Assembly (NCBI GenBank): GCA_038872135.1
Contig: JAVZGN010000002.1
Span: forward strand, 41,368 to 105,367
Length of the DNA: 64,000 bases
Direction of reading: 5' to 3'
Source of the DNA: Candidatus Hadarchaeales archaeon
GTDB lineage: Archaea > Hadarchaeota > Hadarchaeia > Hadarchaeales > Hadarchaeaceae
Each line of letters begins with the position of its first letter. The stretch's first letter is position 1. The translations under genes and the position numbers were made by a program. Shown one piece after another: positions 1 through 64,000 of this stretch. The notes under the pieces were generated by a model. That model was not told the DNA's origin, made no database searches, and saw only the letters and a list, made by a program, of their open reading frames with translations.

Positions 1-309
1 TCTTTATGCTTTGGATGGGGCGCCATTAGGCCAAAGGGAACTGGGATTCCCCCCATCATCTTTGCGATTATCTCATCGTCGATTCTTCTAGCTGGAATTC
101 TCGCACCCTTCCCAACTATCTCATAGGGGGACTTCCTCTCTCCCTTTATCTCCCAGAGCCCGATTCCCGGAGCAAAGAAATAGAACTCGTCAAACCCATA
201 ATCGTCCCTTCCGATGACGGCCCTCCATTTTGACCTGAGGTTTGGGTGCTTCTGGTATAATTTTCTCATCTCCTCCATGACTTCCGCGAGAGAAAGAATC
301 TTCATCTCC

Positions 310-591
310 TCACCCATATCTTATTTTGAAACCGGAGAATTCGCCCGTGTATTTTTCCATCTTCACCTCAACGTTGGAGACGACGGCGGCCGGAGGCCCT
401 CTCCTGCAAAATTTTATCATCTCCTCCACCTTTTCTTTCTCTCCCTCAAAAACTGCCTCCACCCTTCCATCTGGAGTGTTCCTTACCCATCCACTCACGC
501 CTAGTCTCTCCGCCAGCTCCTTGACATGGGCCCTGAAGAAGACCCCGGTTACCTCTCCGCTCACATAAACATGCGCCCTTGTCTTCATCAA
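310..591 (-). CDS. acyP: acylphosphatase
   Basis: 93-aa ORF with acylphosphatase signatures (VSGEVTGVFFRAHV ... GWVRNTPDGRVE). Confidence 0.85.
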   Translation of the reverse strand: MMKTRAHVYVSGEVTGVFFRAHVKELAERLGVSGWVRNTPDGRVEAVFEGEKEKVEEMIKFCRRGPPAAVVSNVEVKMEKYTGEFSGFKIRYG

Positions 592-615
592 ATCATCTTT
601 TGCGGAAAAAGTTTT

Positions 616-1695
616 CTAACTTACGGTTATTATCTGCCCGCCCGCAGCCTTCCTGAGGCGGTTCATTATCGCAAGCCCGATCCCTTTCGCCTCAATCCCT
701 TCGACGGCGATGAAGGAAACCCCTGCCGCATCAAGGGCTCTGAGGGCCCCAAAGAGATTTTTGGCTATCGACCTTAGGTCCTCTCTTCTTCCCAGAACCC
801 TGATCTCGTCCGCGCGGTAGAGGTCGGCTGTTTCTGCTGTGGCGATCACCGCTGTCTTCTTTCCATTTATTTTCTTGAGATCCACGAGCTGCTGGATTTT
901 CTCCACGACCTTTGATATTTCGCCCTCCACCACCACAACCTCCGCGGCGGGGGCATAGTGGCGGTATTTCATCCCAGGAGATCTAGCCACTGCCTCCTCT
1001 TCATCCACCCTCGCCTCGGCTACAGGGTGAACCATAACCTCTCCCACCACCTCTTTCAGCTCCTCAACCGAGATCGGTCCGGGCCTCAGAAGCACCGGGG
1101 GAGTGGAGGTGACATCGAGGACCGTCGATTCTATGCCGTGGGTGATTTCCCCGCCATCGATGATGATGTCCACCCTTCCCCAGAGGTCCTCCACAACATG
1201 CTGGGCTGTCGTTGGACTGGGCCTACCGGAGAGGTTGGCGCTTGGGGCGGCCACAGGTACCTCTGCCTTTTTTATCAGAAGGTGAGATATCGGGTGAGAC
1301 GGCATTCTTACCGCCACCGTCTCGAGGCCAGCAGTAACAGCTTTTGGGACCGCTTCTGATCTCGGGAGGATGAGGGTTAGAGGGCCCGGCCAGAAGCGCT
1401 GGATGAGGGGGGTTGCTATTTCTGGGACCTCCTCGGCTAGGAGATGGATGTCCTCCTTCTCAGCTATGTGGACGATGATGGGGTTGTCGGGGGGCCTTCC
1501 CTTCGCCGCAAATATTTTTTTCACAGCAGTTTCATCAACGGCGTTTGCCCCCAAGCCATAAACAGTTTCAGTTGGAAATGCCACAAGCCCTCCTCTCCTT
1601 ATCACCCCTGCCGCGAGCTCCACCTTCTCGATATCTGGATTTGTGGGGTCTATCTTCAGGAGGATGGTGGTCATCTTTTCACCTAACACTCTCAA
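616..1695 (-). CDS. sua5: L-threonylcarbamoyladenylate synthase (Sua5/TsaC: YrdC domain + Sua5 C-terminal domain)
   Basis: 359 aa. YrdC-like motifs VAFPTETVYGLGANA and KGRPxDNPIIVH. A ~130-aa C-terminal extension is typical of Sua5. Confidence 0.85.
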   Translation of the reverse strand: MRVLGEKMTTILLKIDPTNPDIEKVELAAGVIRRGGLVAFPTETVYGLGANAVDETAVKKIFAAKGRPPDNPIIVHIAEKEDIHLLAEEVPEIATPLIQRFWPGPLTLILPRSEAVPKAVTAGLETVAVRMPSHPISHLLIKKAEVPVAAPSANLSGRPSPTTAQHVVEDLWGRVDIIIDGGEITHGIESTVLDVTSTPPVLLRPGPISVEELKEVVGEVMVHPVAEARVDEEEAVARSPGMKYRHYAPAAEVVVVEGEISKVVEKIQQLVDLKKINGKKTAVIATAETADLYRADEIRVLGRREDLRSIAKNLFGALRALDAAGVSFIAVEGIEAKGIGLAIMNRLRKAAGGQIITVS

Positions 1696-1737
1696 ACAAC
1701 CCTTAAATCATGAAGAGGATATTTCTTGGGGAAGGAT

Positions 1738-2127
1738 ATGGAGAACCAGCTGATAGGAAAGAGCGTCAATGCACCGAAATTTCTCGGGATTCTTGAGAAG
1801 GAGTTTGGATGGTTCATATCCTATACTATCCTCCTGGCCGAAAAACACTTTGAAGACCCGGAGACGAAAAAGATCTATGTTGCCGTGGTGCTTCTCGGGG
1901 ATTATCTGTGGAACATTCAGACGGTGAGGTTTGAGGAAGTCGTCTATGAAGCCGAGAGAACTAGGAGGAAGAAGGTTGACCGGCCCCCCCAAGCCATCCT
2001 GGAGAAAGCAATGAGCGACCTCATGTCTGCATATGAGAAGGCCAAGGAGCTGCCTCTGAAGATAAAGAAAAGGCTGGCCGAAACCCAGGAAGTCCACGAG
2101 GGGGCACCGGAGGAGCTACCCCGCTGA
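1738..2127 (+). CDS. hypothetical protein
   Basis: ATG at 1738 preceded by ggaagga (the ORF track used TTG at 1726). K/E-rich 129-aa product with no recognisable motif. Preferred over antisense ORF 1708..2097 on composition only. Confidence 0.3.
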   Translation: MENQLIGKSVNAPKFLGILEKEFGWFISYTILLAEKHFEDPETKKIYVAVVLLGDYLWNIQTVRFEEVVYEAERTRRKKVDRPPQAILEKAMSDLMSAYEKAKELPLKIKKRLAETQEVHEGAPEELPR

Positions 2128-2901
2128 CAGCTCCCTGGCTCTCCTGATTGCAGCCTCAACTGCCCCCTTCACTGCCTCCGCAACCTTCCTTTCCTCCAGA
2201 ACCTTCATCCCCTCAATGGTTGTGCCCTTCGGTGTGCAGATCTTCTGGATTATCTCTTCTGGGGAGCTCTCGGAAGAAATTGCCAGGACTCCCGCCCCAA
2301 TAGCAGTCTGCGCCGCCAGCTTGAGGGAAACTTCTTCAGGGAGCCCCGCTTCCTTCCCGGCGGCTGCCATCGCCTGGATCACATGGAGGAGAAAGGCTGG
2401 CCCACTCCCGCTGACCCCTGTGACGGCGTCCATGAGCTTTTCATCGATTTTTAAAAACAGGCCGAGGGGGGAGAAGAGCTTTTTTGCCACCTCCTCATCC
2501 TTCTTCCCCGCCCTTTTCCCCAGAGAATAACAGGCTGCCATCTCCCCCACCCCCGCGCAGAGGTTTGGCATCACCCTGATTGCCCTCCCGGAGGAGTTTT
2601 TCTCTATGAATGATGTTGAGATGCCGGCGGCGATGGAGATGAGAAGCTTGTTTTTTGCCGGCTTCAGCTCCTCTAGGACCTCCTTGACATTTGCTGGCTT
2701 GACGGCGATGATGATCACATCTGAGTTTTTTGCCAGCTCCTGGATGGTGGTTGGGGTGGCGCCGAGTCTTTTCACCTGTTTTGCTTTTTCTGGGTCCTTT
2801 TCTGCAACCAAGATGTTTTTTGGGGGAAGGGCGTTGGTGAGAAGGAATCCTCTGATAAGGGCCTGCCCCATGTTTCCCGCGCCGATTATCCCAACTTTCA
2901 T
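2116..2901 (-). CDS. proC: pyrroline-5-carboxylate reductase
   Basis: 261 aa. N-terminal Rossmann motif MKVGIIGAGNMGQAL and ProC-family body (VIIIAVKP ... SGSGPAF ... TPKGTT). Confidence 0.85.
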   Translation of the reverse strand: MKVGIIGAGNMGQALIRGFLLTNALPPKNILVAEKDPEKAKQVKRLGATPTTIQELAKNSDVIIIAVKPANVKEVLEELKPAKNKLLISIAAGISTSFIEKNSSGRAIRVMPNLCAGVGEMAACYSLGKRAGKKDEEVAKKLFSPLGLFLKIDEKLMDAVTGVSGSGPAFLLHVIQAMAAAGKEAGLPEEVSLKLAAQTAIGAGVLAISSESSPEEIIQKICTPKGTTIEGMKVLEERKVAEAVKGAVEAAIRRARELSAG

Positions 2902-2983
2902 CTTCCCAAATTCTATTGAAGCCGAGGGTTAAATCGCTGCCGAAGGGGAAAGTTTTAGAGTTTGAGGGGAGAAGTTGGTTTGG

Positions 2984-3060
2984 GCCTCGGTAGCTCAGTC
3001 GGTTAGAGCGCACGCTTGGTAAGCGTGAGGTCGCGGGTTCAATCCCCGCCCGGGGCTCCA
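2984..3060 (+). tRNA. tRNA-Thr (anticodon GGT), CCA encoded
   Basis: Hand-folded cloverleaf. Acceptor gcctcgg/ccggggc (one G-U pair), D-arm gctc-agtcggtta-gagc, anticodon stem cacgc/gcgtg, loop ttGGTaa, T-arm gcggg-ttcaatc-cccgc, discriminator T, then CCA (3058-3060). Confidence 0.8.
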
Positions 3061-3281
3061 CTTCTCGAGCCTCTTGTGCAGGCCCCTCTCTAGGTGTGCC
3101 CAGGCTATTCACTATGCAAAAAAACAAACTAATCTCAGGGCACAAATGAAGGGATGCCTTTAACCTACCACCCGGCTCGGCATTTGTCTGAAACTTTTTC
3201 GGCAAACTCTGGCATTTCGAAAGGTATTTAACCGCCGCCCCAAACTAATTGGAGGAAAAATAACAAAGGAGGCGAGAATGC

Positions 3282-3572
3282 ATGGCTGAAGCAAAAGGTG
3301 CCGCGGAAAATACCGTCTTCATAGGGACGAAGCCGGTGATGAACTATGTGCTGGCAGCGATAACCCAGTTCAACTCTGGGGCAAACTCAGTGACCCTGAA
3401 GGCACGCGGTAGGGCCATCAGCAGAGCTGTCGATGTTGCAGAGATCCTCAGGAACAGGTTCTTGCAGAATGTGAGTGTGAGCAACATAGCAATCGGGACC
3501 GAGCAGGTCCAAGGTGAAGGCGGCACGGCAAATGTGTCAATAATTGAAATAACGCTGGGCAAGGGCAAATAA
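3282..3572 (+). CDS. albA: Alba (Sso10b-family archaeal chromatin / nucleic-acid binding protein)
   Basis: 96 aa. Closely matches Alba ([21 protein letters not shown] ... [18 protein letters not shown]). Archaea-specific marker. Confidence 0.9.
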
Positions 3573-3577
3573 ACTTG

Positions 3578-3597
3578 CCCCATTTTTTTATTTTTTG
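3578..3597 (+). terminator. oligo-T tract downstream of alba (putative archaeal intrinsic terminator)
   Basis: cccatttttttattttttg immediately after the alba stop. Archaeal termination uses T-runs. Confidence 0.35.
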
Positions 3598-3649
3598 ACG
3601 GCATTTCCAAAATCTCTAAATAACTGCTGCCGGAGTCTCTGGTGAAACG

Positions 3650-4969
3650 ATGGAGCTGGATGAGCTAGGCTCACTTCGGAGAACTCATCTCTCCCGGGAA
3701 ATCGATGGAAGCTTGGCGGGGAGAGAAGTTGTGGTCATGGGGAGAGTGGGGGCGATCAGAGATCTCGGTGGGGTAAAATTCTTCGTTCTTCACGATGTGA
3801 GCGGGACAATTCAAATCACTGCTCATGAGAATAGGGTTGAGAGAAAAACTTTTGAAAAAATCTCCGCCCTCACCCAGGAGTCCTCGGTGGCGGTAAGGGG
3901 AGTTGTTGTAAAAGCTGCACAGGCCCCAAGAGGAATAGAAATCGTCCCATCTGAGATTAGAATATTAAATCTCGCCGAGGCCCCTCTCCCGCTCGACCCT
4001 CTAGGGAAGGTGAAGGCAAACCTGGACACAAGGCTGGATGCCAGAGCCATCGACCTGAGGAGAAAAGAAGCCCTGGCTATCTTCAGGATAAGAAATGAAG
4101 CACTTCAGGCGGCAAGAAATTACCTCCTTTCAAAAGGATTCATAGAAGTCCACACACCAAAGATAGTCGCCACGGCAACTGAAAGTGGGGCGGCCCTTTT
4201 TCCAATCTCATATTTTGAAAGGGAGGCATTCCTCAGCCAGAGCCCCCAGCTCTACAAAGAGGTTTTGACCGGAGCTTTTGAAAAGGTCTTTGAGGTGGGG
4301 CCGATTTTCAGGGCTGAGGAGCACGACACTCCTCGCCATCTCAACGAGGCGATTTCAATTGACATTGAAATGGCCTATGCCGCCGCGGAGGATGTGATGA
4401 AGATCCTGGAGGAAATTCTGAGGGAAGCCTTCAAAAGGGTGGTGGAGAACTGCAGGGAAGAGCTTGAAGCTCTGAATGTAAAGTTGGAGGTCCCTTCACT
4501 TCCCCTCCCAAGAATCCCCTACTCGAAGGCTTTGGAGATGCTGGAGAAGGAGGGAGTGAAAGTCCCCTGGGGCGAGGACCTCCCAACGCCGGCTGAGAAA
4601 AAGCTGGCGGAGCTTGTGGATGGGGCCTATTTCATCACCGAGTGGCCGATTAAAATAAAGCCCTTCTACACAATGCCGAAGAGCGACAACCCTGAGCTGG
4701 CGGAAGCCTTCGACCTCATGTACAAGGAGATAGAGCTGGCGTCCGGGGGGCAGAGGATCCACCAGCCAGACCTCCTGGTGAGGCAGCTAAAGGCAAAAGG
4801 ACTGAACCCAAAAAATTTTGAGCATCACCTCCTCAGCTTCAGGTTCGGGCTGCCCCCCCACAGCGGCTGGGGTCTCGGCCTCGACAGGCTGACGATGGTG
4901 ATGACCGGGAGCGACAACATCAGGGAATGCGTGCTTTTCCCCCGGGACAGACGGCGGCTTACCCCCTAG
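3650..4969 (+). CDS. aspS: aspartate--tRNA ligase, archaeal type
   Basis: 439 aa. N-terminal OB anticodon-binding domain. Class II motifs ([28 protein letters not shown]) and an archaeal AspRS-like C-terminus. Confidence 0.9.
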
Positions 4970-5685
4970 AAAAACTGCTCCAGGCCGACCTTCATCGGAA
5001 GATCTACCACTGTCACCCTCCCCGTCGCTGGAAGGGAAACATTGAAAATTGCTGTTTTTCCCATCATCGCCTTCAACCTGGTGCTGTTGTGGGCATGACC
5101 GTGAAACCATGCGTCTGGCTGTCTTCTCTTTATGACCTCCTCCATCTTCCTGCAGCCCATCTCTTCAAACACCCTTCTCTTTTCCCCCTCGAGCGTCTGG
5201 TAGGTGGGGGAGTAGTGGGTGACGACCATTTTTATCTCAGAGGCAAGGGATGAGAGAAGAGAATCTATTTTCCCAACCCTATCCTCGTAAATCTTCGAGA
5301 TATTTGGGATGTGCGTGCGCTGCCAGAAGGTTGGCCTGTCCAGGGAGCCGCGGGAAATAACCACTCCCACCCTGACCCCCGCAATCTCAAGCTCCACGGC
5401 ATCATCATTTATCCATCTTATGTCCTTGAAGCCGCGGAATATCTCCCAGTGATCGTCATACTCCTCGTTTCCAAAGCAGGCAAGGATTTCTCCCCGATGG
5501 CGGCTTCTGATGGCCTCAATCACCGGCGGCAGACTCCTCCAGTCGTTCCTCTCCACCAGATCCCCCGCCAGAAGAAAAATATCGCAGTTTGATATCTCTT
5601 CCATCGCTTTCCTGAAGAGCTCTATGCCGAGGGGGGAGTGGATGTCTGAAACTGCTGCTACCCTCACCACAGCCAGCGTCACCAT
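4966..5685 (-). CDS. metallophosphoesterase (calcineurin-like phosphoesterase)
   Basis: Trimmed from ORF 4966..5967 to the internal ATG at 5685. That ATG sits 2 nt after the stop of the upstream gene (5688). Motifs AAVSDIHSP, GDLVERN, GNEEYDDH, HGHAH. The 5-prime extension in the ORF track is antisense-like, R/E-rich low complexity. Confidence 0.75.
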   Translation of the reverse strand: MVTLAVVRVAAVSDIHSPLGIELFRKAMEEISNCDIFLLAGDLVERNDWRSLPPVIEAIRSRHRGEILACFGNEEYDDHWEIFRGFKDIRWINDDAVELEIAGVRVGVVISRGSLDRPTFWQRTHIPNISKIYEDRVGKIDSLLSSLASEIKMVVTHYSPTYQTLEGEKRRVFEEMGCRKMEEVIKRRQPDAWFHGHAHNSTRLKAMMGKTAIFNVSLPATGRVTVVDLPMKVGLEQFF

Positions 5686-5687
5686 CT

Positions 5688-7292
5688 CTATTTTTTCTTC
5701 TTCAGCAGCTCCCGGTAGGTTTCGATGATGTAGGGCTCTCTTTCGAAAAGCTGCCGCTTGATTGTATCCAGCGCAGCCATGTGCATTTCTCTCACCCTTG
5801 GTGGAACGCGTTCGATTTTCTTCTCTTTCTTCCAGGTGCGGTAGATGTCCTCCAGCCTCCTGAGAATCTCGATCCTCTCGGCTTCCTCGGCTTTCTTCAT
5901 CGCCTCTATGTTCACGATGATTCCGCGAACGCCGATAAATTTCCCATCCACCACAATCGGCCTGCACCGGATGAGCGCCGGGAATTTTGTCCCATTTTTC
6001 CTCACGGCTGTGAACTCTCCTTCCCAGGTCTTGGGCTTCCTCAGGAGGGACTTCAGCCGGCCCTGATCCCTTTTTGCCAAAAGCCTTGAAATTGACATCC
6101 CAGCAATTTCTCTGTCGGAAAATCCAAACTCCTTCTGGCCGGTGGAGTTAAGAAAAGTCAGCTTTCCATCGGCCCCCACCTCGAACACAGTTTCTGGAAG
6201 GAGATCAACTAGCTCCCGGTACCTCCTCTCACTCTCCCTCAGCCTCCACTCTGCTTCTTTTAACTCAGCAACCGTCTTTTCCAGCTCGGCTGTTCTTTCT
6301 CTGACCATCTCCCCCAGCTCCTCCCTGGAAGCCGCCCTGAACTTTTCATCCTCGAGAAGTCCCGGGGGAAGGCCAACCGCCAGCCTGGAAAATGCTTCCG
6401 CCCCCACCGCCTGCTCCTTCACCCTGTAGTAGATCTGAGAAAACTTTTTTTCTGCAAATTTTGGAGAGGTGAGCGCCCCAAGGAGATATATCAGCCTTGA
6501 GTTCAAAAGTGAGAATGCCGGCGCCAGTTTTTCCATCGCTTCCTCCAGCCCCATCTTTGAAACCTTTGGCGCAAGCCTGCTGCAGTCCAGCCTCCCTCTT
6601 TCTGTTATCTCACAATCCTCGAACACGTTGTGGTCGCGCGAGCACTCAATAAATATCTCTCTGACAGGTTTGATGCCGGAAATCTTTGCGATGACGCTCA
6701 AAAACATGTTTGTGAGCTCGGTGTAGGCGCGCAGAAGTCCCACGCTATCCTTGAGAAGCAGTTTCTCCTTCGGGAGCAGAATTGCGCCACCTATTTTACT
6801 GTGAAGTTTCCTTTCCCCAAAAGCGATGCCCCCAAGGCCAAAGCTGAGGAGCACCTGTGCAACCGCTCCATGGGGATATACCTCTGAAGCAGGAAGAAAG
6901 AGGATCAAAAAGGGCAGCGCCAGAAGGAGGGAGAGTGCTCCCACGAGCCTATATTTTCCATGCTCAAAGGCACGGAGCATTGTCAACCACGGAATCTTCT
7001 TAACCTTCCTTACCACAACGCCTGAATAGACCAGCCCTGAGAGGGTGACCGCAAAAGCTGCTAAAAACAGGAAAAATGCGAGATACTTTCCACCGATGAC
7101 CGTTAAAAAGATGTAGCCTATGAAAGGTGCAACCGCCGAAAGGACAAAAAGGATTGAGCCGGCAGAAATCATATACTCGGCGTATGCTCCTTTCAGAAGG
7201 GTGGAATTCTTCCAGGCAAAGTACACGCATAAAACCGCGAGAAGGGAGTCCACCGCGGCGAAAAACACAAAAACTAATGCAGCAACATCCAT
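5688..7292 (-). CDS. membrane protein with ~6 N-terminal TM helices, a cytoplasmic PAS-like domain and a C-terminal charged coiled-coil (putative sensor)
   Basis: 534 aa. Hydrophobic N-terminal third. Central segment LVDLLPETVFEVGADGKLTFLNSTGQKEFGFSDREIAGMSISRLL is PAS-like. No kinase or other output domain recognised. Confidence 0.55.
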   Translation of the reverse strand: MDVAALVFVFFAAVDSLLAVLCVYFAWKNSTLLKGAYAEYMISAGSILFVLSAVAPFIGYIFLTVIGGKYLAFFLFLAAFAVTLSGLVYSGVVVRKVKKIPWLTMLRAFEHGKYRLVGALSLLLALPFLILFLPASEVYPHGAVAQVLLSFGLGGIAFGERKLHSKIGGAILLPKEKLLLKDSVGLLRAYTELTNMFLSVIAKISGIKPVREIFIECSRDHNVFEDCEITERGRLDCSRLAPKVSKMGLEEAMEKLAPAFSLLNSRLIYLLGALTSPKFAEKKFSQIYYRVKEQAVGAEAFSRLAVGLPPGLLEDEKFRAASREELGEMVRERTAELEKTVAELKEAEWRLRESERRYRELVDLLPETVFEVGADGKLTFLNSTGQKEFGFSDREIAGMSISRLLAKRDQGRLKSLLRKPKTWEGEFTAVRKNGTKFPALIRCRPIVVDGKFIGVRGIIVNIEAMKKAEEAERIEILRRLEDIYRTWKKEKKIERVPPRVREMHMAALDTIKRQLFEREPYIIETYRELLKKKK

Positions 7293-7370
7293 CTACTTTG
7301 CCTCCCAAACAGGCATTCTCTCATCCTCTGTTAAAAATTTATGATTAAAAAACTGCCGCTCCTAAACGCT

Positions 7371-8600
7371 TCAAATCAGCCCTTTCAGCTTCCAGAGAAG
7401 CTTCGGGTGGGCCTTCATGAGAACCTTGAGCATGTCTGTGAGACTGATCCTGTCGAAATCTACGCTGCTGAGGACTTTTGCCAATTTGTCCAGCTCCTCA
7501 TCACTCAGCTCCAGCAAGACATCCTTTGCCTTGAGATATCGCTCGAGCCTCTTCCCAATAGCCTCCCGCCACCTCTTCTCATATTCCTTCAACCTCTTCT
7601 CCGAGGTGTTGCCCTCCCTCACCGCCTTGGCGGCGACTTCCCCAGCGATGTTTCCGGCCCTCATCGCAGAGTCTATGCCGCCCCCCGTGAGTGGATTCAC
7701 CTGCCTCGCCGCATCCCCGACTATCAGGAGATTATCCCCAACCGTCTTCTTAGCCGGGCCGCAGACTGGGACGCCCCCAACATTTATTTCCACCACCCTT
7801 CCCTTCGAGAGGTTGGGCATCCGCGCCACAAAATCCTTGAGATACTCCAGCGGCCTGCGCTCGGCCCTGCTCCCGATAACTCCAAGACCAACATTTGCAT
7901 AATCCTCTCCCTTCGGGAAAACCCATGCATAGCCTCCAGGAGAAATCCTGCTCCCCAGGTAGAACTCCAGCAGTTCCGGTGACTCTAGGTCAACATCAAC
8001 CATCTGAAACTGGGCGCACGTTTCGATGTCTGAGGGGCGAACCGTTGTGTTTATTCCCGCCCATCTCGCCACCCTCGAACCAACACCGTCGGCGGCGATT
8101 ATCACCTTGGCTCCAACTTCTATTTTCCCGTGGATTCCAGCTCCCCTCACCCCCGCCGGCTTCCTATCCTTGAAGATGATGCCGTTCACATAAGTGCCCA
8201 CCATCATGTCCGCCCCCGCTTCCACTGCTCTCAACGCCAGAAACTTGTCAAACTGCTTCCTGTTCAGAAGGTATCCAACCTTCCCCCCGGCCCTCTCCGC
8301 AATTTTTATTTCTATGCCCCCCGGAGAAACTATCTTCACAGCTCTAGTCCTGTTTACCGCCCAGATCTCGTCTGGTTTTATCTTCAGCTCCTTCAGGACA
8401 TCCTCGGCGAGAGCCTCCCCACATTGAACCGGAACTCCAAGCTCCCGCCGCCTGTCTATCATCAACACGCTCGCTCCATTCTTCACGGCAGCATAGGCCG
8501 CCGTGGACCCGGCAGGCCCTGCCCCCACAACCACAACATCATAATCTTTTCCTTGCAATTTCAATCGCCCCCACAGGGCATATCCTGGCGCACAACCCAC
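7371..8600 (-). CDS. geranylgeranyl reductase family protein (digeranylgeranylglycerophospholipid reductase-like, FAD-dependent)
   Basis: FAD Rossmann motif DYDVVVVGAGPAGS and GGR-family body (RRELGVPVQCGEAL ... GDAARQVNPLTGGGI). The ORF-track start is GTG at 8600. In-frame TTG codons at 8564 and 8558 are alternatives, so the exact start is uncertain. Confidence 0.85.
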   Translation of the reverse strand: MGCAPGYALWGRLKLQGKDYDVVVVGAGPAGSTAAYAAVKNGASVLMIDRRRELGVPVQCGEALAEDVLKELKIKPDEIWAVNRTRAVKIVSPGGIEIKIAERAGGKVGYLLNRKQFDKFLALRAVEAGADMMVGTYVNGIIFKDRKPAGVRGAGIHGKIEVGAKVIIAADGVGSRVARWAGINTTVRPSDIETCAQFQMVDVDLESPELLEFYLGSRISPGGYAWVFPKGEDYANVGLGVIGSRAERRPLEYLKDFVARMPNLSKGRVVEINVGGVPVCGPAKKTVGDNLLIVGDAARQVNPLTGGGIDSAMRAGNIAGEVAAKAVREGNTSEKRLKEYEKRWREAIGKRLERYLKAKDVLLELSDEELDKLAKVLSSVDFDRISLTDMLKVLMKAHPKLLWKLKGLI

Positions 8601-8715
8601 ACTCTGTGCACTTCTCCGTAGCCCAGACCGAGCCGTCAGTGGCCTCTATCGCATCCACGGGGCAGACGCTCACGCACGCCCCGCACCTCAGACAGAGCTG
8701 ACCGTTAACCTTCAT
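8539..8715 (-). CDS. 2x[4Fe-4S] ferredoxin (58 aa), not in ORF track
   Basis: Translated by eye: MKVNGQLCLRCGACVSVCPVDAIEATDGSVWATEKCTECGLCARICPVGAIEIARKRL. Two CxxCxxCxxxCP motifs. Its 3-prime end overlaps the GGR start region in another frame. Confidence 0.7.
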   Translation of the reverse strand: MKVNGQLCLRCGACVSVCPVDAIEATDGSVWATEKCTECGLCARICPVGAIEIARKRL

Positions 8716-9952
8716 CTTCCCAGAACTCCGTCAGTTTTTTCTGGACGCCTCCGACCACTTTTGGCATCCCAGGAAGTTCAATGTGACCATACTTTCCGCC
8801 TCCACCTGCGACAACCTTTAGATTTCCCTCCCTAAATGCCTTTATAACTTCCGCCACGCCATCCCCCGCCACTTCTCTCAGCTCCTCCAGCTGGGCGTTC
8901 ACCAAGACTGAGATCTCGCTGCCAAACCTCGTGACAAGACTCCGCCACGTAGCCTGCACCTCCTCATCGTGCGGGTCTTTCCCACCTTTGGAGAGCGCAA
9001 TGATCTCCGCCAGGGGAACTACTCTGAAATACCTTGGCCTGTGGGGTGGGTGCCTCGGCTCCGGGTAGCTTGCAAGCTCATTCACCCTGTCCCACACACC
9101 CTTCTTTATCCATCCCCCGCAGCTCTCGCACCTCCACTTCAGAGCTCTTGCCCTTTCAATGGAATACTGGTTAAAGCATCTTGAGCATGCAGTTCGGTGA
9201 TATTTTCCCAGCCTCGGGTCGAAGCCGACATTGAGAGAGATGCGCCTGCCTTCCTTCCTGAGAATCGCCATTTTCACCTCATCGAAGGTTGGCTCCTGCA
9301 GCTCCATTCTATTGAACTCCCTCCCAAGCTTGTCTGGCCAGGGGCTGTGGGCATCGGAGCATGAGAGGAAGGTGACCTCCTGAAGCTCCGCTATCCTGTC
9401 AGCCATGTCTGAATCTGCGCTCAGCCCGAGCTCCAAGAAGCTCACCCGATCGCGCATATCCCCATAGCAATCGCCCATTGAATCAAACTCTTTGTAAAGG
9501 CTGGTCCAAGGGGTAAAAGCATGCGCTGGACCTATGAGGCAACCGGCAGATGTGACAATTTCAGCTATTTCTGGGGCGCTCAACCCAACGGTGGCCCTTC
9601 CATCGGTGGCAATGTCCGGGGAGTGGCTCGAAAATTTTTCCCTCACAGTGTCCACCGCGCTCAAAGATGGAAAAATTATGAGATGGTGAACGCGGCTTGC
9701 GTCCTCAACCTCAGCCGTGAGAAGAAACCTGATTCCTGTCTCCTCATGCTCAAGTGTTCCGTCATCCACCAACCGCAGGGTCTCCTCAACCTCCTCGCGC
9801 CAGGAGGGGTGGAAGATATCCCCGGTTCCGACTATCTCCAGCCCCTTGAGCCTCGCCTGTCGGGCAATTGTCTCTATATCCATCCTTGAGGAGGTTGCGC
9901 CGGAAAACCTTGAATGGATGTGGAGATCTGCATTGAATGGCTGGAGGTCCAA
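8705..9952 (-). CDS. PHP-domain protein (archaeal uncharacterised PHP family, TIGR00375-like)
   Basis: 415 aa. N-terminal DLHIHSRFSGATS is a PHP metal-binding motif. Further His/Asp motifs (HHLIIF, SCSDAHSPW), plus CxxC ... CxxC zinc-ribbon-like insert. Confidence 0.65.
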   Translation of the reverse strand: MDLQPFNADLHIHSRFSGATSSRMDIETIARQARLKGLEIVGTGDIFHPSWREEVEETLRLVDDGTLEHEETGIRFLLTAEVEDASRVHHLIIFPSLSAVDTVREKFSSHSPDIATDGRATVGLSAPEIAEIVTSAGCLIGPAHAFTPWTSLYKEFDSMGDCYGDMRDRVSFLELGLSADSDMADRIAELQEVTFLSCSDAHSPWPDKLGREFNRMELQEPTFDEVKMAILRKEGRRISLNVGFDPRLGKYHRTACSRCFNQYSIERARALKWRCESCGGWIKKGVWDRVNELASYPEPRHPPHRPRYFRVVPLAEIIALSKGGKDPHDEEVQATWRSLVTRFGSEISVLVNAQLEELREVAGDGVAEVIKAFREGNLKVVAGGGGKYGHIELPGMPKVVGGVQKKLTEFWEDEG

Positions 9953-9956
9953 GCTA

Positions 9957-10721
9957 TCATCCTATGTAGGGAGTCTCCTCACCCGCTCTTTTTTCCTCCT
10001 CCCTTGCCCTTCTCTCCATCTCTTTCTTGAGCTTTTCCATCAGCTGCTCTGTGGCTCTGGCCTTCTCTTCAAGATTCTGCATGCTTATCTTCAACTTTAA
10101 AACTCCCATCAGGATTTCAAGAACCTCTTTGGCCGCCCTGGGATCAACCATCATCCCGTGGGTCTCGCCGAGAAGGCAGAGCCCCTTCATGCCCCTGAGC
10201 CTTCCCTTGGCGATGAGAAGGCCCGCCGCCCCTATGATGGGCCCTCCTGTGATCTCCGAGGATATTGCACCGTAGGCCTCCGCCTCCCTCACAAGATCGA
10301 TGTCGCCTAGAGCTATTACCTTCGGCTTCTCGGGAGTGTATCTTCCTGTTGCAAAGCCTCCGAGGGTGAAGAGGTACTGTGTCTTCATCTCCCAGACAAA
10401 ATCTAGGACCCTCTCGACGATCTCATAGTGGCCCTCGGGAGTGGCAGACTGGACATCCCCAACCCAGATAAGGAGATCCCTTCCATCGACCTGGACGTGA
10501 TAGATTTCATTTCTAAGGGGCCTCATTATCCCTCCTGCGCCAATAGAAACGTGATGGGGGAAATGGGGGGAGTAAAGCTCTGCAATCACCTTCCCCCTGA
10601 ACTGTGAGAGAATGTGCTCCGCAGCAAGCTTTCCCACATAACCCATTCCCGGGAGCCCTTCGATCAGCACAGGTTGGGTGAGCTTCGGCTTCTCAAGCAC
10701 CCTTAGAATTGTCGTCTTCAT
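9957..10721 (-). CDS. proteasome assembly chaperone (PAC2) family protein with C-terminal coiled-coil tail
   Basis: Trimmed to the ATG at 10721, which overlaps the nop10 stop (ATGA). [37 protein letters not shown] matches the PAC2/DUF75 family start. 254 aa. Confidence 0.65.
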
Positions 10722-10876
10722 TGATAAACACCAGCCTCCGCCTTCATCCTCCTCCTGTATTTCCCATAGGGATCCTGCGGTGAGAATCTTGGTGGGTGGG
10801 GCTGTCCTGTGGGGCTCTTGCAGGAGGGACAGAGTTCTTTGAAGGTGTAGATGTTGCAGGACTTGCACTTCCTCAT
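10718..10876 (-). CDS. nop10: H/ACA ribonucleoprotein subunit Nop10 (52 aa), not in ORF track
   Basis: Translated by eye: [52 protein letters not shown]. Has the Nop10 zinc ribbon and the PxRFSP motif. Position directly downstream of aIF2-alpha matches the conserved archaeal arrangement. Confidence 0.8.
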
Positions 10877-10878
10877 CT

Positions 10879-11670
10879 TCATTCCTCTCCCCTCACCAGC
10901 TCCCCTTTTCCGCCACTTTTCGAGATTTCTTCTATTGCTGTCTCCGCAAACCTCTTCAGCTGCGCCTCCCCAACCTTGTAAGAGGGTGCAACAATCTTTA
11001 TCATGTATCTTGGAGCCCCGAGATATTGGATCTCCACCTTGACGCTCTCATCGCTCACAGCTTTCTCGGCCATCATCAGAGAAGATTTTATTAATTCAAT
11101 GCCGTTGGGAGCAAAAGAGGTCAGCGAGAGTGTGCCGCTCACCATGAACCTTGGCTTTTCCACAGTTGCCGCGGCCTGTTCCTCTATCAGCTTTGCCCAC
11201 TTCTTACCGACGACCTCCTCGAGGGAGCCTGGCCTCTGAATTGCGGCCTCAAGAGCAGCATAGAGGTCGCCGAACTTCTCCTGGAGGGGGAATCCAGCCT
11301 CGGCATAAGCCTCATCCAAGGTTTTCCCAAGCTTCTGAGCCACTAGCTCCAGGAGCTTCTCCGCGCGCTGCTCAAGCTTCAGACGCTCCACCTTCCACCT
11401 TCTCTCGCTGTCCTTCACCCTCCTGATCGAGAGATCAACGCTCCTCCTCTCAGGGTCGGAGAAGAGAACCTTGCAAACCACCTTCTGCCCCTCCTTGATG
11501 TGATCGCGGATGTTCTTTATCCACCCAGATGCCACCTCTGAGATGTGCACCATCCCCTCCTTTCCCCCATACTCATCCAGGGAAACAAAGGCCCCTTGGG
11601 GGAAAATTTTAGTCACGGTGCAGAGAACTAGCTCTCCGGCTGATGGCCACTCAGCCCTACGCCTTACCAA
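10879..11670 (-). CDS. eif2a: translation initiation factor 2 subunit alpha (aIF2-alpha)
   Basis: 263 aa. N-terminal S1 domain ([35 protein letters not shown]), helical domain and C-terminal alpha/beta domain. Typical gene context. Confidence 0.9.
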
Positions 11671-11848
11671 AAGGCTCAGCCTCCCCGATCACTATCCCCT
11701 TCACCTTCGCTTTCCCTCCCGCCGGAACTGCCAGAGTCTTCTCGCACACCCTACATCTCACGACAGTTGTGGCGTGGCTGAAGATCACCTGCTCATTGCC
11801 GCAGCCGGTGCATCTCACCTTGATGAACCTTCCTCCCAAGGCCATCAC
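11657..11848 (-). CDS. rps27e: 30S ribosomal protein S27e
   Basis: 63 aa, C4 zinc finger ([33 protein letters not shown]). Confidence 0.9.
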
Positions 11849-12132
11849 TCCTCAAACTTTATCGCCTTGCTCCTGAACCCCTTCCTTGGGTGGGATTTCC
11901 CGCAAACAGAGCATTTCAGGAGGAGGGATATTTTCTTCGCCGTCTTGAAGAATTTTCTCTGCTCCGACCTTGGCTGGCTCCCGTAGCCCCTCATGACCCT
12001 CATGAACTGGCGCTGCCCCCAGCTTAGAGGGCTCGCCGAGCGCTTCTTCACCTGGGAGACGGTGTGCTCGGTGTGCCTTTTGCATGTGGGGCAGTATGTT
12101 TTGATTTTTTTCGGGACCTTCATCGATATCAC
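11845..12132 (-). CDS. rpl44e: 50S ribosomal protein L44e
   Basis: 95 aa. [20 protein letters not shown] ... KCSVCGK zinc-binding L44e pattern. Confidence 0.9.
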
Positions 12133-12231
12133 CCAGACTTCTCAATCCTGGGGATAAAAACTCTTCTTCATCGGAAGCTTTCAAGCTCTGGACTGCCCGC
12201 ATTCTCCTGAAAATTTATGGAATCTAGTCGC

Positions 12232-12786
12232 TCAAGTCTTTATCTTTATCCTCTTCAAATACCCGTGCCTTTCGAGGAAGCTCACATTCCACTCAGGCAG
12301 ATTGACCAGGTCCCCCTTCTTGAATGGCCCGTAGAATTTGGCATCTGCTCCAGCAATTTTCTCCTGAAGATCTGTTAGGAAGATGGCGGGGGCTCTCGTC
12401 TTTGTCGGTGGTGCAGAAAGATCTATTGCTCCGCTCAGGGCCGGCTCAAGAGTCTTCGCAGTCAGACCCTCCAGGATCTCTCTTATTCCCATGAAGCTCG
12501 CCCTTTCCTGCTCAAGAGCTGCTGGAGGAATTTTGCCCGCTGCGATTTCCTTCAGAGCTTTCGAGACCCTGACCACATGGATTCCCCTGAGGAAAAATGA
12601 TGCTGCCCTCAGCTCTCTATCCGCAAGCTCCTTCTGGAGAAGCTCCCCCCTGGCCAGCTCCTGCCTGAGATATGCTATGAGCTTTGCCGCATCCCGGTAG
12701 AAATGCTCGGGAAGCTCCGTGAGGTCCTTCGAGGAGAGCTCCCGGTTGTAAACTTCAATCAAGGTTTCGATTGTTATTTCCGTCAT
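12232..12786 (-). CDS. GINS complex subunit (Gins15/Gins51-like), putative
   Basis: Trimmed to ATG at 12786 (MTEITIETL...), 3 nt after the priS stop. 184 aa, helical N-terminal half. Immediately downstream of priS, matching the conserved archaeal priS-gins15 pair. Sequence similarity itself is weak by eye. Confidence 0.55.
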   Translation of the reverse strand: MTEITIETLIEVYNRELSSKDLTELPEHFYRDAAKLIAYLRQELARGELLQKELADRELRAASFFLRGIHVVRVSKALKEIAAGKIPPAALEQERASFMGIREILEGLTAKTLEPALSGAIDLSAPPTKTRAPAIFLTDLQEKIAGADAKFYGPFKKGDLVNLPEWNVSFLERHGYLKRIKIKT

Positions 12787-13736
12787 TCTCTCCTCTCCTT
12801 CACAAATTTTGGGATGGCGTCCTCGAGCCTGAAGCTTTCGAGATTCTTCACAACAATGCACTTCATGCTGACTCCTGAGTGGAGGGAAGATGGAAGGCGC
12901 AGAATTCTCTTTGTGTCGACAGTGACCTTTCCATCTGTGAACTCTGAGTTGAGCCTCGCCAGAGCAGAAAGGAGCTTTGTGATCGTTTCCGCGCCAAGGC
13001 CCTTCAGGCTGAAAATCTCATCGGTGTTGCCACTTCTGAGACAGTTTATGATGTGCTGCTTTTCCTCCAGGAGCCTAGCAAGAGTTCTCCTGACACCCAC
13101 CTCCGCCGCCAGCCTCTTCTCATCCATCTTCTCAAGGGTTCTCGCCGCCCTCTCCCTGAAGACCTTTGAATATCCAAGGAGAAGGGAGAGATTTGACGGG
13201 ACCACCCCGCCAGCTACATATGTCACAAACTGGCTCCTCTCCGTGGTCTCAAGATGCATGGCTGCCTCATCCAGAATCCTTATGTGAAAGCCCCTGCCTG
13301 AATAGGAGGTCACGATGTTTCTGAATCCCAGGTCGCCCTTTAAGGTATCGATGAACTCCAGCGCCACATCCCTCGCCTGGTAGATGCATGACTCGCACAC
13401 CTTTCCCTCGGCGCAGCCGCAGGATTTGACGGGGAGATCTTTTGCATCTATGTCCAGGGCCAGCTCCGCCTTCAGCCACCCCTCGCGCTTTGTGGGCCTT
13501 TCATAGAGGGCGACGCTGGTGTAGGCGGAGTAGGGGGCCATGTTTTTCAAAAATTCCTCAAGCTGCTCGACCGTCATGAACTGGTTGTATCTGTGGCTGG
13601 GGCCGCTCCCGTCAAGGTCAAAACCGAACTCTCTGAGGGAAAGGGTCTGACGGACGAAATCTGGGAGGTCCCGCTTGTTCCACTCTTCCCTGTAGAAAAT
13701 CTGCCGCTCATCTCTCGTTGCCTCCCTCATCAGCAT
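12783..13736 (-). CDS. priS: DNA primase small (catalytic) subunit PriS
   Basis: 317 aa. Catalytic acidic motif ELALDIDAKD, zinc knuckle CGCAEGKVCESC and SYSGRGFHIRI primase motif. Confidence 0.85.
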   Translation of the reverse strand: MLMREATRDERQIFYREEWNKRDLPDFVRQTLSLREFGFDLDGSGPSHRYNQFMTVEQLEEFLKNMAPYSAYTSVALYERPTKREGWLKAELALDIDAKDLPVKSCGCAEGKVCESCIYQARDVALEFIDTLKGDLGFRNIVTSYSGRGFHIRILDEAAMHLETTERSQFVTYVAGGVVPSNLSLLLGYSKVFRERAARTLEKMDEKRLAAEVGVRRTLARLLEEKQHIINCLRSGNTDEIFSLKGLGAETITKLLSALARLNSEFTDGKVTVDTKRILRLPSSLHSGVSMKCIVVKNLESFRLEDAIPKFVKERRE

Positions 13737-13886
13737 GATGTCCCCATCTAAGTTAAGGTGCGAAGGAAAAAAGCATCACTATTTGGGGGGCCACGGTCAT
13801 CACCACATCATCCTGCAAAGGCAACCGGTCGGGACAGGCGACCACCCTCTATTTTAACCCGGTCTGCGACTTTCTTACGGTGGGGC

Positions 13887-14765
13887 ATGAAAATCTCCGA
13901 GACAAGCGCAAGGGATGTGGGGCTGGCGATCCCCCAGCGAAAGCCAGAGGCTCACAAAGGGGACTTTGGGAGGTTGCTTGTGATCGGTGGCAGCCCTAGA
14001 TATGTGGGCGCCCCAGCCCTAGCGGCTTTAGCTGCCCTCAGAAGCGGGGTGGACCTCGCGATTGTCGCCGCCCCGGAGAAGGTAGCCTGGATGATAAACT
14101 CCTTTTCCCCAGATCTCATCACGGTAAAGTTGCCCTGCGAGGAGCTGGAGCCCTCAGTCATTCCCTCCTTAAAAGAAGAACTCGCAAAAGCCACAGCTCT
14201 TGTCATCGGGCCTGGGCTCTCTGGCTCACAAAAAGTTTTGTCGGCCGTCCGCGAGATCATCGAGATCCTAAAGGGAGAATTCTCATCGTTGCCCGCGGTC
14301 TTCGACGCAGACGCCCTGAAACCATTTGCAGAAATTAAACAGCGCCTCGAGATGCCCTGGATTTTAACCCCTCACGCAGGAGAGTTTAGGTTGCTCACCG
14401 GTGAAGAACTCCCTGGCTCCACTCAGGAAAGGGCAGAAGCTGTTGCCGCCCTCTCTCAGAGGATGGGAGTTACCGTTCTCTTGAAGGGCCATGCGGACAT
14501 CATTGTATCTCCAGATGGGAGGGTAAAAATAAACAGGACTGGGAATCCGGGGATGACCGTCGGTGGTACCGGGGATGTCCTTGCGGGGGTGGTTGGGGCC
14601 TTCCTCGCCCAGAAGAACCTTCCATTTGCCGCGGCTGCCGCCGGGGCGTGGGCCTGCGGAAGGGCGGGCGACCTCTGCCTCAAAGAAATCGGATATGAGT
14701 TCACAGCCTCAGATGTAATAAATATGCTCCCGTATGTCTTTAGAGAGATTAGGAGGCGGAGATGA
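13887..14765 (+). CDS. nnrD: ADP-dependent (S)-NAD(P)H-hydrate dehydratase (YjeF C-terminal / Nnr2 domain)
   Basis: Trimmed to ATG 13887 ([10 protein letters not shown]). Motifs [22 protein letters not shown] and [16 protein letters not shown] match the carbohydrate-kinase-like YjeF_C fold. Confidence 0.8.
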
Positions 14766-14911
14766 TGGCTAGGTTTGAGGTGGCCGAAAAGAGGCTCTTC
14801 AATGTGCTGATATGCATGAAGTGCAATGCCAGAAATCCCATCAAGGCTACAAAATGCCGGAAGTGTGGATACAAGGGGCTCAGGCCAAAATCGAAGGAGC
14901 CGAAGGGATAA
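14765..14911 (+). CDS. rpl40e: 50S ribosomal protein L40e (48 aa), not in ORF track
   Basis: Translated by eye: [48 protein letters not shown]. Start ATG overlaps the upstream TGA (TGATG). Confidence 0.8.
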
Positions 14912-14915
14912 ACCC

Positions 14916-15683
14916 ATGACTGAGAAACCTGTTGAAAAACACCTGAAAGATGTTATCAAAAGGGATGGAGTGGCTCACCTCACGCTGATAGACCCTGCAA
15001 AGCAGAAGCCCGAGGTGGCCGGGGAGATGGCCAGAGATGCTGAGATAGCCGGCACAAATGGAATAATGGTCGGGGGATCCACGAAAGCTACAGGGAAGAT
15101 CCTCGACGAAACTGTCCTAGCAATCAAGCGCAGGAGCAGCCTGCCGGTCATCCTCTTCCCAGCCAGCGAAGGGGGAATAACTCACTATGCTGATGCAATC
15201 TTTTTCATGAGCCTCCTGAACTCCCGAGATCCCTATTTCATCACAGGGGCGCAGATGAGGGGAGCACCTCTGGTGAAGAAGTTTGGGCTGGAGCCGATTC
15301 CGATGGCCTACATTCTGATTGAGCCTGGGGGAACTGCCGGGAAAGTTGGGAAGGCTGAGCTAATTCCCCGCGACTCCCCCGAAACCGCTGCTGCCTATGC
15401 TCTCGCCGCCCAGTATCTTGGAATGAGCTTTGTCTATCTTGAAGCCGGGTCGGGGGCGGAGGAACCGGTCCCAGTCGAGATGGTCAGGGCTGTGAAGAAG
15501 GAGATAGAAATCCCGCTGATAGTTGGAGGGGGGATAAGAGAGCCTGAGGCCGCGGAAGAGATAGTGAAAGCTGGAGCAGACATCATAGTTACTGGGACTG
15601 TTGTTGAAAAGGCGACGGACAGGGCCACAGAGCTGAAGAGGATCATAGACGCTGCAAAGAAGGTCGGAAGGAAGCCTACTTGA
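14916..15683 (+). CDS. geranylgeranylglyceryl phosphate synthase (GGGPS, PcrB family)
   Basis: Trimmed to ATG 14916 (MTEKPVEKHL). TIM-barrel PcrB/GGGPS motifs (DPAKQ ... GTNGIMVGGS ... EPGGTAG ... YLEAGSGA ... LIVGGGIR). Confidence 0.9.
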   Translation: MTEKPVEKHLKDVIKRDGVAHLTLIDPAKQKPEVAGEMARDAEIAGTNGIMVGGSTKATGKILDETVLAIKRRSSLPVILFPASEGGITHYADAIFFMSLLNSRDPYFITGAQMRGAPLVKKFGLEPIPMAYILIEPGGTAGKVGKAELIPRDSPETAAAYALAAQYLGMSFVYLEAGSGAEEPVPVEMVRAVKKEIEIPLIVGGGIREPEAAEEIVKAGADIIVTGTVVEKATDRATELKRIIDAAKKVGRKPT

Positions 15684-15900
15684 TGAGCCCCCTGTGCTTT
15701 GCGCAGGAGATGCAGGCGTAAGCCTTCTGGTAGGGGAGAAAAACCCTTCTCCTGTCGATGCCCGGGATATTTTTCAAATCTATTCCAGGGCCCCGTCTCA
15801 CCTCAACTGCCTTCACCCTCGGGGTGAGGCGCCCGCAGTAGACACATGAGACCGGTTGGCTCCTTCCACCCACCTTGTAAAGTCCCCATTTCTTTCCCAT
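15676..15900 (-). CDS. ribosomal protein S26e-like (short form), putative
   Basis: 74 aa, basic, two Cys pairs (SCVYCGR ... CISCAKH) arranged as in S26e (IRCTNCARCVPK ... YCVSCAIHS). Shorter than typical S26e. Confidence 0.5.
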   Translation of the reverse strand: MGKKWGLYKVGGRSQPVSCVYCGRLTPRVKAVEVRRGPGIDLKNIPGIDRRRVFLPYQKAYACISCAKHRGLIK

Positions 15901-16069
15901 GACTATCGCTACCTCTCTTCTTTTGCCGCTATAACTGTTGTGCTTTGAGAAGAATCATCAGCTATTATAACCCTGAGAGTTTCACAGACTCCATTCTGAA
16001 AAAAGCCTGAAATTTAGTGATGCACAAAGATGTTATAGAGCCGCAGACAAAGGTTCATCTGGGAAATCA

Positions 16070-18166
16070 ATGCAGGGGTCTCCAGACATCCTCAGCAATC
16101 CCCTCCTCAGAAAAGAGCTACTGGAGAAAAGGGAGTACCAGGTGAATGTCGCGAGAGAGGCCATAAGAAAAAACACCCTCGTGGTTCTCCCGACTGCCCT
16201 GGGAAAAACCATCATCGCTGTTTTAACCGCCGCCCACTTCCTCTACAACTACAGAAAAATGAAGGTCCTAGTAATGGCCCCAACAAAACCTCTAGTCCTC
16301 CAGCACAGAAACACCTTCCTGAGACTCCTCAAGCTTAGATCAGAAGATGTTGAGGTCCTCACTGGAAAATCTCCCCCGGCCTACAGGCTCAAGGCGTGGG
16401 AGGGGAACGCAAAGGTCTACTTCGCCACTCCCCAGGTTGTGAACAACGATCATGAAAAAGGGCTGAGACTCGACAAATTCAGCCTCCTCGTCTTCGACGA
16501 GTGCCACAGGGCCAGGAAAAACTACGCCTACACCAAAGTCGCTCAGGCCTACGTCTCTGAATCTCCCCATCCGATGATCCTTGCCATGACTGCGAGTCCT
16601 GGAGCCGAAAGGAAAAAGATAGAAGAGCTCTGCAGGGCCCTTTTCATCGAGCATGTAGAGATGAGAAGCGAGGAGGATCCCGATGTTCAGCCCTATGTTG
16701 GGAAGATCGGGCTGGAGTGGAAGATTCTCCCCTTCCCCCAATCCTACCGGGAAATCCACCAAAAAATCAAGGAAATGCTCGAGAATAGGCTGACCTCCCT
16801 CTCCTCCATGGGGGTGATAAAAAAGCATCCAAAATTCATCTTCAGAAATGATCTGCTGGAGGCCGGGGAGAAACTCAGAGAAATGCTCGCCTCAGCGCAC
16901 GGTCCTGAGAGGGGCAAAATCTTTGGAGCAATCTTGCTGCAGTCTTCGGCCATGACCCTCTACCATGCTCTCGAACTCCTGGAGAGCCAAGGGCTTCACA
17001 CCTTCGCCAGCTTTCTGGAAAAGCTGAGGAAAAGCGGGAAGAGAAGCCACCGCTCGATTGTGAATGAGATGGAGAGGGCCGGGATCTTTCAGAAACTTGA
17101 GGAAAAGGAGGAGCACCCGAAAATAAAAATCCTGGAGTCGGAGGTCAGGCAGCAACTCCTCGCCAACCCCTCCTCAAAAGTCATTGTCTTCACCCAGTAC
17201 CGGGACACCTCCTCCTGGATCGTGGAGAGGCTCAGAAAGCTGGGGATATGGGCGGAGAGATTCGTGGGGCAGGCCGACAGGGAGGAGGAAAGGGGAATGA
17301 GCCAGGATGAGCAGGCGAGGCTCTTGGAGAAGTTCAGAGAAGGCAAGGTGAGGGTCTTGGTGGCCACCAGCATTGCCGAGGAAGGCCTTGACATCCCAAA
17401 TGTTGACCTTGTGGTCTTCTATGAGCCTGTCCCAAGCGAGATAAGATACATCCAGAGGAAGGGGAGGACGGGAAGGGGGAAGTTTGGAAGGGTTGTGATC
17501 CTCGCGACCGAGAATTCCCTAGACACCACCTACCTGAGGAGCAGCAGGAAAAAGGTGGAGAGAATGAGAAGAATGATCAAACGGCTGAACATGGAGCTTT
17601 CGCCGATCATGAGGTTTGGGCCCCAGCCCCCTCTAGATCCAATGACACCGGATGAAATTGCGGAGGCCGAAAAACTAGCACCGCCCGAGGAGATGGGAAG
17701 GGAGGATTTCGAGGAGTTGGAGGATCTGAAGCTCAAAGAGTTCAACCGGGAGGTGAACAGGGCAGCGAGGAAGCTCCTCACCACCGTGCTGAAGAGCGGG
17801 CGTGAAGGAGTCCAGGTGGAGGAGCTTGAAAAGGAGATGCCGCCTGCGATCGTGAGGGAGGCAACGGGAAGGCTTCTTTCTAGCAACCTGGTGGAAGAAA
17901 TCGATGGGAAAATCCTGCCGGCTGGAATCGGGGGAGAGAAATGGCCGGAGAGCAAGCTCCACACCTTTGAGGTGGAGAAGATTCTTCCCGGGATGGCAAT
18001 TCTTCTCGTCGACGAGAAGTGGAGGGCGATTCTCACCCCCGATAGTTATGAGGGGCCAAGAGATCTTCTGAAAAAAGGCATAAGGTTCAGGGCTGCCGCT
18101 GACCTTTATAAAAGAGAGGGGCGGCTGCATGCCAGGGTCTGGGGAATCGAGTCTGTGCTCAGCTAG
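16070..18166 (+). CDS. Hef/FANCM-family DECH-box helicase (helicase core only)
   Basis: 698 aa. Motif I LPTALGKT, motif II DECH, motif III TASP, C-terminal RecA lobe with QRKGRTGR. The N-terminus LLEKREYQVNVAREAIRKNTLVVLPT resembles archaeal Hef. The C-terminal ~170 aa shows no ERCC4 nuclease motif. Confidence 0.75.
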   Translation: MQGSPDILSNPLLRKELLEKREYQVNVAREAIRKNTLVVLPTALGKTIIAVLTAAHFLYNYRKMKVLVMAPTKPLVLQHRNTFLRLLKLRSEDVEVLTGKSPPAYRLKAWEGNAKVYFATPQVVNNDHEKGLRLDKFSLLVFDECHRARKNYAYTKVAQAYVSESPHPMILAMTASPGAERKKIEELCRALFIEHVEMRSEEDPDVQPYVGKIGLEWKILPFPQSYREIHQKIKEMLENRLTSLSSMGVIKKHPKFIFRNDLLEAGEKLREMLASAHGPERGKIFGAILLQSSAMTLYHALELLESQGLHTFASFLEKLRKSGKRSHRSIVNEMERAGIFQKLEEKEEHPKIKILESEVRQQLLANPSSKVIVFTQYRDTSSWIVERLRKLGIWAERFVGQADREEERGMSQDEQARLLEKFREGKVRVLVATSIAEEGLDIPNVDLVVFYEPVPSEIRYIQRKGRTGRGKFGRVVILATENSLDTTYLRSSRKKVERMRRMIKRLNMELSPIMRFGPQPPLDPMTPDEIAEAEKLAPPEEMGREDFEELEDLKLKEFNREVNRAARKLLTTVLKSGREGVQVEELEKEMPPAIVREATGRLLSSNLVEEIDGKILPAGIGGEKWPESKLHTFEVEKILPGMAILLVDEKWRAILTPDSYEGPRDLLKKGIRFRAAADLYKREGRLHARVWGIESVLS

Positions 18167-19031
18167 CGGGAGATTCAAAGAATATCATTTTCTCCCAAAG
18201 AAGGTTTTGCTCCTGACCCAAGCTGTGGCCGAAAAAATAATTGAGGCGAATGCAAGGGGTGACAAAAGCGTCTACATTACTCTCGATCTTGGAAGATCCA
18301 TCTCAAAAGTCTTTTTGCGGGAAGGGCGCGTGGAGCTTGAGGGTATCTCCCTGCCAATGAAGGAGCTTGAGAGAATAAAAGAGAAGGACATTTATCAGGT
18401 GGGTTCAGAGGGAATCAAAAAAGTTGCATTTTTCGCAGGTGGAAATTACTACCGGCTAGTGAATGTCTACCAAAACTGCGCCCCAACCCTGGAGATAAAC
18501 GGCATCCACATGCACAGGATAAAAAACATCACCCCATGGGACGATGCCAGCGAAAAGGTGAAGTTGGCGAAAATTTTCCCGGGAGCAAAAGTCCTGGACA
18601 TCTGCACCGGGCTTGGATACACAGCCATCCTGTCTCTCAAGCGCGGGGCTTCCGTCGTAACTGTGGAGAAGGATGAAAATGTTCTGAGGATGGCGGAGAT
18701 AAACCCGTGGTCAAAAGAGCTTGAAAGCCCAAAGGTGAAGATGATTCTGGGGGATGCCACAGAAGTGATCCATGAATTTGAGAAATCTTCTTTCGACAGA
18801 ATAATTCATGATCCACCCAGATTGGCGATGGCTGGGGAGCTCTACAGCGGGGATTTCTACTCATCTCTTTTTGAAGTTCTCAAGCCAGGCGGAACCCTCT
18901 TTCACTATACCGGAGAGCCGGGAAAAATGCGGAGAAAGGATGTTCCCCGAGGCGTTTGCGAGAGATTGAAAGCGAGCGGTTTTGAGATCCTGAGAAAGAC
19001 CGCCACGGGTGTGGTGGCCAGGAAACCATAG
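18129..19031 (+). CDS. class I SAM-dependent methyltransferase (probable RNA methyltransferase, DPP motif)
   Basis: Motif I VLDICTGLGYTA and catalytic IHDPPRL (N-methyltransferase D/NPP[YFR] type). The N-terminal ~120 aa is an unknown domain. The ATG at 18129 overlaps the helicase 3-prime end by 38 nt. Confidence 0.6.
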   Translation: MPGSGESSLCSASGRFKEYHFLPKKVLLLTQAVAEKIIEANARGDKSVYITLDLGRSISKVFLREGRVELEGISLPMKELERIKEKDIYQVGSEGIKKVAFFAGGNYYRLVNVYQNCAPTLEINGIHMHRIKNITPWDDASEKVKLAKIFPGAKVLDICTGLGYTAILSLKRGASVVTVEKDENVLRMAEINPWSKELESPKVKMILGDATEVIHEFEKSSFDRIIHDPPRLAMAGELYSGDFYSSLFEVLKPGGTLFHYTGEPGKMRRKDVPRGVCERLKASGFEILRKTATGVVARKP

Positions 19032-19107
19032 ACAGTTCCAATTTTAAGACGAGTTCCATTTTTGGAAAAGCTTAAAAGCTGGACAAATCACGTGAAAGGG
19101 GAGAGCT

Positions 19108-19745
19108 GTGAAAACTGAAAGATTGCTCTTGGCTCTAGCAAAGCTTGGAGGATGCAGGAGAGAGGTAAAGGTTTCGCTGAGCCTGCTAGCAAAGGAGCTT
19201 GGAACATCAAAGCAGACGGTGGGGAGAGAGCTGGAAAAACTCCAAAAAGATGGGCTGATTGCAAGAAGTTATTCCCCTGACGGACAGAAGATAAAGGTAA
19301 CGGAAACTGGGACTGCGAAGCTGAAAAATCTCTACCGCCAGCTCCAGGAAATTTTTGAAAAGCAGGCCCCCCTGAAATTTGTGGGGGAAGTTGTCAGCGG
19401 GCTTGGAGAGGGCGCCTACTACATGCGGCAGCCGGGCTACACTAGGCAGATAGAAGAGGCACTGGGTTTTGTCCCCTATCCAGGAACCCTCGACATCAGG
19501 CTCGGTGAGGAGGCGGTGAGGGAGATAAAGGAACTTCCAAGCATCGAGATCTCCGGCTTCACAACCAGAGAGAGGTCTTTTGGAGGGGTGAAGCTGTACC
19601 CGGCGAAAATAGGGGGGATTAAAGGGGCAATCGTCTATCCCCTCAGAAGCCACCACCGAGACATCGCCGAATTCATAGCCCCGAAAAACCTTAGACGAAG
19701 CCTCAAGCTGAAGGACGGCGACACCGTGGAGGTTGAGGTGATGGG

Positions 19746-19749
<4 letters not shown>
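19108..19749 (+). CDS. ribK: CTP-dependent riboflavin kinase, archaeal (MJ0056 family) with N-terminal wHTH
   Basis: 213 aa. N-terminal HTH (LAKELGTSKQTVGRELEKLQKDGLI) plus kinase domain with YPGTLDIRL (the PGTLN motif). Confidence 0.85.
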
Positions 19750-20890
<1,141 letters not shown>

Positions 20891-20894
20891 GAAA

Positions 20895-21308
20895 TTGGTG
20901 AAGTTGGGAATAGTCGTCAGTGAGTTCAACGCAGAGGTAACGCTGCCAATGCTGGAGTTTGCAAAGAACCATGCAGAATTCCTCGGCGCCCAGATCTCAA
21001 CGACCATGATGGTTCCAGGGGTCTTTGAGATTCCGCTGGCCGTGAAGAAGATCGCCCAGCGCCAGGATGTGGATGCCGTGGTGACCCTTGGAGCAGTGAT
21101 CGAGGGGGGAACCGAGCATGACGAAATAGTGATGCAGCATGCGGTCAGAAAACTCCTGGATGTTTCGCTGGAGACCGGGAAGCCTGTTGGTCTAGGGATC
21201 TCTGGGCCGGGGATGACGAGAATCCAGGCGCTCGAGAGGGTCAACGACTATGCACGGAGAGCCGTTGAGGCAGCGGTGAAGATGGCGAGAAAACTGGAGA
21301 AGGTGTAG
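20895..21308 (+). CDS. ribH: 6,7-dimethyl-8-ribityllumazine synthase
   Basis: 137 aa. GIVVSEFNAEVT ... VPGVFEIPLAVKKIA ... VDAVVTLGAVIEGGTEHDEIV. TTG/GTG start preceded by aaggaggtga. Confidence 0.85.
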   Translation: MVKLGIVVSEFNAEVTLPMLEFAKNHAEFLGAQISTTMMVPGVFEIPLAVKKIAQRQDVDAVVTLGAVIEGGTEHDEIVMQHAVRKLLDVSLETGKPVGLGISGPGMTRIQALERVNDYARRAVEAAVKMARKLEKV

Positions 21309-21396
21309 AGCACAGAGGGGGCTGAAATCGGCGGAAGAAGGTAAATAGAGACACCACAGTTATTAATCTCGGCACTAAAGGAAGAAATGTGATCAA

Positions 21397-22044
21397 GTGC
21401 TCCCGGAAGAAATAGGAGTTATCGCAATGGGCTCCCACAAGGAAAGGCATGGCGCGGCTCTCCCCCAGGACATTGATGCAAAACTCGCATCCTATGTTGC
21501 TCAGGAGGCTGCAAGGAAAACGGGGGCAAAATTCCTCGGCGTCATTTACTCTTCCTATGAGCTTCCGGGAATAGACACCGGGGAGCACCATCCGATGGAG
21601 GTGGTGCTGGAGGAGTTGAGCAGTGCCCTCTGGGATGCCAAGCAGATTTTGGGGATAAAAGCGGCGGTGATAGTCAACGGTCATGGAGGGAACAACCCAA
21701 TCAAGGAAAAGCTTCCGGCCATTGAAAAGAAGCTGGGGATAAAGCTTGTCTTCAACAGCACCCTTGTGGAGCTGGAAGGCCCCCACGCAGCTACAGGAGA
21801 ATTGAGCATGGGGCTCGCCATCGGCGTGACCAACACCTCAAAATTACCCGAACACACAAACTTCTCCCTATACCCTGAAGTTGGTTTTGTTGGGCTGGAG
21901 GAAGCAAAAAGGAAATATCGCTGGGCAGAAGAGCAGGCGAGAGAAGTTCAAAAATTTGGAATAAAGGTAAGCCACTTTGTCGGAGAGAAGCTCCTCCAAT
22001 GCGCGGTGGCCGATGTCATCAACGATATAAAGGAAATCTCGTAA
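21397..22044 (+). CDS. arfB: creatininase-family hydrolase, probably ArfB (2-amino-5-formylamino-6-ribosylaminopyrimidin-4(3H)-one 5'-phosphate deformylase)
   Basis: Creatininase-fold metal motif MGSHKERHGAALPQDID ... NGHGGN. Last gene of the riboflavin operon, matching the archaeal pathway. Confidence 0.6.
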   Translation: MLPEEIGVIAMGSHKERHGAALPQDIDAKLASYVAQEAARKTGAKFLGVIYSSYELPGIDTGEHHPMEVVLEELSSALWDAKQILGIKAAVIVNGHGGNNPIKEKLPAIEKKLGIKLVFNSTLVELEGPHAATGELSMGLAIGVTNTSKLPEHTNFSLYPEVGFVGLEEAKRKYRWAEEQAREVQKFGIKVSHFVGEKLLQCAVADVINDIKEIS

Positions 22045-22058
22045 GCAATTCTTTGGCG

Positions 22059-22361
22059 TCACTTCCGCACGACGACGACAAAAGCCGCTGGAACTTCTTT
22101 CTTTGGCGTTGCTGCAACCACTAGGAAAGAATATGTCGCTGGTCTCACTCCATCTGAAACTGAAACTTCCATCACAGATGTCAGGGGGGGCTTTCCTGCC
22201 GGTGGCATAAACTCAACTTTAATCCCTTCTGGAAGCCCCTCTCCTTCAGCAGAATTTGCCGACAGAGAGATATCGTCGCCCTCTCCTTTCACCTTCACCA
22301 TCACCCTAACCTTATCTCCAGGCGCCATCACTGAAAAAGCCGGCTGAAGTTCAACGGCCAT
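22059..22361 (-). CDS. hypothetical protein
   Basis: 100-aa ORF, beta-rich (VRVMVKVKGEGDDISLSANSAEGEG ... ATYSFLVVAATPKKEVPAAFVVVVRK). No motif recognised. Confidence 0.3.
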   Translation of the reverse strand: MAVELQPAFSVMAPGDKVRVMVKVKGEGDDISLSANSAEGEGLPEGIKVEFMPPAGKPPLTSVMEVSVSDGVRPATYSFLVVAATPKKEVPAAFVVVVRK

Positions 22362-22398
22362 TGGTTCAACTTTTTTTCTCCCAAAAAGAGGCAGTCAT

Positions 22399-23322
22399 TC
22401 ACCCCACAAAATCTAGCCAGGCAAAATACTTCCGCACATTTCCTCTCACGGCTTCAAAGAAGATCCGCTGGAGTTTTGTAGTTATCGGCCCACGCCGACC
22501 GTCGCCTATTTTCCTCCCATCAACCTCTCTGATGGGCGTCACCTCCGCTGCTGTTCCTGTGAAAAATGCCTCATCGGCTGAGTAGAGATCTTTTGGAGAG
22601 ATTTTTTTCTCCCTAAACGGAATTCTTTCATCCTTTGCTATTCTGATTATTGAGTCTCTCGTTATTCCAGAAAGCGCTCCAGAAGATATGGGAGGAGTCA
22701 TCAGCACCCCATTTTTGACAATAAAAACATTCTCTCCCGGTCCCTCAGCAATGTCCCCATCAATGTTGAGCAGGATTGCCTCCTCATAGCCTGATCTCAG
22801 GGCATCAACCTTCGCCAGGATCGAATTTGCATAGTTGGCAACCAGCTTTGCATGAGGTGGAAGGATGCTGGGGTGAATCCTTCTCCAAGGGGAGATTTTG
22901 ACCCTCACCCCCTTCTCCAGTCCCTCCTCCCCGAGATATGTTCCCCAGGGCCAAACAGCAATCGCTACATCCACCGGGGCCCCGGCAGGATTGAGCCCCA
23001 TAACTCCATATCCATAAAAAGCAATCGGGCGGATGTAGCATTCCTCAATCCTGTTCTTTTTTATCGTCTCCTTCACCGCCTTGATCAAAACTTCTCTGGA
23101 GTATGGGAGCTTCATTCCCACAAGCTTCGCGGAGTTCTCGAGCCTGGCTATGTGGTCTTTAAGCCTGAAAACTGCCGGGCCCTCTTTTGTTTTATAGCAT
23201 CTTATTCCCTCAAAAACCCCAAGCCCGTAGTGGAGAGTGTGGGTGAGAACGTGAATTTTAGCTTTTTCCCACCTAACAAACTTTCCATTCATCCAGATGT
23301 ATTTTGTGGGAGTTAACCCCAT
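22399..23322 (-). CDS. ilvE: branched-chain amino acid aminotransferase
   Basis: 307 aa, PLP fold type [35 protein letters not shown] motifs. Confidence 0.9.
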
Positions 23323-23351
23323 CCTCTCAGAAGAGGATTTTTCCGGAAAAT

Positions 23352-24437
23352 TTAAAGATTCCCCTTCCTTCCTTTCAAGACCTCCCCGAGAGCCCCGAGC
23401 ATCCCTTCGATATCCTCAAAGAGAATGTATCCCATGTTTCCGATTCTGAAGGTCTTCTCCTTTAAAGTCCCGTAGCCCTTAGCCAGCTCAAATCCTCGCT
23501 TTCTCATCTCCTGATAGACCTCCAGACCGCTCATGCCCTCAGGGGCGTTAACGCAGGTAACAGTCGGGCTCTCATAGCCTTCCCTCGGGAAGAGCCTTAA
23601 CCCAAGCTCCTCAATCCCCCTTCTTATCCTCTCCGCCCTTCTCCGGTAGAGGTCCAGCCTCTTCTGCTTGCCCCCCTCTTCTTCGATTATCTCCAGCTCC
23701 TTCTTCAGGGCAGCTATCTGGGGAATTGGAGGGGTCATGTGGGTGCTCCACTCTTTCTGCTGGTATTTCTCATAAAGCTTGAAATCGAAATACCATCCCT
23801 TGTCCTTCATCATCTCTGATTTTTCGAGTGCAGCCTGGCTAATGCTCGCCATCGCCAGCCCCGGGGGGATCCCAAAACACTTCTGGGAGCTTGAAAAGCA
23901 AACATCTATCCCCCACTCATCAACCTTTATCTCGACTCCCCCCATAGCGCTGACGGCATCAACAAAAAGGAGTTTTCCATGCTCTTTCACTATTTTCGCC
24001 AGCTCCTCGAGTGGATTGAGGAGCCCAACGCTGGTTTCATTGTAGGTGATTGAAACTGCCTCAACATCTGGATTTGCCCTCAATGCATCTTCCAACAGCT
24101 CAGGTGTAACCGGGTCGCCGAGGGAGGTCTCCAGCGCTACAACTTCTTTTCCATTGGCTCGCCCGACCTCAGCATACCTCTTCCCAAACTCTCCCGAGAT
24201 GCAGCAGAGAAATTTTCTCTCAACGCAGTTTCTCACAGTTCCTTCCATTACCCCTGAGCCTGAGCTGGGAAAGAGAAACACCTGATTTTTTGTCTCGAGG
24301 AATTTCTGGAGGAGCTCAACGGTTTTTCTGTGGATTTCCTGATATTCAACGCTGCGGTGGCTGAACATCTGCCTCCTCATTTCCTCCAGGACCTCGGGCC
24401 TGCATGCCACCGGGCCAACTGTAAACAGCTTCATCAA
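23352..24437 (-). CDS. class V aminotransferase (serine/alanine-glyoxylate type)
   Basis: 361 aa. PLP-lysine context [14 protein letters not shown] and class V fold pattern. Confidence 0.85.
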
Positions 24438-24533
24438 ACAACCTCTTTTTAAAGCATTTAAAAAGGTGCCCGGAGCAGCCTATTCCCCCTCACAACATCC
24501 TTTTATGGCTGCCGCCCAAGTTTAAGTGATAGT

Positions 24534-25652
24534 ATGGTGAAAACGACGATTTCGATAATAAAGTGTGACGTGGGGTCTTTGGCAGGCCACCACACAGTCC
24601 CAGAACCTCTCCTGAGAATTGCCGAGAAAAACCTCCAGAGGGCAGAGAAAGAGGGGCTCATCAACAGCCACTTCGTCTTTCACGCCGGGGATGATCTTGA
24701 ACTCCTGATGGTCCACCAGAGAGGCGAGAACAACCCAGAAATACACAAGCTGGCCTGGGATACTTTCCAGGAGGCTGCGAAGAAGTCTGTGGAGCTGAAG
24801 CTCTACGCCGCAGGACAGGACATCCTGAAGACGGCGTTCAGCGGCAATGTCAAGGGGATGGGCCCGGGGGTTGCGGAAATGGAGATCGAGGAACGTGGCT
24901 CAGACCCGATAATAGTTTTTGCCGCAGACAAGACGGAGCCGGGAGCCTTTAACTACCCCCTCTTCCGCATTTTCGCAGATCCATTCAACACCGCAGGACT
25001 GGTGATTGACCCAGCCATGACAGGTGGGTTTAAATTTGAGGTCTTGAACGTCTTTGAAAACAAAAAAGTTGTGCTAAAGTGCCCAGAGGAAATGTATGAC
25101 CTTATTGCCCTAATAGGGACGCCGGGGGAGTATGTTATCTCCCATGTATGGCGGGCAAGCGACAACCAAATAGCTGCAGCAACCAGTACAACACGGCTCT
25201 CTTTGATAGCGGGGAAATATGTTGGGAAGGATGATCCTGTATCGATAGTCAGATGCCAGCATGGATTGCCCGCTGTCGGTGAAGCCCTTGCGCCCTTCAT
25301 GCACAGCTACTTCGTTGAGGGGTGGATGAGGGGAAGCCACTGGGGACCGCTGATGCCTGTTGGCCTCAAGGATGCGAGATGCTGCGCTTTTGATGGGCCA
25401 CCGCGGATAGTCGCCCTCGGATTTCAGGTGTGCAATGGAAGGATAGCCGCAGATGACGATGGAAAACCAATGATCAGCGATCTGTTTGATGACCCATCCT
25501 TCGATCTCGCCAGGCGCGAGGCAACAGAGCTGATGGCGGTGATAAGAAGGATGGGAGAGTTCGAGCCAGCGAGGCTTGGAAAGGAGTCAATGGAATATAC
25601 CACGCTACCAAAGGTCCTAGAAAAATTGAAAAACAGGTTTGAGCCTGCTTAA
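24534..25652 (+). CDS. fbp: fructose-1,6-bisphosphate aldolase/phosphatase (class V FBPase)
   Basis: 372 aa. N-terminal TTISIIKCDVGSLAGHH signature of the bifunctional archaeal FBP aldolase/phosphatase. Confidence 0.9.
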   Translation: MVKTTISIIKCDVGSLAGHHTVPEPLLRIAEKNLQRAEKEGLINSHFVFHAGDDLELLMVHQRGENNPEIHKLAWDTFQEAAKKSVELKLYAAGQDILKTAFSGNVKGMGPGVAEMEIEERGSDPIIVFAADKTEPGAFNYPLFRIFADPFNTAGLVIDPAMTGGFKFEVLNVFENKKVVLKCPEEMYDLIALIGTPGEYVISHVWRASDNQIAAATSTTRLSLIAGKYVGKDDPVSIVRCQHGLPAVGEALAPFMHSYFVEGWMRGSHWGPLMPVGLKDARCCAFDGPPRIVALGFQVCNGRIAADDDGKPMISDLFDDPSFDLARREATELMAVIRRMGEFEPARLGKESMEYTTLPKVLEKLKNRFEPA

Positions 25653-25674
25653 AGGCCTGCCTTCTTTCTCTTTT

Positions 25675-26238
25675 TTACAGATATTTCTTGGCTAGCTTTT
25701 CCCAGTCGATTTTCAACATTGCAGCAATGACGATAAGGAGCAGGACCCCGGTAATGGCCGCTGCCTCCCAGCTCTCGGCTATTCCCGCCCCGATGAACCC
25801 TCCAAAGTGAGCGATTATCAAGGCCATGCAGAGCTTTCCCGCAACCGCCGCCGCAAAGATTTTCAGAAGAGGACACCGGGAGAGACCCAGGGGAATGAAG
25901 AGAAGATCGTCGGGGAGGGGTGTTAAAGCAAAGATGAAAACTGCCGGCGCCCCGTATCTCTCAAAAATTTTTGCAGAGGCCTCCATTTTCCCTGCATACT
26001 TTTTGCCCACAAATCGTCTCCCCGCATATCCCACCATATAGCCGGTTAGTTCTCCGACAGCCGCGCCTATACCGAATGCCACCGCGAGGAGGGTTGGATC
26101 GAAGACTTGCAAGGTGGCCATCGTCAAAAGTGCCACGGTGGTTGGAACCGGCACTATTATCGTCGCGGAACCTAGAAGACCTAGAAAAAATGCCCCGGGA
26201 TATCCAAGGGCAATGAATGCCTCTGTCCACCCACCCAT
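25675..26238 (-). CDS. DedA / SNARE-associated (VTT-domain) membrane protein
   Basis: 187 aa, 4-5 TM helices. DedA-like GYMVGYAGRRFVGKKY ... ERYGAPAVFIFALTPLPDDLL. Confidence 0.7.
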   Translation of the reverse strand: MGGWTEAFIALGYPGAFFLGLLGSATIIVPVPTTVALLTMATLQVFDPTLLAVAFGIGAAVGELTGYMVGYAGRRFVGKKYAGKMEASAKIFERYGAPAVFIFALTPLPDDLLFIPLGLSRCPLLKIFAAAVAGKLCMALIIAHFGGFIGAGIAESWEAAAITGVLLLIVIAAMLKIDWEKLAKKYL

Positions 26239-26243
26239 AAAAA

Positions 26244-27158
26244 TCAGGCCTTCGCTCGCACCAGCTCTTTCACCTGCAGCCTTATTCCCTCTTCAATGGA
26301 GATCGTGGGCTCAAAACCTAGGAGTCTTTTTGCTTTTGAAATATCGGCGCAGGTGTGATAAACATAGTTCTTCACCGGGTTTTCAACATACTTTAGTTTC
26401 GGTTCTTTCCCCAGTTCCCTGCTGATGAGCTCCACCACCCGATTGAAGGTAGTTGCTATCCCAGTTCCGACATTCACGACCTCACAGCAAGGGGGGAGTT
26501 CTGCCGCCCGGATGCAAGCATTTACAACATCTTTCACGTGGATGAAATCTCTGGTCTGGGTGCCATCTCCATATATCTCCAGTGGCTCGCCCTTGCTAAT
26601 AGCCCAGATGAATTGAGTAATCATATTTGCATATTTTCCCTTGGCTTCCTCGTGGGGACCGTAGACCGAGAAAAATCTCAGTCCAACAGATGGGGCCCCG
26701 CTCAGCTGATGGTAGACCTGAGCCAGCCGCTCCATCGCCAATCTCGCCTCAGTATAAAAATCAAATGGCACAAGTGGTAGATCCTCGTGATGGGGAGGGG
26801 GAGACATTCCATAGAGGCTAGAAGTGGAGGCATAAACAACATTTGCCCCGTTAATCTTCGCCAACTCAAAAACCCTCATGAAATCAGCTATGGCCTCGCC
26901 AACAAGGATTGGGTTTCTCCTGTACATCGGGGAGCTGGAGGGAATTCCGAGATGAAAAATCTTGCTAACTTTGAGCCCCAGCTCCAGGAGTTTTGAGCAG
27001 GGGGCTTCTATCAGCTTAATTTTCTCGATCACTCCTCTGAGGTTTTCTCTTGATCCAGTGTGATAGTTGTCCACCACAACGACATTCTCTCCCCGGCGGA
27101 CGAGCTCCTCCACCAGATTTGAGCCGATGAAGCCTGCACCACCAGTTACCAGAATCAT
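26244..27158 (-). CDS. NAD-dependent epimerase/dehydratase (UDP-sugar 4-epimerase / decarboxylase family)
   Basis: Trimmed to ATG 27158 (MILVTGGAGFIGSNLV). SDR-extended motifs including YASTSSLYG. Confidence 0.85.
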   Translation of the reverse strand: MILVTGGAGFIGSNLVEELVRRGENVVVVDNYHTGSRENLRGVIEKIKLIEAPCSKLLELGLKVSKIFHLGIPSSSPMYRRNPILVGEAIADFMRVFELAKINGANVVYASTSSLYGMSPPPHHEDLPLVPFDFYTEARLAMERLAQVYHQLSGAPSVGLRFFSVYGPHEEAKGKYANMITQFIWAISKGEPLEIYGDGTQTRDFIHVKDVVNACIRAAELPPCCEVVNVGTGIATTFNRVVELISRELGKEPKLKYVENPVKNYVYHTCADISKAKRLLGFEPTISIEEGIRLQVKELVRAKA

Positions 27159-27298
27159 TTGCTGCCTCCAATCGCTTTTATCAAATGAGTTTATTATTCT
27201 ATTGGAGGTTATGCCCGAAGCGGTTTTAGTCAAGCAAGATAGCGGAAAGATTCCCATTAAACCTAAGAGAGGTGTTCAATCATCCGTGAGGGAAGTAG

Positions 27299-28390
27299 AT
27301 GAGGATAGGATTTTTCACTGACACCTTTCTCCCCCAAACAAACGGTGTTGTCACCTCAATCCTGAGTTCTGGGACAGCACTAACGGAACGTGGTCATGAG
27401 GTGCACGTTTTCTGTCCAAAAACTAAATTGAAAGAGTATCGTGGCATTCACATTCACTCATATCCTGCTGTTCCCTTCAGGCCATACCCAGAGTTCAAGA
27501 TAGCAGTTCCACAGGGGAGGGAGAAGGTCCCGCCGCTGGATATCGTGCACACCCACTCTCCTTTCACGATGGGTTTTTTTGGCTGGAGAGTATCCAGATT
27601 TCAGAAAATTCCCAGAGTCTCCACTTTCCACACGCTCCTTTCAGAATATGTGAAGTATGTGAAGCTGGGTGGTCCATTTGCAAAATTTCTCACTTGGAAA
27701 CTTTGCACTTTCTTTTACAATGGGCACAGAAAGGTGGTCGCACCCAGTCGCTCCCTCAAAAAGCTTCTGAAGGAAAAAGGGGTGAAAAAACCAATTGAAG
27801 TGATTCCAAATGGCATAGACCTGCGTCTATACCATCCGATAGATAAGAAACTCGCAAGAAAAAAACTTGGGCTCCAAAATGGAAGAATTTTCCTCAGTCT
27901 CGGAAGACTGAGCTATGAGAAGAATCTAGATGTGATCATCAGGGCAATGGAAAAGGCGGATGGAACACTTCTCATTGCTGGGAGGGGCCCGGCTAAACCC
28001 AAGCTCCAGAAGCTTGTGAAAAAGATTGGATTGGAGAAAAAGGTTCGATTTGTAGGATATATCCCAAATGCATATAAAAAATATTATTTCTCCGCGGCGG
28101 ATGGATTCCTCATAGCTTCAACAAGCGAGACCCAAGCAATAGTAGTCGCAGAAGCCATGGCTTGTGGCTGCCCAGTAATCGGAGCAAAATCTCTTGCTAT
28201 TCCAGAATTTGTCGTAAATGGAAAAAATGGATATCTCTTTGAGCCCAATAACATCGATGAGCTCTCAGAGATTATTGCAGAATTTGAGCCCTCGGAAAAA
28301 ATGTCTCGAGCAGCAATAGAAACCGCAAAGAAATTCCGGCTGGAAAACTGCGTCATTCGGCTCGAAAAATTTTACGCCTCGGTTCTGTGA
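27299..28390 (+). CDS. glycosyltransferase family 4
   Basis: 363 aa. GT-B/GT4 pattern (MRIGFFTDTFLPQTNGVV ... C-terminal EAMACGCPVI...). Confidence 0.8.
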   Translation: MRIGFFTDTFLPQTNGVVTSILSSGTALTERGHEVHVFCPKTKLKEYRGIHIHSYPAVPFRPYPEFKIAVPQGREKVPPLDIVHTHSPFTMGFFGWRVSRFQKIPRVSTFHTLLSEYVKYVKLGGPFAKFLTWKLCTFFYNGHRKVVAPSRSLKKLLKEKGVKKPIEVIPNGIDLRLYHPIDKKLARKKLGLQNGRIFLSLGRLSYEKNLDVIIRAMEKADGTLLIAGRGPAKPKLQKLVKKIGLEKKVRFVGYIPNAYKKYYFSAADGFLIASTSETQAIVVAEAMACGCPVIGAKSLAIPEFVVNGKNGYLFEPNNIDELSEIIAEFEPSEKMSRAAIETAKKFRLENCVIRLEKFYASVL

Positions 28391-29095
28391 TCAGTGAAAC
28401 AGTCGATATTCCTTCTGCTTTTTCCCGAGCAGGAATTGGACTGTTGTCCTGCTCCAATCGTCGATCAGTCCCCCCAGCCCAAGCGCCTCCAGCCTTCTCC
28501 TGGATGTTCTTACGACGATGTGCCGGAAAAACACTACCTTTCCCTTTCTTGAAATTCTTATGCAAAGATCAAAATCTTCCGATGCCGCCATCTCCTCATC
28601 AAAACCTCCAACCTCCATGAACGGCTTTTTCTTGTAGGCAACGCATGTGCCGGCTAGAACTGGTCTCCCATAGAGAAATGACAACATTATGAGAATGTTA
28701 AAAAAGTAAAATACTATCTCAGTTATTACATCTGTTTTCATTGGCATTATCATCCCGCCGGTGCCGACAACTTCCGGTACCCGCATGTATTTCAATGTTT
28801 CATCAACAAACTCCTTCGTGAGTATCGTGTCGGCGTCCAAGAAGAGAAGAATGTCGCCTTTTGCATTTTTTGCCCCTATATTCCTTGCCGTGGCGATCGT
28901 CCCCCGGCTGTAAAAAACTCTCGCATATTTCTTTGCTATCTCAACTGTCCTGTCTTTAGAGCCGCCGTCAACCACGATGATTTCGGCTTCTGGCGCTGCC
29001 TCTCTCGCTTTTACGAGAGTTCGCTCAATCAATTTTTCTTCATTCAATGTCGGGATTACTATCGAGATCTTTGGTTTTTCTGGTATCTGGTACAT
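28391..29095 (-). CDS. glycosyltransferase family 2 (dolichyl-phosphate sugar transferase-like)
   Basis: 234 aa. GT-A fold SIVIPTLNEE ... VVDGGSKD ... FLDADT, C-terminal TM region. Confidence 0.8.
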   Translation of the reverse strand: MYQIPEKPKISIVIPTLNEEKLIERTLVKAREAAPEAEIIVVDGGSKDRTVEIAKKYARVFYSRGTIATARNIGAKNAKGDILLFLDADTILTKEFVDETLKYMRVPEVVGTGGMIMPMKTDVITEIVFYFFNILIMLSFLYGRPVLAGTCVAYKKKPFMEVGGFDEEMAASEDFDLCIRISRKGKVVFFRHIVVRTSRRRLEALGLGGLIDDWSRTTVQFLLGKKQKEYRLFH

Positions 29096-29145
29096 GAATC
29101 AACCCTCACTTCTATACTCTTGAGGCTAAAAAATCACTTCGTCGA

Positions 29146-30303
29146 TTAATGAGAATATTTTTCCAGATATCTCTGATAACTCCTCTCTACCTTACTCGCT
29201 ATAACATCAAAATCAAAAACTCTCTCGGCCCTCCTCCTCGCATTTCTCCCGAGCCTTTTTCTCAGGTTGCTATCAGAAAGAAGTTGATTTGCTGCTTCCG
29301 CTATTTGCTCGGAATTCCTCGGCTCAACGAGAATTCCGCAGTCGGGAGTGACAACTTCTGGAATTCCTCCAGCTCTTGTGGCAATAATTGGATTTTCGCA
29401 TGCCATCGCCTCTATCAGCACTATCCCAAACGGCTCCCACAGGGAGGGGAGGACAAAGAAATCGCTTGCAGAATAATACCGGATAAGCTCTGGTTCCGGG
29501 ACAACTTCTGAAATAAACTTCACCCTTTTCTCAACGCCAACCTTCTCTGCGATGCCTTTGAGCCTCCCTAGTTCAGGCCCCCTCCCGATTATCACTGCCT
29601 TGAAATCCCCTTCGATCTCTTTTACCGCTCTAACCCAGTATTCGACTCCCTTCTGGGGGATGAGCCTGCAAACCGTGGTCGAGATGTGCTCACATCCCAG
29701 CTTCTCTTTGATATCGCTTTTAACCCTCCTGAATTTTTTTGTGTCCACACCATTGAAAATGACCTCGGTTCTTTCCCTGGGGTATTCCTTTGGGAGGGTT
29801 ATATCCAAAGTCCATCTGCTGTTAGCTATGATCCAGTCGCATCTGAGCATTATCTCCCTTCCCGCCAAGTCATCGTAAAGCTGGCCCCAGAAATCGATTT
29901 CCTCACTTATTCCAACTGGTCTCGCGTTGTGAAGGGTGAGAAAAAGAGGCACCCCAATCGATTTTTTCCAGAAGGCCACGGCGGCAAAGTTGAAAAAGAA
30001 TCGATTGTGAAGATGAATTATGTCTGGCCGCTCCCTTTTGCATATCTCAGTCAGATTTTTCCTGAAGGAAAGCGGGACAGACAGCGGCGGAGGAAGGAAT
30101 GCCGGAAGCTTTTTCAAAACCAGAGCCTTTAACCGGTAAATCCTCGTTCCTTCTACATCCTCTATTTCTTTCGTGTTCGGGAGCCGTGAGGTCACAACAC
30201 TCACTGAGTGTTTTTTGGAAAGCCTCTTGCACAGCTCGTAGAGATAGTTCTCTGTTCCCCCCTGGTAGGGGTAGAAGAATGGGTTTATGTGGAGGATTCT
30301 CAT
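29146..30303 (-). CDS. glycosyltransferase family 4
   Basis: 385 aa. MRILHINPFFYPYQGGTE ... EAMACENPIIAT ... GT4 pattern. Confidence 0.8.
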   Translation of the reverse strand: MRILHINPFFYPYQGGTENYLYELCKRLSKKHSVSVVTSRLPNTKEIEDVEGTRIYRLKALVLKKLPAFLPPPLSVPLSFRKNLTEICKRERPDIIHLHNRFFFNFAAVAFWKKSIGVPLFLTLHNARPVGISEEIDFWGQLYDDLAGREIMLRCDWIIANSRWTLDITLPKEYPRERTEVIFNGVDTKKFRRVKSDIKEKLGCEHISTTVCRLIPQKGVEYWVRAVKEIEGDFKAVIIGRGPELGRLKGIAEKVGVEKRVKFISEVVPEPELIRYYSASDFFVLPSLWEPFGIVLIEAMACENPIIATRAGGIPEVVTPDCGILVEPRNSEQIAEAANQLLSDSNLRKRLGRNARRRAERVFDFDVIASKVERSYQRYLEKYSH

Positions 30304-30535
30304 GGGACCAAGATTCTCTCTATCCCCAGATTTTATGGGTTTGGGTAAATGGCAAGTGTAAAATGAAGCTGGCCGAGCGGGGAAGAGGGGCGTGAAAAAA
30401 TCACGTGTGGGCTGGGCTCGGCACAGCTTCGATTTCTCTCACCTACCTCACCTTAAAAATTTTACTGTTCCATTTTTTGAGTCATTAAAAGATGGACATG
30501 ATTTTAACCAAGACGGAGAAAGTATCTCCGATGAG

Positions 30536-31006
30536 ATGGAGATAGAGCTGGGTGGGATAGGGTTCTCGGCGGCTCATTTCGTGATTGGCCACACCAAGTG
30601 TGAGCATCTCCACGGCCACAACTGGAGCATTAAAGTCGTGGTAGATGGTTACGAGGATGAGCGGGGATTAATAGTTGATTTCATAGAGCTGAAAAAAATT
30701 TTAGCAGACATCTGCGCGGGGTTTGACCATCATCTCCTCCTTCCTACCAACAACCCATCTTTAGAAGTAGTGAAGAAGGCGGGGACAACGGAAGTTCACG
30801 TCCACGGCAGAAGATATGAGTTTCCCGATGAAGATATCGTTTGGGTGCCTGCAATCAACATCACCGTTGAAGAGCTGGCAAGGGTGATAGCAGAAAAGCT
30901 GAAGGAAACCCTCAAAAAATATGAAAATGTCTACAGAATCACGGTTGAAGCTGAGGAGGCGAAGGGGGAGAGCGCTAGAGCAACCGTTGAGCTGAGGAGA
31001 ACTTGA
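30536..31006 (+). CDS. 6-pyruvoyl-tetrahydropterin synthase / QueD family
   Basis: Trimmed to ATG 30536 (MEIELGGIGF). Signature CEHLHGHNW (Cys-x-x-His-Gly-His) zinc/catalytic motif. Confidence 0.8.
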   Translation: MEIELGGIGFSAAHFVIGHTKCEHLHGHNWSIKVVVDGYEDERGLIVDFIELKKILADICAGFDHHLLLPTNNPSLEVVKKAGTTEVHVHGRRYEFPDEDIVWVPAINITVEELARVIAEKLKETLKKYENVYRITVEAEEAKGESARATVELRRT

Positions 31007-31007
31007 G

Positions 31008-31436
31008 ATGAGAAGTGGAGTTTATGTCCTTCTGATCCACGTCCCCTATTCCTTTTCAACGAAAGTTGGGGAGCTTGGGAACATTGAGTTTGAGCAAGGT
31101 TACTATGCATACATTGGCTCCGCGATGGGCGGTCTGGAGAAAAGAGTTGGGCGGCACATGAAGGGTGAAAAAAAGCTTCACTGGCACATAGACTATCTAC
31201 TGCTCCACTCCCGCCCAGTGGATGTCTTCATCGCTGAGACCAACGAGAAGTGCGAGTGTAAAATTGCTGAAGAGCTGTGCAGGAGATTCTCCTCAATCGA
31301 GGGATTTGGTTCAAGCGATTGTGGATGCAAAAGCCATCTGGTTTACTCCAAAGATCCAAATGAACTCACAAAAAGCGTAATCTCCGCTTTCAAGAACGCT
31401 GGTCTCAAGCTGGAGAAGAGGGACAGATATGGTTAA
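31008..31436 (+). CDS. DUF123 / GIY-YIG-like domain protein
   Basis: 142 aa. GVYVLLI ... GYYAYIGSA ... HWHIDYL pattern of the archaeal DUF123 (GIY-YIG-related) family. Confidence 0.6.
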   Translation: MRSGVYVLLIHVPYSFSTKVGELGNIEFEQGYYAYIGSAMGGLEKRVGRHMKGEKKLHWHIDYLLLHSRPVDVFIAETNEKCECKIAEELCRRFSSIEGFGSSDCGCKSHLVYSKDPNELTKSVISAFKNAGLKLEKRDRYG

Positions 31437-32040
31437 AAGCAGACGGAAGGACGAAGACGGATACTATAGAATGGCTAAGAAGCTGGGATACCGCTCCCGG
31501 GCCGCATTTAAGCTTCTCCAGCTTGATGAACGGTATTCTTTGATTAAGAAGGGGGATGTCGTTGTAGATCTGGGAGCTGCTCCGGGGGGATGGATGCAGG
31601 TTGCCGCGGAGAAGGTTGGAAGCGCCGGCTTTGTCCTGGGAGTAGATGTGCAGCAGATAGAGAAATTCCCTGAACCAAATGTTGTAACACTCATCGCCGA
31701 CATAACAAAAGAAAACACTGCTGCTGAGATATTGAAGATTCTCCCGCGGCAGGCAGATGTTGTTCTTTCAGATGTCTCTCCAAAGATCACCGGGGTGTGG
31801 AGCATAGATCATTCAAGGTCAATAGAGCTAACCAGAGCTTCAGTTGACATTGCAGAAAAAATCCTCGCCCCGGGCGGCAACATCCTCATGAAGGTCTTTC
31901 AGGGGGATCTCCTTCAGGATTTCCTGGCGGAGGTAAAAGAAAAATTCACATTTTTTAAGGCTTCTAAACCGAGAGCTTCAAGAAAAGAGAGCGCAGAGGT
32001 TTATTTAATCGGAAAGGGGTTCATTTCAACTAATAACTGA
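31429..32040 (+). CDS. rlmE: 23S rRNA (uridine-2'-O)-methyltransferase RlmE/FtsJ
   Basis: 203 aa. AAFKLLQLDERYSLIKKGDVVVDLGAAPGGW ... VVLSD ... match FtsJ/RrmJ. Confidence 0.9.
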   Translation: MVKSRRKDEDGYYRMAKKLGYRSRAAFKLLQLDERYSLIKKGDVVVDLGAAPGGWMQVAAEKVGSAGFVLGVDVQQIEKFPEPNVVTLIADITKENTAAEILKILPRQADVVLSDVSPKITGVWSIDHSRSIELTRASVDIAEKILAPGGNILMKVFQGDLLQDFLAEVKEKFTFFKASKPRASRKESAEVYLIGKGFISTNN

Positions 32041-32050
32041 TGAAAAAATT

Positions 32051-32689
32051 TTATTCCTGCTCCCGTTTCAAAGCTTTTGCCACTTCCTCCACAGTTTTCG
32101 CCGTCACTGCCGCCAGCTTCCTTTCAAGGCTGTCAACAAACCTGCTCGCCGGAGCCCCAAGCTGCCAGAGATCGACATAGGCCTGAACTATTGGAACCAC
32201 ACCATTCTCGCTCATCGCCCTCAAGTGCTCGTCCTGTTCTAGCACAAAGATGTTTCTCTTTTTTGCTCGGCTCGGGCGGAACTTCCTCTCAACCAACTCT
32301 GAGTTTGCGTAGACGAAAACCTGGGAGTATTCTGCTGGTGTTACACCAAAAGTGAACCTGTAGGCGGAATAAGCGGTGAGCTGACCGATTTTTCTCAGCT
32401 CCTCCTCAATTTTCTCGACCTTGGCCGGCGAAAATGTCGTGTATCTGATATCCTTGCCAAGCTCTCTCGTGGCCGCCCAGTAGAGGAGGAGCCGCTTCGG
32501 GTCGACAAGCCTGAAGCCTAGGGGTCGCCTCTCAACTGCCCCTATCTGTTCAAACTTTATGATGATTGGATTAACTGTCCCCAGCGAGAGGGAGCAGGTT
32601 TTAGCGATGCTCTTCTGGTTGAAAAACCTTATGCCCTGGGAGTAGTACCTATGGAGAATTTCTCTCATCACACGGTCGATTTTTCTCAT
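32051..32689 (-). CDS. winged-HTH domain protein (putative transcriptional regulator)
   Basis: 212 aa. N-terminal HTH-like KSIAKTCSLSLGTVNPIIIKFEQIGAV. Divergently transcribed from the giant surface-protein gene. Confidence 0.45.
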   Translation of the reverse strand: MRKIDRVMREILHRYYSQGIRFFNQKSIAKTCSLSLGTVNPIIIKFEQIGAVERRPLGFRLVDPKRLLLYWAATRELGKDIRYTTFSPAKVEKIEEELRKIGQLTAYSAYRFTFGVTPAEYSQVFVYANSELVERKFRPSRAKKRNIFVLEQDEHLRAMSENGVVPIVQAYVDLWQLGAPASRFVDSLERKLAAVTAKTVEEVAKALKREQE

Positions 32690-32704
32690 GTTACCGATTA
32701 TAAG

Positions 32705-32745
32705 TCACATATTTTATTTATATTTGTTTCGCTTATAATCGAAAC
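32705..32745. promoter_or_regulatory. AT-rich divergent promoter region with TATA-like elements (ttttatttatattt, cttataat)
   Basis: Only strongly AT-rich stretch between the divergent genes 32689(-) and 32805(+). About 25-35 nt upstream of the minus-strand start, and about 65-90 nt upstream of the plus-strand ATG. Confidence 0.3.
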
Positions 32746-32804
32746 TTTTCCCTAAGGAAAAACCGGCGAAAGTTGAAAGGTGGCATAGGTCTCTTTGAAA
32801 AGCT

Positions 32805-35800
32805 ATGGTGGCCACCATAGGCAAATTTAGAGATGGGGATTGGCCCCCTGCCAACTATTCTGGGACAGTTGAAGACAGGCGGGGGGCCCACTCTCCCCAA
32901 TCCCGAATCACTAATGCTAAATTAAATGACGTTCCTTTATCTGAAAAAGCCCTTTCTATATCCATGGTGATTTTAATTCTCCTCTCAACATTTTCCCCAA
33001 TGCTTCATCTGCCGCTGGCTTCTGCCGGAAGTCTAGTCGATAATTCAACGGAAAACTTTGCTCTGGGAGTCCACGAGAACACAGAAAACATCGCAAATAG
33101 GATAAGGCTCAAATCTGGGTACACTTCCGGCCAGTTCACCTCTCAGATTTTCGATGCTGGCGTCTGGGCCCATTGGGAGACCATGAACTGGGTGGAGAAC
33201 GAGCCATTCCTACTTATCCAAGAGAATGACGATGTGGGGGCCGAGCCGGAAACTCTGGCTGACGGAAGTTTGAGAAGAGGAGAGATCCTAGGCGGTTCGA
33301 TCACAGATGTGAGGGTGTTGGACGGAGTTTATGAAAACATTGGGGAGAACACCGAGGACAACTGTCTGAATTGGGAACACAAGATCGAGAACATTACCTT
33401 CGGCTTTGAGAACTATGTGTTGAAGATCAGGGGATACACTGGAGGGGATTATGAGAATGTAGGCATTTACATCTGGGAAAATCAAGGAGCAACATGGGGG
33501 TGGAGGTTTATCGACAATTTAACCTCCACCGAAAAGACAATCGAGTGGACAATTCCCAGAACTTCCATAGAAAATTACTTAGTCAGCGGCGCTATTTTAA
33601 TCAGATATTTCGAAAACAACACCGATGCCACTCAGACTTGGGTTGTCGTCGATCTCTGCATCCTCTCTGGGGAGAACAGGATTTTTTCAGAAGTGAAGAT
33701 TCAGGTTAGGGTTAGCTCAGACAACGTGGTGTGGACTGGGTGGGCTGGCCCAAGCGGAGACGACACAACATTTTTCACTTCTTCCCCGGCAAATCTCACA
33801 CCAATTCTCGACAGAAGATATATCCAGTACAGAGTTTACTTCACCAGTCCCTCTCCATCCCTCAGCGGAGGAGATGGGCCAACTTTCGGTGAGGTGGTGA
33901 TAAACTACTCCCCGGTCAGCCCACCATCTCTTCAATCGCCCTCCAATGGCTCCTGGACAAACGACAACACCCCAACATTTGATTGGAGTGATGTAGAGGA
34001 TGCCACAGAATATCATCTTCTGGTGGACAACGACTCCAACTTTTCATCCCCAGAGATAAATGTCTTAGTGGCCTCAAGCCAATTCACCTCAGCCACCGAG
34101 CTGCCAGATGCAACATACTACTGGAAGGTCAGAGCAAAAGTTGGCAGCGACCTCTCAACCGCCTTCTCCGCACCCTGGACGGTCAACATCGCCACAGCTC
34201 CACCGACCCCACCATCTCTCATCTCGCCGGACAACGATGTTACCCTCTTCGTCGACCAGCCACTCTTCAGATGGACCATCTCAACTGGCGTGGGTGCAAT
34301 TACCTACTGGCTTGTCATAGACAATGATCAGGATTTCTCCTCCCCGATCTACAACAAAACTGGAATCTCGGAGAACTCTCATGTAATTGAAAACAAACTT
34401 CCGGAGAACTTCACTCCCTACTACTGGAAGGTTGCCGCAGTGGACAACATCGGAAACCTGAGCTGGTCTGAGTGGAGGAAGTTTGAACTGAAGGTTTTCC
34501 CGTCTTCAGTTGTCGGCCAGATCTCTCCCTACTGGCAAACAGCGCCTGTAAGCATCTCAGTGACGGCAAGTGACAACGATGGAACAATTGAAAATGTCGA
34601 GCTGTGGTACAGGTACTCGGTGGACAACTCTGAGTGGGGCCCGTGGACCTTTTATGAAAACCGCTCCTCCCCGCCCTACTCCTTTACCTTCAACTTCCCA
34701 AATGGCCAGGGCCTTTATGAGTTTTACTCGATAGCCTGGGACTCTCGCGGGAACCGGGAAAATACCCCGCCGACCCCGGACACTGCCTGTGGATTTGACA
34801 ACGCTGCCCCGCCCGCCCCAACTCTGATTCAGCCGGAAAACGATGCTGTGATCGAAACACGGAAACCAACTTTCCGGTGGACCTCTGTGACCGATCTCTC
34901 CGGCGTCACCTACAATTTGATTGTGGATAACGAAAATACTCTAGCTCCCCCACATATTTACTTTAAGACAGGAATAACGGAAAACTCTCACACAACAGAA
35001 AACTCTCTCGACATTGGGGTATATTGGTGGAAGATTGTAGCGAGGGATGCTGTGGGAAATGAAAATTCTGAGAATGTTTTTATCTTCACGCTTAGACTCT
35101 GGAACAACGTTGAGAGATGGTCTGGGGTGATAAAAACAATTTCTGGGTGGATGACAGCCGAAGTTTGGTCTGTAACAATAAATGCACCTTATGGTGTTTA
35201 TGGATATCTGCTTGTAGAAGAATGGTCGGCTGTTGTTAATGCTCCACCACCTGTTTTCACAATTGTAGAGAGCTGGACTACCACTGTTGCTAGTGAAATC
35301 TCTGAATGGAAAGTTGTGGAATCATGGACGGCCAGCATCGGGAGTGGTGGGGGATGGATGCTAGCAGAGAGTTGGATGAGTACAGTGACGGCTCTCCCGC
35401 ATATTGGGTGGTCGCAGGTTGAAACCTGGAGTTTCACAGCGGTAACACTTGCAAGATGGGAACTCGTAGAGGGATGGAATGCTTCAATCACGGCTGCTGC
35501 GTATCTCGGCTGGCCGCAGGTAGAAATGTGGTCGGTGACAGTAGATGCCCTCCCCTATGTTGAATGGGTGCAAGCTGAGATCTGGGCGGAAACATTGACA
35601 ACCTCAGCCCAATGGTTTGTATGTGAGAGCTTCGCTGCGGATATCGTCGCTAATGTGGTCTCGGGATGGACATTTGTGGAAACTTGGACCCCCACCCTAA
35701 CCTCGGTAGTGTTGAGTGGATGGACACTGGACGAAAGCTGGATTGCTACGATTACCGCGGAGATCCTTCAACCGGTTCTCCTCCTGCCCCTAGACGGGGA

Positions 35801-38800
35801 GAACACCAACAACACAAACCCAACTTTCGACTGGGAGGACAACACCCTCCCGATAGACAACTTCGAGATTCAGATAGACGATGACCAGGACTTCTCGCCC
35901 CCGCTTGTGAGATGGGAAAACACTGGGGCGACGAGCCAGTACAGCCCCGGCTTCCTTCCTGATAACCTCTACTGGTGGAGGGTTAGGATGTGGAGGGGAG
36001 GGGTGCCGGGGGCCTGGGCTCAGAGAACTGTAAGAGTTGATACACTGCCACCAGAGAAACCATCTCTCCTCTCCCCCCTAGATGGAGAAAACGAAAATGA
36101 CAGCGCACCTAATCTCCGGTGGAGCGCCCCGCCCGAGAACTCCTTCCCGCTCACTTATTTTGTCCAAATCTCCAACTCCAAATACTTCGAGCCGGAAAAC
36201 ATTGCCACAAGCGCTTGGGTGATGGAAGAGAACTGGGAGGTGCCACCGGTGCTTCAGGAGAATGTATGGTACTGGTGGAGGGTGCTTGTGAAAGACAATG
36301 CTGGAAACACAGGGGACTATTCATCTGCCAGAAAATTCAAGATAGACACCATAGCACCGCCACCGCCCACCGTCATCTGGCCGGAGAACGACGGGTGGAC
36401 GACTACCCTGCCGAACCTAGACTGGGCGCCGGTGGTTGAAAATTCCCTCCCGGTGGTCTACTTCGGAGAAATTTCACTTTTCCCAGACTTCTCCGGCAGC
36501 CCGCTCAGAACCATTTCAACGCTGGACGACAACTGGAGCGTTTCACCGGAACTCTCAGAGGGCACATACTTCTGGAGGCTTAAGGTCAGGGACAATGCAG
36601 GGAACTTGGGAAGCTGGTCGCAGGGATTTGTCTTCAAAGTTGACAACACGCCACCAACCGCACCACAGCCACCCTTCACGCCACCAAACAACGGCTCAGC
36701 GCCCACTGGGTTGGTTCAATTCCAGTGGGCGGCGGCCTCCGACAGTGGCTCGGGCGTTGCAAAATACGCGATTCAGATAGATGATGAACCTAACTTCAAC
36801 CCACCGCTTGTGCATGAAAATGACAACGTTGTTGGAACTGCATACTCTTGCCTACTTGAATTTCCGAAGACATATTACTGGAAGGTAAAAGCCATTGATA
36901 ACGTTGGCAACGAAGGGGAGTGGTCTGAGACCCTCAGTTTCTTTGCCACCACCGTCTGGAGGTCCATTGAGAGCTGGACGGGCACAATAGCTACCTCTGC
37001 CGCCTATCAACAGGCCGAGTCTTGGGTAGCCACCATCATAACTGTTGCTCAGTGGACGCCAATTGAATTTTGTGTAGGAACGATCGCCACCAGCGCTTCC
37101 TGGAAGTCTGTTGAGAGCTGGACGGCAACAATAACCACTACAGCCACATGGCAGTTTACTGAAACATGGAGTGGTATAATTGCTACCGCAGCTGCTTGGC
37201 GGTTTGCTGAGACATGGGCTGGTACAATTGCTACTGCTGCTCAGTGGCAGCTAGTTGAATCATGGCAGGTAACCATTACAACATCGGCTCAGTGGCAGGT
37301 TGTCGAGAGTTGGACTGGAACGATAACGACTTCTGCTTCATGGCAGCAGGTTGAATCGTGGACTGCCACAATCGCTACTGCGGCCGTCTGGCAGGTTGTT
37401 GAATCCTGGATATGCACGATAAAGGTTGGTGGAGAATGGAAACTAGCAGAAAGCTGGTCCGTTAATATTGCCCCGCCTGCCGACTGGAACTACATTGAAA
37501 CTTGGGCGGCAAAAATTATCGCTATCATTCCCGCTCCAATCCCAGTTTCCCCGCGTAATGGAGAGAACAAAAACACGCTTCCAACCCTCCGCTGGGACAA
37601 CCTTCTCCCTGCAGACAACTTCCAGCTCCAGATAGACAACAACCCAGACTTTTCCTCACCAGAAAACGACCTTACAGTCTTTGAGAACTTCTACACACCG
37701 CCAGCCCTCCAAGACAACCTCTGGTACTGGAGAGTTAGGACATTCAGGAACAACGAGAACTCTGCTTGGTCCACTGTGTGGAAGTTCAGGATCGACAGGC
37801 TTGCTCCTGGAAAACCTGTGCTCGTTTCACCGAGCGATGGGGAGAACATCAACGACAACACTCCACTCTTCCGCTGGCAGGCCCCACCAGAAAACTCCTT
37901 CCCGCTCGTCTACACCATCCAGATATCCACAACTTCAACATTCGCTCCCGGAACATACAACGAGTTCGCCGTTACCTCTTACGAGCAGGAAGTGGGCTGG
38001 ATGGTTCCGCAAGAAAACCCCTTGGCCGACAACATCTACTACTGGAGGGTAAAGGCAAGAGACAACGCAGGCAACGAGGGAGCATTCTCTACACCCAGAA
38101 AGTTCAGGGTTGACACTGTTTCGCCAGTCATTACCCTCATCTCGCCGGCAAACGGTGAAACCGTCAGCTCGAGACCAACTCTGAGCTGGTCCCTCGTTTA
38201 TGCCGAAAATACCTTGCCCGTCGTCTATAACGCTTTGATCTCTGACACCAGCACCTTCGAATTCAGCTATGAAAATGTGAAAATAACCGAGAACTCATAC
38301 ACCACCCAGCCACTCGACGAAAGCGTTGGAACATATTACTGGAAGGTTTGCGCATGGGACAATGCAGGAAACTGGAGCGGATGGTCCGAGACGAGGTGGT
38401 TCACAGTCAGAACTGCGTGGAGACAGGCTGAGAGCTGGAACCTCATGCTGACTACTTCTAGCCAGTGGAATCTGGCTGAAAGCTGGTCTGCCGCTGCTAC
38501 GACTTCGGCCGAGTGGAGACAAGTTGAAGCATGGGGTACAGTGCTCAGTACAACTGCTAAGTGGTCGCAGGTTGAAACATGGCAAGCAACAATGGTCGCT
38601 TCTGCTAGCTGGCAACAGGTTGATGGCTGGGCTGTAACTCTAATAACCGCCGCAAACTGGCTCCTCGCTGAAACATGGCAGGGGATTGCAACGACTACCG
38701 CAAAGTGGTTCTCAACAGAATCTTGGACAGGGGCAGTAGCCACTGTCTCTATCTGGCAAACTATAGAGAACTGGTGGGCTATGGTAACTGCTCCAGTTTA

Positions 38801-41800
38801 TCATGGATGGATTAACGCTGAAAGTTGGAGCGGATACGTATCGTCTGGGGGTGGCTGGGTCCCCGCCGAATTCTGGAGCGCAACTATCGAAGGATGGGCT
38901 TTTTGGAAGATTGTTGAAAGCTGGTCAGACACGATAAACGCTAGCGCAGGTTGGAAAACCACTGAAACATGGCAAGTTCAAATATACTCGCCAATCCCAG
39001 CACCTGTTCTCATCTTCCCGCCAGATGGCTATAACTTCAGCCCAAGTGTCGGAGAGCTTGTGCTTAAGTGGGACAACTCGCAGCCGGCAGACAACTTTGA
39101 GATTCAAATAGACAACGATTTCGACTTTTCTTCCCCAGAAGTAGACGATTTCACCTCTACCGAAAACTTTGTGGTCCCGTCCCTGCCTGACAACCTCTAC
39201 TGGTGGAGAGTAAGGACCTTCAGAACTGGCGAGAATTCTCAGTGGTCCGAGGTTTGGAGGTTCCGCATCGATAACATTCCCCCAGCTGTTCCTTCCCTCC
39301 TCGCTCCTTCAGAAGGGGAGAACATCAACGATAACACTCCGCTTCTTAGGTGGCAGGCCCCGCCCGAGAACTCCTTCCCGCTCAGATATAGGGTTCAGGT
39401 TGCTACCGACAAATTCTTCACAAACATTGTGAGGGAGGCTCTCTGGACGGTCACGGCGGAGAACTGGGAGATCCCGGCCGAAAACTCGCTGCCAGACAAC
39501 ATGTACTACTGGAGAGTCGCGGCAAAAGATAACGCGGGCAACTACAGCATGTTCTCCTCCTATAGAAGCTTCAGGGTCGACACCCTCAAGCCCGCGGTTC
39601 CATCTCTCACTTCTCCACCCCATGGAGCTTGGATCGCCTTCCCATCTCTCACGTGGAGCAAAGTAACCGATATCTCTCTCCCGCTTCTCTATAACCTTCA
39701 GATAGCCTATGACAACGACTTCTCCCATCTCGTTGTGAACGTGGAGCTTCTGGATAACTCCTGGAGCGGGCCACTGGATGAGGGGTTATACTGGTGGAAA
39801 GTTCAGGCGAAAGATGGAGCCGGCAACCTGAGCGGATGGTCGGAAAACCGGAAGTTCATCGTTGACAACGCCCCGCCGACAAAGCCGGTTCTCTCTACAC
39901 CTGAAAACAGCACAGATGTGAATATAGGGACAATAACATTTGGATGGCAGGCTTCTGATCCTGGAGCTGGAATTTCAAAATACTGGATTCAGATAGATAA
40001 TGAACCTGACTTTGATAACACCTTTTTCGTGCACGAAAATCAGATGGTCACAGAAAATACCTATCAGTACATCATCTCAGTGAGCGGAAGATATTATTGG
40101 AGGGTAAGGGCAATAGACGGGGCTGGAAACATCGGTGAATGGTCGGACAACTGGAACTTCTTCGTATATGGCTGGAGCTCCATTGAAAGCTGGATGGCAA
40201 TGATCAGTGGGCCGAGCCAGTGGAGAAATGTTGAGAGCTGGAATGCAACTATCAAAACTAGGGCTTATATCTGGGAAAAGCTGGAGAACTGGAGCGCCAG
40301 CATTCAGGCCCCATTTTTGGCAGGGTGGAGTTTTGTGGAAAGCTGGCAGGTAGAATTCATTTCCGTTACAGTATCTTGGAGAGGTGTTGAAAGCTGGAGA
40401 GCGATTATAACTGGAAGAGTGATTGCTCCGGTACTTCTCTCCCCCTCGAATGGCCTGAACACATCTCAGAACCCACTCACATTCAGGTGGGAGAATGTCC
40501 ATCTCGCTGACAACTACAGGATCCAGATAGATAACAAGTCCCCGGTGGTTGCTTACGAAAATGACAATGTGGGGGCCGAGCCGGAAACCCTGGTTGACGG
40601 AAGCTTGAGAAGAGGAGAGATCCTAGGCGGCTCGATCACAGATGTAATGGTTCTGGACGGAGTTTATGAAAATATTGGAGAGAACACCGAGGACAACTGT
40701 CTGAATTGGGAACACAAGATCGAGAACATTACCTCCGGCTTTGAGAACTATGTGTTGAAAATTAAGGGATACACTGAAGGAGACAATGAAAACATCTTTG
40801 TGTACATCTGGGAGAATGACTTTGGGACTTGGAGATGGCGAGAAATTGGAACCATCACCTCAAATGAAACAACAATCGTCTGGGAAATGAAATACACAAA
40901 CATCGAGAAATATTTGATGGATGGCTCGATTTATGTCAGATATCTTGAAAACACTCCAGACTTGGTGCAAACGGTTCTTCACATAGATCTCTGCGTGCTG
41001 ATGGAAAATCTCGAGAATCTGACTCCACCATTTTTAGTTGACGCAACGAGCACTGACAACTTCTACACCTACACATTCCCCGAGAATGGGAGATACTGGT
41101 GGAGAGTAATGGCAATGGTCCAGGGGATTGTCGGAGATTGGTCAAACATCTGGACGGTTCGAGCCGATACTGTTGCTCCACAGCCGCCAATCCTGATATC
41201 CCCAATCCACCATGAAAATGTTAATGATACTACTCCACTTCTCCGCTGGCAGGCCCCGCCCGAGAATTCTCTTCCCGTGAAATTCTTTGTTCAGGTAGCA
41301 ACCGATCCAACATTCAATACTATCATTAGAGAAAACTGGGTTGTTGGAGAGCAATGGGAGGTGTATCCGCCACTACAGGAAAATGTTTACTACTGGATGG
41401 TGCTTGCGGTTGACAATGCAGGAAATTCCAGTCCTCCCTCTCCAACCTGGGAGTTTAGGGTTGACATAACATCTCCCGCCACGCCTGAACCCAAAGCCCC
41501 CCGTGATGGAGAAAATCTGAATGACAACACCCCAGAACTAGTGTGGACTAGTGTTTGGGATGATTCTCGGCCAGTAGTCTATCGCATTCAAGTAGCTTAT
41601 GATGAGGCATTCCAGTTTATGGTTCCTGGATGCGATGTTTATGTCTATGAAAACACTTGGACAACTCCCGAGCTTCCCAGCGAGAGAGTGTATCGATGGA
41701 GAGTCAAGGCCATAGACAATGCTGGAAATGAAAGTGGATGGTCTCCAACTCAAAGATTCAGGTTCGACTGCAGCCCGCCACTCCCCCCATCTCTTATCTC

Positions 41801-44390
41801 CCCAATGCCTGGCGAAAATGTTGGTAGCTCGACTCCAACCTTCTCTTGGGCGGCCCCATTCGAAAACTCAACCCCGATAAAATACTATCTTTCCATCAGC
41901 GATAATGAAGACTTCCCATACGAGAACGAAAACTCTGGATGGATCTCCTCAACTTCTTGGATAGTACAATCTCCTCTCTCAGACGGCATCTGGTACTGGA
42001 GGGTGAAGGCAAGAGACAACGCCGGCAACGAGGGAGCATTCTCTACACCCAGAAAGTTCAGGGTTGATACGCTTCCACCCGAGAATGTTTCTCTGCTGGA
42101 GCCGGAAAATGGCACGACGGTAGGTGATAACACTCCACTGCTGAAGTGGTCTAGTGCGGTAGACAACTCCCTTCCGGTAAAGTATGTTGTGGTTGTAGCT
42201 CGCGACCCCGCCTTCGCAGATAATGTCATCTCCTCTCCTTGGCTCGACAATGAAAATTGGGAAATCCCACTGGGGCTCTTGGACAACACATACTATTGGA
42301 AGGTGAGGGCGAGAGATAACGCAGGAAACATCTTTGAAACGCCATCTTGGTGGTTCATCGTTGAAAATGCCTCGCCCTTCATGCCACAGCTCGTCAGGCC
42401 TGCAAACGGAGCATGGGAAAACGACAACACCCCGACCTTCAAATGGGAAAACGCATGGGACATTTCACAACCAGTGGAATATTTTGTGTGGCTCTCCACC
42501 GACAACCTCTTTGAAAACATTGTACTCACCAGTGGCTGGGTGGAGAACGAGAACTGGACGGTTCCGGCGGAAAATTCCCTCTCGGATAATGTAAAATATT
42601 ACTGGAGGGTTCAGGCAAAAGACAACACCGGAAAGCTCAGCGAGAATTCTGAGACATGGTGGTTCATCGTCGACGTGGTGGTTCCGCCAAGGATAAACCT
42701 CTGGTCGCCGCCTAACGACGCCGTCTTCGAGAAGCTCACGATCACCTTCACTTGGGAAAGTGTGACCGATAATTCTGGAGTAACCTATCACATAGAAATA
42801 GATAATGAGCCCAGCTTCTCTAGCCCACTTGTGGATAGTAGATATACCACCAACGCCGTCCTGCCAAGTTACACCTTCCAAAAAACAGGGTGGTACTACT
42901 GGAGGGTAAGGACGATAGACGGAGCTGGAAATATCGGTGAATGGTCGGACAACTGGGTGATTTTGATTGGTAGATGGACTTTTCTAGAGCGCTGGAACGA
43001 GATAACAATCATTAGCCAGCCCACGGCGTGGAAATGGATAGAATCATGGGGATTAACTATAAAGGCTCCAAGCGGCTGGACCTTGGTCGAGAGCTGGCAG
43101 GCCACAGCCGTCGGAGCAATCCGATGGAGAGTTGCCGAAAGCTGGTCACTGAGCATTAGGACTAGGCCCTACTACTGGACTAAGGTTGAGGCATGGGAGA
43201 ATGTGGCAACATTGAGAGGATACCCGATTCCAGTTTGGAGATTTGCTGAAAACTGGGGAGGGATATCAATCATTTCTCTCCCACGTGAATTTAGATTTGT
43301 TGAAACTTTCAATGCTCAGATAAGGGCTCCGGCGGAAATAATTGACTTCCTCACCGCCATTGAGCGGCCACCGCCAAAGTGGGAGGAAATAGAGAAGATG
43401 CATGCGACCTTTAGGGCAAAAGAGCCGCTGCCAGGAATCCCTGTGACCGTCGGAAGGGTGATGCCCGGAACTACTTCAACGGCAGATTTTTCCGCCTTCG
43501 ACATCCCAGTGATCAAGATTGAAATAACTCTTAAGCCAGACGCCCCTGCCACAGAGATCGCTCCGATCGTCCTCTCAGCCAAGGCCGTTGACAACATCCC
43601 AGGAATATCTGGTCCTCCGGGCGAAACATACAAATTCTTGGAATTTGGTGTGGATGGGATACCACCGGAATACATTCAGAACTTCAGGGTGCGGTTCAGG
43701 GTTGAAAAGAGGTGGCTTCTCGGGATGGATGAGAAAACTCTCGAGGTGGTGAGGCTGAGCGGCAATTGGGTGCGAGTACCTTTTGAACTAATTAGCTCAA
43801 CTGAAGATTACAACATATATGAAATGGCTGGCGATGTCTATTCGACCTTTGCGATAATAGCGCAGAAAAAGACGCTACCACTTCAAGCCCCGCCGGTCGT
43901 CTTGATTCCAACTGGAGAAGCCCCATCCCCAAGTCCCATTGGATTATTTGTGCTTCTCGGCATAGGCGGGATAGCAGTGGGGCTGATGTTCTATCGTTCT
44001 GTCGCGAAAATAAGAATTGGCGGACTTGAGAAAGAGCTTGAGAAGCTCCAAAAGGCGCCTCCGACAAAAAAGGTGGCGGTGAGAGGTGTAAGGATAACGC
44101 TTCCCAAAGTGGAAAAAATGGAGATTAAGAGGATTGCCAGAGCGATTTGGGGTCCACCGCCAATCCCGAGAGTTCCTCCGCCTGAAAGACGCCTGGCCCC
44201 GCCAGAAATCGCGGCTGTGGAAACTCTCGAGAAGTTCATCGCTGAAAGGAGAAAGAAGGCGCCGAAAATAGCGGTTGAAAAAATTGAAGAGGTGAGAAAA
44301 AAGCTGAGCAAGGAGGAGATTGAGGTTTTCAAGACCCTAGAAAAATTTGTTGGAAAGAGAAGGAAAGCCATGAAAAGAGGAGGTGGATGA
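32805..44390 (+). CDS. giant cell-surface protein (3,861 aa): signal-like N-terminus, unknown ~150-aa domain (x2), ~35-40 fibronectin-III-like modules, five blocks of a 16-aa Trp-periodic repeat, C-terminal TM anchor and basic tail
   Basis: Uninterrupted 11,586-nt ORF. Hydrophobic segment MVILILLSTFSPMLHLPLASAG (alternative ATG at 32964). Fn3-like modules end in ...YYW[RK]V[RK]A.DNAGN.S.WS....F.VDT.[AP]P. Many N-x-S/T sequons. C-terminal TM IGLFVLLGIGGIAVGLMFY followed by a K/R-rich tail. Confidence 0.8.
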   Translation: MVATIGKFRDGDWPPANYSGTVEDRRGAHSPQSRITNAKLNDVPLSEKALSISMVILILLSTFSPMLHLPLASAGSLVDNSTENFALGVHENTENIANRIRLKSGYTSGQFTSQIFDAGVWAHWETMNWVENEPFLLIQENDDVGAEPETLADGSLRRGEILGGSITDVRVLDGVYENIGENTEDNCLNWEHKIENITFGFENYVLKIRGYTGGDYENVGIYIWENQGATWGWRFIDNLTSTEKTIEWTIPRTSIENYLVSGAILIRYFENNTDATQTWVVVDLCILSGENRIFSEVKIQVRVSSDNVVWTGWAGPSGDDTTFFTSSPANLTPILDRRYIQYRVYFTSPSPSLSGGDGPTFGEVVINYSPVSPPSLQSPSNGSWTNDNTPTFDWSDVEDATEYHLLVDNDSNFSSPEINVLVASSQFTSATELPDATYYWKVRAKVGSDLSTAFSAPWTVNIATAPPTPPSLISPDNDVTLFVDQPLFRWTISTGVGAITYWLVIDNDQDFSSPIYNKTGISENSHVIENKLPENFTPYYWKVAAVDNIGNLSWSEWRKFELKVFPSSVVGQISPYWQTAPVSISVTASDNDGTIENVELWYRYSVDNSEWGPWTFYENRSSPPYSFTFNFPNGQGLYEFYSIAWDSRGNRENTPPTPDTACGFDNAAPPAPTLIQPENDAVIETRKPTFRWTSVTDLSGVTYNLIVDNENTLAPPHIYFKTGITENSHTTENSLDIGVYWWKIVARDAVGNENSENVFIFTLRLWNNVERWSGVIKTISGWMTAEVWSVTINAPYGVYGYLLVEEWSAVVNAPPPVFTIVESWTTTVASEISEWKVVESWTASIGSGGGWMLAESWMSTVTALPHIGWSQVETWSFTAVTLARWELVEGWNASITAAAYLGWPQVEMWSVTVDALPYVEWVQAEIWAETLTTSAQWFVCESFAADIVANVVSGWTFVETWTPTLTSVVLSGWTLDESWIATITAEILQPVLLLPLDGENTNNTNPTFDWEDNTLPIDNFEIQIDDDQDFSPPLVRWENTGATSQYSPGFLPDNLYWWRVRMWRGGVPGAWAQRTVRVDTLPPEKPSLLSPLDGENENDSAPNLRWSAPPENSFPLTYFVQISNSKYFEPENIATSAWVMEENWEVPPVLQENVWYWWRVLVKDNAGNTGDYSSARKFKIDTIAPPPPTVIWPENDGWTTTLPNLDWAPVVENSLPVVYFGEISLFPDFSGSPLRTISTLDDNWSVSPELSEGTYFWRLKVRDNAGNLGSWSQGFVFKVDNTPPTAPQPPFTPPNNGSAPTGLVQFQWAAASDSGSGVAKYAIQIDDEPNFNPPLVHENDNVVGTAYSCLLEFPKTYYWKVKAIDNVGNEGEWSETLSFFATTVWRSIESWTGTIATSAAYQQAESWVATIITVAQWTPIEFCVGTIATSASWKSVESWTATITTTATWQFTETWSGIIATAAAWRFAETWAGTIATAAQWQLVESWQVTITTSAQWQVVESWTGTITTSASWQQVESWTATIATAAVWQVVESWICTIKVGGEWKLAESWSVNIAPPADWNYIETWAAKIIAIIPAPIPVSPRNGENKNTLPTLRWDNLLPADNFQLQIDNNPDFSSPENDLTVFENFYTPPALQDNLWYWRVRTFRNNENSAWSTVWKFRIDRLAPGKPVLVSPSDGENINDNTPLFRWQAPPENSFPLVYTIQISTTSTFAPGTYNEFAVTSYEQEVGWMVPQENPLADNIYYWRVKARDNAGNEGAFSTPRKFRVDTVSPVITLISPANGETVSSRPTLSWSLVYAENTLPVVYNALISDTSTFEFSYENVKITENSYTTQPLDESVGTYYWKVCAWDNAGNWSGWSETRWFTVRTAWRQAESWNLMLTTSSQWNLAESWSAAATTSAEWRQVEAWGTVLSTTAKWSQVETWQATMVASASWQQVDGWAVTLITAANWLLAETWQGIATTTAKWFSTESWTGAVATVSIWQTIENWWAMVTAPVYHGWINAESWSGYVSSGGGWVPAEFWSATIEGWAFWKIVESWSDTINASAGWKTTETWQVQIYSPIPAPVLIFPPDGYNFSPSVGELVLKWDNSQPADNFEIQIDNDFDFSSPEVDDFTSTENFVVPSLPDNLYWWRVRTFRTGENSQWSEVWRFRIDNIPPAVPSLLAPSEGENINDNTPLLRWQAPPENSFPLRYRVQVATDKFFTNIVREALWTVTAENWEIPAENSLPDNMYYWRVAAKDNAGNYSMFSSYRSFRVDTLKPAVPSLTSPPHGAWIAFPSLTWSKVTDISLPLLYNLQIAYDNDFSHLVVNVELLDNSWSGPLDEGLYWWKVQAKDGAGNLSGWSENRKFIVDNAPPTKPVLSTPENSTDVNIGTITFGWQASDPGAGISKYWIQIDNEPDFDNTFFVHENQMVTENTYQYIISVSGRYYWRVRAIDGAGNIGEWSDNWNFFVYGWSSIESWMAMISGPSQWRNVESWNATIKTRAYIWEKLENWSASIQAPFLAGWSFVESWQVEFISVTVSWRGVESWRAIITGRVIAPVLLSPSNGLNTSQNPLTFRWENVHLADNYRIQIDNKSPVVAYENDNVGAEPETLVDGSLRRGEILGGSITDVMVLDGVYENIGENTEDNCLNWEHKIENITSGFENYVLKIKGYTEGDNENIFVYIWENDFGTWRWREIGTITSNETTIVWEMKYTNIEKYLMDGSIYVRYLENTPDLVQTVLHIDLCVLMENLENLTPPFLVDATSTDNFYTYTFPENGRYWWRVMAMVQGIVGDWSNIWTVRADTVAPQPPILISPIHHENVNDTTPLLRWQAPPENSLPVKFFVQVATDPTFNTIIRENWVVGEQWEVYPPLQENVYYWMVLAVDNAGNSSPPSPTWEFRVDITSPATPEPKAPRDGENLNDNTPELVWTSVWDDSRPVVYRIQVAYDEAFQFMVPGCDVYVYENTWTTPELPSERVYRWRVKAIDNAGNESGWSPTQRFRFDCSPPLPPSLISPMPGENVGSSTPTFSWAAPFENSTPIKYYLSISDNEDFPYENENSGWISSTSWIVQSPLSDGIWYWRVKARDNAGNEGAFSTPRKFRVDTLPPENVSLLEPENGTTVGDNTPLLKWSSAVDNSLPVKYVVVVARDPAFADNVISSPWLDNENWEIPLGLLDNTYYWKVRARDNAGNIFETPSWWFIVENASPFMPQLVRPANGAWENDNTPTFKWENAWDISQPVEYFVWLSTDNLFENIVLTSGWVENENWTVPAENSLSDNVKYYWRVQAKDNTGKLSENSETWWFIVDVVVPPRINLWSPPNDAVFEKLTITFTWESVTDNSGVTYHIEIDNEPSFSSPLVDSRYTTNAVLPSYTFQKTGWYYWRVRTIDGAGNIGEWSDNWVILIGRWTFLERWNEITIISQPTAWKWIESWGLTIKAPSGWTLVESWQATAVGAIRWRVAESWSLSIRTRPYYWTKVEAWENVATLRGYPIPVWRFAENWGGISIISLPREFRFVETFNAQIRAPAEIIDFLTAIERPPPKWEEIEKMHATFRAKEPLPGIPVTVGRVMPGTTSTADFSAFDIPVIKIEITLKPDAPATEIAPIVLSAKAVDNIPGISGPPGETYKFLEFGVDGIPPEYIQNFRVRFRVEKRWLLGMDEKTLEVVRLSGNWVRVPFELISSTEDYNIYEMAGDVYSTFAIIAQKKTLPLQAPPVVLIPTGEAPSPSPIGLFVLLGIGGIAVGLMFYRSVAKIRIGGLEKELEKLQKAPPTKKVAVRGVRITLPKVEKMEIKRIARAIWGPPPIPRVPPPERRLAPPEIAAVETLEKFIAERRKKAPKIAVEKIEEVRKKLSKEEIEVFKTLEKFVGKRRKAMKRGGG
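33222..33680 (+). repeat. copy 1 of intragenic duplication (unknown ~150-aa domain of the giant protein)
   Basis: About 90% nucleotide identity over the first ~230 nt with 40556..41012, including a 55-nt exact run gagaacaccgaggacaactgtctgaattgggaacacaagatcgagaacattacct. Confidence 0.8.
35095..35770 (+). repeat. W16 block 1: ~14 tandem 16-codon (48-nt) Trp-periodic repeats inside the giant ORF
   Basis: Protein repeats such as VESWTTTVASEISEWK / VESWTASIGSGGGWML / AESWMSTVTALPHIGWSQ... with Trp at i and i+6 in each 16-residue unit. Ends at ...ILQPVLLLP before the next Fn3. Confidence 0.75.
36950..37535 (+). repeat. W16 block 2: ~12 tandem 16-codon Trp-periodic repeats (cleanest block)
   Basis: WQFTETWSGIIATAAA / WRFAETWAGTIATAAQ / WQLVESWQVTITTSAQ / WQVVESWTGTITTSAS / WQQVESWTATIATAAV / WQVVESWICTIKVGGE / WKLAESWSVNIAPPAD... 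The 48-nt periodicity is visible in the DNA (tggcag...gaatc/gtgg...). Confidence 0.85.
38410..39000 (+). repeat. W16 block 3: ~12 tandem Trp-periodic repeats
   Basis: WRQAESWNLMLTTSSQ / WNLAESWSAAATTSAE / WRQVEAWGTVLSTTAK / WSQVETWQATMVASAS / WQQVDGWAVTLITAAN ... Ends at ...YSPIPAPV. Confidence 0.8.
40170..40430 (+). repeat. W16 block 4: ~5 tandem Trp-periodic repeats
   Basis: WSSIESWMAMISGPSQ / WRNVESWNATIKTRAY / IWEKLENWSASIQAPFLAG / WSFVESWQVEFISVTVS / WRGVESWRAIITGRVIAP. Confidence 0.75.
40556..41012 (+). repeat. copy 2 of intragenic duplication (unknown ~150-aa domain)
   Basis: See 33222..33680. Protein NDNVGAEPETLVDGSLRRGEILGGSITDVMVLDGVYENIGENTEDNCLNWEHKIENITSGFENYVLKIKGYTEGD... versus the N-terminal copy. 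Confidence 0.8.
42970..43345 (+). repeat. W16 block 5: ~8 degenerate Trp-periodic repeats
   Basis: WTFLERWNEITIISQPTA / WKWIESWGLTIKAPSG / WTLVESWQATAVGAIR / WRVAESWSLSIRTRPYY / WTKVEAWENVATLRGYPIPV / WRFAENWGGISIISLP... Confidence 0.7.
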
Positions 44391-45033
44391 GGTGGAGCCA
44401 GAATTTCGCCTGACGAGGGCGGGAAAAATTAAATGGAAGCTGAAGAAAAACTGGAAAGTTATCGCGGCAATTATTCTATCTATATCAATAGCGGTGGGAG
44501 TTTATCTCTCAACCCTCCAGCCATCCAAGATTTCCAGAAGAGCTAAGATTACTGCTCCCTATGTTGAATTTGAAAGTAGAAGGGGGTTCTTTGCCGTGCG
44601 TAAATACCAGGAGTCTGGAATCGAAAACATTTACATCGTTAAATTTCCCAATTTTGACCCGACCAGGGATGCGATGTCTCAGCTGGAAAATGTTGATGCA
44701 ATCATTTCGAGTAGCGGGCAAACTGTGGATGTTTCGGACAATGCCCTTTTTGCTATAGTTGTGGCCGTTAGAGCAAAGGCTCCAGACAACATCGCATATG
44801 TGGTCAAAGAGAATATGTGGGTCTGGCTCGGGGCTAGTGGAGCATTCACCATCCCGAACTCTCTGGCTCCAGACTGGAAAGAATATGTTTTTGAGAGTTC
44901 TGGATATGGAACTGCGAATGGTTACATGAGAGTAAATGTGATCTGGGACAACGATGGCGAGGGATATATACTGTACGCAGGGCAACATCTCTTCATAGAC
45001 AACATCGTCTTGAAATTTTTCAGTCCAAGATAG
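44383..45033 (+). CDS. single-pass membrane protein (N-terminal TM anchor, extracellular beta-rich domain); paralogue of 58128..58724
   Basis: 216 aa. TM WKVIAAIILSISIAVGVYLSTL. Shared motifs with the paralogue: ENIYI[VM]K, [SP]GQTVD[VI], YVFE[SN]SGYGTANGY[MV]R[VI]N. Start overlaps the giant ORF stop by 8 nt. Confidence 0.6.
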   Translation: MDEVEPEFRLTRAGKIKWKLKKNWKVIAAIILSISIAVGVYLSTLQPSKISRRAKITAPYVEFESRRGFFAVRKYQESGIENIYIVKFPNFDPTRDAMSQLENVDAIISSSGQTVDVSDNALFAIVVAVRAKAPDNIAYVVKENMWVWLGASGAFTIPNSLAPDWKEYVFESSGYGTANGYMRVNVIWDNDGEGYILYAGQHLFIDNIVLKFFSPR

Positions 45034-45081
45034 AAATTTCATAGCTTATAACCTCGGCCGCAATTAGAAAAGTGAGATAAC

Positions 45082-45879
45082 TTGGCGGACCGAAAGATGA
45101 AACAACCTTCAATACCTGAACTTTTGAGACCGAAGCGAGAAAGGGGAATAGAAATAAAACCGAAACATGGGAGAGTGGTTGGGCTTTTTTCCTGCAAGGG
45201 AGGTGTTGGAAAGACTACCACCACGGCAAATCTCAGTCTCGCCCTTTTGGAAAAACTTGGAACGAATATCTTGGCTTTCGACGCAAACATCGGTGCCCCT
45301 AACCTTGGACTGCATTTTGGCGAGCTAACTCCAAAAATAACAGTTCATGATGTCATCTCCGCGGAGCTTCCGGTGGAAAATGCTATTCTCACAGTTCAGG
45401 GGTTGAAGATGATTTTGGGATCGATAGCCTTTGAAGATGAAGTTCACCTGGTAGATCTCAGGGAGCTGATAAACCCCTTGAGAAAGATGTTCAAACTTGT
45501 CATCGTCGACTCTGCCCCGGGGATAGGAAGCGAGGTGGTCGCCGCCCTGAAGGCCTGTGACGAGATAATAATTGTCACGGACCCATATGTCCCAACGATC
45601 GCAAGCACATTGAAGACATTTCGGGCAGCAGAAAAATATAAGGTTCCAATCTTCGGTGTTGTTGTGAACAGGGTGGCGGGGGACCCGTTTGAGCTTCCGA
45701 TCAAAGAAATAAGAAAGGCATTAGGGTGGCCTGTGGTGGCGGTGGTCCCGGAAGACAAGAAAGTGAGGGAAGCAACTGCTGCCGGCATCCCTGTAGTAAA
45801 ATATGCGCCGAAGTCGCCGGCCGCCAAAGAGTTTGTTATGCTGGCGAACACTGTGTATGAACATCTCAGAAAGGGGTAG
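45082..45879 (+). CDS. MinD/ParA-family P-loop ATPase (archaeal MinD-like)
   Basis: 265 aa. Deviant Walker A LFSCKGGVGKTTT, Walker B/VIVDSAPG, standard MinD-like layout. Confidence 0.85.
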   Translation: MADRKMKQPSIPELLRPKRERGIEIKPKHGRVVGLFSCKGGVGKTTTTANLSLALLEKLGTNILAFDANIGAPNLGLHFGELTPKITVHDVISAELPVENAILTVQGLKMILGSIAFEDEVHLVDLRELINPLRKMFKLVIVDSAPGIGSEVVAALKACDEIIIVTDPYVPTIASTLKTFRAAEKYKVPIFGVVVNRVAGDPFELPIKEIRKALGWPVVAVVPEDKKVREATAAGIPVVKYAPKSPAAKEFVMLANTVYEHLRKG

Positions 45880-45885
45880 CCGGCG

Positions 45886-47196
45886 TCACATGAACTCAAG
45901 GATTTTCTTCTGTGCTATTTCCTCTCTGATGAGCCTGCTGGCTGAAACCCACCTCTCCAGCGGCAATGTCAGCTTTTGAACAGCGTAATTTAAGGCCTCG
46001 CGAAATGTCGGAAAAGTCGAAGGCTGTGTGCGGAGCATTGCCCTGACAGACTCCCTTGTGAACCAAACGCCAAGAGGCAGGAGAAACCCAGGGTGAATTT
46101 CTCTGATGACAAGCGCTCCTGCCTGCCTTTTTTCCTCCCTCAGCTTTTCTGCCACCGCCAACCTGCATGCATAGTAACACCCCCCTATCTCTGGGTAGGT
46201 TGTCCTCCCCTGATATGGTTCCCAGTCGCCCATGACGGCAGGTGAAGTGGCTGATCTCTGGTTCCAAGTGGTGTTTGGAAACCATGCTTCAATCCACTCA
46301 AACCTCCAATTTTCTGGCATCAGGATGGCCGCAAAGAGATTATTCATTCTCTGAAAGGTATATACTCTGAACTCGTTTATCGATGGAAATTGCTTTATTT
46401 CATCTATTAGTCTCTGTGAAATTATAGAATCCACAGCAGTTATGCTCCAGCGGGTGGGCACCAGCCTCCTTCTGTTCCCCTCTCCAAACATTCCAAGGCT
46501 GAACGCTTTTTGGATTTTGGAAACCATGGTACCTAAGTTGTAAAGCTCTAGAACAGCGTCTGCGGCCTTTAAATCCTTATCATAAAATGCTTTCTCTATT
46601 CTTGGGTCTGCTTTGATGTTTGTGGCGGAAAAACTCTTGAGTGGTGCCGATGGGCCAAAGGGCTGAACATCGTCACTGAAAATCAATCGGGGTGAAGGAA
46701 TTTTTTCCAAAACTACCTCGGCGTCAATTGGGTGTTTTCCCATCGCCAGCTCCTGAAGGGCTTCAATATTTTTCCCACTGTTTGCTGCCTCATGGACATC
46801 AGCAGTAACTTTCCCCCTGATCAAGGAATACCTGAAATCGACAATCTCTTGGATTGTCTTGTCTCCCCATGCTTCCGGAGTATCGAGAATTTCTGTATCG
46901 CCGCGAAATGGGGGAACCATTGGCCCAACGCTCACCCTTGGATAGCCTATCCTTCCCACAAAAACTGCTGGTGGACTTGAACCAAAGATGTAAGCTGATG
47001 TTATGAGGGGTTTTACTTTCGCGAGCGATTGGGCCCTTATGAGAACTGGACATCTCCGCCTGCCGCAGAGCATCCTGCTTCCCCTGCAGATGATGCAGAG
47101 GTTTTGTTGAGTAGCCCTTCCCGGGTACCTGCTTTGAATTGAAAGTTCTCTCAAAAAATTGTCGGGAACTATTCCTCTAAGCCACTCTGTTGCCAT
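45886..47196 (-). CDS. Nre-family protein (DUF650/DUF651; archaeal PCNA-associated putative DNA-repair protein), putative
   Basis: Trimmed to ATG 47196 (MATEWLRGIV...). The ORF-track start at 47538 would run through the promoter of dph2. N-terminal zinc-ribbon LCIICRGSRMLCGRRRCPVL and FGSSPPAVFVGRIGYPRVSVGP, as remembered for Nre N-domains. 436 aa. Confidence 0.5.
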   Translation of the reverse strand: MATEWLRGIVPDNFLRELSIQSRYPGRATQQNLCIICRGSRMLCGRRRCPVLIRAQSLAKVKPLITSAYIFGSSPPAVFVGRIGYPRVSVGPMVPPFRGDTEILDTPEAWGDKTIQEIVDFRYSLIRGKVTADVHEAANSGKNIEALQELAMGKHPIDAEVVLEKIPSPRLIFSDDVQPFGPSAPLKSFSATNIKADPRIEKAFYDKDLKAADAVLELYNLGTMVSKIQKAFSLGMFGEGNRRRLVPTRWSITAVDSIISQRLIDEIKQFPSINEFRVYTFQRMNNLFAAILMPENWRFEWIEAWFPNTTWNQRSATSPAVMGDWEPYQGRTTYPEIGGCYYACRLAVAEKLREEKRQAGALVIREIHPGFLLPLGVWFTRESVRAMLRTQPSTFPTFREALNYAVQKLTLPLERWVSASRLIREEIAQKKILEFM

Positions 47197-47261
47197 CGGA
47201 TAACCATTCCTTTTAGAGAAATAAAGTTGGAGGTTCCCAAATGGTTTAATGTTTACAAACG

Positions 47262-48251
47262 ATGGAAGTTTGTATGGAATATGATTTTGAAGAAGAGCGA
47301 GTGAAAAAATTTCTGAGAGAGAATAGTGCGAAAAAAGCAGCGGTGCAGTTGCCATCTGGGCTGAAAAGTTACTGGAGAGAGATAGCAGAGACATTTCATT
47401 CTGCTGGCGTTGAGCCGGTTTTGATGGATAGCTGCTACGGGGGGTGTGATATCGCAGATGCCGCGGCAAAACAGATGGGGTGTGATGTTCTTGTCCACTA
47501 TGGTCACGCGGATATCGGACTAAAGGCGTCTCTCCCAACGCTGTACATAGAGGCGAGAGTGGTTGGATGCGATATGGGTGGTGTAAGGAGCCTGCTGGAA
47601 AAAATGAATGGAGAGAAAGTGGGACTTCTGACCACAGTTCAATTCATCGATTACCTCGACACCGTGAAAAAGATCGGCCGAGAATGTGGTGTTGAATTGC
47701 TTATCGGCGCCCCTGGATCCAGAACAAAATATCCTGGGCAGATCCTCGGATGCGACTTCAGCTCCGCTAGGAACTTGAAGGAAGAAGTGGGGGTCTACCT
47801 TTACATGGGGACCGGGGAGTTCCACCCACTTGGCGTCTCTATTGCAACAGGGAAAAAAGTCGTGGCGTTTGATCCAATATCTTCAGCTACAAAAGAAATC
47901 ACCGGAGAAGAGTTTCTGAGAAAAAGAAAAGCGACGATCACCATGGCTGCGATGGGGGAAAAGTTTGGTGTTGTCACCAGCACAAAACCTGGCCAATGGA
48001 GAATCGCAACAGCCAGAAGGGCTGTGGAGCAGCTGAGGAAAAGCGGAAAGCTGGCGGAGCTCCTTGTGGTGGATGAAATCACCCCCGAGACCGTGGGAGA
48101 TTATCGCTTCGACTGCCTCGTCTGCGCCGCATGCCCCAGAATTCCGATAGACGACCAAGACAGGTTTGAGGTGCCCATCATCACTCCCTGGGAAATGAAG
48201 GTAATGCTGGGACAGGCACAATTTTCACCCTACCAAATGGATGAGCTTTAG
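47262..48251 (+). CDS. dph2: 2-(3-amino-3-carboxypropyl)histidine synthase (diphthamide biosynthesis, radical-SAM-like Dph2)
   Basis: 329 aa. Three-domain Dph2 pattern with conserved Cys (DSCYGGCD, ILGCDFS, CLVCAACPRIPID). Confidence 0.85.
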   Translation: MEVCMEYDFEEERVKKFLRENSAKKAAVQLPSGLKSYWREIAETFHSAGVEPVLMDSCYGGCDIADAAAKQMGCDVLVHYGHADIGLKASLPTLYIEARVVGCDMGGVRSLLEKMNGEKVGLLTTVQFIDYLDTVKKIGRECGVELLIGAPGSRTKYPGQILGCDFSSARNLKEEVGVYLYMGTGEFHPLGVSIATGKKVVAFDPISSATKEITGEEFLRKRKATITMAAMGEKFGVVTSTKPGQWRIATARRAVEQLRKSGKLAELLVVDEITPETVGDYRFDCLVCAACPRIPIDDQDRFEVPIITPWEMKVMLGQAQFSPYQMDEL

Positions 48252-48305
48252 AGGATTGGGAGCTAAAAGGATTTAATACCTAACTGTTGAGGGGAATTGG
48301 TCTAT

Positions 48306-48884
48306 ATGGTAGAGGTGAAAACTGGCGACCTGGTTCTGCCCGGAGATCTTCTGGCCACTGTCGAAGAGTTTGTTCCGGGAGAGGGCGTTTACGAAGAGGA
48401 TGGAAAAATCTACTCTGGAGTTGTGGGGATGGTCCTGATAGACATGAGAGCAAAGAAAATCTCCGTTTTTGTGGGACAGAATGCTCCCCCAGTTTTGAAA
48501 ACTGGAGACATAGTGATCGGCAGGATCGATGAGGTAAGAGATCAGTTTGCCTCCGTTTTCCTTGTTGCGATGAGGGGAAAAGAAAACCGGGAACTTCCGG
48601 CACCAAAAACCGGAATAATCCACATCTCCAAGGCCCACACAACATATGTGAGAGACCTCGGGAGACTATTCAGGCCGGGGGATGTCATCAGGGCAAAAGT
48701 GGTGGGAGTTCAGCGGGAAAATATTCAGCTCACGACTGCCGAGCGAGACCTTGGCGTTCTCGTGGCGTTGTGCTCTAGATGCAGAGACATTCTGAAGCGG
48801 GAGGGAGGGAAGCTCGTCTGCCCCAACTGCGGTAGCGTTGAGAGCAGGAAGATTGCTGCAGATTACAGGCAGGGGATGATTTAA
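48306..48884 (+). CDS. csl4: exosome complex RNA-binding subunit Csl4
   Basis: N-terminal domain, S1 domain and C-terminal zinc ribbon (CSRCRDIL ... CPNCG). ATG at 48306 preferred (MVEVKTGDLVLPGD). Confidence 0.85.
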   Translation: MVEVKTGDLVLPGDLLATVEEFVPGEGVYEEDGKIYSGVVGMVLIDMRAKKISVFVGQNAPPVLKTGDIVIGRIDEVRDQFASVFLVAMRGKENRELPAPKTGIIHISKAHTTYVRDLGRLFRPGDVIRAKVVGVQRENIQLTTAERDLGVLVALCSRCRDILKREGGKLVCPNCGSVESRKIAADYRQGMI

Positions 48885-48898
48885 CGGTAAACAGAAAG

Positions 48899-49090
48899 GT
48901 GGAGATCAAGATTTCTGGATCAAAGGAACTTCTGGAGATGGTGAAAGTTTTGCAGGCTCTGAATGTGAATTTAGACGCGGAGTTCAAGGAAGGGAGAATG
49001 GAAGTTATTCTCCACGGCAAGAAGGAAAAGATAAATGAATCGCTGGAAAAGTTAAAGAAGCTTCAGCGGGGAATTAAGAAAGGGGTGTAA
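48899..49090 (+). CDS. small hypothetical protein (63 aa)
   Basis: K/E-rich ORF between csl4 and rpoL. No motif recognised. Could be a small KEOPS/RNAP-associated subunit, but this is not supported by eye. Confidence 0.35.
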   Translation: MEIKISGSKELLEMVKVLQALNVNLDAEFKEGRMEVILHGKKEKINESLEKLKKLQRGIKKGV

Positions 49091-49093
49091 AAG

Positions 49094-49372
49094 ATGGAAG
49101 TCGAAATTCTGGAAAAAGAAAAGGACAGCCGCCTGCTCGGGATAACAGGTGAGGACCACACCCTAGCCAACCTCCTCAGGATAAAGCTTAATGAGGAGAA
49201 GGATGTGGCTGCATCATACACAATGGATCACCCACTTTTGGGAAAGATAAAATTCTATGTGAGGAGTGAAGAGAGAAATCCGGATAAAGTTGTCATGGAA
49301 GCATGCGATAAAATTGTGATGGAGATCGAGGAGTTCAGAGATAATTTTGAGAAGGCCCTTAAAAAGAAATAG
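49094..49372 (+). CDS. rpoL: DNA-directed RNA polymerase subunit L (Rpb11 homologue)
   Basis: 92 aa. EDHTLANLLR motif of RpoL. Confidence 0.85.
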   Translation: MEVEILEKEKDSRLLGITGEDHTLANLLRIKLNEEKDVAASYTMDHPLLGKIKFYVRSEERNPDKVVMEACDKIVMEIEEFRDNFEKALKKK

Positions 49373-49410
49373 GATTTTATCTTCCCGGAAATCTTTAATT
49401 CAGGATCAAG

Positions 49411-50013
49411 GTGAGAGAAGCAAAATTCTGGCAGATAAAACCCGAGATAAGAATTCTCGGGGTGGACGATGGATCCTTCGCTCCGCATATAAGAACCGTG
49501 CCTCTTGTTGCAACTGTTTTCAGGGGGGGAAAGTGGTTTGATGGAGTAATGAAGACAGATATTGCGAAGGATGGAGAGGATGTCACAGAAAAGCTGATTG
49601 CAATGGTGAGGAAGAGCCGCCATCTTGGCCAGCTCAGGGTGATAATGACAGATGGAATAACATTTGGTGGTTTCAATGTCCTCGACGCTAGGAGAGTTTT
49701 CAGGGAGCTGGGGCTTCCCGTAATAGCCGTTTCGAGGAGACGGCCGAACATGGTGGAAATAAAGAGAGCGATTAAGCACCTCCCTGGCTGGAAGAAAAGG
49801 TGGGAAATTCTAAGAAAGACGGGAAAGATCTACAGCGTCAAGACGATGCACAGGGGTGGAGAGATATTCATCCAGCCCATCGGGATAAAAATCGGAGATG
49901 CGAGAAGGATAGTTGAGATGAGTTCTATTAGGAGCTTGATTCCCGAGCCGATAAGAGCGGCCCACATGATCGCCACAGCAATTGCGATGGGGGAGAGTCA
50001 TGGTAGGGTTTAG
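49411..50013 (+). CDS. DUF99 (UPF0215, endonuclease-V-like fold) family protein
   Basis: 200 aa. ILGVDDGSF ... VIMTDGITFGGFNV pattern of the archaeal DUF99 family. Confidence 0.65.
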   Translation: MREAKFWQIKPEIRILGVDDGSFAPHIRTVPLVATVFRGGKWFDGVMKTDIAKDGEDVTEKLIAMVRKSRHLGQLRVIMTDGITFGGFNVLDARRVFRELGLPVIAVSRRRPNMVEIKRAIKHLPGWKKRWEILRKTGKIYSVKTMHRGGEIFIQPIGIKIGDARRIVEMSSIRSLIPEPIRAAHMIATAIAMGESHGRV

Positions 50014-50590
50014 AAAACTTTTGAAAGGATTTCTTGCTCATGGAACTGTAAGGTGGTTTTTGGAACTCCTTCTGACCCTAGGAGTTCTATACTTTGCCAT
50101 GGCCGGGACGATGATTTTGATTTTCAGAACTAATTCCTACTGGATGGGGGTGATCTCTGGGAGCATGAAACATGAAGGTGAAGGATGGAGGGAATATTTT
50201 GAAAATGGGAGGGTGAGAGAGGCCTTCTTGATAGCAGAAGGTGCCCCCGTCTTTTATCAGACGACCTACGACACAAAGAAATTTCCGATTCAGGGAGGTT
50301 TTGAACGCGGAGATCTCCTGATCATTCAGGGTGTGTCTTCTGTGGCCGAGATTTCCGTTGGAGATGTCATCATCATAGACAGGCGCCCGCGCAACCCTGT
50401 AGCCCTCACCCACAGGGTTCTGGGTGTGTGGCAGGAAAATGGGAAGGTGAGATTTACAACAAAGGGGGACCACAATCCATATCTAATAGAGCCTGATGAT
50501 GTCGTCGTCCTGCCTGAAAAGATAGTTGGGAAGGTGATTTTCGTTGTCCCAAAGCTCGGATTCTTCTCCCTCTGGAGCCAGGGAAAATAA
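49982..50590 (+). CDS. signal peptidase I, archaeal (S26/Sec11 type)
   Basis: N-terminal TM anchor. Catalytic-Ser context ISGSMKHE, GDLLIIQG, and TKGDHN box typical of S26 peptidases. Confidence 0.7.
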   Translation: MRWGRVMVGFRKLLKGFLAHGTVRWFLELLLTLGVLYFAMAGTMILIFRTNSYWMGVISGSMKHEGEGWREYFENGRVREAFLIAEGAPVFYQTTYDTKKFPIQGGFERGDLLIIQGVSSVAEISVGDVIIIDRRPRNPVALTHRVLGVWQENGKVRFTTKGDHNPYLIEPDDVVVLPEKIVGKVIFVVPKLGFFSLWSQGK

Positions 50591-50606
50591 AAAGTTGCCT
50601 GTTGTC

Positions 50607-50978
50607 ATGGTGGATGTCGTAATAGTTTCTCAGGATGGAGTTATCTTGGTGAAAAGAAAAAAGGAGCCTTTTAAAGGGAAGTGGGCAATTCCCGGGGGTT
50701 TTGTTGAGTATGGGGAAAGGGTTGAAGATGCTGCAAAGAGGGAGGCCAGGGAAGAAACTGGGCTTGAAGTTGAGATTCTGAGAATTCTCGGGGTCTACTC
50801 AGATCCAGATAGGGACCCGCGAGGGCACAGCGTGAGCGTATGCTATCTCGCAAAACCCGTGGGTGGAGAGCTGCGAGGCGGGAGTGATGCCGCAGATGCC
50901 AGGGTTTTTCGCAAAATTCCATGGAAAAAATTGGCTTTCGACCACGCAAAGATATTAAAGGATGCGGGCTTCAGATGA
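50607..50978 (+). CDS. NUDIX hydrolase
   Basis: Trimmed to ATG 50607 (MVDVVIVSQDG). Nudix box GKWAIPGGFVEYGERVEDAAKREAREETGL. Confidence 0.8.
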   Translation: MVDVVIVSQDGVILVKRKKEPFKGKWAIPGGFVEYGERVEDAAKREAREETGLEVEILRILGVYSDPDRDPRGHSVSVCYLAKPVGGELRGGSDAADARVFRKIPWKKLAFDHAKILKDAGFR

Positions 50979-50982
50979 AACG

Positions 50983-51312
50983 ATGGAATTCTGCAAGAAG
51001 TGTGGATCTCTGATGCTCCCGAGAAAAACCGAAGAAGGGATATTCCTAGAATGCACATCCTGTGGAAAAATTGAAAAAGCGAAAGATACCAAAAACTACA
51101 GGGCGATTGAAAAGAGTGTGGCGGCTGAAAAGGAGATTCCAGTCATTGAAGAGGAAGCTCCCGCCACCCTGCCCATAACAAAGGTTACATGCCCGAAGTG
51201 CGGAAACAACCGGGCATACTGGTGGATCAAACAAACCAGGGCAGCGGATGAACCCTCCACGAGATTCTACAAATGCACAAAATGCGGGAAGGTTTGGAGG
51301 GAGTATGCGTAG
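50983..51312 (+). CDS. tfs: transcription factor S / RNA polymerase subunit M (TFIIS-type zinc ribbon)
   Basis: MEFCKKCGSLM ... CTSCG N-terminal ribbon and C-terminal CPKCGNNRAYWWIKQTRAADEPSTRFYKCTKCG with the acidic hairpin. Confidence 0.85.
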   Translation: MEFCKKCGSLMLPRKTEEGIFLECTSCGKIEKAKDTKNYRAIEKSVAAEKEIPVIEEEAPATLPITKVTCPKCGNNRAYWWIKQTRAADEPSTRFYKCTKCGKVWREYA

Positions 51313-51323
51313 GTGATTTTTCC

Positions 51324-51683
51324 ATGAGCTATCCCCTTTCAACGGCTCCGGCGATTCCAAAAAAGATATCAGAGATTACAGCCTCTTCTGAGAGGGTGAG
51401 GGTCTTCGGAGTTGTTGTCGCCAAGGGGGAGGGGGAGCTTTTGATTGATGATAGATCAGGACAGATAAATGTGGTTTTTGAGGATCCTCAGACGATAAAA
51501 GATGTAAAAGTTCAATCGATGGTGCGGGTCTTTGGCGTCCCAATGGTTACGGAAGAGGGGGTGGAGCTGAGGGGGGAAATCATTCAAAAGCTTGATGGAC
51601 TAAAGATAGAGCTTTATGAAGAAGTGCAGAGGGAATGGAGGAGATTGGAGGAAGAAGTGAGGCGGTTGAGTGGTAAGAGTTAG
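51324..51683 (+). CDS. OB-fold nucleic-acid-binding domain protein, putative
   Basis: ATG 51324. VRVFGVVVAKGEGELLIDDRSGQINVVF resembles tRNA_anti-type OB folds. C-terminal coiled-coil. Confidence 0.4.
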   Translation: MSYPLSTAPAIPKKISEITASSERVRVFGVVVAKGEGELLIDDRSGQINVVFEDPQTIKDVKVQSMVRVFGVPMVTEEGVELRGEIIQKLDGLKIELYEEVQREWRRLEEEVRRLSGKS

Positions 51684-51684
51684 A

Positions 51685-52419
51685 ATGAAGAGCCCGGAAG
51701 TCTGGAAGACATTCGTGAAGTCGGTTGTGAACCTCATAGGAGAGGGGGCTATGAAATTTGAGAGCGATGGAGTGAAGATGAAGGCAATAGACCCCTCCCG
51801 CGCCGTCCTCGTTGACTTCCATCTCAAAAAAGATGCTTTTGAAGCATATGAGGTGAAGGAATCTAAACTTGTGGGGGTGAAATTCGACGAGCTGGAAAAG
51901 GTTCTCTCTAGAGCAAAATCTGATGATGAGCTGATAATGGAGCTGGATGAAACCCAAGGAAAGCTTGCGATAACCTTCAAGGGAGCCTCAACGAGAAAAC
52001 TCAGCATCCCTTTGATCTCTGTGGATGAGAGGGAACTCCCTGAGCCGAAGATTCAGTTCACGGCGGAGGTTGAGGTTACTGGCGAAGTCATCCAGGATGG
52101 ATTGAAGGATGCCGAGATGGTTGGAGAGACAATAAAGTTCATTGTGGATAAAGATGAGTTCCAAATGATCGGGGAGGGAACAGAGGGGAGGTCTGAACTG
52201 AAGCTGTCCAAGGGGGACAAGGGGCTTGTGAAGATATCGGTCCAGCAGCCGGCGAAATCGAAGTTTGGGCTGAAAAACATTGCAGAGATAACGAGGGGAG
52301 TGAAGGGGTCTGATGTCGTCAAAATAAGCCTTGGGACAGACATTCCCCTGCAGCTTGACCTCCCGCTGGAAAATGGAAAGCTGAGATTTTTTGTCGCCCC
52401 CTACATTGATGTTGAGTAG
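51685..52419 (+). CDS. pcn: DNA polymerase sliding clamp PCNA
   Basis: ATG 51685 (MKSPEVWKTFVKSVVNLI...), 244 aa. Two-domain PCNA pattern, with a C-terminal acidic end. Confidence 0.85.
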   Translation: MKSPEVWKTFVKSVVNLIGEGAMKFESDGVKMKAIDPSRAVLVDFHLKKDAFEAYEVKESKLVGVKFDELEKVLSRAKSDDELIMELDETQGKLAITFKGASTRKLSIPLISVDERELPEPKIQFTAEVEVTGEVIQDGLKDAEMVGETIKFIVDKDEFQMIGEGTEGRSELKLSKGDKGLVKISVQQPAKSKFGLKNIAEITRGVKGSDVVKISLGTDIPLQLDLPLENGKLRFFVAPYIDVE

Positions 52420-52463
52420 TTCTGAAAGTTAAAAGCCGACCAGTAGATGATAATCGGGAGAAA

Positions 52464-53750
52464 ATGCTGCCGGGAGAATATCGGGCGGTCATAGATCCTT
52501 TTTCAGAAGAAGCTAGGGAGATTCTCAAGAGTGTCCCCTTGGAGAGCCTGCCAGCCGATGTTGTAGAGATGGCGGTGAAAAGGGTTGGATGGAGTGGAAG
52601 GGAGGGGATGATCGAAGCAAACATCGATGCAATAAAAGCTGATGTTCTCTCCTTTCACCTCATGTGCATGGGGATAGCCTCGGTTTCCCATCCCTACTCG
52701 AGAGAGGTTGCCCTTGCCAGCGAAGCCACAAGAAATGTGATCAGATATAGGGTTTCCAAGCTTTTCGGGATGGGGGAGGAGAAGTTTTGCATAGAAACCA
52801 TGGCAAAATATCTCAACCTGATTGATGTTGAAAAGGGAGAGAAATACAGGGTTGGGGATGCAGAGATTCCAGATGCAGATGTCTTTAGGATCAGAGACAA
52901 AAGGATGGAGAAAGATGGGAAGGAGGTTGATCCGGCATTTCTTTCCTGGTATTTTCCCCGATATGCTGTGAGATGGACAGATCTGGCGCCGATCATGAGG
53001 AGGGGGAAAATAGACCTAACGGACCTTTACCTGATGAATGGATGGGCAGTGCTCACGACCAGAGACCTTTGGGATGTGTATGCCGACTTTATAAGCGTTA
53101 AAACTGAGGAGCATATCCAATCAATTTATGAGAAGATTCAGCCGGCGGGCGAAGGGGGAAGCGCTGGTGAATCTCTCTTCATAGAAGTGGGGGGAAGAAT
53201 CTCTGCCCTAGTTCCGAAAACTTCGAGTGTTGGGGGGTGGTGGGCCGGAGCTGGAAAGCTAAGACCGGAGTTTTTCCCGCCCTGCATCTTGGCAACACTT
53301 GAGGGGGTTGGTAGTGGGATGAGGAACTTTGCTATAACGATGCTGCTGACGACATTTCTCTCTTATGCGAGGGTTGCACCCTCAGGGAAGGTGGTTACAA
53401 AAATGGCTGATTTTATCGACGACATTTCGGTTGTAACAGAGGAGATTGCGCCGATCATCTTCCAGGCGGCCGAGAGATGCAATCCACCCCTGTTTAAAGA
53501 TCAACCACAGGAGAAGGCAAACGTTTTTTACCACATGGGGTTTGGGATGACTACTGCGCCCAAGCTCTCGGACTCTGGAAAATCGAAGTGGTACCGGGTG
53601 CCGAATTGCTCGAAAATTCAGATGTCGACGCCAACGCTTTGTAGGCCGGATGAACTCTGCAGGAGGGTGAAGAATCCCCTCACCTACTACTTCAGGAAGA
53701 AAGCTGAGAGCTTCAGGAGGGGCAGTCAAACCAGTGGTGTCGGGGATTGA
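52464..53750 (+). CDS. priL: DNA primase large subunit PriL
   Basis: 428 aa. C-terminal 4Fe-4S domain cysteines (FFPPCILATLEG ... PNCSKIQMSTPTLCRPDELCRRVKNP). Confidence 0.75.
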   Translation: MLPGEYRAVIDPFSEEAREILKSVPLESLPADVVEMAVKRVGWSGREGMIEANIDAIKADVLSFHLMCMGIASVSHPYSREVALASEATRNVIRYRVSKLFGMGEEKFCIETMAKYLNLIDVEKGEKYRVGDAEIPDADVFRIRDKRMEKDGKEVDPAFLSWYFPRYAVRWTDLAPIMRRGKIDLTDLYLMNGWAVLTTRDLWDVYADFISVKTEEHIQSIYEKIQPAGEGGSAGESLFIEVGGRISALVPKTSSVGGWWAGAGKLRPEFFPPCILATLEGVGSGMRNFAITMLLTTFLSYARVAPSGKVVTKMADFIDDISVVTEEIAPIIFQAAERCNPPLFKDQPQEKANVFYHMGFGMTTAPKLSDSGKSKWYRVPNCSKIQMSTPTLCRPDELCRRVKNPLTYYFRKKAESFRRGSQTSGVGD

Positions 53751-54094
53751 GAAACTCCAGACGGCCTCTCGGTTTTTGTGGTCTTGGTGTCCACTGCGTG
53801 AAGTCTATATGTTTAACTGTGCCGCCCAATAATCTCGGCTCGACCTCCAATCCATTCTGGAGGCTGGCTTGGGACGAGACTGGGTCAGAAGCCCACAGGA
53901 GATGATCAACCATGTCAGGAACTCGAAGAGTTCCTAACACGTTTCGTCCATACGTATTTGGGGGTGCAAAAAATCTGCGCTTGCGTTTTCTCTCCACCGT
54001 GGCCGATAACATCAACCAATGAGAGGGCCGCTATCCTCTGACGCTGATGGATTAAGCTTTGGATGGGATGTGTATTTGTGCCTTTTAACATTAG

Positions 54095-54110
54095 TAAAAT
54101 TTAAATAATG
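54095..54110 (+). promoter_or_regulatory. TATA-like element (aaatttaaata) ~25 nt upstream of the GTG start of the DUF4143 ATPase gene
   Basis: Lies in a ~70-nt, >80% AT island (54060..54130). Spacing is consistent with a leaderless archaeal transcript. Confidence 0.35.
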
Positions 54111-54130
54111 TTAATAATTCTAATATTATT

Positions 54131-55414
54131 GTGGAAAAACAAGAAATAATTCCAAGGGATATTTTAACAAAATTCGAGAAATTGCTAGAAAGACGAGAGG
54201 CTCTTGCGATAAAAGGTCCCCGACAATCGGGGAAGACAACTCTTTTGAAAATCTTGGCGAGAAGACTTGAGAACGCAGGCAAAGTCGTTTTTCTGAATTT
54301 CGAGGACCCCGATGTGCTCGAAGCCTTTGAGAGGGACCCCAAGGGTTATGTGCGGAGCTTCATGCTCGGTCCCGAAAGGCATTACTTCTTGATGGACGAG
54401 TTCCACTACATCAGTGAACCTGGAAAGAAACTCAAGTTACTCTACGACACCTTCGAGAATGCGAAGTTCATCGTCACCGGTAGTTCCTCCCTAGAACTCG
54501 GTGGGGCGATGGCGAAATTTTTGGTGGGTCGAGTGTTTTTCTTTGAGTTGCTTCCCTTCAGCTTCCACGAGTTCCTAGTGGCAAAAAACGAGAGATTGGC
54601 TAAGATTTATGAGAAAAAGAACGAAGCCATCAAAGCCTTCATGCTGGGAGAAGAAGTAGAACTGGAAGAAGATATCTTCGTGAAAGAGCTTGAGCCCCTT
54701 TTCCTTGAGTACCTCACTTACGGCGGCTATCCGGCTGTGGTCTTGGCTAACGATGCGGAGACAAAGCGAATGATCCTGAAAGGCATATACGATACATACA
54801 TTTCCAAAGATGTGATTGAGTTTTTGAAATTCACCGACGCGTTCAAGTACAGAGATACTATCAGGATCCTAGCAGCGTCGGTTGGAGGATTGCTAAACTA
54901 CCAAGCGGTGGGCTCGGCGGTCCAAAGCTACTTCAAGGAGCTGAAGCGGATCCTCTCGATTCTCTCCGAAACGTACGTGATAATCTTGCTCCGACCATTC
55001 TCAAGGAACCCGAGAACCGAGCTAAGGAAAAGCCCAAAGGTCTATTTCTTTGACTTGGGGCTCAGGAACTATGTGCTAAACAATTTTAACCCACTCGACA
55101 GGAGGGCTGATGCCGGAGCGATGGTTGAAAACTTCGTGCTGCTGGAGCTAATGCGTGCCTTCCCAGCTGAGTCCTTAAATTACTGGCGGACGATAGCAAA
55201 AGCCGAGGTAGACTTCGTGCTGAGGGTCGGGGAAAAATTGATACCGATAGAGGCCAAATATCAAAGTTTCGCGGAACCAAAAATCTCAAGAAGCCTCCGG
55301 AGCTTCATCCACACTTACAGCCCAGAGCGCGCTTTGGTTGTGACCCGCGATAGGTGGGCGAGGAGTGAAATTGATGGAACAAAAGTGCTTTTCGCTCCCG
55401 CCTGTTACATTTAA
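54131..55414 (+). CDS. AAA+ ATPase with C-terminal DUF4143 domain (AAA_14/DUF4143 family)
   Basis: 427 aa. Walker A GPRQSGKTTLLK, Walker B FLMDEFHY, C-terminal DUF4143-like region (WRT...EVDFVL). Confidence 0.85.
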   Translation: MEKQEIIPRDILTKFEKLLERREALAIKGPRQSGKTTLLKILARRLENAGKVVFLNFEDPDVLEAFERDPKGYVRSFMLGPERHYFLMDEFHYISEPGKKLKLLYDTFENAKFIVTGSSSLELGGAMAKFLVGRVFFFELLPFSFHEFLVAKNERLAKIYEKKNEAIKAFMLGEEVELEEDIFVKELEPLFLEYLTYGGYPAVVLANDAETKRMILKGIYDTYISKDVIEFLKFTDAFKYRDTIRILAASVGGLLNYQAVGSAVQSYFKELKRILSILSETYVIILLRPFSRNPRTELRKSPKVYFFDLGLRNYVLNNFNPLDRRADAGAMVENFVLLELMRAFPAESLNYWRTIAKAEVDFVLRVGEKLIPIEAKYQSFAEPKISRSLRSFIHTYSPERALVVTRDRWARSEIDGTKVLFAPACYI

Positions 55415-58125
55415 CGATGCACAAGCTTGGATTCTTCCTCATGACCTAATCTTAGGCCGCTTGAGATTTCGGGGAGACTCTTCTTCCCGAGCCTGAGGTA
55501 CCTCCACACAACAGCTAAAACAACGATTGAAAGGACTATGAAGGCGGCCACAATGAGGTAGGGGGACGAAACACCGGCTAGAGGAACTGTCGGCATCGTA
55601 GAAATTGTGATGGTGTGAACGGAGAAGTAAGGGATTGAGACGATAACTTGGATCCCTCTGCCTCCCTTCACCAAATAATATTCTGGTAAACCATTGTCAT
55701 TTGTCGGGTCGAGGGCATCTACATAATCATCTGCAAGGGCTATTTCAACGTCATTGAGGAGGACCCTAGCAGTCCATCCCGCCGGGAGCACTCGATTTTC
55801 AACATTTATCACAACTGTTGTGCCATTTTCCATCGAGCTGATGTTCTCCACGACGAGCTCTACTTTTTCACCGAATACTACCGTGCCGAGTGTTATCCTG
55901 AGGTCCTTGTGCTCGTATCCCCTTGAAATTCCCGGTTTTTCAGCTTCAATTCTGATAGCCACGACCGCTCCGAGATTTCCCCTTAGGAAGGCATTTTCCA
56001 GCTCCCTCAATTTCTCCTCTTCAACTGGAACTCCGATATCAGCAGCCTGCTCGATAAAGTTGTTTTCCATGACTTCCATTTTCTGCTCTACCAGCTGGCT
56101 CACCACCGTAGCAGTGGAAATAGCAGTGGTAGCAGAATAGATGTTGTCGCCGGCAAAAAATGCGGTTATAGTGGCAGTTGTCTGATTTTCCACAATTGGG
56201 GCTGTGAAGATGACCGTGGCCTGCCCAGAGTTGTCAGTACTGCTGGTGAAGTAGCTGAGGCTTCCGAGGGTTGTTGACCAGGAGATGATTTTGCTGGAAA
56301 GTGGAAGCCCTCGCGAGGTGAGCTTGACGATCAAAGTCTCGGTCTTTCCAGATCCTATTACGAAACTTGCCGGGGAAATCGTGAGGGTTGTGGGAGCCGG
56401 GGTTATCGTCACCGTCAGACTCGCATTGCTCGAATAATAGCTCGCATCCCCGGCGAAAGAAGCCGTGACCACAACATTTTCGGATGCCGCGACACCTTGG
56501 GCAATGTAAATAACTGAGGCATTGCCATTCCCATCGGTTGTAGTGGCGGTCGCCGAGAGAACACCTTTTGCAACACTCCAGGAAATGGTCTTTCCTGAAA
56601 GGACCAACCCATTCGCGTCTTTGAGGGTAGCCGTCAGCATCACCGAATCGCCGGGTAAAATGCTCAGGCTAGAAGGAGCTATCGTTAAAAAGGTGGAGAT
56701 TCTTGAGGGGGGAGGGGAGGGCGTTGTAATTCTCGCGCTCCGGCTTTCGACCATCTGAAACCAAGTTGTTGTCGTAACAGTTGCACTCCTGCTCTCAGCC
56801 AGAGTATACCACAAAGCTGTTGTGATTGTAGCAGCCCAATTTTCGGCCAGCTGAAACCATGCTGGTTCTTTTGGCCCTATTTGCACGGATGGCATAGGAT
56901 CTATCGACTTTCGAAGAATTTTCCAGACATCACGCCTGTAATTCCCATCGTAACCTCCCATCACCCAGACTGCATCTTTGAAAACAACTGATGAGTGTTC
57001 ATATCTCGCGCTCCATGTGACTCCGGTCAATTTCGTCCAGCTTGAGCCATTTTCTGAATACCAAATGTCGGAAAGATATTCCGCCCACAACTCCCCATTG
57101 CCACCAATAACCCACATCCGGTTGTCAAAAACAACTGAAGTGTGATATCTCCTGGGAGTCCAGCCGCCATTTCCAGTCGCTTGGAACCAGTTTTCACCAT
57201 CTGAAGAGTACCAGACATCATTCTTGAAAGCACCGCTTGAGTATCCTCCAATCACCCACATCCTGTTGTTGAAGACCACCGAGGAATGGCTGTGGCGCGG
57301 GCTCCAAGGGGCTGCTGAAGTAACCTGACACCAGTTAACACCATCACTAGAATACCAGACATCATTCTTGTAGTTGCCATCATAACCTCCGATTACCCAG
57401 ATTTTACCGGCAAAAACAATCGAAGTGTGGCCCCATCTCGCCGACCATCCTGGAGAAGATGTTGCGAGTATCCAGTTTTCGCCATTCTCCGAATACCAGA
57501 CCTCAGAGTCTGGGCCACCGATTACCCACATCCGATTGTTGAAAACCACCGATGTGTGATTTCTTCGCGAAGTCCATCCCGCATTGTCAACAACTAGCAT
57601 CCAGTTAACTCCATCGGCTGAACACCAGACATCATTTTCTGCGTTTTCAGCCCCTCCTCCAATCACCCAGATTTTATTATCAAATACGAGGGAAGTGTGG
57701 GCATACCTTGGAGACCAGCCGGCATCTGCCGTCGCCTGAACATCAGCATACGGAAGAATAGTGTTCTCCCAGCTGCTCACATTTGTGGCCGTGGGATTTC
57801 CATAGTAAACGTAAATCGTGTTGTCGGAATTTTCAGGCCTCCGCACCCAAATAGTCGCGTTGTCTGGGGTGTAGTTCTCGACCCAGAAATTGAGAAGGCC
57901 GAAATTATCGTTCTCCAGAAACCTTAGATCTCTGAAGTCTGGTTGCATCTCAGCGTAGAAGGGGAGAATTATCTTCAGATGAATATTCTCGGGATGAGGG
58001 GAAATTGTGATGGCCCTCCTCCTCGTCCAACTCTCATCCCACCATCCGGCGGCTGCTGCGTAGGGAGAACTTAGAAGCATCGACAAGAGAAAAATCACTA
58101 AAAACGCCCGCGAAAACCGTTGCAT
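55411..58125 (-). CDS. cell-surface protein: signal peptide, DUF2341-like domain, six-blade Kelch-type beta-propeller, 3 W16 repeats, Ig-like (Big) domains, C-terminal TM anchor
   Basis: Trimmed to ATG 58125 (MQRFSRAFLVIFLLSMLLSSPYAAAAG). That ATG sits 2 nt after the stop of 58128..58724. Contains WWDESWTRRRAITI (DUF2341-like) and six repeats W.[PA]R..H[TS]S[VLI]VF.N..WVIGG......ND[VI]WYS.DG.NW. C-terminal TM YLIVAAFIVLSIVVLAVVW. Confidence 0.75.
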   Translation of the reverse strand: MQRFSRAFLVIFLLSMLLSSPYAAAAGWWDESWTRRRAITISPHPENIHLKIILPFYAEMQPDFRDLRFLENDNFGLLNFWVENYTPDNATIWVRRPENSDNTIYVYYGNPTATNVSSWENTILPYADVQATADAGWSPRYAHTSLVFDNKIWVIGGGAENAENDVWCSADGVNWMLVVDNAGWTSRRNHTSVVFNNRMWVIGGPDSEVWYSENGENWILATSSPGWSARWGHTSIVFAGKIWVIGGYDGNYKNDVWYSSDGVNWCQVTSAAPWSPRHSHSSVVFNNRMWVIGGYSSGAFKNDVWYSSDGENWFQATGNGGWTPRRYHTSVVFDNRMWVIGGNGELWAEYLSDIWYSENGSSWTKLTGVTWSARYEHSSVVFKDAVWVMGGYDGNYRRDVWKILRKSIDPMPSVQIGPKEPAWFQLAENWAATITTALWYTLAESRSATVTTTTWFQMVESRSARITTPSPPPSRISTFLTIAPSSLSILPGDSVMLTATLKDANGLVLSGKTISWSVAKGVLSATATTTDGNGNASVIYIAQGVAASENVVVTASFAGDASYYSSNASLTVTITPAPTTLTISPASFVIGSGKTETLIVKLTSRGLPLSSKIISWSTTLGSLSYFTSSTDNSGQATVIFTAPIVENQTTATITAFFAGDNIYSATTAISTATVVSQLVEQKMEVMENNFIEQAADIGVPVEEEKLRELENAFLRGNLGAVVAIRIEAEKPGISRGYEHKDLRITLGTVVFGEKVELVVENISSMENGTTVVINVENRVLPAGWTARVLLNDVEIALADDYVDALDPTNDNGLPEYYLVKGGRGIQVIVSIPYFSVHTITISTMPTVPLAGVSSPYLIVAAFIVLSIVVLAVVWRYLRLGKKSLPEISSGLRLGHEEESKLVHR
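56715..56865 (-). repeat. three units of the same 16-residue Trp-periodic repeat as in the giant protein
   Basis: WFQLAENWAATITTAL / WYTLAESRSATVTTTT / WFQMVESRSARITT, between the Kelch propeller and the Ig-like domains. Confidence 0.7.
56890..57725 (-). repeat. six tandem Kelch-like blade repeats (~130-140 nt each) within the surface-protein gene
   Basis: Recurring protein units ...W[ST][PAS]R..H[TS]S[VLI]VF[NDAK]..[MI]WVIGG... visible as DNA periodicity. Confidence 0.75.
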
Positions 58126-58127
58126 GA

Positions 58128-58724
58128 TTAGCCCCATAGCCATAGACTTACAGTAAATCCTGCATAAGAGCCAGCGGGCAACTTCCATCCCGTTCCATTA
58201 TTGTCGAACACTGCATTTATCCTCACATATCCGTTGGCCGTCCCATACCCGGAGTTTTCAAAAACATATTCAATCAAGTCGGTTGAGTTATCATGCCAGC
58301 TGAAGCCTGATGTCCATTGCAACTCAACCTTTACATTTTCTTTTGAAGCGTAGGCTGGTGGATCTCCATCCAAATTTATTGCATCTGCCCTCACAGCCGG
58401 CACCACATCGAAGGGGGTCTCATAGGGGATATCAACAGTCTGACCGGGCCCAGTTATTACATCTAGACAATAGTTTGTATTTCCCGCATATTGACCAAGC
58501 CAGCTATTTTTATCATATCCAGAACCATGCTTCATTATATAGATGTTTTCAAACCCATCGGTGTTTTCTGAGATAAAAGAGTATCCACTTCCGCTCCAGA
58601 CGGCAACGAGTCTCCACCGAGGTCCCTGAACAATCGATTCTTTGGCAGGGAGATATGAAGTGATAAGTAAAACAGCGATTACCAAAGTAGCTAAAATTCC
58701 TGCAGCCTGCCATCTTCCAATCAT
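58128..58724 (-). CDS. single-pass membrane protein; paralogue of 44383..45033
   Basis: 198 aa. N-terminal TM WQAAGILATLVIAVLLITSYL. Shares ENIYIMK, GPGQTVDI and YVFENSGYGTANGYVRINAVFDNNG with the other copy. Stop is immediately adjacent to the start of the downstream surface-protein gene. Confidence 0.6.
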   Translation of the reverse strand: MIGRWQAAGILATLVIAVLLITSYLPAKESIVQGPRWRLVAVWSGSGYSFISENTDGFENIYIMKHGSGYDKNSWLGQYAGNTNYCLDVITGPGQTVDIPYETPFDVVPAVRADAINLDGDPPAYASKENVKVELQWTSGFSWHDNSTDLIEYVFENSGYGTANGYVRINAVFDNNGTGWKLPAGSYAGFTVSLWLWG

Positions 58725-58941
58725 CTTCCCAAATAGACTCCTTTTTTCTGCCTAAAAGCGATGTACATGGAAAATTTCTATGAACTATTTTATCCATGAA
58801 AAATTGCCTGAGAAGCAAAGGAAGTAGTGCAACCATCATCAATTTGAACATTGCCCTTTCTCAACTACAATGAGGAGGCTTTTGCGGGCTTAACAAAAAG
58901 TTAAAATGGCGATAACGCCGATGGATAAAAGAGTGAGCTAG

Positions 58942-61602
58942 ATGGAAAAGATGATTTATTTCTTTGAAGAAGCCGATGGAACCAACAAAAGACTGCTGGG
59001 TGGAAAAGGAGCAGGGCTTTGCACGATGGCTCAGCTGGGACTGCCTGTTCCCCCGGGTTTTGTGATTACCACTGAAGTCTGCAGAAGATACTATGAAGAG
59101 GGGGGAAAATTCCCAGAAGGTTTGCTGGAAGAGCTTGCCCGAGCGATGGAGCGACTGGAAAAGCTGACCGGAAAAAAATTTGGTGATCCAAAAAATCCCC
59201 TCCTCGTTTCCGTGAGATCGGGTTCGATGCTTTCAATGCCGGGGATGATGGACACTATTTTGAACCTCGGACTCAACGATGCAGTTGCTGAAGGACTCGC
59301 TCAGCTCTCTGGGGACGAAAGATTCGCCCTAGACGCCTACAGGAGGTTCATTCAGATGTTTGGAAAAATCGTGATGGGGGTTGACGGCAAGAAATTTGAC
59401 GAGATTTTTGAGGAGCAGAAAAAGAAGAGGGGAGCCAAAGCTGACACCGAACTTACAGTGGAGGACCTCAGAGAAGTGATTCAGAAGTTCAAGCAGCTTA
59501 TAAAGGCGGAAACTGGAAAAGATATCCCTTCTGAACCTTTCGAGCAGCTGAAGATGGCGGTTGGGGCAGTCTTCAGATCCTGGAATAACCAGAGGGCAAT
59601 TGAGTACAGGAACTTCTACAAAATCCCCCATGACCTCTACACCGCAGCGAACATCGTCACGATGGTCTTCGGAAATATGGGGGAGAACTCTGGAACTGGG
59701 GTGGCTTTCACCAGAAACCCGTCAACTGGTGAAAAGGAGATTTATGGGGAGTTTCTCTTTAACGCCCAAGGGGAGGATGTTGTCGCTGGGATAAGAACCC
59801 CGCTGAAGATATCCGAGCTGAAGCTCCGCAACCCAGAGATCTACCGGCAGCTTCAGGAAACTTCTGAAAAACTGGAAAAACACTACAAGGACATGCAGGA
59901 CATGGAGTTCACGGTTGAGCGCGGGAAATTCTACATGCTCCAGACAAGAGCGGGAAAGAGAACTGCGCAGGCGGCCGTCAAAATTGCAGTGGATATGGCG
60001 GAGGAGGGGCTAATAACAAAGGAAGAAGCCATAAGAAGGATAGAACCAGCGCAGCTAGAGCAGCTCTTCTTCAAGCAAGTGGATCCAAGGGCAAAGGTGA
60101 AAAAGATTGCAAAAGGACTGAATGCAAGCCCTGGGGCCGCGGTGGGGAAGGTTGTGTTTGATGCTGAGAGGGCGAAGGAACTGGCAAGGAACGGGGAGAA
60201 GGTGATTCTTGTGCGACCTGAGACAAGCCCAGACGATGTTGGCGGAATAATCGCTTCAGCCGGAGTTCTGACATCAAGGGGCGGATTTACATCCCATGCC
60301 GCCGTTGTCACGAGGGGGCTTGGAAAACCTGCAGTAGTGGGATGCGAGGCAATAGAAGTGAATGTGAGCGAGAAGTTCTTCAGGGCGGGAGATGTTGTCG
60401 TCAGAGAAGGCGACATCATTACAATCAATGGAAGCACAGGAGATGTTATTCTTGGGGAGGCTCCGCTCATCGAGCCAAAGATGTCGGAGGAAGTTATCAA
60501 ACTTCTTAAGTGGTGTGATGAGATGAAGAGACTGCAGAACTGGGCTAACGCCGACACTCCCCAAGACGCCAAAAAGGCGAGAGAGCTCGGAGCCCAGGGG
60601 ATAGGCCTCTGTAGAACAGAACACATGTTTTTTGGTGAGGAGCGACTACCAATCTTCCAGCAGGTGATTTTGGAAGAGGACCCAGAAAAAAGAAAACAGA
60701 TCCTGGCAAAGCTCCTGGAGTTCCAAAAGGAGGATTTCAAGAAGATTTTGAAGGAAATGGACGGGTTACCAGTGATCATAAGACTGCTCGATCCCCCCTT
60801 GCACGAATTTCTGCCCAGTCATGATGAGCTGGTTCAGGAAGTCATTGTCAGGAAGATGGGTGGAGGAAAAGATGAGAAGCTGAAGGCTGTAGAAAATCTT
60901 CTTAGAAAAGTTGAGGACCTGAGGGAAGCCAATCCTATGATGGGGCTGAGGGGGTGCAGGCTAGGCATCACCCACCCAGAAATAAATGAAATGCAGGTCA
61001 GAGCAATTTTTGAAGCTGCATGCGAACTGAAACTTGAGGGCTACAACCCGAAGCCGGAAATAATGATCCCAATAGTTGCTCATGTGAATGAGTTGAAGGT
61101 TGTAAGAGAGCAGCTGGAGAAGGTGGCGAAAGAAGTGATAGAAGCGAAAGGAGTGAAAGTCAACTACAAATTTGGGACGATGATAGAGGTTCCGAGGGCG
61201 GCTTTGACTGCGGACGAGATAGCTCAAGAGGCGGAGTTCTTCTCTTTTGGAACTAATGATCTCACCCAGATGGTTTTTGCCTTCTCTAGGGATGACGCCG
61301 AAAGAAAATTCCTCTTCCCTTATGTTGAGAAAAAAATTCTCCCAGCCGATCCATTCCAAACACTTGACCGGGAGGGGGTGGGAAAGCTAATGAAAATAGC
61401 CGTTGAGCTGGGAAGGAAAACTAGGCGGGATCTTGAGATAGGGATATGCGGTGAGCATGGGGGAGATCCGGCATCGATAGAATTCTGCCATGAGATTGGG
61501 CTGAACTATGTTTCCTGCTCTCCATTCAGATTACCGGTGGCAAGGCTTGCGGCGGCTCAGGCAGCTTTAAAAGTGATGGCGGAAAAAGAGAGATATCTAT
61601 AG
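58942..61602 (+). CDS. ppdK: pyruvate, phosphate dikinase
   Basis: 886 aa. N-terminal YFFEEADGTNKRLLGGKGAGLCTM, phospho-His domain GGFTSHAAVVTRGLGKPAVVGC, C-terminal PEP-utilising TIM barrel (GLCRTEHMF ... NDLTQ ... CGEHGGDP). Confidence 0.9.
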   Translation: MEKMIYFFEEADGTNKRLLGGKGAGLCTMAQLGLPVPPGFVITTEVCRRYYEEGGKFPEGLLEELARAMERLEKLTGKKFGDPKNPLLVSVRSGSMLSMPGMMDTILNLGLNDAVAEGLAQLSGDERFALDAYRRFIQMFGKIVMGVDGKKFDEIFEEQKKKRGAKADTELTVEDLREVIQKFKQLIKAETGKDIPSEPFEQLKMAVGAVFRSWNNQRAIEYRNFYKIPHDLYTAANIVTMVFGNMGENSGTGVAFTRNPSTGEKEIYGEFLFNAQGEDVVAGIRTPLKISELKLRNPEIYRQLQETSEKLEKHYKDMQDMEFTVERGKFYMLQTRAGKRTAQAAVKIAVDMAEEGLITKEEAIRRIEPAQLEQLFFKQVDPRAKVKKIAKGLNASPGAAVGKVVFDAERAKELARNGEKVILVRPETSPDDVGGIIASAGVLTSRGGFTSHAAVVTRGLGKPAVVGCEAIEVNVSEKFFRAGDVVVREGDIITINGSTGDVILGEAPLIEPKMSEEVIKLLKWCDEMKRLQNWANADTPQDAKKARELGAQGIGLCRTEHMFFGEERLPIFQQVILEEDPEKRKQILAKLLEFQKEDFKKILKEMDGLPVIIRLLDPPLHEFLPSHDELVQEVIVRKMGGGKDEKLKAVENLLRKVEDLREANPMMGLRGCRLGITHPEINEMQVRAIFEAACELKLEGYNPKPEIMIPIVAHVNELKVVREQLEKVAKEVIEAKGVKVNYKFGTMIEVPRAALTADEIAQEAEFFSFGTNDLTQMVFAFSRDDAERKFLFPYVEKKILPADPFQTLDREGVGKLMKIAVELGRKTRRDLEIGICGEHGGDPASIEFCHEIGLNYVSCSPFRLPVARLAAAQAALKVMAEKERYL

Positions 61603-61642
61603 CGGTTCATCGATTGAGCGAGTTCTAATCGCTCTAAAACCA

Positions 61643-62044
61643 TTAATTTTCTTTATAATAGCAAATTGCAAGCTTTTCATCGTAGACTTTTGGCTCAGAG
61701 AACTTTTTTGCTTGTTCGGGGGTTACCCCATCACTCCTCCTCCAGTTGTGCATGATAGCGTTTGCTTTGAGACCCAAATCAACTTTCCTGAGGAGGCAAG
61801 TTGTGTCCTCCTGGATTCTCCTGACCTTCTTCAGAGTGCATGAGATATCTTCTTGAACTCTTCTTATGTCCTCCTGAACCTTTTTCACCTCGCCGAGGAC
61901 CGATTCAATCCTCGAAAGGATCTGGTAGGTCTGTGCTGTAGTCGTTTCGAATATCCTCTGGGTCTGCCGGTTGCTCAGGATAACTGTGACAATTATCGGA
62001 AGGGTGATCGCCCCAAAAGCCTGAAGGATGTCCATCAATACCAT
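61643..62044 (-). CDS. small membrane-anchored hypothetical protein with short coiled-coil repeats
   Basis: Trimmed to ATG 62044 (MVLMDILQAFGAITLPIIVTVILS). Then KKVQEDIRRVQEDISCTLKKVRRIQEDTTCLLRKV (three similar ~11-aa units). Confidence 0.4.
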   Translation of the reverse strand: MVLMDILQAFGAITLPIIVTVILSNRQTQRIFETTTAQTYQILSRIESVLGEVKKVQEDIRRVQEDISCTLKKVRRIQEDTTCLLRKVDLGLKANAIMHNWRRSDGVTPEQAKKFSEPKVYDEKLAICYYKEN

Positions 62045-62156
62045 CTTTCTCTCACCTCCTATTTCTCCTTTTCCCGCCAAAGTTTTGGGAGGGAGTTGTT
62101 TATAAATGAAGAAAAGCGCCGCACTTATGGCCCGACGAGGCATGTTTGGCCGGAAG

Positions 62157-62858
62157 CTACAAGATGTTCATCACTTCTGCAAGGGAGTGAACCGTAAAAT
62201 CTGCTTCTTCTTCGTTGTGCCATTCCCTCCTGAAAACTCTAATTGTCTTCATCCCAGCATTTTTCGCTCCACGGATATCCGTGTATGGTTTATCCCCAAT
62301 CATCACGCACTCCTCCGGCTTTACTCCGAGCCTTGATGCAACTACGAGGAAGGCCTGAGGGTCTGGCTTTGGAAGGGGTGTTTCTTCCCCAGCAACAATT
62401 ACAGTTTCAAAATATTTCATCACAGAGAGATGGCTTATCCTCGCCCATTTTCTCCCTGGAGTTCCATCTGTGTCTGTGACCATTCCCAGCCTGTAGCCCT
62501 TTTTCTTCAAATAATCGAGGAGGGGCTCGGCATCTGGAAATGGTTCGCTGGCCTCAGAGTAGGAGTCCCAGTAGAGCGCTGTGAGTTCTTTCAGTTGGTG
62601 GTTTTCAAGCGGCTGCAGCCCCACCCTCTCCACAAGCTCCTGCCACCATCGGTCCCTGTCATAATCCCTTTTCACCTGCTTTTCTCTCTCGAGCTTCTCC
62701 AACTCAGCCTCAATCTTTTCCCTCTCGACATTATCTCCCCTTTTGGCAAGAAAATCCATCAACTTGTCGATAACTCTTCCGTGGGCTACCCTTGATGCCG
62801 CCTGAGCGTCCATCAGCGTTTCGTCGAGATCAAAGAGAACCGCCTTTATTCCCTTCAT
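62157..62858 (-). CDS. HAD-superfamily hydrolase (subfamily IA-like)
   Basis: Motif I AVLFDLDETL. Motif II/III GMVTDTDG ... K ... Motif IV MIGDKPYTDIRGAKNAGM. Confidence 0.85.
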   Translation of the reverse strand: MKGIKAVLFDLDETLMDAQAASRVAHGRVIDKLMDFLAKRGDNVEREKIEAELEKLEREKQVKRDYDRDRWWQELVERVGLQPLENHQLKELTALYWDSYSEASEPFPDAEPLLDYLKKKGYRLGMVTDTDGTPGRKWARISHLSVMKYFETVIVAGEETPLPKPDPQAFLVVASRLGVKPEECVMIGDKPYTDIRGAKNAGMKTIRVFRREWHNEEEADFTVHSLAEVMNIL

Positions 62859-63511
62859 TCCCTTCCCCCACAGAACTTCACAGTCATCTCTACCGTCCGA
62901 TTCCCCACTTCCTGCAAGGTTTCTTCAGAAATTCCCGGAACACCGCAGATCAAAAAAAGGACATCGGTCGTGGCGGTCGTGATTTTAGTTTCTTCCGCAT
63001 CCCTGTATGGGTATATCGCGATCAACTTCTTTGTATCCGCCACAACCAGCTCATTCCCAGAAAGTGTCTCGGGGGCATTCATCCCTATTCCCAAGAATTT
63101 TTCCCCCTCCACAGCTTCCCTTAGAAGAAGTTCTCCCTCAATTTTCCGAAAATCGAAAGCACCTATCGCCACACCAGTTCTAAGCGAAACGGCGTTATAA
63201 ACATCTACCAGAGTATTTATCTTAGGAATGGGCTTTCCTCCAAAGACGCGCCTCACTAGGGCTTCCCCCGCGGGCCTTATCTTGGTAGGGTCTATGCCGA
63301 TCCTCCAGTAAAAATCGCGGTAAGCCCGAAAAATCGGCACATCTTTGACCTCTTCAAGCTTCATCGATCTTTTTACCTCTTCTATCATTTCCTGCTTGAA
63401 GCCTTCCACCCCGGCGCTTTCGGTCTCCACTCTCACCCCCCGGACAATCCTGATGAGCGCCCTAAGCCCTGGAAATTTTTCAGCCAACTTTTCCTCAATC
63501 TTCAGCCACAT
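62855..63511 (-). CDS. B3/B4 tRNA-binding-domain protein (stand-alone PheT B3/4-like)
   Basis: 218 aa. Layout and LVVADTKKLIAI...G motif resemble the B3_4 domain family. Confidence 0.55.
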   Translation of the reverse strand: MWLKIEEKLAEKFPGLRALIRIVRGVRVETESAGVEGFKQEMIEEVKRSMKLEEVKDVPIFRAYRDFYWRIGIDPTKIRPAGEALVRRVFGGKPIPKINTLVDVYNAVSLRTGVAIGAFDFRKIEGELLLREAVEGEKFLGIGMNAPETLSGNELVVADTKKLIAIYPYRDAEETKITTATTDVLFLICGVPGISEETLQEVGNRTVEMTVKFCGGRE

Positions 63512-63546
63512 ACACTCTAAAGAAGCGCTTCAATATCTTTAAAGTG

Positions 63547-64000
63547 ATGAGGATTGGCTGTGCGGAGTTTGCGGTTCCTGGAAAAACTCTCCGGGAGAAG
63601 CTTGAGTTTCTTGAGAGACAAAAGCTTTGGCTAGAGTTAGCCAACGATGGAGCAAAAACTCCGAAAGATGTGAAGTCCCTGCTCGCAAACTACAGGGTTG
63701 AAATCCGGTCCCTTCAAGCCTACCGCCAGCATGAGCTAAATCTCCTCGCAAAAGATGAAAGCGAGAGGAAAGCGGCAAAAGCTCATATTGAGGAGACCAT
63801 GAGATTTGCCGGGGAAATCGGGGCGAGAAATGTGGTGGTCGTCACCGGCTATGGGGCTCCTGGAGTCATTGAACCCAGAAAAGTCCTTGGGGAGTCGCTG
63901 AGAGAGTTCAGCCAGCTTGGAGAAGAAATCGGAGTGACAATTGGACTCGAGCCTCTTGGAGCAAAAACTTCATTCCTCCCGCGGGTTGGAGATGTCGCTG
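63547..64000 (+). CDS. sugar phosphate isomerase/epimerase (xylose-isomerase-like TIM barrel), 5-prime partial in window
   Basis: MRIGCAEFAVPGKTLREKLEFLERQ ... NVVVVTGYGAP ... GVTIGLEPLG pattern. The ORF runs off the window end. Confidence 0.5.
   Translation, partial: MRIGCAEFAVPGKTLREKLEFLERQKLWLELANDGAKTPKDVKSLLANYRVEIRSLQAYRQHELNLLAKDESERKAAKAHIEETMRFAGEIGARNVVVVTGYGAPGVIEPRKVLGESLREFSQLGEEIGVTIGLEPLGAKTSFLPRVGDVA

Follow-up and report, generated by a model that had tools for sequence, protein, structure and literature searches.

Domain architecture and gene context of a membrane-anchored DUF2341-Kelch protein of Hadarchaeota

In Methanococci, DUF2341 proteins (arCOG03508) encoded in the epd loci of type IV pili have been proposed as pilus-tip adhesins (PMC4858521), and when M. 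maripaludis was screened for mutants defective in transformation, several of the insertions hit one DUF2341 protein (PMC10133366). The target of this study is encoded in a 64,000-nucleotide stretch of Hadarchaeales DNA (hereafter the window), and like the epd proteins it carries DUF2341 within a large archaeal extracellular protein, with which an adhesin-like role would be compatible. In contrast to them, it lacks a pilus locus and possesses a Sec signal peptide, a transmembrane (TM) anchor, and a Kelch propeller as the partner of DUF2341 in the head.

Tandem Big_1 domains serve the intimin/invasin adhesins as a rigid stalk for a distal binding head, and the target resembles them in this respect. 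However, it has neither an outer-membrane beta-barrel anchor nor a C-type-lectin tip, and its orientation is reversed, with the head N-terminal and the anchor C-terminal. Membership in the intimin/invasin group was rejected: the NCBIfam intimin equivalog, with a cut-off of 1400, gave a score of 31.6, and no barrel domain turned up. Archaeal PGF-pre-PGF/PGF-CTERM (archaeosortase) proteins combine variable heads with a conserved membrane-proximal beta-sandwich and end in a hydrophobic helix and basic residues, and the target follows the same layout logic.

Among bacterial proteins that are secreted or surface-located and carry Ig, PKD, and further accessory domains, the Kelch head has more than 1000 relatives; the 120 best listed share roughly 35-59% identity with it over the propeller. 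Bacterial proteins annotated as Kelch repeat-containing (for example P0004, P0014, and P0019, and proteins from Planctomycetota, Sumerlaeota, and Wallbacteria) share with the target an extracellular modular architecture and the blade consensus W.xR.xH[ST]SVVF..[KR]MWVIGG...NDVWYS.DG.NW, and the precomputed Pfam lists show additional accessory domains for several of them. They nevertheless lack the DUF2341 cap (P0047 excepted), the W16 units (a Trp-rich 16-residue repeat), the C-terminal domain (CTD), and the TM foot, all of which the target has. To our knowledge, none of these bacterial relatives has been functionally characterized. Hadarchaeota are uncultured archaea of the subsurface and hot springs, and we are not aware of a publication on their cell surface.

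Gene model, topology and membrane anchor

The open reading frame (ORF) encoding the target spans 55411..58188 on the minus strand (925 aa counted from the first ATG) and is a real gene. Starting at 58125 (Met22), 2 nt past the stop codon of ORF 58128..58724, which lies upstream, it yields a 904-aa protein (55411-58125, minus strand) with a classical Sec signal peptide; residue positions of the Pfam matches follow this 904-aa numbering. The 904-aa protein is 100% identical to a protein from an NCBI Hadarchaeales MAG, which is named only "DUF2341 domain-containing protein", and the NCBI start of P0001 truncates the signal peptide. Orthologues with the full architecture were limited to 4 clusters. 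The features of the target, from the N-terminus, are as follows.

58045..58125, minus strand: Sec-type signal peptide, residues 1-27 (hydropathy scan; equivalent N-termini in orthologues)
57730..58044, minus strand: DUF2341-type domain, residues 28-132, including the N-terminal WWDESWTRRRAITI motif (Pfam PF10102)
56905..57729, minus strand: six-bladed Kelch beta-propeller, residues 133-407 (Kelch_1 in 6 stretches)
56719..56862, minus strand: three W16 units, AWFQLAENWAATITTA / LWYTLAESRSATVTTT / TWFQMVESRSARITTP, then a Pro-rich hinge (regex and spacing analysis)
56401..56703, minus strand: Ig-like domain 1 (Big_1, intimin/invasin type), residues ~475-575 (Pfam, AF2, Foldseek)
56101..56400, minus strand: Ig-like domain 2 (Big_1), residues ~576-675 (Pfam, AF2, Foldseek)
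55576..56100, minus strand: unannotated membrane-proximal CTD, residues ~676-850
55501..55569, minus strand: single C-terminal TM helix, residues ~853-875 (hydropathy up to 2.9)
55411..55500, minus strand: short basic cytoplasmic tail YLRLGKKSLPEISSGLRLGHEEESKLVHR and stop codon (sequence)

The hydropathy scan revealed only two hydrophobic segments, residues 6-27 and about 853-875, and thereby bore out the signal peptide and TM anchor that an earlier note on this DNA had claimed. The signal peptide, with cleavage predicted between MQRFSRAFLVIFLLSMLLSSPYAAAA and G, has an n-region with R3 and R6, a hydrophobic core, and AAA immediately before that glycine. The TM helix corresponds to helix 182-206 in the CTD model and is followed directly by the positive-inside residues RYLRLGKK. 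Because hydrophobic segments are limited to the signal at the N-terminus and, at the C-terminus, the TM helix followed by these residues, the topology is predicted to be N-out/C-in. With a pI of 4.9 the ectodomain is acidic, and it contains 2 Cys. N-glycosylation sequons occur at chance level (10 observed versus 9.5 expected) and thus add no support for a glycosylated surface protein.

Beyond the TM helix lie 29 residues in which Pfam identified no domain. The presence of this tail, together with the continuation of some CTD-family members into a cytoplasmic domain, suggests that the helix is a permanent anchor. Processing by an archaeosortase was rejected: the NCBIfam scan at E<=0.1 matched no PGF-CTERM or similar signal (short models can escape hmmscan filters), no PGF or PEF motif was visible in the target, and the 29-residue tail follows the helix. 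Two CTD-family proteins (P0043 and P0145) and two with Kelch and Big_1 domains (P0037 and P0066) carry an HTH-like cytoplasmic tail of ~80 residues after the TM helix, which would fit a transmembrane sensor that signals ligand binding by the head across the single helix. The tail of the target is, however, short and without a domain, and the tails of its orthologues are likewise short and weakly conserved; we regard a sensor function as very improbable.

The DUF2341-Kelch head and the Ig-like segment

Pfam matched DUF2341 (PF10102) to residues 63-133 (E 2.3e-13; profile positions 1-75 of 84), and the whole-protein score of 50.9 bits exceeded the curated gathering threshold of 23.4. The assignment proposed in the earlier note was therefore upheld by the domain search. 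The region contains many invariant columns across 4 orthologues. The WWDESWTRRRAITI motif is also invariant in the orthologues and lies N-terminal to, and outside, the stretch covered by the Pfam model; it corresponds to the strand pattern W..W.[YR]R..I[ST]I, which may precede DUF2341 domains more generally, the earlier note having assigned a motif of this kind to them. No solved relative of the domain was found by sequence, and its AF2 model was poor (pLDDT ~40).

The six Kelch blades that had been read from the letters were fully recovered by profile searches. Kelch_1 matched in 6 stretches (E 1e-32, 111.7 bits, cut-off 20.1), and further Pfam matches were obtained with Kelch_KLHDC2_KLHL20_DRC7 (100.5 bits), Beta-prop_ATRN-LZTR1 (85.5 bits), and Kelch_2/4/6. 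The blades start at residues 137, 184, 227, 274, 322, and 371, with periods of 43-49 residues and pairwise identities of 43-65%. DSSP analysis of the model assigned 4 strands to each of 5 blades and 3 strands to blade 6, plus a strand at 127-130; the N-terminal strand of residues ~119-130 (SSWENTILPYAD) probably closes the ring. The AF2 head model was weak (pLDDT 40-85 from 4 sequences). Its propeller matched the Kelch domains of KLHL20 and KLHL12 in Foldseek, and PDB sequence matches of the Kelch part included LZTR1, KLHL12, and the designed SAKe6 Kelch propellers.

The propeller had also been called galactose-oxidase-like, a likeness that proved nominal, deriving from the names of Pfam Kelch_3/4. 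These names, and that of one bacterial relative (P0105, "N-acetylneuraminic acid mutarotase"), would favor a stalk-displayed extracellular enzyme with a catalytic propeller of the galactose/glyoxal oxidase or NanM kind; NanM is itself a six-bladed Kelch propeller. However, galactose oxidase has seven blades and the target six, and at E<=1 Pfam reported no family besides Kelch models, DUF2341, and Big_1; membership among the galactose or glyoxal oxidases was rejected on these grounds. Membership in the NanM (N-acetylneuraminate epimerase/mutarotase) family was likewise rejected, because the curated NCBIfam model was unmatched at E<=0.1, where only weak intimin and BamI matches appeared. Neither an oxidase nor NanM was among the best 60 of 73 PDB sequence matches, which were designed propellers and Kelch domains that bind proteins. 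Blade count, Pfam, NCBIfam, and PDB results already weaken the idea of an enzyme, which we consider improbable. Sugar binding by the propeller, which the earlier note had thought likely, is plausible as a hypothesis.

Between head and membrane, the W16 units noted earlier were confirmed, three in number and starting at residues 423, 439, and 455, exactly 16 residues apart, with the pattern W[FY]x[LMV][AV]E[NS]; the second Trp is kept in unit 1 only. A loose chain of at least 3 W units arose in 30 of 5000 shuffles. Orthologues carry 2-3 units at the same position with a period of 16-19. The units had no Pfam or PDB match, and the region had a pLDDT of ~30 in the AF2 model. The two Ig-like domains are present as proposed, but their type is Big_1 (2 Pfam stretches, E 2.3e-13), as in intimin/invasin, and not Big_2/3. 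The first of them was modeled with a pLDDT of ~90 and matched intimin D0-D1 in Foldseek (E 1e-10).

A conserved membrane-proximal domain beneath varied heads

Between the second Ig-like domain and the TM helix lies a conserved CTD of ~175 residues that the earlier note had overlooked. AF2 modeled it as a two-helix hairpin plus a beta-sandwich (pLDDT 93.3). The domain carries the motif LADDYxDxLDPTN..PEYxxxKGGxGxQVxVSIPxFSxxTITI, and residues A125, D130, E142, G148, S157, and F161 are invariant in our alignment (A3). Searches of Pfam, NCBIfam, and the PDB detected no relative of it. A phmmer search of 1.84 billion representatives nevertheless retrieved at least 395 protein clusters at E<=1e-3, 15 of them at E<=1e-30. 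In the matches listed, the CTD is C-terminal and directly ahead of the TM helix. The heads of the members scanned comprised NosD/beta-helix, Peptidase_C25, FG-GAP, Laminin_G_3, and PKD domains and W16 arrays. The position and number of these clusters and the variety of their heads suggest that the CTD is a common anchor under interchangeable heads. In one genome scan it occurred in Hadarchaeota only, where two genomes had two loci each.

We refer to these proteins as the Hadarchaeota Big_1-CTD-TM surface proteins, a set defined here and not a curated family. The target belongs to it, having the hairpin and beta-sandwich with LADDYxDVLDP...PEYLIL.GG.G.QVLVSIP.FS directly before the TM helix. 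It had been suggested that W16 surface proteins differing in their heads form a family, defined by the target and a giant protein of the window. This suggestion was only half right: W16 is indeed shared with the giant protein, but the module recurring under many heads is Big_1 plus CTD plus TM, which the giant protein lacks. Arrays of at least 3 W16 units were found in the giant protein, the target, and few others (P0137, P0144, and P0196). The Big_1-CTD-TM foot, not W16, defines the family of the target.

Gene context and biological meaning

Three further genes of the window bear on the target.

58128..58724, minus strand: upstream partner gene encoding a 198-aa protein; its stop lies 2 nt before the target ATG
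32805..44390, plus strand: context gene for a giant 3861-aa W16 surface protein
44383..45033, plus strand: paralogue of the partner gene (tblastn 41% identity over 132 aa, E 4e-19; HMM E 1e-85)

The 198-aa partner consists of an N-terminal TM anchor and a beta-rich ectodomain of ~150 aa, with no Pfam or NCBIfam match. Its gene adjoins all three orthologues whose loci were fetched, in the same position and on the same strand, and the encoded proteins are 45-73% identical to the partner of the target. The gene pair is thus kept in 4/4 loci; the flanks of the window are syntenic with L001, and those of L002 and L003 differ. Other neighbors of the target encode PPDK, AAA_14/DUF4143, PCNA, primase, HAD, and B3_4 proteins, along with three short ORFs without a Pfam match. 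Over about 10 kb toward lower coordinates and about 6 kb in the other direction, no match to a pilin, ATPase, or TadC gene was obtained, and none was obtained in L001-L003 either. This context of housekeeping neighbors largely refutes a pilus-associated tip adhesin of the type proposed for the Methanococcus epd loci, for which the DUF2341 domain and the published proposal speak. The signal peptide, Sec-type by inspection and not class III, and the C-terminal TM anchor also stand against such an adhesin, which we consider extremely improbable.

The giant protein contains five W16 arrays (46 units), seven Ig_Rha78A_N domains, Big_13, and a different pre-TM domain; the CTD is absent from it. The partner paralogue overlaps the 3' end of its gene by 8 nt. 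The target and the giant protein are therefore tied in a way that the earlier note had not seen, in that each has a small membrane protein (~200 aa) as its neighbor and the two neighbors are paralogues. Relatives of this partner also flank other huge surface proteins in metagenomes (L019 and L016), one of which has two DUF2341 domains. The partner's domain family also occurs without large neighbors and fused to other proteins, so the partnership is not obligatory, and P0144 has W16 arrays and the CTD, yet no partner gene nearby. We tentatively raise the possibility, itself rather doubtful, that Hadarchaeota possess an undescribed two-component surface system, to which the target and the giant protein would belong and in which the small N-terminally anchored partner would dock, assemble, or regulate very large W16- or DUF2341-bearing surface proteins. 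If so, W16 would be a new family of beta-repeat spacers and the CTD a new archaeal family of membrane-proximal anchors.

We interpret the observed domain content, topology signals, conservation of the CTD family, and conserved gene pair as follows. The target is likely a Sec-exported, type-I anchored, stalked, and non-catalytic surface binding protein that resembles an adhesin or a receptor. From the inside to the outside, it would comprise the short basic cytoplasmic tail, one TM helix, and the helical hairpin/beta-sandwich CTD, which may act as a common membrane-proximal foot, found so far in Hadarchaeota genomes only. The two Big_1 Ig domains and three W16 units would form a stalk or spacer, and the six-bladed propeller capped by the beta-rich DUF2341 domain would form the distal head. 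We infer that the head binds an extracellular ligand rather than catalyzing a reaction; candidate ligands include a glycan, a polymer, or the surface of another cell. The target is probably co-expressed with the small N-terminally anchored protein encoded 2 nt upstream, which may be an accessory or docking partner in physical contact with it.

The head might instead bind the cell's own S-layer or surface glycans, so that the target and its small partner would serve as a scaffold or spacer of the envelope. The CTD family has many members and was confined to Hadarchaeota in the genome scan (two loci in each of two genomes), the conserved small membrane protein could serve as an envelope dock, and the housekeeping neighbors and synteny (PPDK, AAA_14, PCNA, and primase) suggest a core rather than an accessory gene. 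Nevertheless, the protease, beta-helix, LamG, and FG-GAP heads of the CTD family are typical of outward-facing exoproteins, and full-architecture orthologues are few (4 clusters), unlike a major envelope protein. We therefore consider such a structural role unlikely and favor the outward-facing binding protein.

As a membrane-anchored stalk-and-head protein, the target is ordinary in kind and not mechanistically surprising. Three of the modules at this locus (the CTD, the W16 repeat, and the small partner) are undescribed, being absent from the Pfam, NCBIfam, and PDB copies searched. The locus provides a parts list for the Hadarchaeota exoproteome: the small partner, the Trp-rich 16-residue repeat, and a reusable foot, Big_1-CTD-TM, on which Kelch, beta-helix, C25 protease, FG-GAP, LamG, and PKD heads occur. 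Defining the CTD, W16, and partner families would improve the annotation of several hundred "hypothetical" archaeal proteins, and the families so defined may offer handles, as surface epitopes and candidate adhesins, for the enrichment or imaging of Hadarchaeota.

Reading frame, topology and domains of the Kelch surface protein

Two adjoining features of the minus strand are considered here:
55411-58125, minus strand, Kelch surface protein (904 aa)
58128-58724, minus strand, membrane protein (198 aa), hereafter the partner

In this region the minus strand carries one long ORF (55411..58188) that encodes 925 aa from its first ATG. That ATG precedes Met22 by 21 codons, and the longest ORF thereby runs into the partner gene (window 58080-58188). 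The ATG of Met22 (58125), the start adopted in the earlier note, is located 2 nt past the partner's stop codon, and a protein translated from it begins with MQRFSRAFLVIFLLSMLLSSPYAAAA/GWWDESW, a classical signal peptide of the Sec type. The identical NCBI protein (P0001, 889 aa) begins 15 residues later at MLLSSPY, inside the signal peptide; Met22 is the start that gives this peptide complete. A scan for sigma-70 promoters and terminators was uninformative because the host is archaeal. The hydropathy scan detected just two hydrophobic stretches, at residues 6-27 and about 853-875, and RYLRLGKK follows the second. The protein is therefore predicted to be of type I: most of it would form the ectodomain, and a tail of 29 residues would be cytoplasmic. 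N-glycosylation sequons were not enriched in the protein.

The earlier note had proposed a DUF2341 domain, a six-bladed Kelch propeller likely to bind a ligand or sugar, and two Ig-like domains, and had named a domain scan (with Big_2/3 for the Ig-like part) as the check. The Pfam search bore out the DUF2341 and Kelch assignments and identified the Ig-like domains as intimin/invasin-type Big_1, not Big_2/3.

Pfam matches in the Kelch surface protein
DUF2341, residues 63-133: E 2.3e-13, 50.9 bits against a gathering score of 23.4
Kelch_1, six stretches: E 1e-32; also Kelch_KLHDC2_KLHL20_DRC7, Beta-prop_ATRN-LZTR1 and Kelch_2/4/6
Big_1, two stretches: E 2.3e-13

The six blades begin at residues 137, 184, 227, 274, 322, and 371, with periods of 43-49 residues and 43-65% identity to one another. 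TRF found no DNA-level tandem repeats of the blades or of the Trp-rich 16-residue (W16) units that follow them; the blades are therefore old duplications, and nothing points to recent amplification of either repeat or to variation by slippage. The full-length AF2 model, built from four orthologues, was too shallow (mean pLDDT 58), and only its Ig domains were good (pLDDT ~90, with a Foldseek match to intimin D0-D1); the DUF2341, W16, and membrane-proximal parts were unusable, and only strand counts were used for head geometry. DSSP of this low-confidence model assigned four strands each to blades 1-5 and three to blade 6, plus a separate strand at residues 127-130. Residues 119-128 (SSWENTILPY.D) are invariant across the orthologues, and we infer that an N-terminal strand closes the ring.

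If the propeller were catalytic, as in galactose oxidase or NanM, the protein would be an enzyme, and several points argue against this. The propeller has six blades, whereas that of galactose oxidase has seven; Pfam at E<=1 returned nothing outside the Kelch models, DUF2341, and Big_1; and NanM was unmatched in NCBIfam. By sequence, the best 60 of 73 PDB matches to the propeller are protein-binding Kelch domains, among them LZTR1 (E 3e-21), KLHL12, and Keap1, together with designed propellers such as SAKe6. Every blade contains an S-x-[DN]-G-x-[NS]-W stretch, such as WYSSDGVNW (residues 150-370, window ~57015-57675). Sialidase-type propellers have a similar motif, the Asp-box or BNR repeat, but the Pfam search gave no BNR hit.

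W16 units and the membrane-proximal foot

Three W16 units begin at residues 423, 439, and 455, spaced by exactly 16 residues and matching W[FY]x[LMV][AV]E[NS], with the second Trp retained solely in unit 1. An HMM of one unit lacked sensitivity because of its shortness and missed both this protein and its relative P0137; the units were counted as spaced-motif chains with a shuffle control. A looser three-unit chain arose by chance in 0.6% of shuffles, and two-unit chains were at noise level (25 real versus 31 shuffled). The orthologues carry 2-3 units with a period of 16-19, likewise placed between the propeller and the first Big_1 domain. The units matched no entry in Pfam, NCBIfam, or the PDB and were modeled at pLDDT ~30; their position suggests a role as a spacer.

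The giant W16 protein of the window (32805..44390, plus strand) contains five arrays totaling 46 units, with the consensus W-x-x-[VA]-E-[ST]-W-x-x-T-I-x-T-x-A-x; its residues 1385-1576 make up a 12-unit array. Its N-terminal domain of ~160 residues, for which no family match was seen, recurs internally at 68% identity (tblastn; window 32985-33944 and 40527-41000, plus strand). Upstream of the giant's cassette lies a divergent 212-aa ORF without a Pfam match (32051-32689, minus strand).

Residues ~676-850, between the second Ig domain and the TM helix, form a domain that the earlier note overlooked and not a linker. This C-terminal domain (CTD) had no match in Pfam or NCBIfam. Exhaustive searching with phmmer, over 1.84 billion representatives, retrieved 395 related clusters at E<=1e-3, of which 103 pass 1e-10 and 15 pass 1e-30. 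Among the matches listed, the proteins are 100-1700 aa long and carry the CTD close to their C-terminus; in the members read, a TM helix and then basic residues directly follow it, and Big_1 repeats usually also precede it. The heads vary and include NosD/right-handed beta-helix, Peptidase_C25, FG-GAP, Laminin_G_3, PKD, and long W16 arrays (30 units in P0137 and 14 in P0144). From an alignment of 39 sequences, AF2 gives a confident model (pLDDT 93.3, pTM 0.81) in which a hairpin of two helices and a beta-sandwich of nine strands precede the TM helix. When a single genome for each GTDB species was scanned by pattern, five CTD loci were confirmed; every one belongs to a Hadarchaeota/Hadesarchaea MAG, and two of the genomes have two loci apiece. 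Big_1-CTD-TM is thus the foot that recurs in the surface proteins of this group of organisms. The giant lacks the CTD and has a different pre-TM domain.

In two independent contigs, a gene with a faint Rhomboid match lies directly upstream of P0144 (L010:5077-5862 and L011:1381-2166), a possible hint that anchors of this kind are processed within the membrane.

A role as a sensor is suggested by four related proteins (P0043, P0145, P0037, and P0066) that share its ectodomain modules and carry an HTH-like cytoplasmic tail, whereas the tail of the Kelch protein is short and unconserved. In these four, a winged-helix-like domain of ~80 residues follows the TM segment and ends in ...GRGKPSTVYKYVGD; they are possibly membrane-tethered DNA-binding proteins with huge ectodomains.

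The partner gene

The partner, which combines a TM segment at its N-terminus with a beta-rich ectodomain, matched no family in Pfam or NCBIfam. A homologue with 45-73% identity was located immediately upstream on the same strand in all three fetched orthologue loci, at distances ranging from overlap to 66 nt. One locus (L001) is syntenic with the window, with PPDK on one side and AAA_14/DUF4143 on the other; the neighbors differ in L002 and L003. A paralogue of the partner (44383..45033, plus strand), 41% identical to it across 132 aa (E 4e-19), has an 8-nt overlap with the giant gene at the latter's 3' end, and the two W16 proteins of the window therefore share a second feature, one invisible to the earlier note. 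On the far (downstream) side of this paralogue lies a gene for a ParA/MinD-type P-loop ATPase (45082-45879, plus strand).

A word-indexed protein search placed the close partner family in six clusters, the two with a source name being Hadarchaeales hypotheticals, and a metagenome scan added 33 more distant loci. The domain was found beside huge surface proteins, at the C-terminus (~135 residues) of NosD/CBM96 fusions (L039:6923-10414 and L040:2430-6389), alone, and in tandem pairs.

Metagenome loci in which the partner domain adjoins a huge surface protein
L019:1338-8160: neighbor of 2080 aa carrying W16 chains, a beta-helix, and two DUF2341 domains
L016:1-14383: neighbor of >3300 aa with a GLUG motif

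The partner was absent near the other CTD loci (L004-L008) and the W16-rich P0144, leaving its recognition of W16 or the CTD unsupported; hhalign rejected the idea that the partner is a homologue of the CTD or of a segment of the giant (probability <1%). Because of this absence, and because the domain also occurs alone, fused, and in tandem, its pairing with surface proteins is a real, non-obligatory association. We hypothesize that the partner and the Kelch protein interact physically.

Proposed role and relatives

A stalked, membrane-anchored binding protein is the best-supported reading. The N-terminal DUF2341 and Kelch domains would form the distal head and the W16 units and two Big_1 domains the stalk, with the CTD sitting at the membrane; the ligand may be foreign or the cell's own envelope. 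A pilus-tip role, taken from published work on DUF2341 in Methanococci (PMC4858521, PMC10133366), does not suit this protein, which has a Sec-type signal peptide and a TM anchor and whose family-matched neighbors are housekeeping genes (PPDK, AAA_14/DUF4143, PCNA, primase, Rrp4, Nre, HAD, and B3_4).

The full architecture was found in four clusters: P0001 and, at 47-67% identity, P0002, P0003, and P0005. The propeller by itself has >1000 relatives (roughly 35-59% identity among the best 120 listed), mostly in bacterial secreted proteins, a distribution that suggests a widely exchanged module. The literature search found nothing relevant on surface proteins of Hadarchaeota, the phylum of the Hadarchaeales archaeon from which the window derives. 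The protein was already deposited under a name taken from its DUF2341 domain, and modular, adhesin-like surface proteins are a well-known kind; what is new is its domain combination together with three undescribed modules, namely the CTD, the W16 repeat, and the partner domain.

Follow-up and report, generated by a model that had tools for sequence, protein, structure and literature searches.

A diverged stub of a Hadarchaeota-specific 16-residue repeat, a candidate structural neck, in a Kelch-propeller surface protein

Surface-protein genes of the locus

The stretch of DNA analysed, hereafter the window, comprises 64,000 nt of Candidatus Hadarchaeales archaeon (contig JAVZGN010000002.1, positions 41,368 to 105,367, forward strand). 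Two of its genes encode units of a 16-residue repeat named W16: one specifies a giant surface protein and the other a DUF2341-Kelch protein. Both are flanked by paralogous genes for a small membrane protein (SP). The features are as follows.

32805..44390, plus strand: giant surface protein, 3861 aa
35100..35768, 36957..37532, 38418..38999, 40173..40424 and 42975..43343, plus strand: W16 arrays of the giant protein
44383..45033, plus strand: SP paralog, 216 aa, overlapping the giant gene at its stop codon; no Pfam match
58128..58724, minus strand: SP, 198-aa membrane protein upstream of the Kelch gene; no Pfam match
55411..58188, minus strand: complete open reading frame of the Kelch protein, 925 aa
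55411..58125, minus strand: whole gene of the DUF2341-Kelch-W16-Big_1 surface protein, 904 aa plus stop
57727..57939, minus strand: DUF2341 domain (Pfam PF10102, E=2.3e-13)
56911..57690, minus strand: six-bladed Kelch beta-propeller (Kelch_1 in six stretches, and AF2)
56860..56910, minus strand: junction segment RKSIDPMPSVQIGPKEPA from propeller to W16 stub, with the motif R[KR][YF]xxxEPxxxxGxEE
56812..56859, minus strand: W16 unit 1, WFQLAENWAATITTAL, the sole individually significant unit of the three
56764..56811, minus strand: W16 unit 2, WYTLAESRSATVTTTT, degenerate, with Arg (codon AGG) in place of the second Trp
56722..56763, minus strand: W16 unit 3, WFQMVESRSARITT, cut down to 14 aa, with Arg (codon CGG) at the site of the second Trp
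56692..56721, minus strand: Pro-rich linker PSPPPSRIST after the stub, read from the sequence; 60% identity in orthologs
56101..56691, minus strand: two Big_1 Ig-like domains that make up the stalk (Pfam PF02369 in two stretches, and AF2)
55492..55560, minus strand: C-terminal transmembrane helix, predicted anchor (hydrophobic stretch, and AF2 helix 856-878)

Translation of the Kelch protein likely starts at Met22 of the open reading frame (58125), one codon past the stop of the upstream gene, and the resulting 904 residues agree with the minus-strand protein of ~905 aa that the first-pass annotation had placed at 55411..58125. Its N-terminus resembles a signal peptide in sequence and its C-terminus is a plain transmembrane helix followed by a charged tail; the protein is secreted and membrane-anchored at its C-terminus. 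The architecture assigned to it in that annotation, a DUF2341-like domain, six Kelch blades, Ig-like domains and a transmembrane anchor, was borne out by Pfam matches and by the propeller, Ig-like domains and helix of the AF2 model. Both DUF2341 (50.8 bits against a cutoff of 23.4) and Big_1 (50.4 bits against 34.9, in two stretches) passed the Pfam gathering scores, and Kelch_1 matched in six stretches at E=1.2e-32. The propeller and both Ig-like domains were modelled at pLDDT >90 (the Ig pair is elsewhere given as about 90), and a Foldseek comparison matched the propeller model to the Kelch domains of LZTR1, NS1-BP and KLHDC2 (E about 1e-19). Neither PGF-pre-PGF nor PGF-CTERM gave an NCBIfam match at E<0.1 in the Kelch or the giant protein. 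Some W16 relatives are labelled "PGF-pre-PGF domain-containing protein" by JGI.

Between the propeller and the Ig-like domains, where three W16 units had been noted at 56715..56865, the units were found in register at 56722..56859; as these positions were read directly from the sequence, the earlier range brackets them correctly. With an HMM built from 26 units of the giant protein, the core matches begin at residues 446, 462 and 478 of the 925-aa frame, an exact 16-aa period. Units 1, 2 and 3 scored 14.0, 0.8 and -0.9 bits within the whole Kelch protein, and 18.0, 4.8 and 3.2 bits in the isolated linker (full score 22.1). Among 1212 six-frame segments of the window, the Kelch frame was the top match after the giant protein (E=0.0031), and none of 2000 shuffles of the Kelch protein reached 14.0 bits (maximum 12.5). 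Against this profile of the giant-protein repeats unit 1 is significant by itself, and units 2 and 3 individually are not. On the family-wide profile described below, the stub attained only 6.7 bits, versus 22.1 with the window's own profile.

Glu is retained in all three units, and the second Trp persists in unit 1 only, being Arg in units 2 and 3. In every unit the first Trp is shifted by one residue, giving W-x4-E-x-W in the stub versus the W-x3-E-x-W of the giant consensus. P0149, a fragment that closely resembles a section of the giant protein, has an array with the same shifted register and the Arg variant. The string AESRSATV of stub unit 2 is present there as well, and P0149 and the stub agree at 26 of 46 positions. 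The best nucleotide identity between a Kelch unit and a giant unit is 0.67; giant units are no less similar among themselves, and a recent transfer of DNA between the two genes was rejected on these grounds. As judged from sequence, the stub has been shown to be homologous to W16, its units being diverged copies.

The W16 repeat and its restriction to Hadarchaeota

The family consensus, W-x-L-[IV]-E-[TS]-W-[TS]-G-T-[VI]-x-A-P-A-x, was derived from 1012 units, with Trp1, Glu5 and Trp7 as the best conserved positions, above the aliphatic ones. About 45 units were recognised by HMM in the five arrays of the giant protein, which alternate with many Ig-like domains (Pfam). A three-unit profile retrieved 178 cluster representatives at E<=1e-3 and 63 at E<=1e-30 (among 1.84 billion); their arrays span roughly 2 to 37 units, and neighbouring units are spaced by 16 aa in 577 of 854 pairs. 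The partner domains vary (Big_13, Ig_Rha78A_N, Big_7, DUF2341, Laminin_G_3, CBM96, PKD and Pilin_N), and reuse of W16 across different protein architectures has been shown. The proposal that W16 is a portable module of this organism rather than a peculiarity of one gene was upheld by the two genes of the window and by many proteins of related genomes; the organism itself was checked over 64 kb only, so that the multi-gene claim rests on the related genomes.

The distribution of the repeat was surveyed with a degenerate DNA pattern spanning three W16 units, run on the GTDB species genomes. All confirmed loci that carry a phylum name were from Hadarchaeota, with a few labelled just "archaeon", "uncultured archaeon" or "Methanobacteriota archaeon", and single Hadarchaeota MAGs bear W16 on four to five different contigs. 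Single pattern matches in bacteria and in archaea outside Hadarchaeota were dismissed as chance, because none of their units reached 8 bits, and because the three such loci that were read (two bacterial, one Poseidoniaceae) proved to be out-of-frame or junk repeats. The same pattern gave eight single-match stretches in IMG/VR with no tandem W16 array by the W16 profile; the seven read in frame were W/E-rich junk. Where source names of the proteins give an organism, it is Hadesarchaea or Hadarchaeales in all but one case, P0146, which is labelled as from a Deltaproteobacteria MAG. That protein is likely mis-binned, given that its contig (locus L089) is short and resembles a mobile element. Apart from P0146, the named matches to W16 have been shown to be restricted to one lineage, Hadarchaeota.

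No match to W16 was found among Pfam, NCBIfam or PDB sequences. Likewise, no repeat or beta-helix family was among the matches of the giant and Kelch proteins at E<0.1, or of 63 other W16 proteins at E<0.001. A word-indexed protein search with a 192-aa array of the giant protein returned nothing at E<=1e-3, itself included; evidently, that collection either lacks the giant protein or had the repeat removed by filtering. The literature searched contained no description of surface repeats of Hadesarchaea, nor of any Hadarchaeota cell surface protein. W16 is taken as an uncatalogued repeat family, new in sequence and of a structural kind already known. Among its closest known counterparts are right-handed parallel beta-helix rods from surface adhesins and ice-binding proteins, such as region IV of MpAFP (3p4g) and the autotransporter passengers of Ag43 and TibA (7kob, 4q1q). 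The Pfam families Beta_helix (PF13229) and PbH1 and other catalogued surface repeats are comparable in principle, as beta-helix-building repeats of secreted proteins, and W16 arrays differ from them in being unmatched by any Pfam or NCBIfam model.

Divergence and predicted structure of the stub

Three orthologs of the Kelch protein, P0002, P0003 and P0005, have two to three units at the site of the stub, in a segment running from the junction motif to the Pro-rich linker. Two canonical W16 units, WGAVESWTGTITATGG and WGAVESWSGTITT, scoring 15-20 bits, are present in P0005; P0002 has three units of 18 aa each, and the three of P0003 are degenerate and barely recognisable. Used as a query, the C-terminal half of the Kelch protein retrieved Big_1 and anchor fragments only, adding no more linker-bearing orthologs. 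Over the four orthologs, that of the window included, every one of the 11 stub units retains its first Trp and its Glu, and five have lost the second Trp. With 28-36% identity between orthologs, versus 61-85% in the propeller, the stub is the fastest-diverging ordered segment of the protein, varying by whole units and in period (16 versus 18 aa). This low identity, the gain or loss of units and the loss of Trp fit relaxed constraint.

The arrangement of the stub recurs elsewhere. DUF2341 stands at the start of the host protein and of at least 11 W16 proteins, and at least six other DUF2341-headed proteins share the junction motif and W16 units. The motif R[KR][YF]xxxEPxxxxGxEE is followed by W16 units in P0128, P0171, P0232, P0244, P0260 and P0270, as it is in the three distinct Kelch orthologs P0002, P0003 and P0005.

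An AF2 monomer run on a 12-unit array of the giant protein (36957..37532), with an alignment of in-register arrays from repeat proteins, gave a right-handed beta-helix in which each unit makes one coil; the five models ranged in pLDDT from 64 to 84, with a pTM of 0.77 for the solenoid model. AF2 tends toward solenoids for short repeats. A beta-helix fold of the long W16 arrays is a prediction, from a model of moderate confidence. For the stub, residues 423-468 of the 904-aa chain, the model had pLDDT 26-37 and no secondary structure, as it did for the whole of residues 407-473. Since only four sequences align over the stub, this low pLDDT is weak evidence either way, and a beta-helix of just two or three coils may be unstable by itself.

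The reading favoured here, by a modest degree, is that the stub consists of diverged copies of a Hadarchaeota-specific 16-residue repeat that forms a beta-helix in long arrays and serves as a structural neck in the Kelch protein. Each unit of a long array would contribute one coil of a right-handed parallel beta-helix (beta-solenoid), and an array would be a rigid rod. A rise of 4.8 A per coil is a general property of beta-helices, and a W16 rod would lengthen by about that much per unit. The short stub after the junction motif would lie between a head, composed of DUF2341 with Kelch or LamG-like domains, and a Pro-rich/Ig-like stalk, and as a neck, presumably folded like the long arrays, it would set the spacing between the two. 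The neck role is proposed because the combination of junction and W16 recurs in other proteins and because the Pro-rich linker and Ig-like domains follow the stub.

A doubtful, though the most serious, alternative holds that the stub is a decaying W16 remnant, now a flexible Thr/Ala-rich linker without a fold of its own. The low pLDDT and missing secondary structure of residues 407-473 agree with this, as do the low identity of the stub, its indels of whole units, the second Trp lost from five of 11 units and the near-unrecognisable units of P0003. Set against it are the retention of the first Trp and Glu in every stub unit despite identities of only 28-36%, and of canonical units in P0005 and P0002. 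The recurrence of the junction followed by canonical W16 units in at least six other protein families makes a pure disordered spacer hard to accept, and a separate Pro-rich linker is already present after the stub.

Possible functions and significance of W16

Triple beta-spirals of adenovirus fibre and reovirus sigma1 resemble W16 in having 15-16-residue repeats with alternating hydrophobic residues, a Gly/Pro turn and a variable loop, and in both cases the repeats lie as a shaft connecting a globular binding head to an anchor. W16 might be a trimeric fibre repeat of this type, its units acting as trimerisation and shaft elements, which we regard as improbable. In the published consensus (PMC3150272), which runs over 15 positions from a to o, c, e, g, k and m are hydrophobic and j forms a Pro/Gly turn. 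Aligned to it, W16 places L3, W7, V/I11 and A13 on c, g, k and m and has a conserved turn Gly as well as a variable loop. The two repeats are alike in period and layout, and a monomer AF2 run is incapable of giving a trimer. Only four of six key positions fit, however, and the consensus is not reproduced: the invariant Glu falls on hydrophobic e, Gly is at i and not j, and the period is 16 rather than 15. The moderately confident monomer solenoid (pTM 0.77) also speaks against trimers. Ig-like domains normally fold as monomers, and the giant arrays alternate with such domains.

W16 could instead present a binding surface, a ladder of Trp and Glu for glycans or for other W16 units, with the stub as a docking site. 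Sugar-binding sites typically combine Trp with an acidic side chain, and Trp1, Glu5 and Trp7 are conserved above the aliphatic positions. The stub and the giant units of the window also share a T/A-rich flavour (22.1 versus 6.7 bits), although this is explicable by common descent, and the stub can do without its second Trp. The paralogous small partner gene beside both W16 genes might be counted in favour, but it was found at only six of about 18 loci and is not obligate, and the binding reading is judged quite improbable.

The two SP paralogs, compared as the ORFs at 44383..45033 and 58131..58724, share 41% identity over 132 aa (E=1e-22), and the family has no relative in PDB or Pfam. SP also lies upstream of the Kelch orthologs in loci L001 and L002, making it a conserved partner, and it is enriched near W16 genes. 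The pairing hints that SP is a dedicated accessory factor. A more elaborate proposal, which must be considered very improbable, is that W16 and SP constitute a cell-surface assembly of Hadarchaeota in which stubs dock on giant rods by beta-strand stacking, or in which SP recognises the stubs. If true, one shared scaffold would carry interchangeable Kelch or LamG heads, an arrangement functionally analogous to cohesin-dockerin pairs or curli nucleation.

That the stub is a mere chance likeness of a Thr/Ala-rich linker to W16 is scarcely credible: the insignificance of units 2 and 3 individually and the 6.7 bits on the family-wide profile would suit it, but it is contradicted by the canonical units at the stub site of orthologs and by the junction-W16 architecture common to other proteins, as well as by the failure of all 2000 shuffles, the rank of the Kelch frame as best non-giant match and the exact 16-aa spacing.

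An adhesin role has been inferred for DUF2341 proteins, at the pilus tip in archaeal type IV pilus loci and as PilY-like proteins in bacteria (Makarova et al. 2016, PMC4858521). One W16 protein possesses an archaeal Pilin_N domain, whereas the Kelch protein has its own C-terminal transmembrane anchor, and none of the eight genes scanned beside the two W16 genes gave a pilus-related Pfam match.

Hadarchaeota is a widespread subsurface archaeal phylum, of which, according to a 2024 study, no member had been cultured before that work (PMC10811742). Rods and necks built of repeats are already well known from surface proteins, and no major concept is changed by the addition of W16. The repeat nevertheless accounts for a large share of the biggest Hadarchaeota surface proteins and for a short element in DUF2341-headed, adhesin-like proteins, and it offers a compact candidate beta-helix coil of 16 residues with an unusual Trp-Glu-Trp signature. 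W16 is a portable, lineage-specific repeat module that most likely functions as a structural neck or rod, and its profile can serve to annotate giant genes now called "hypothetical" and to mark Hadarchaeota contigs in metagenomes.

The W16 stub of the Kelch surface protein

The minus-strand gene for the surface protein of DUF2341-Kelch-W16-Big_1 architecture (hereafter, the Kelch protein) has its likely start at Met22 (58125), one codon past the stop of the upstream gene, giving a product of 904 aa with a signal-peptide-like N-terminus. Pfam recognized DUF2341, Kelch_1 (six stretches) and Big_1 (two domains), and NCBIfam returned nothing specific beyond these. Modelled in full by AlphaFold2, the protein had pLDDT >90 for the propeller and both Ig-like domains, after which come two helices, then a beta-domain and finally a hydrophobic C-terminal helix (856-878); by Foldseek, the propeller resembled ordinary six-bladed Kelch domains. 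The architecture assigned in the first-pass annotation is therefore correct. That annotation had also placed three units of W16, a 16-residue Trp/Glu repeat, between the propeller and the Ig-like domains, and this was confirmed by direct reading, HMM scores and shuffles; the three units are here called the stub.

W16 genes and stub units of the window
55411..58188, minus: Kelch-protein ORF, 925 aa
56812..56859, minus: W16 unit 1, WFQLAENWAATITTAL, read directly from the DNA
56764..56811, minus: W16 unit 2, WYTLAESRSATVTTTT, read directly from the DNA
56722..56763, minus: W16 unit 3, WFQMVESRSARITT, read directly from the DNA
32805..44390, plus: giant protein, 3861 aa, about 45 W16 units in five arrays

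An HMM built from 26 regular units of the giant protein matched units 1, 2 and 3 within the whole Kelch protein at a spacing of exactly 16 residues, with scores of 14.0, 0.8 and -0.9 bits, respectively; in the isolated linker, the scores were 18.0, 4.8 and 3.2 bits. Among 1212 six-frame segments of the window, the Kelch ORF was the top match to this HMM after the giant protein itself (E=0.0031), and none of 2000 shuffled Kelch proteins reached 14 bits. The match to W16 is thus significant for the set and for unit 1 alone, and not for units 2 and 3 taken singly. Units 2 and 3 carry Arg at the expected second-Trp position (encoded by AGG and CGG, both a single substitution away from TGG), and in all three units the first Trp lies one residue farther from the Glu than in the giant consensus. 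These deviations are not foreign to the family: P0149, a fragment with close similarity to a portion of the giant protein, contains 'WYRLAESWNATITTTA' in the shifted register of the stub and 'WFIAESRSATVAANPYLG' with Arg as in units 2 and 3, and 26 of 46 positions agree between it and the stub. The window stub scored 22.1 bits on the profile of the window's own giant protein vs 6.7 bits on the family profile. There is no sign of recent DNA transfer between the giant gene and the stub, because nucleotide identity between stub and giant units (at most 0.67) is no higher than that among the giant units.

Orthologs and the class of DUF2341-headed W16 proteins

The Kelch protein is identical to P0001, a protein of a Candidatus Hadarchaeales MAG, and has three distinct full-length orthologs (47-67% identity). 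All three hold W16-like units at the same site, after a junction 'RK....P.P....G.EE' and before a Pro-rich linker: two canonical units in P0005 (15-20 bits), three 18-aa units in P0002 (8-10 bits on the family profile) and three degenerate units in P0003. The stub varies in length by whole units and is the fastest-diverging ordered segment, with 28-36% identity across orthologs vs 61-85% for the propeller; despite this divergence, all 11 stub units retain the Glu and the first Trp. The first array of the giant protein (35100..35768, plus), P0149 and the P0002 stub all contain an 18-aa variant ending '..[AL]P[YH].G', and thus both unit subtypes are found in giant arrays as well as in Kelch-family stubs. 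The housekeeping genes on either side of the Kelch gene (PCNA, primase large subunit and pyruvate phosphate dikinase; 50660..53722 and 58942..61602) share 80-83% DNA identity with the Hadarchaeales MAG GCA_046294655.1; for the Kelch gene, blastn against this MAG gave nothing at E<=1e-20, and protein identity is only 67%. The Kelch protein evolves much faster than its neighbours.

When compared with the best 150 W16 proteins, the Kelch protein matched 11 by its DUF2341 region and none by its propeller. Six W16 proteins (P0128, P0171, P0232, P0244, P0260 and P0270) have a DUF2341 head, which in several also includes a LamG-like domain, then a junction motif R[KR][YF]xxxEPxxxxGxEE and W16 units; in four of the six, a stub of 3-5 units is followed by domains such as Ig or PKD and an anchor. 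The Kelch protein is like these in junction and stub, with its propeller in the place of the LamG-like domain; the stub is thus a regular part of a DUF2341-headed class of surface proteins and no accident of the Kelch gene. An adhesin role has been inferred for DUF2341 proteins (PMC4858521), which offers only a lead from the literature.

Distribution of W16 and its neighbouring genes

No model in Pfam or NCBIfam covers W16, and a search of PDB sequences with a 20-array profile found nothing (best E=0.09). Against 1.84 billion cluster representatives, a three-unit profile matched 178 proteins at E<=1e-3 (63 at E<=1e-30), whose arrays run from roughly 2 to 37 units. The consensus of 1012 units is W-x-L-[IV]-E-[TS]-W-[TS]-G-T-[VI]-x-A-P-A-x; neighbouring units are spaced by 16 aa in 577 of 854 pairs, with minor classes of 15, 17 and 18 aa. 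Sources naming an organism were all Hadesarchaea or Hadarchaeales but one (P0146). A three-unit DNA pattern scanned over 185,579 species, one genome each, gave 86 stretches, of which >50 were confirmed as real W16; every confirmed stretch with a phylum name was from Hadesarchaea or Hadarchaeota, and a few were labelled just 'archaeon', 'uncultured archaeon' or 'Methanobacteriota archaeon'. W16 is, at the sequence level, an uncatalogued family seen only in Hadarchaeota. In the bacterial loci returned by the pattern, every unit stayed below 8 bits (two loci that were read proved to be out-of-frame runs), and matches in IMG/VR were chance only. Partner domains include Big_13, Ig_Rha78A_N, Big_7, DUF2341, Laminin_G_3, CBM96, PKD and Pilin_N, a variety that therefore supports the earlier proposal of a portable module, as does the presence of W16 on 4-5 separate contigs in several confirmed MAGs.

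P0146 (2905..6723 of locus L089) combines DUF2341, Laminin_G_3 and about 23 units. Its neighbours are a DnaA-like replication initiator (7191..8117; phrog_5484, E=6e-23) and an integrase (8077..8685; phrog_1, E=1.5e-10), and its contig, short, rich in ORFans and binned as a Deltaproteobacteria MAG, is probably a mis-binned mobile element or provirus.

Both W16 genes of the window adjoin a member of a small membrane-protein family (SP).

SP genes of the window
58128..58724, minus: SP gene upstream of the Kelch gene, membrane protein without Pfam match
44383..45033, plus: SP paralog overlapping the giant gene's stop codon, without Pfam match

The two proteins are paralogous (41% identity over 132 aa, E=1e-22), with no PDB sequence relative, and the family consists of an N-terminal TM segment and a conserved domain of about 150 aa. 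Copies lie upstream of Kelch orthologs, and several GTDB loci have one close to W16 genes. An SP-based metagenome scan returned 30 loci; among the about 18 assessed, with at least 3 kb of flank, six had a W16 ORF within 3 kb (one of 78 units) and the remainder showed none, two of the scanned loci having a large ORF, itself without W16, that bears the SP domain as a C-terminal fusion. SP is therefore enriched near W16 genes without being an obligate partner. The giant gene also contains two copies of a ~150-aa module without Pfam match (33222..33671 and 40557..41006, plus), and their identity drops from 92-93% over the first 180 nt to about 55% thereafter, a pattern suggestive of partial gene conversion; modules resembling these come after W16 arrays in three other Hadarchaeota loci (L029, L035, L058). 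Past its TM segment, the giant protein ends in a Lys/Glu/Pro-rich tail (43900..44387, plus) with two similar 'TLEKF...RRK' segments.

Predicted fold and proposed role

AlphaFold2 was applied to giant residues 1385-1576 with an input alignment of 20 in-register W16 arrays, that is, the repeat arrays themselves. The resulting 12-unit model had pLDDT 83.8 and pTM 0.77, the five models spanning pLDDT 64 to 84; AF2 is prone to building solenoids from repeats. Each unit was modelled as a strand-rich segment of 10-13 residues and a 3-residue turn, from which one unit is predicted to form one coil, and a loop at positions 14-16 is consistent with the indel classes. A beta-helix rises about 4.8 Å per coil, at which a 12-unit array would make a rod of about 58 Å and the three-unit stub one of about 14 Å. 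With moderate confidence, we propose that W16 arrays would build rigid beta-helical rods in the giant proteins and, in the DUF2341-headed proteins, a short neck that joins head to stalk, the window's stub being a partly degenerate case of the neck.

The main competitor, that the stub is a relic or flexible linker, accords with its fast divergence and with its appearance in the Kelch-protein model (pLDDT 26-37, without secondary structure, on an alignment four sequences deep); the invariant Trp1 and Glu5 and the recurrence of the DUF2341-junction-W16 architecture speak against it, and we consider it doubtful. A trimeric triple beta-spiral is improbable: W16 agrees with the published 15-residue consensus at 4 of 6 key positions (PMC3150272), but its invariant Glu, the placement of its Gly and its 16-aa period do not fit. 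That W16 serves as a binding or docking surface is conjecture, and slightly less probable again, and chance resemblance of the stub to W16 is very improbable indeed. As a rod or neck of surface proteins formed by a beta-helix, W16 would be of a known kind in its predicted fold and likely role; what is new to the catalogues is the sequence family.
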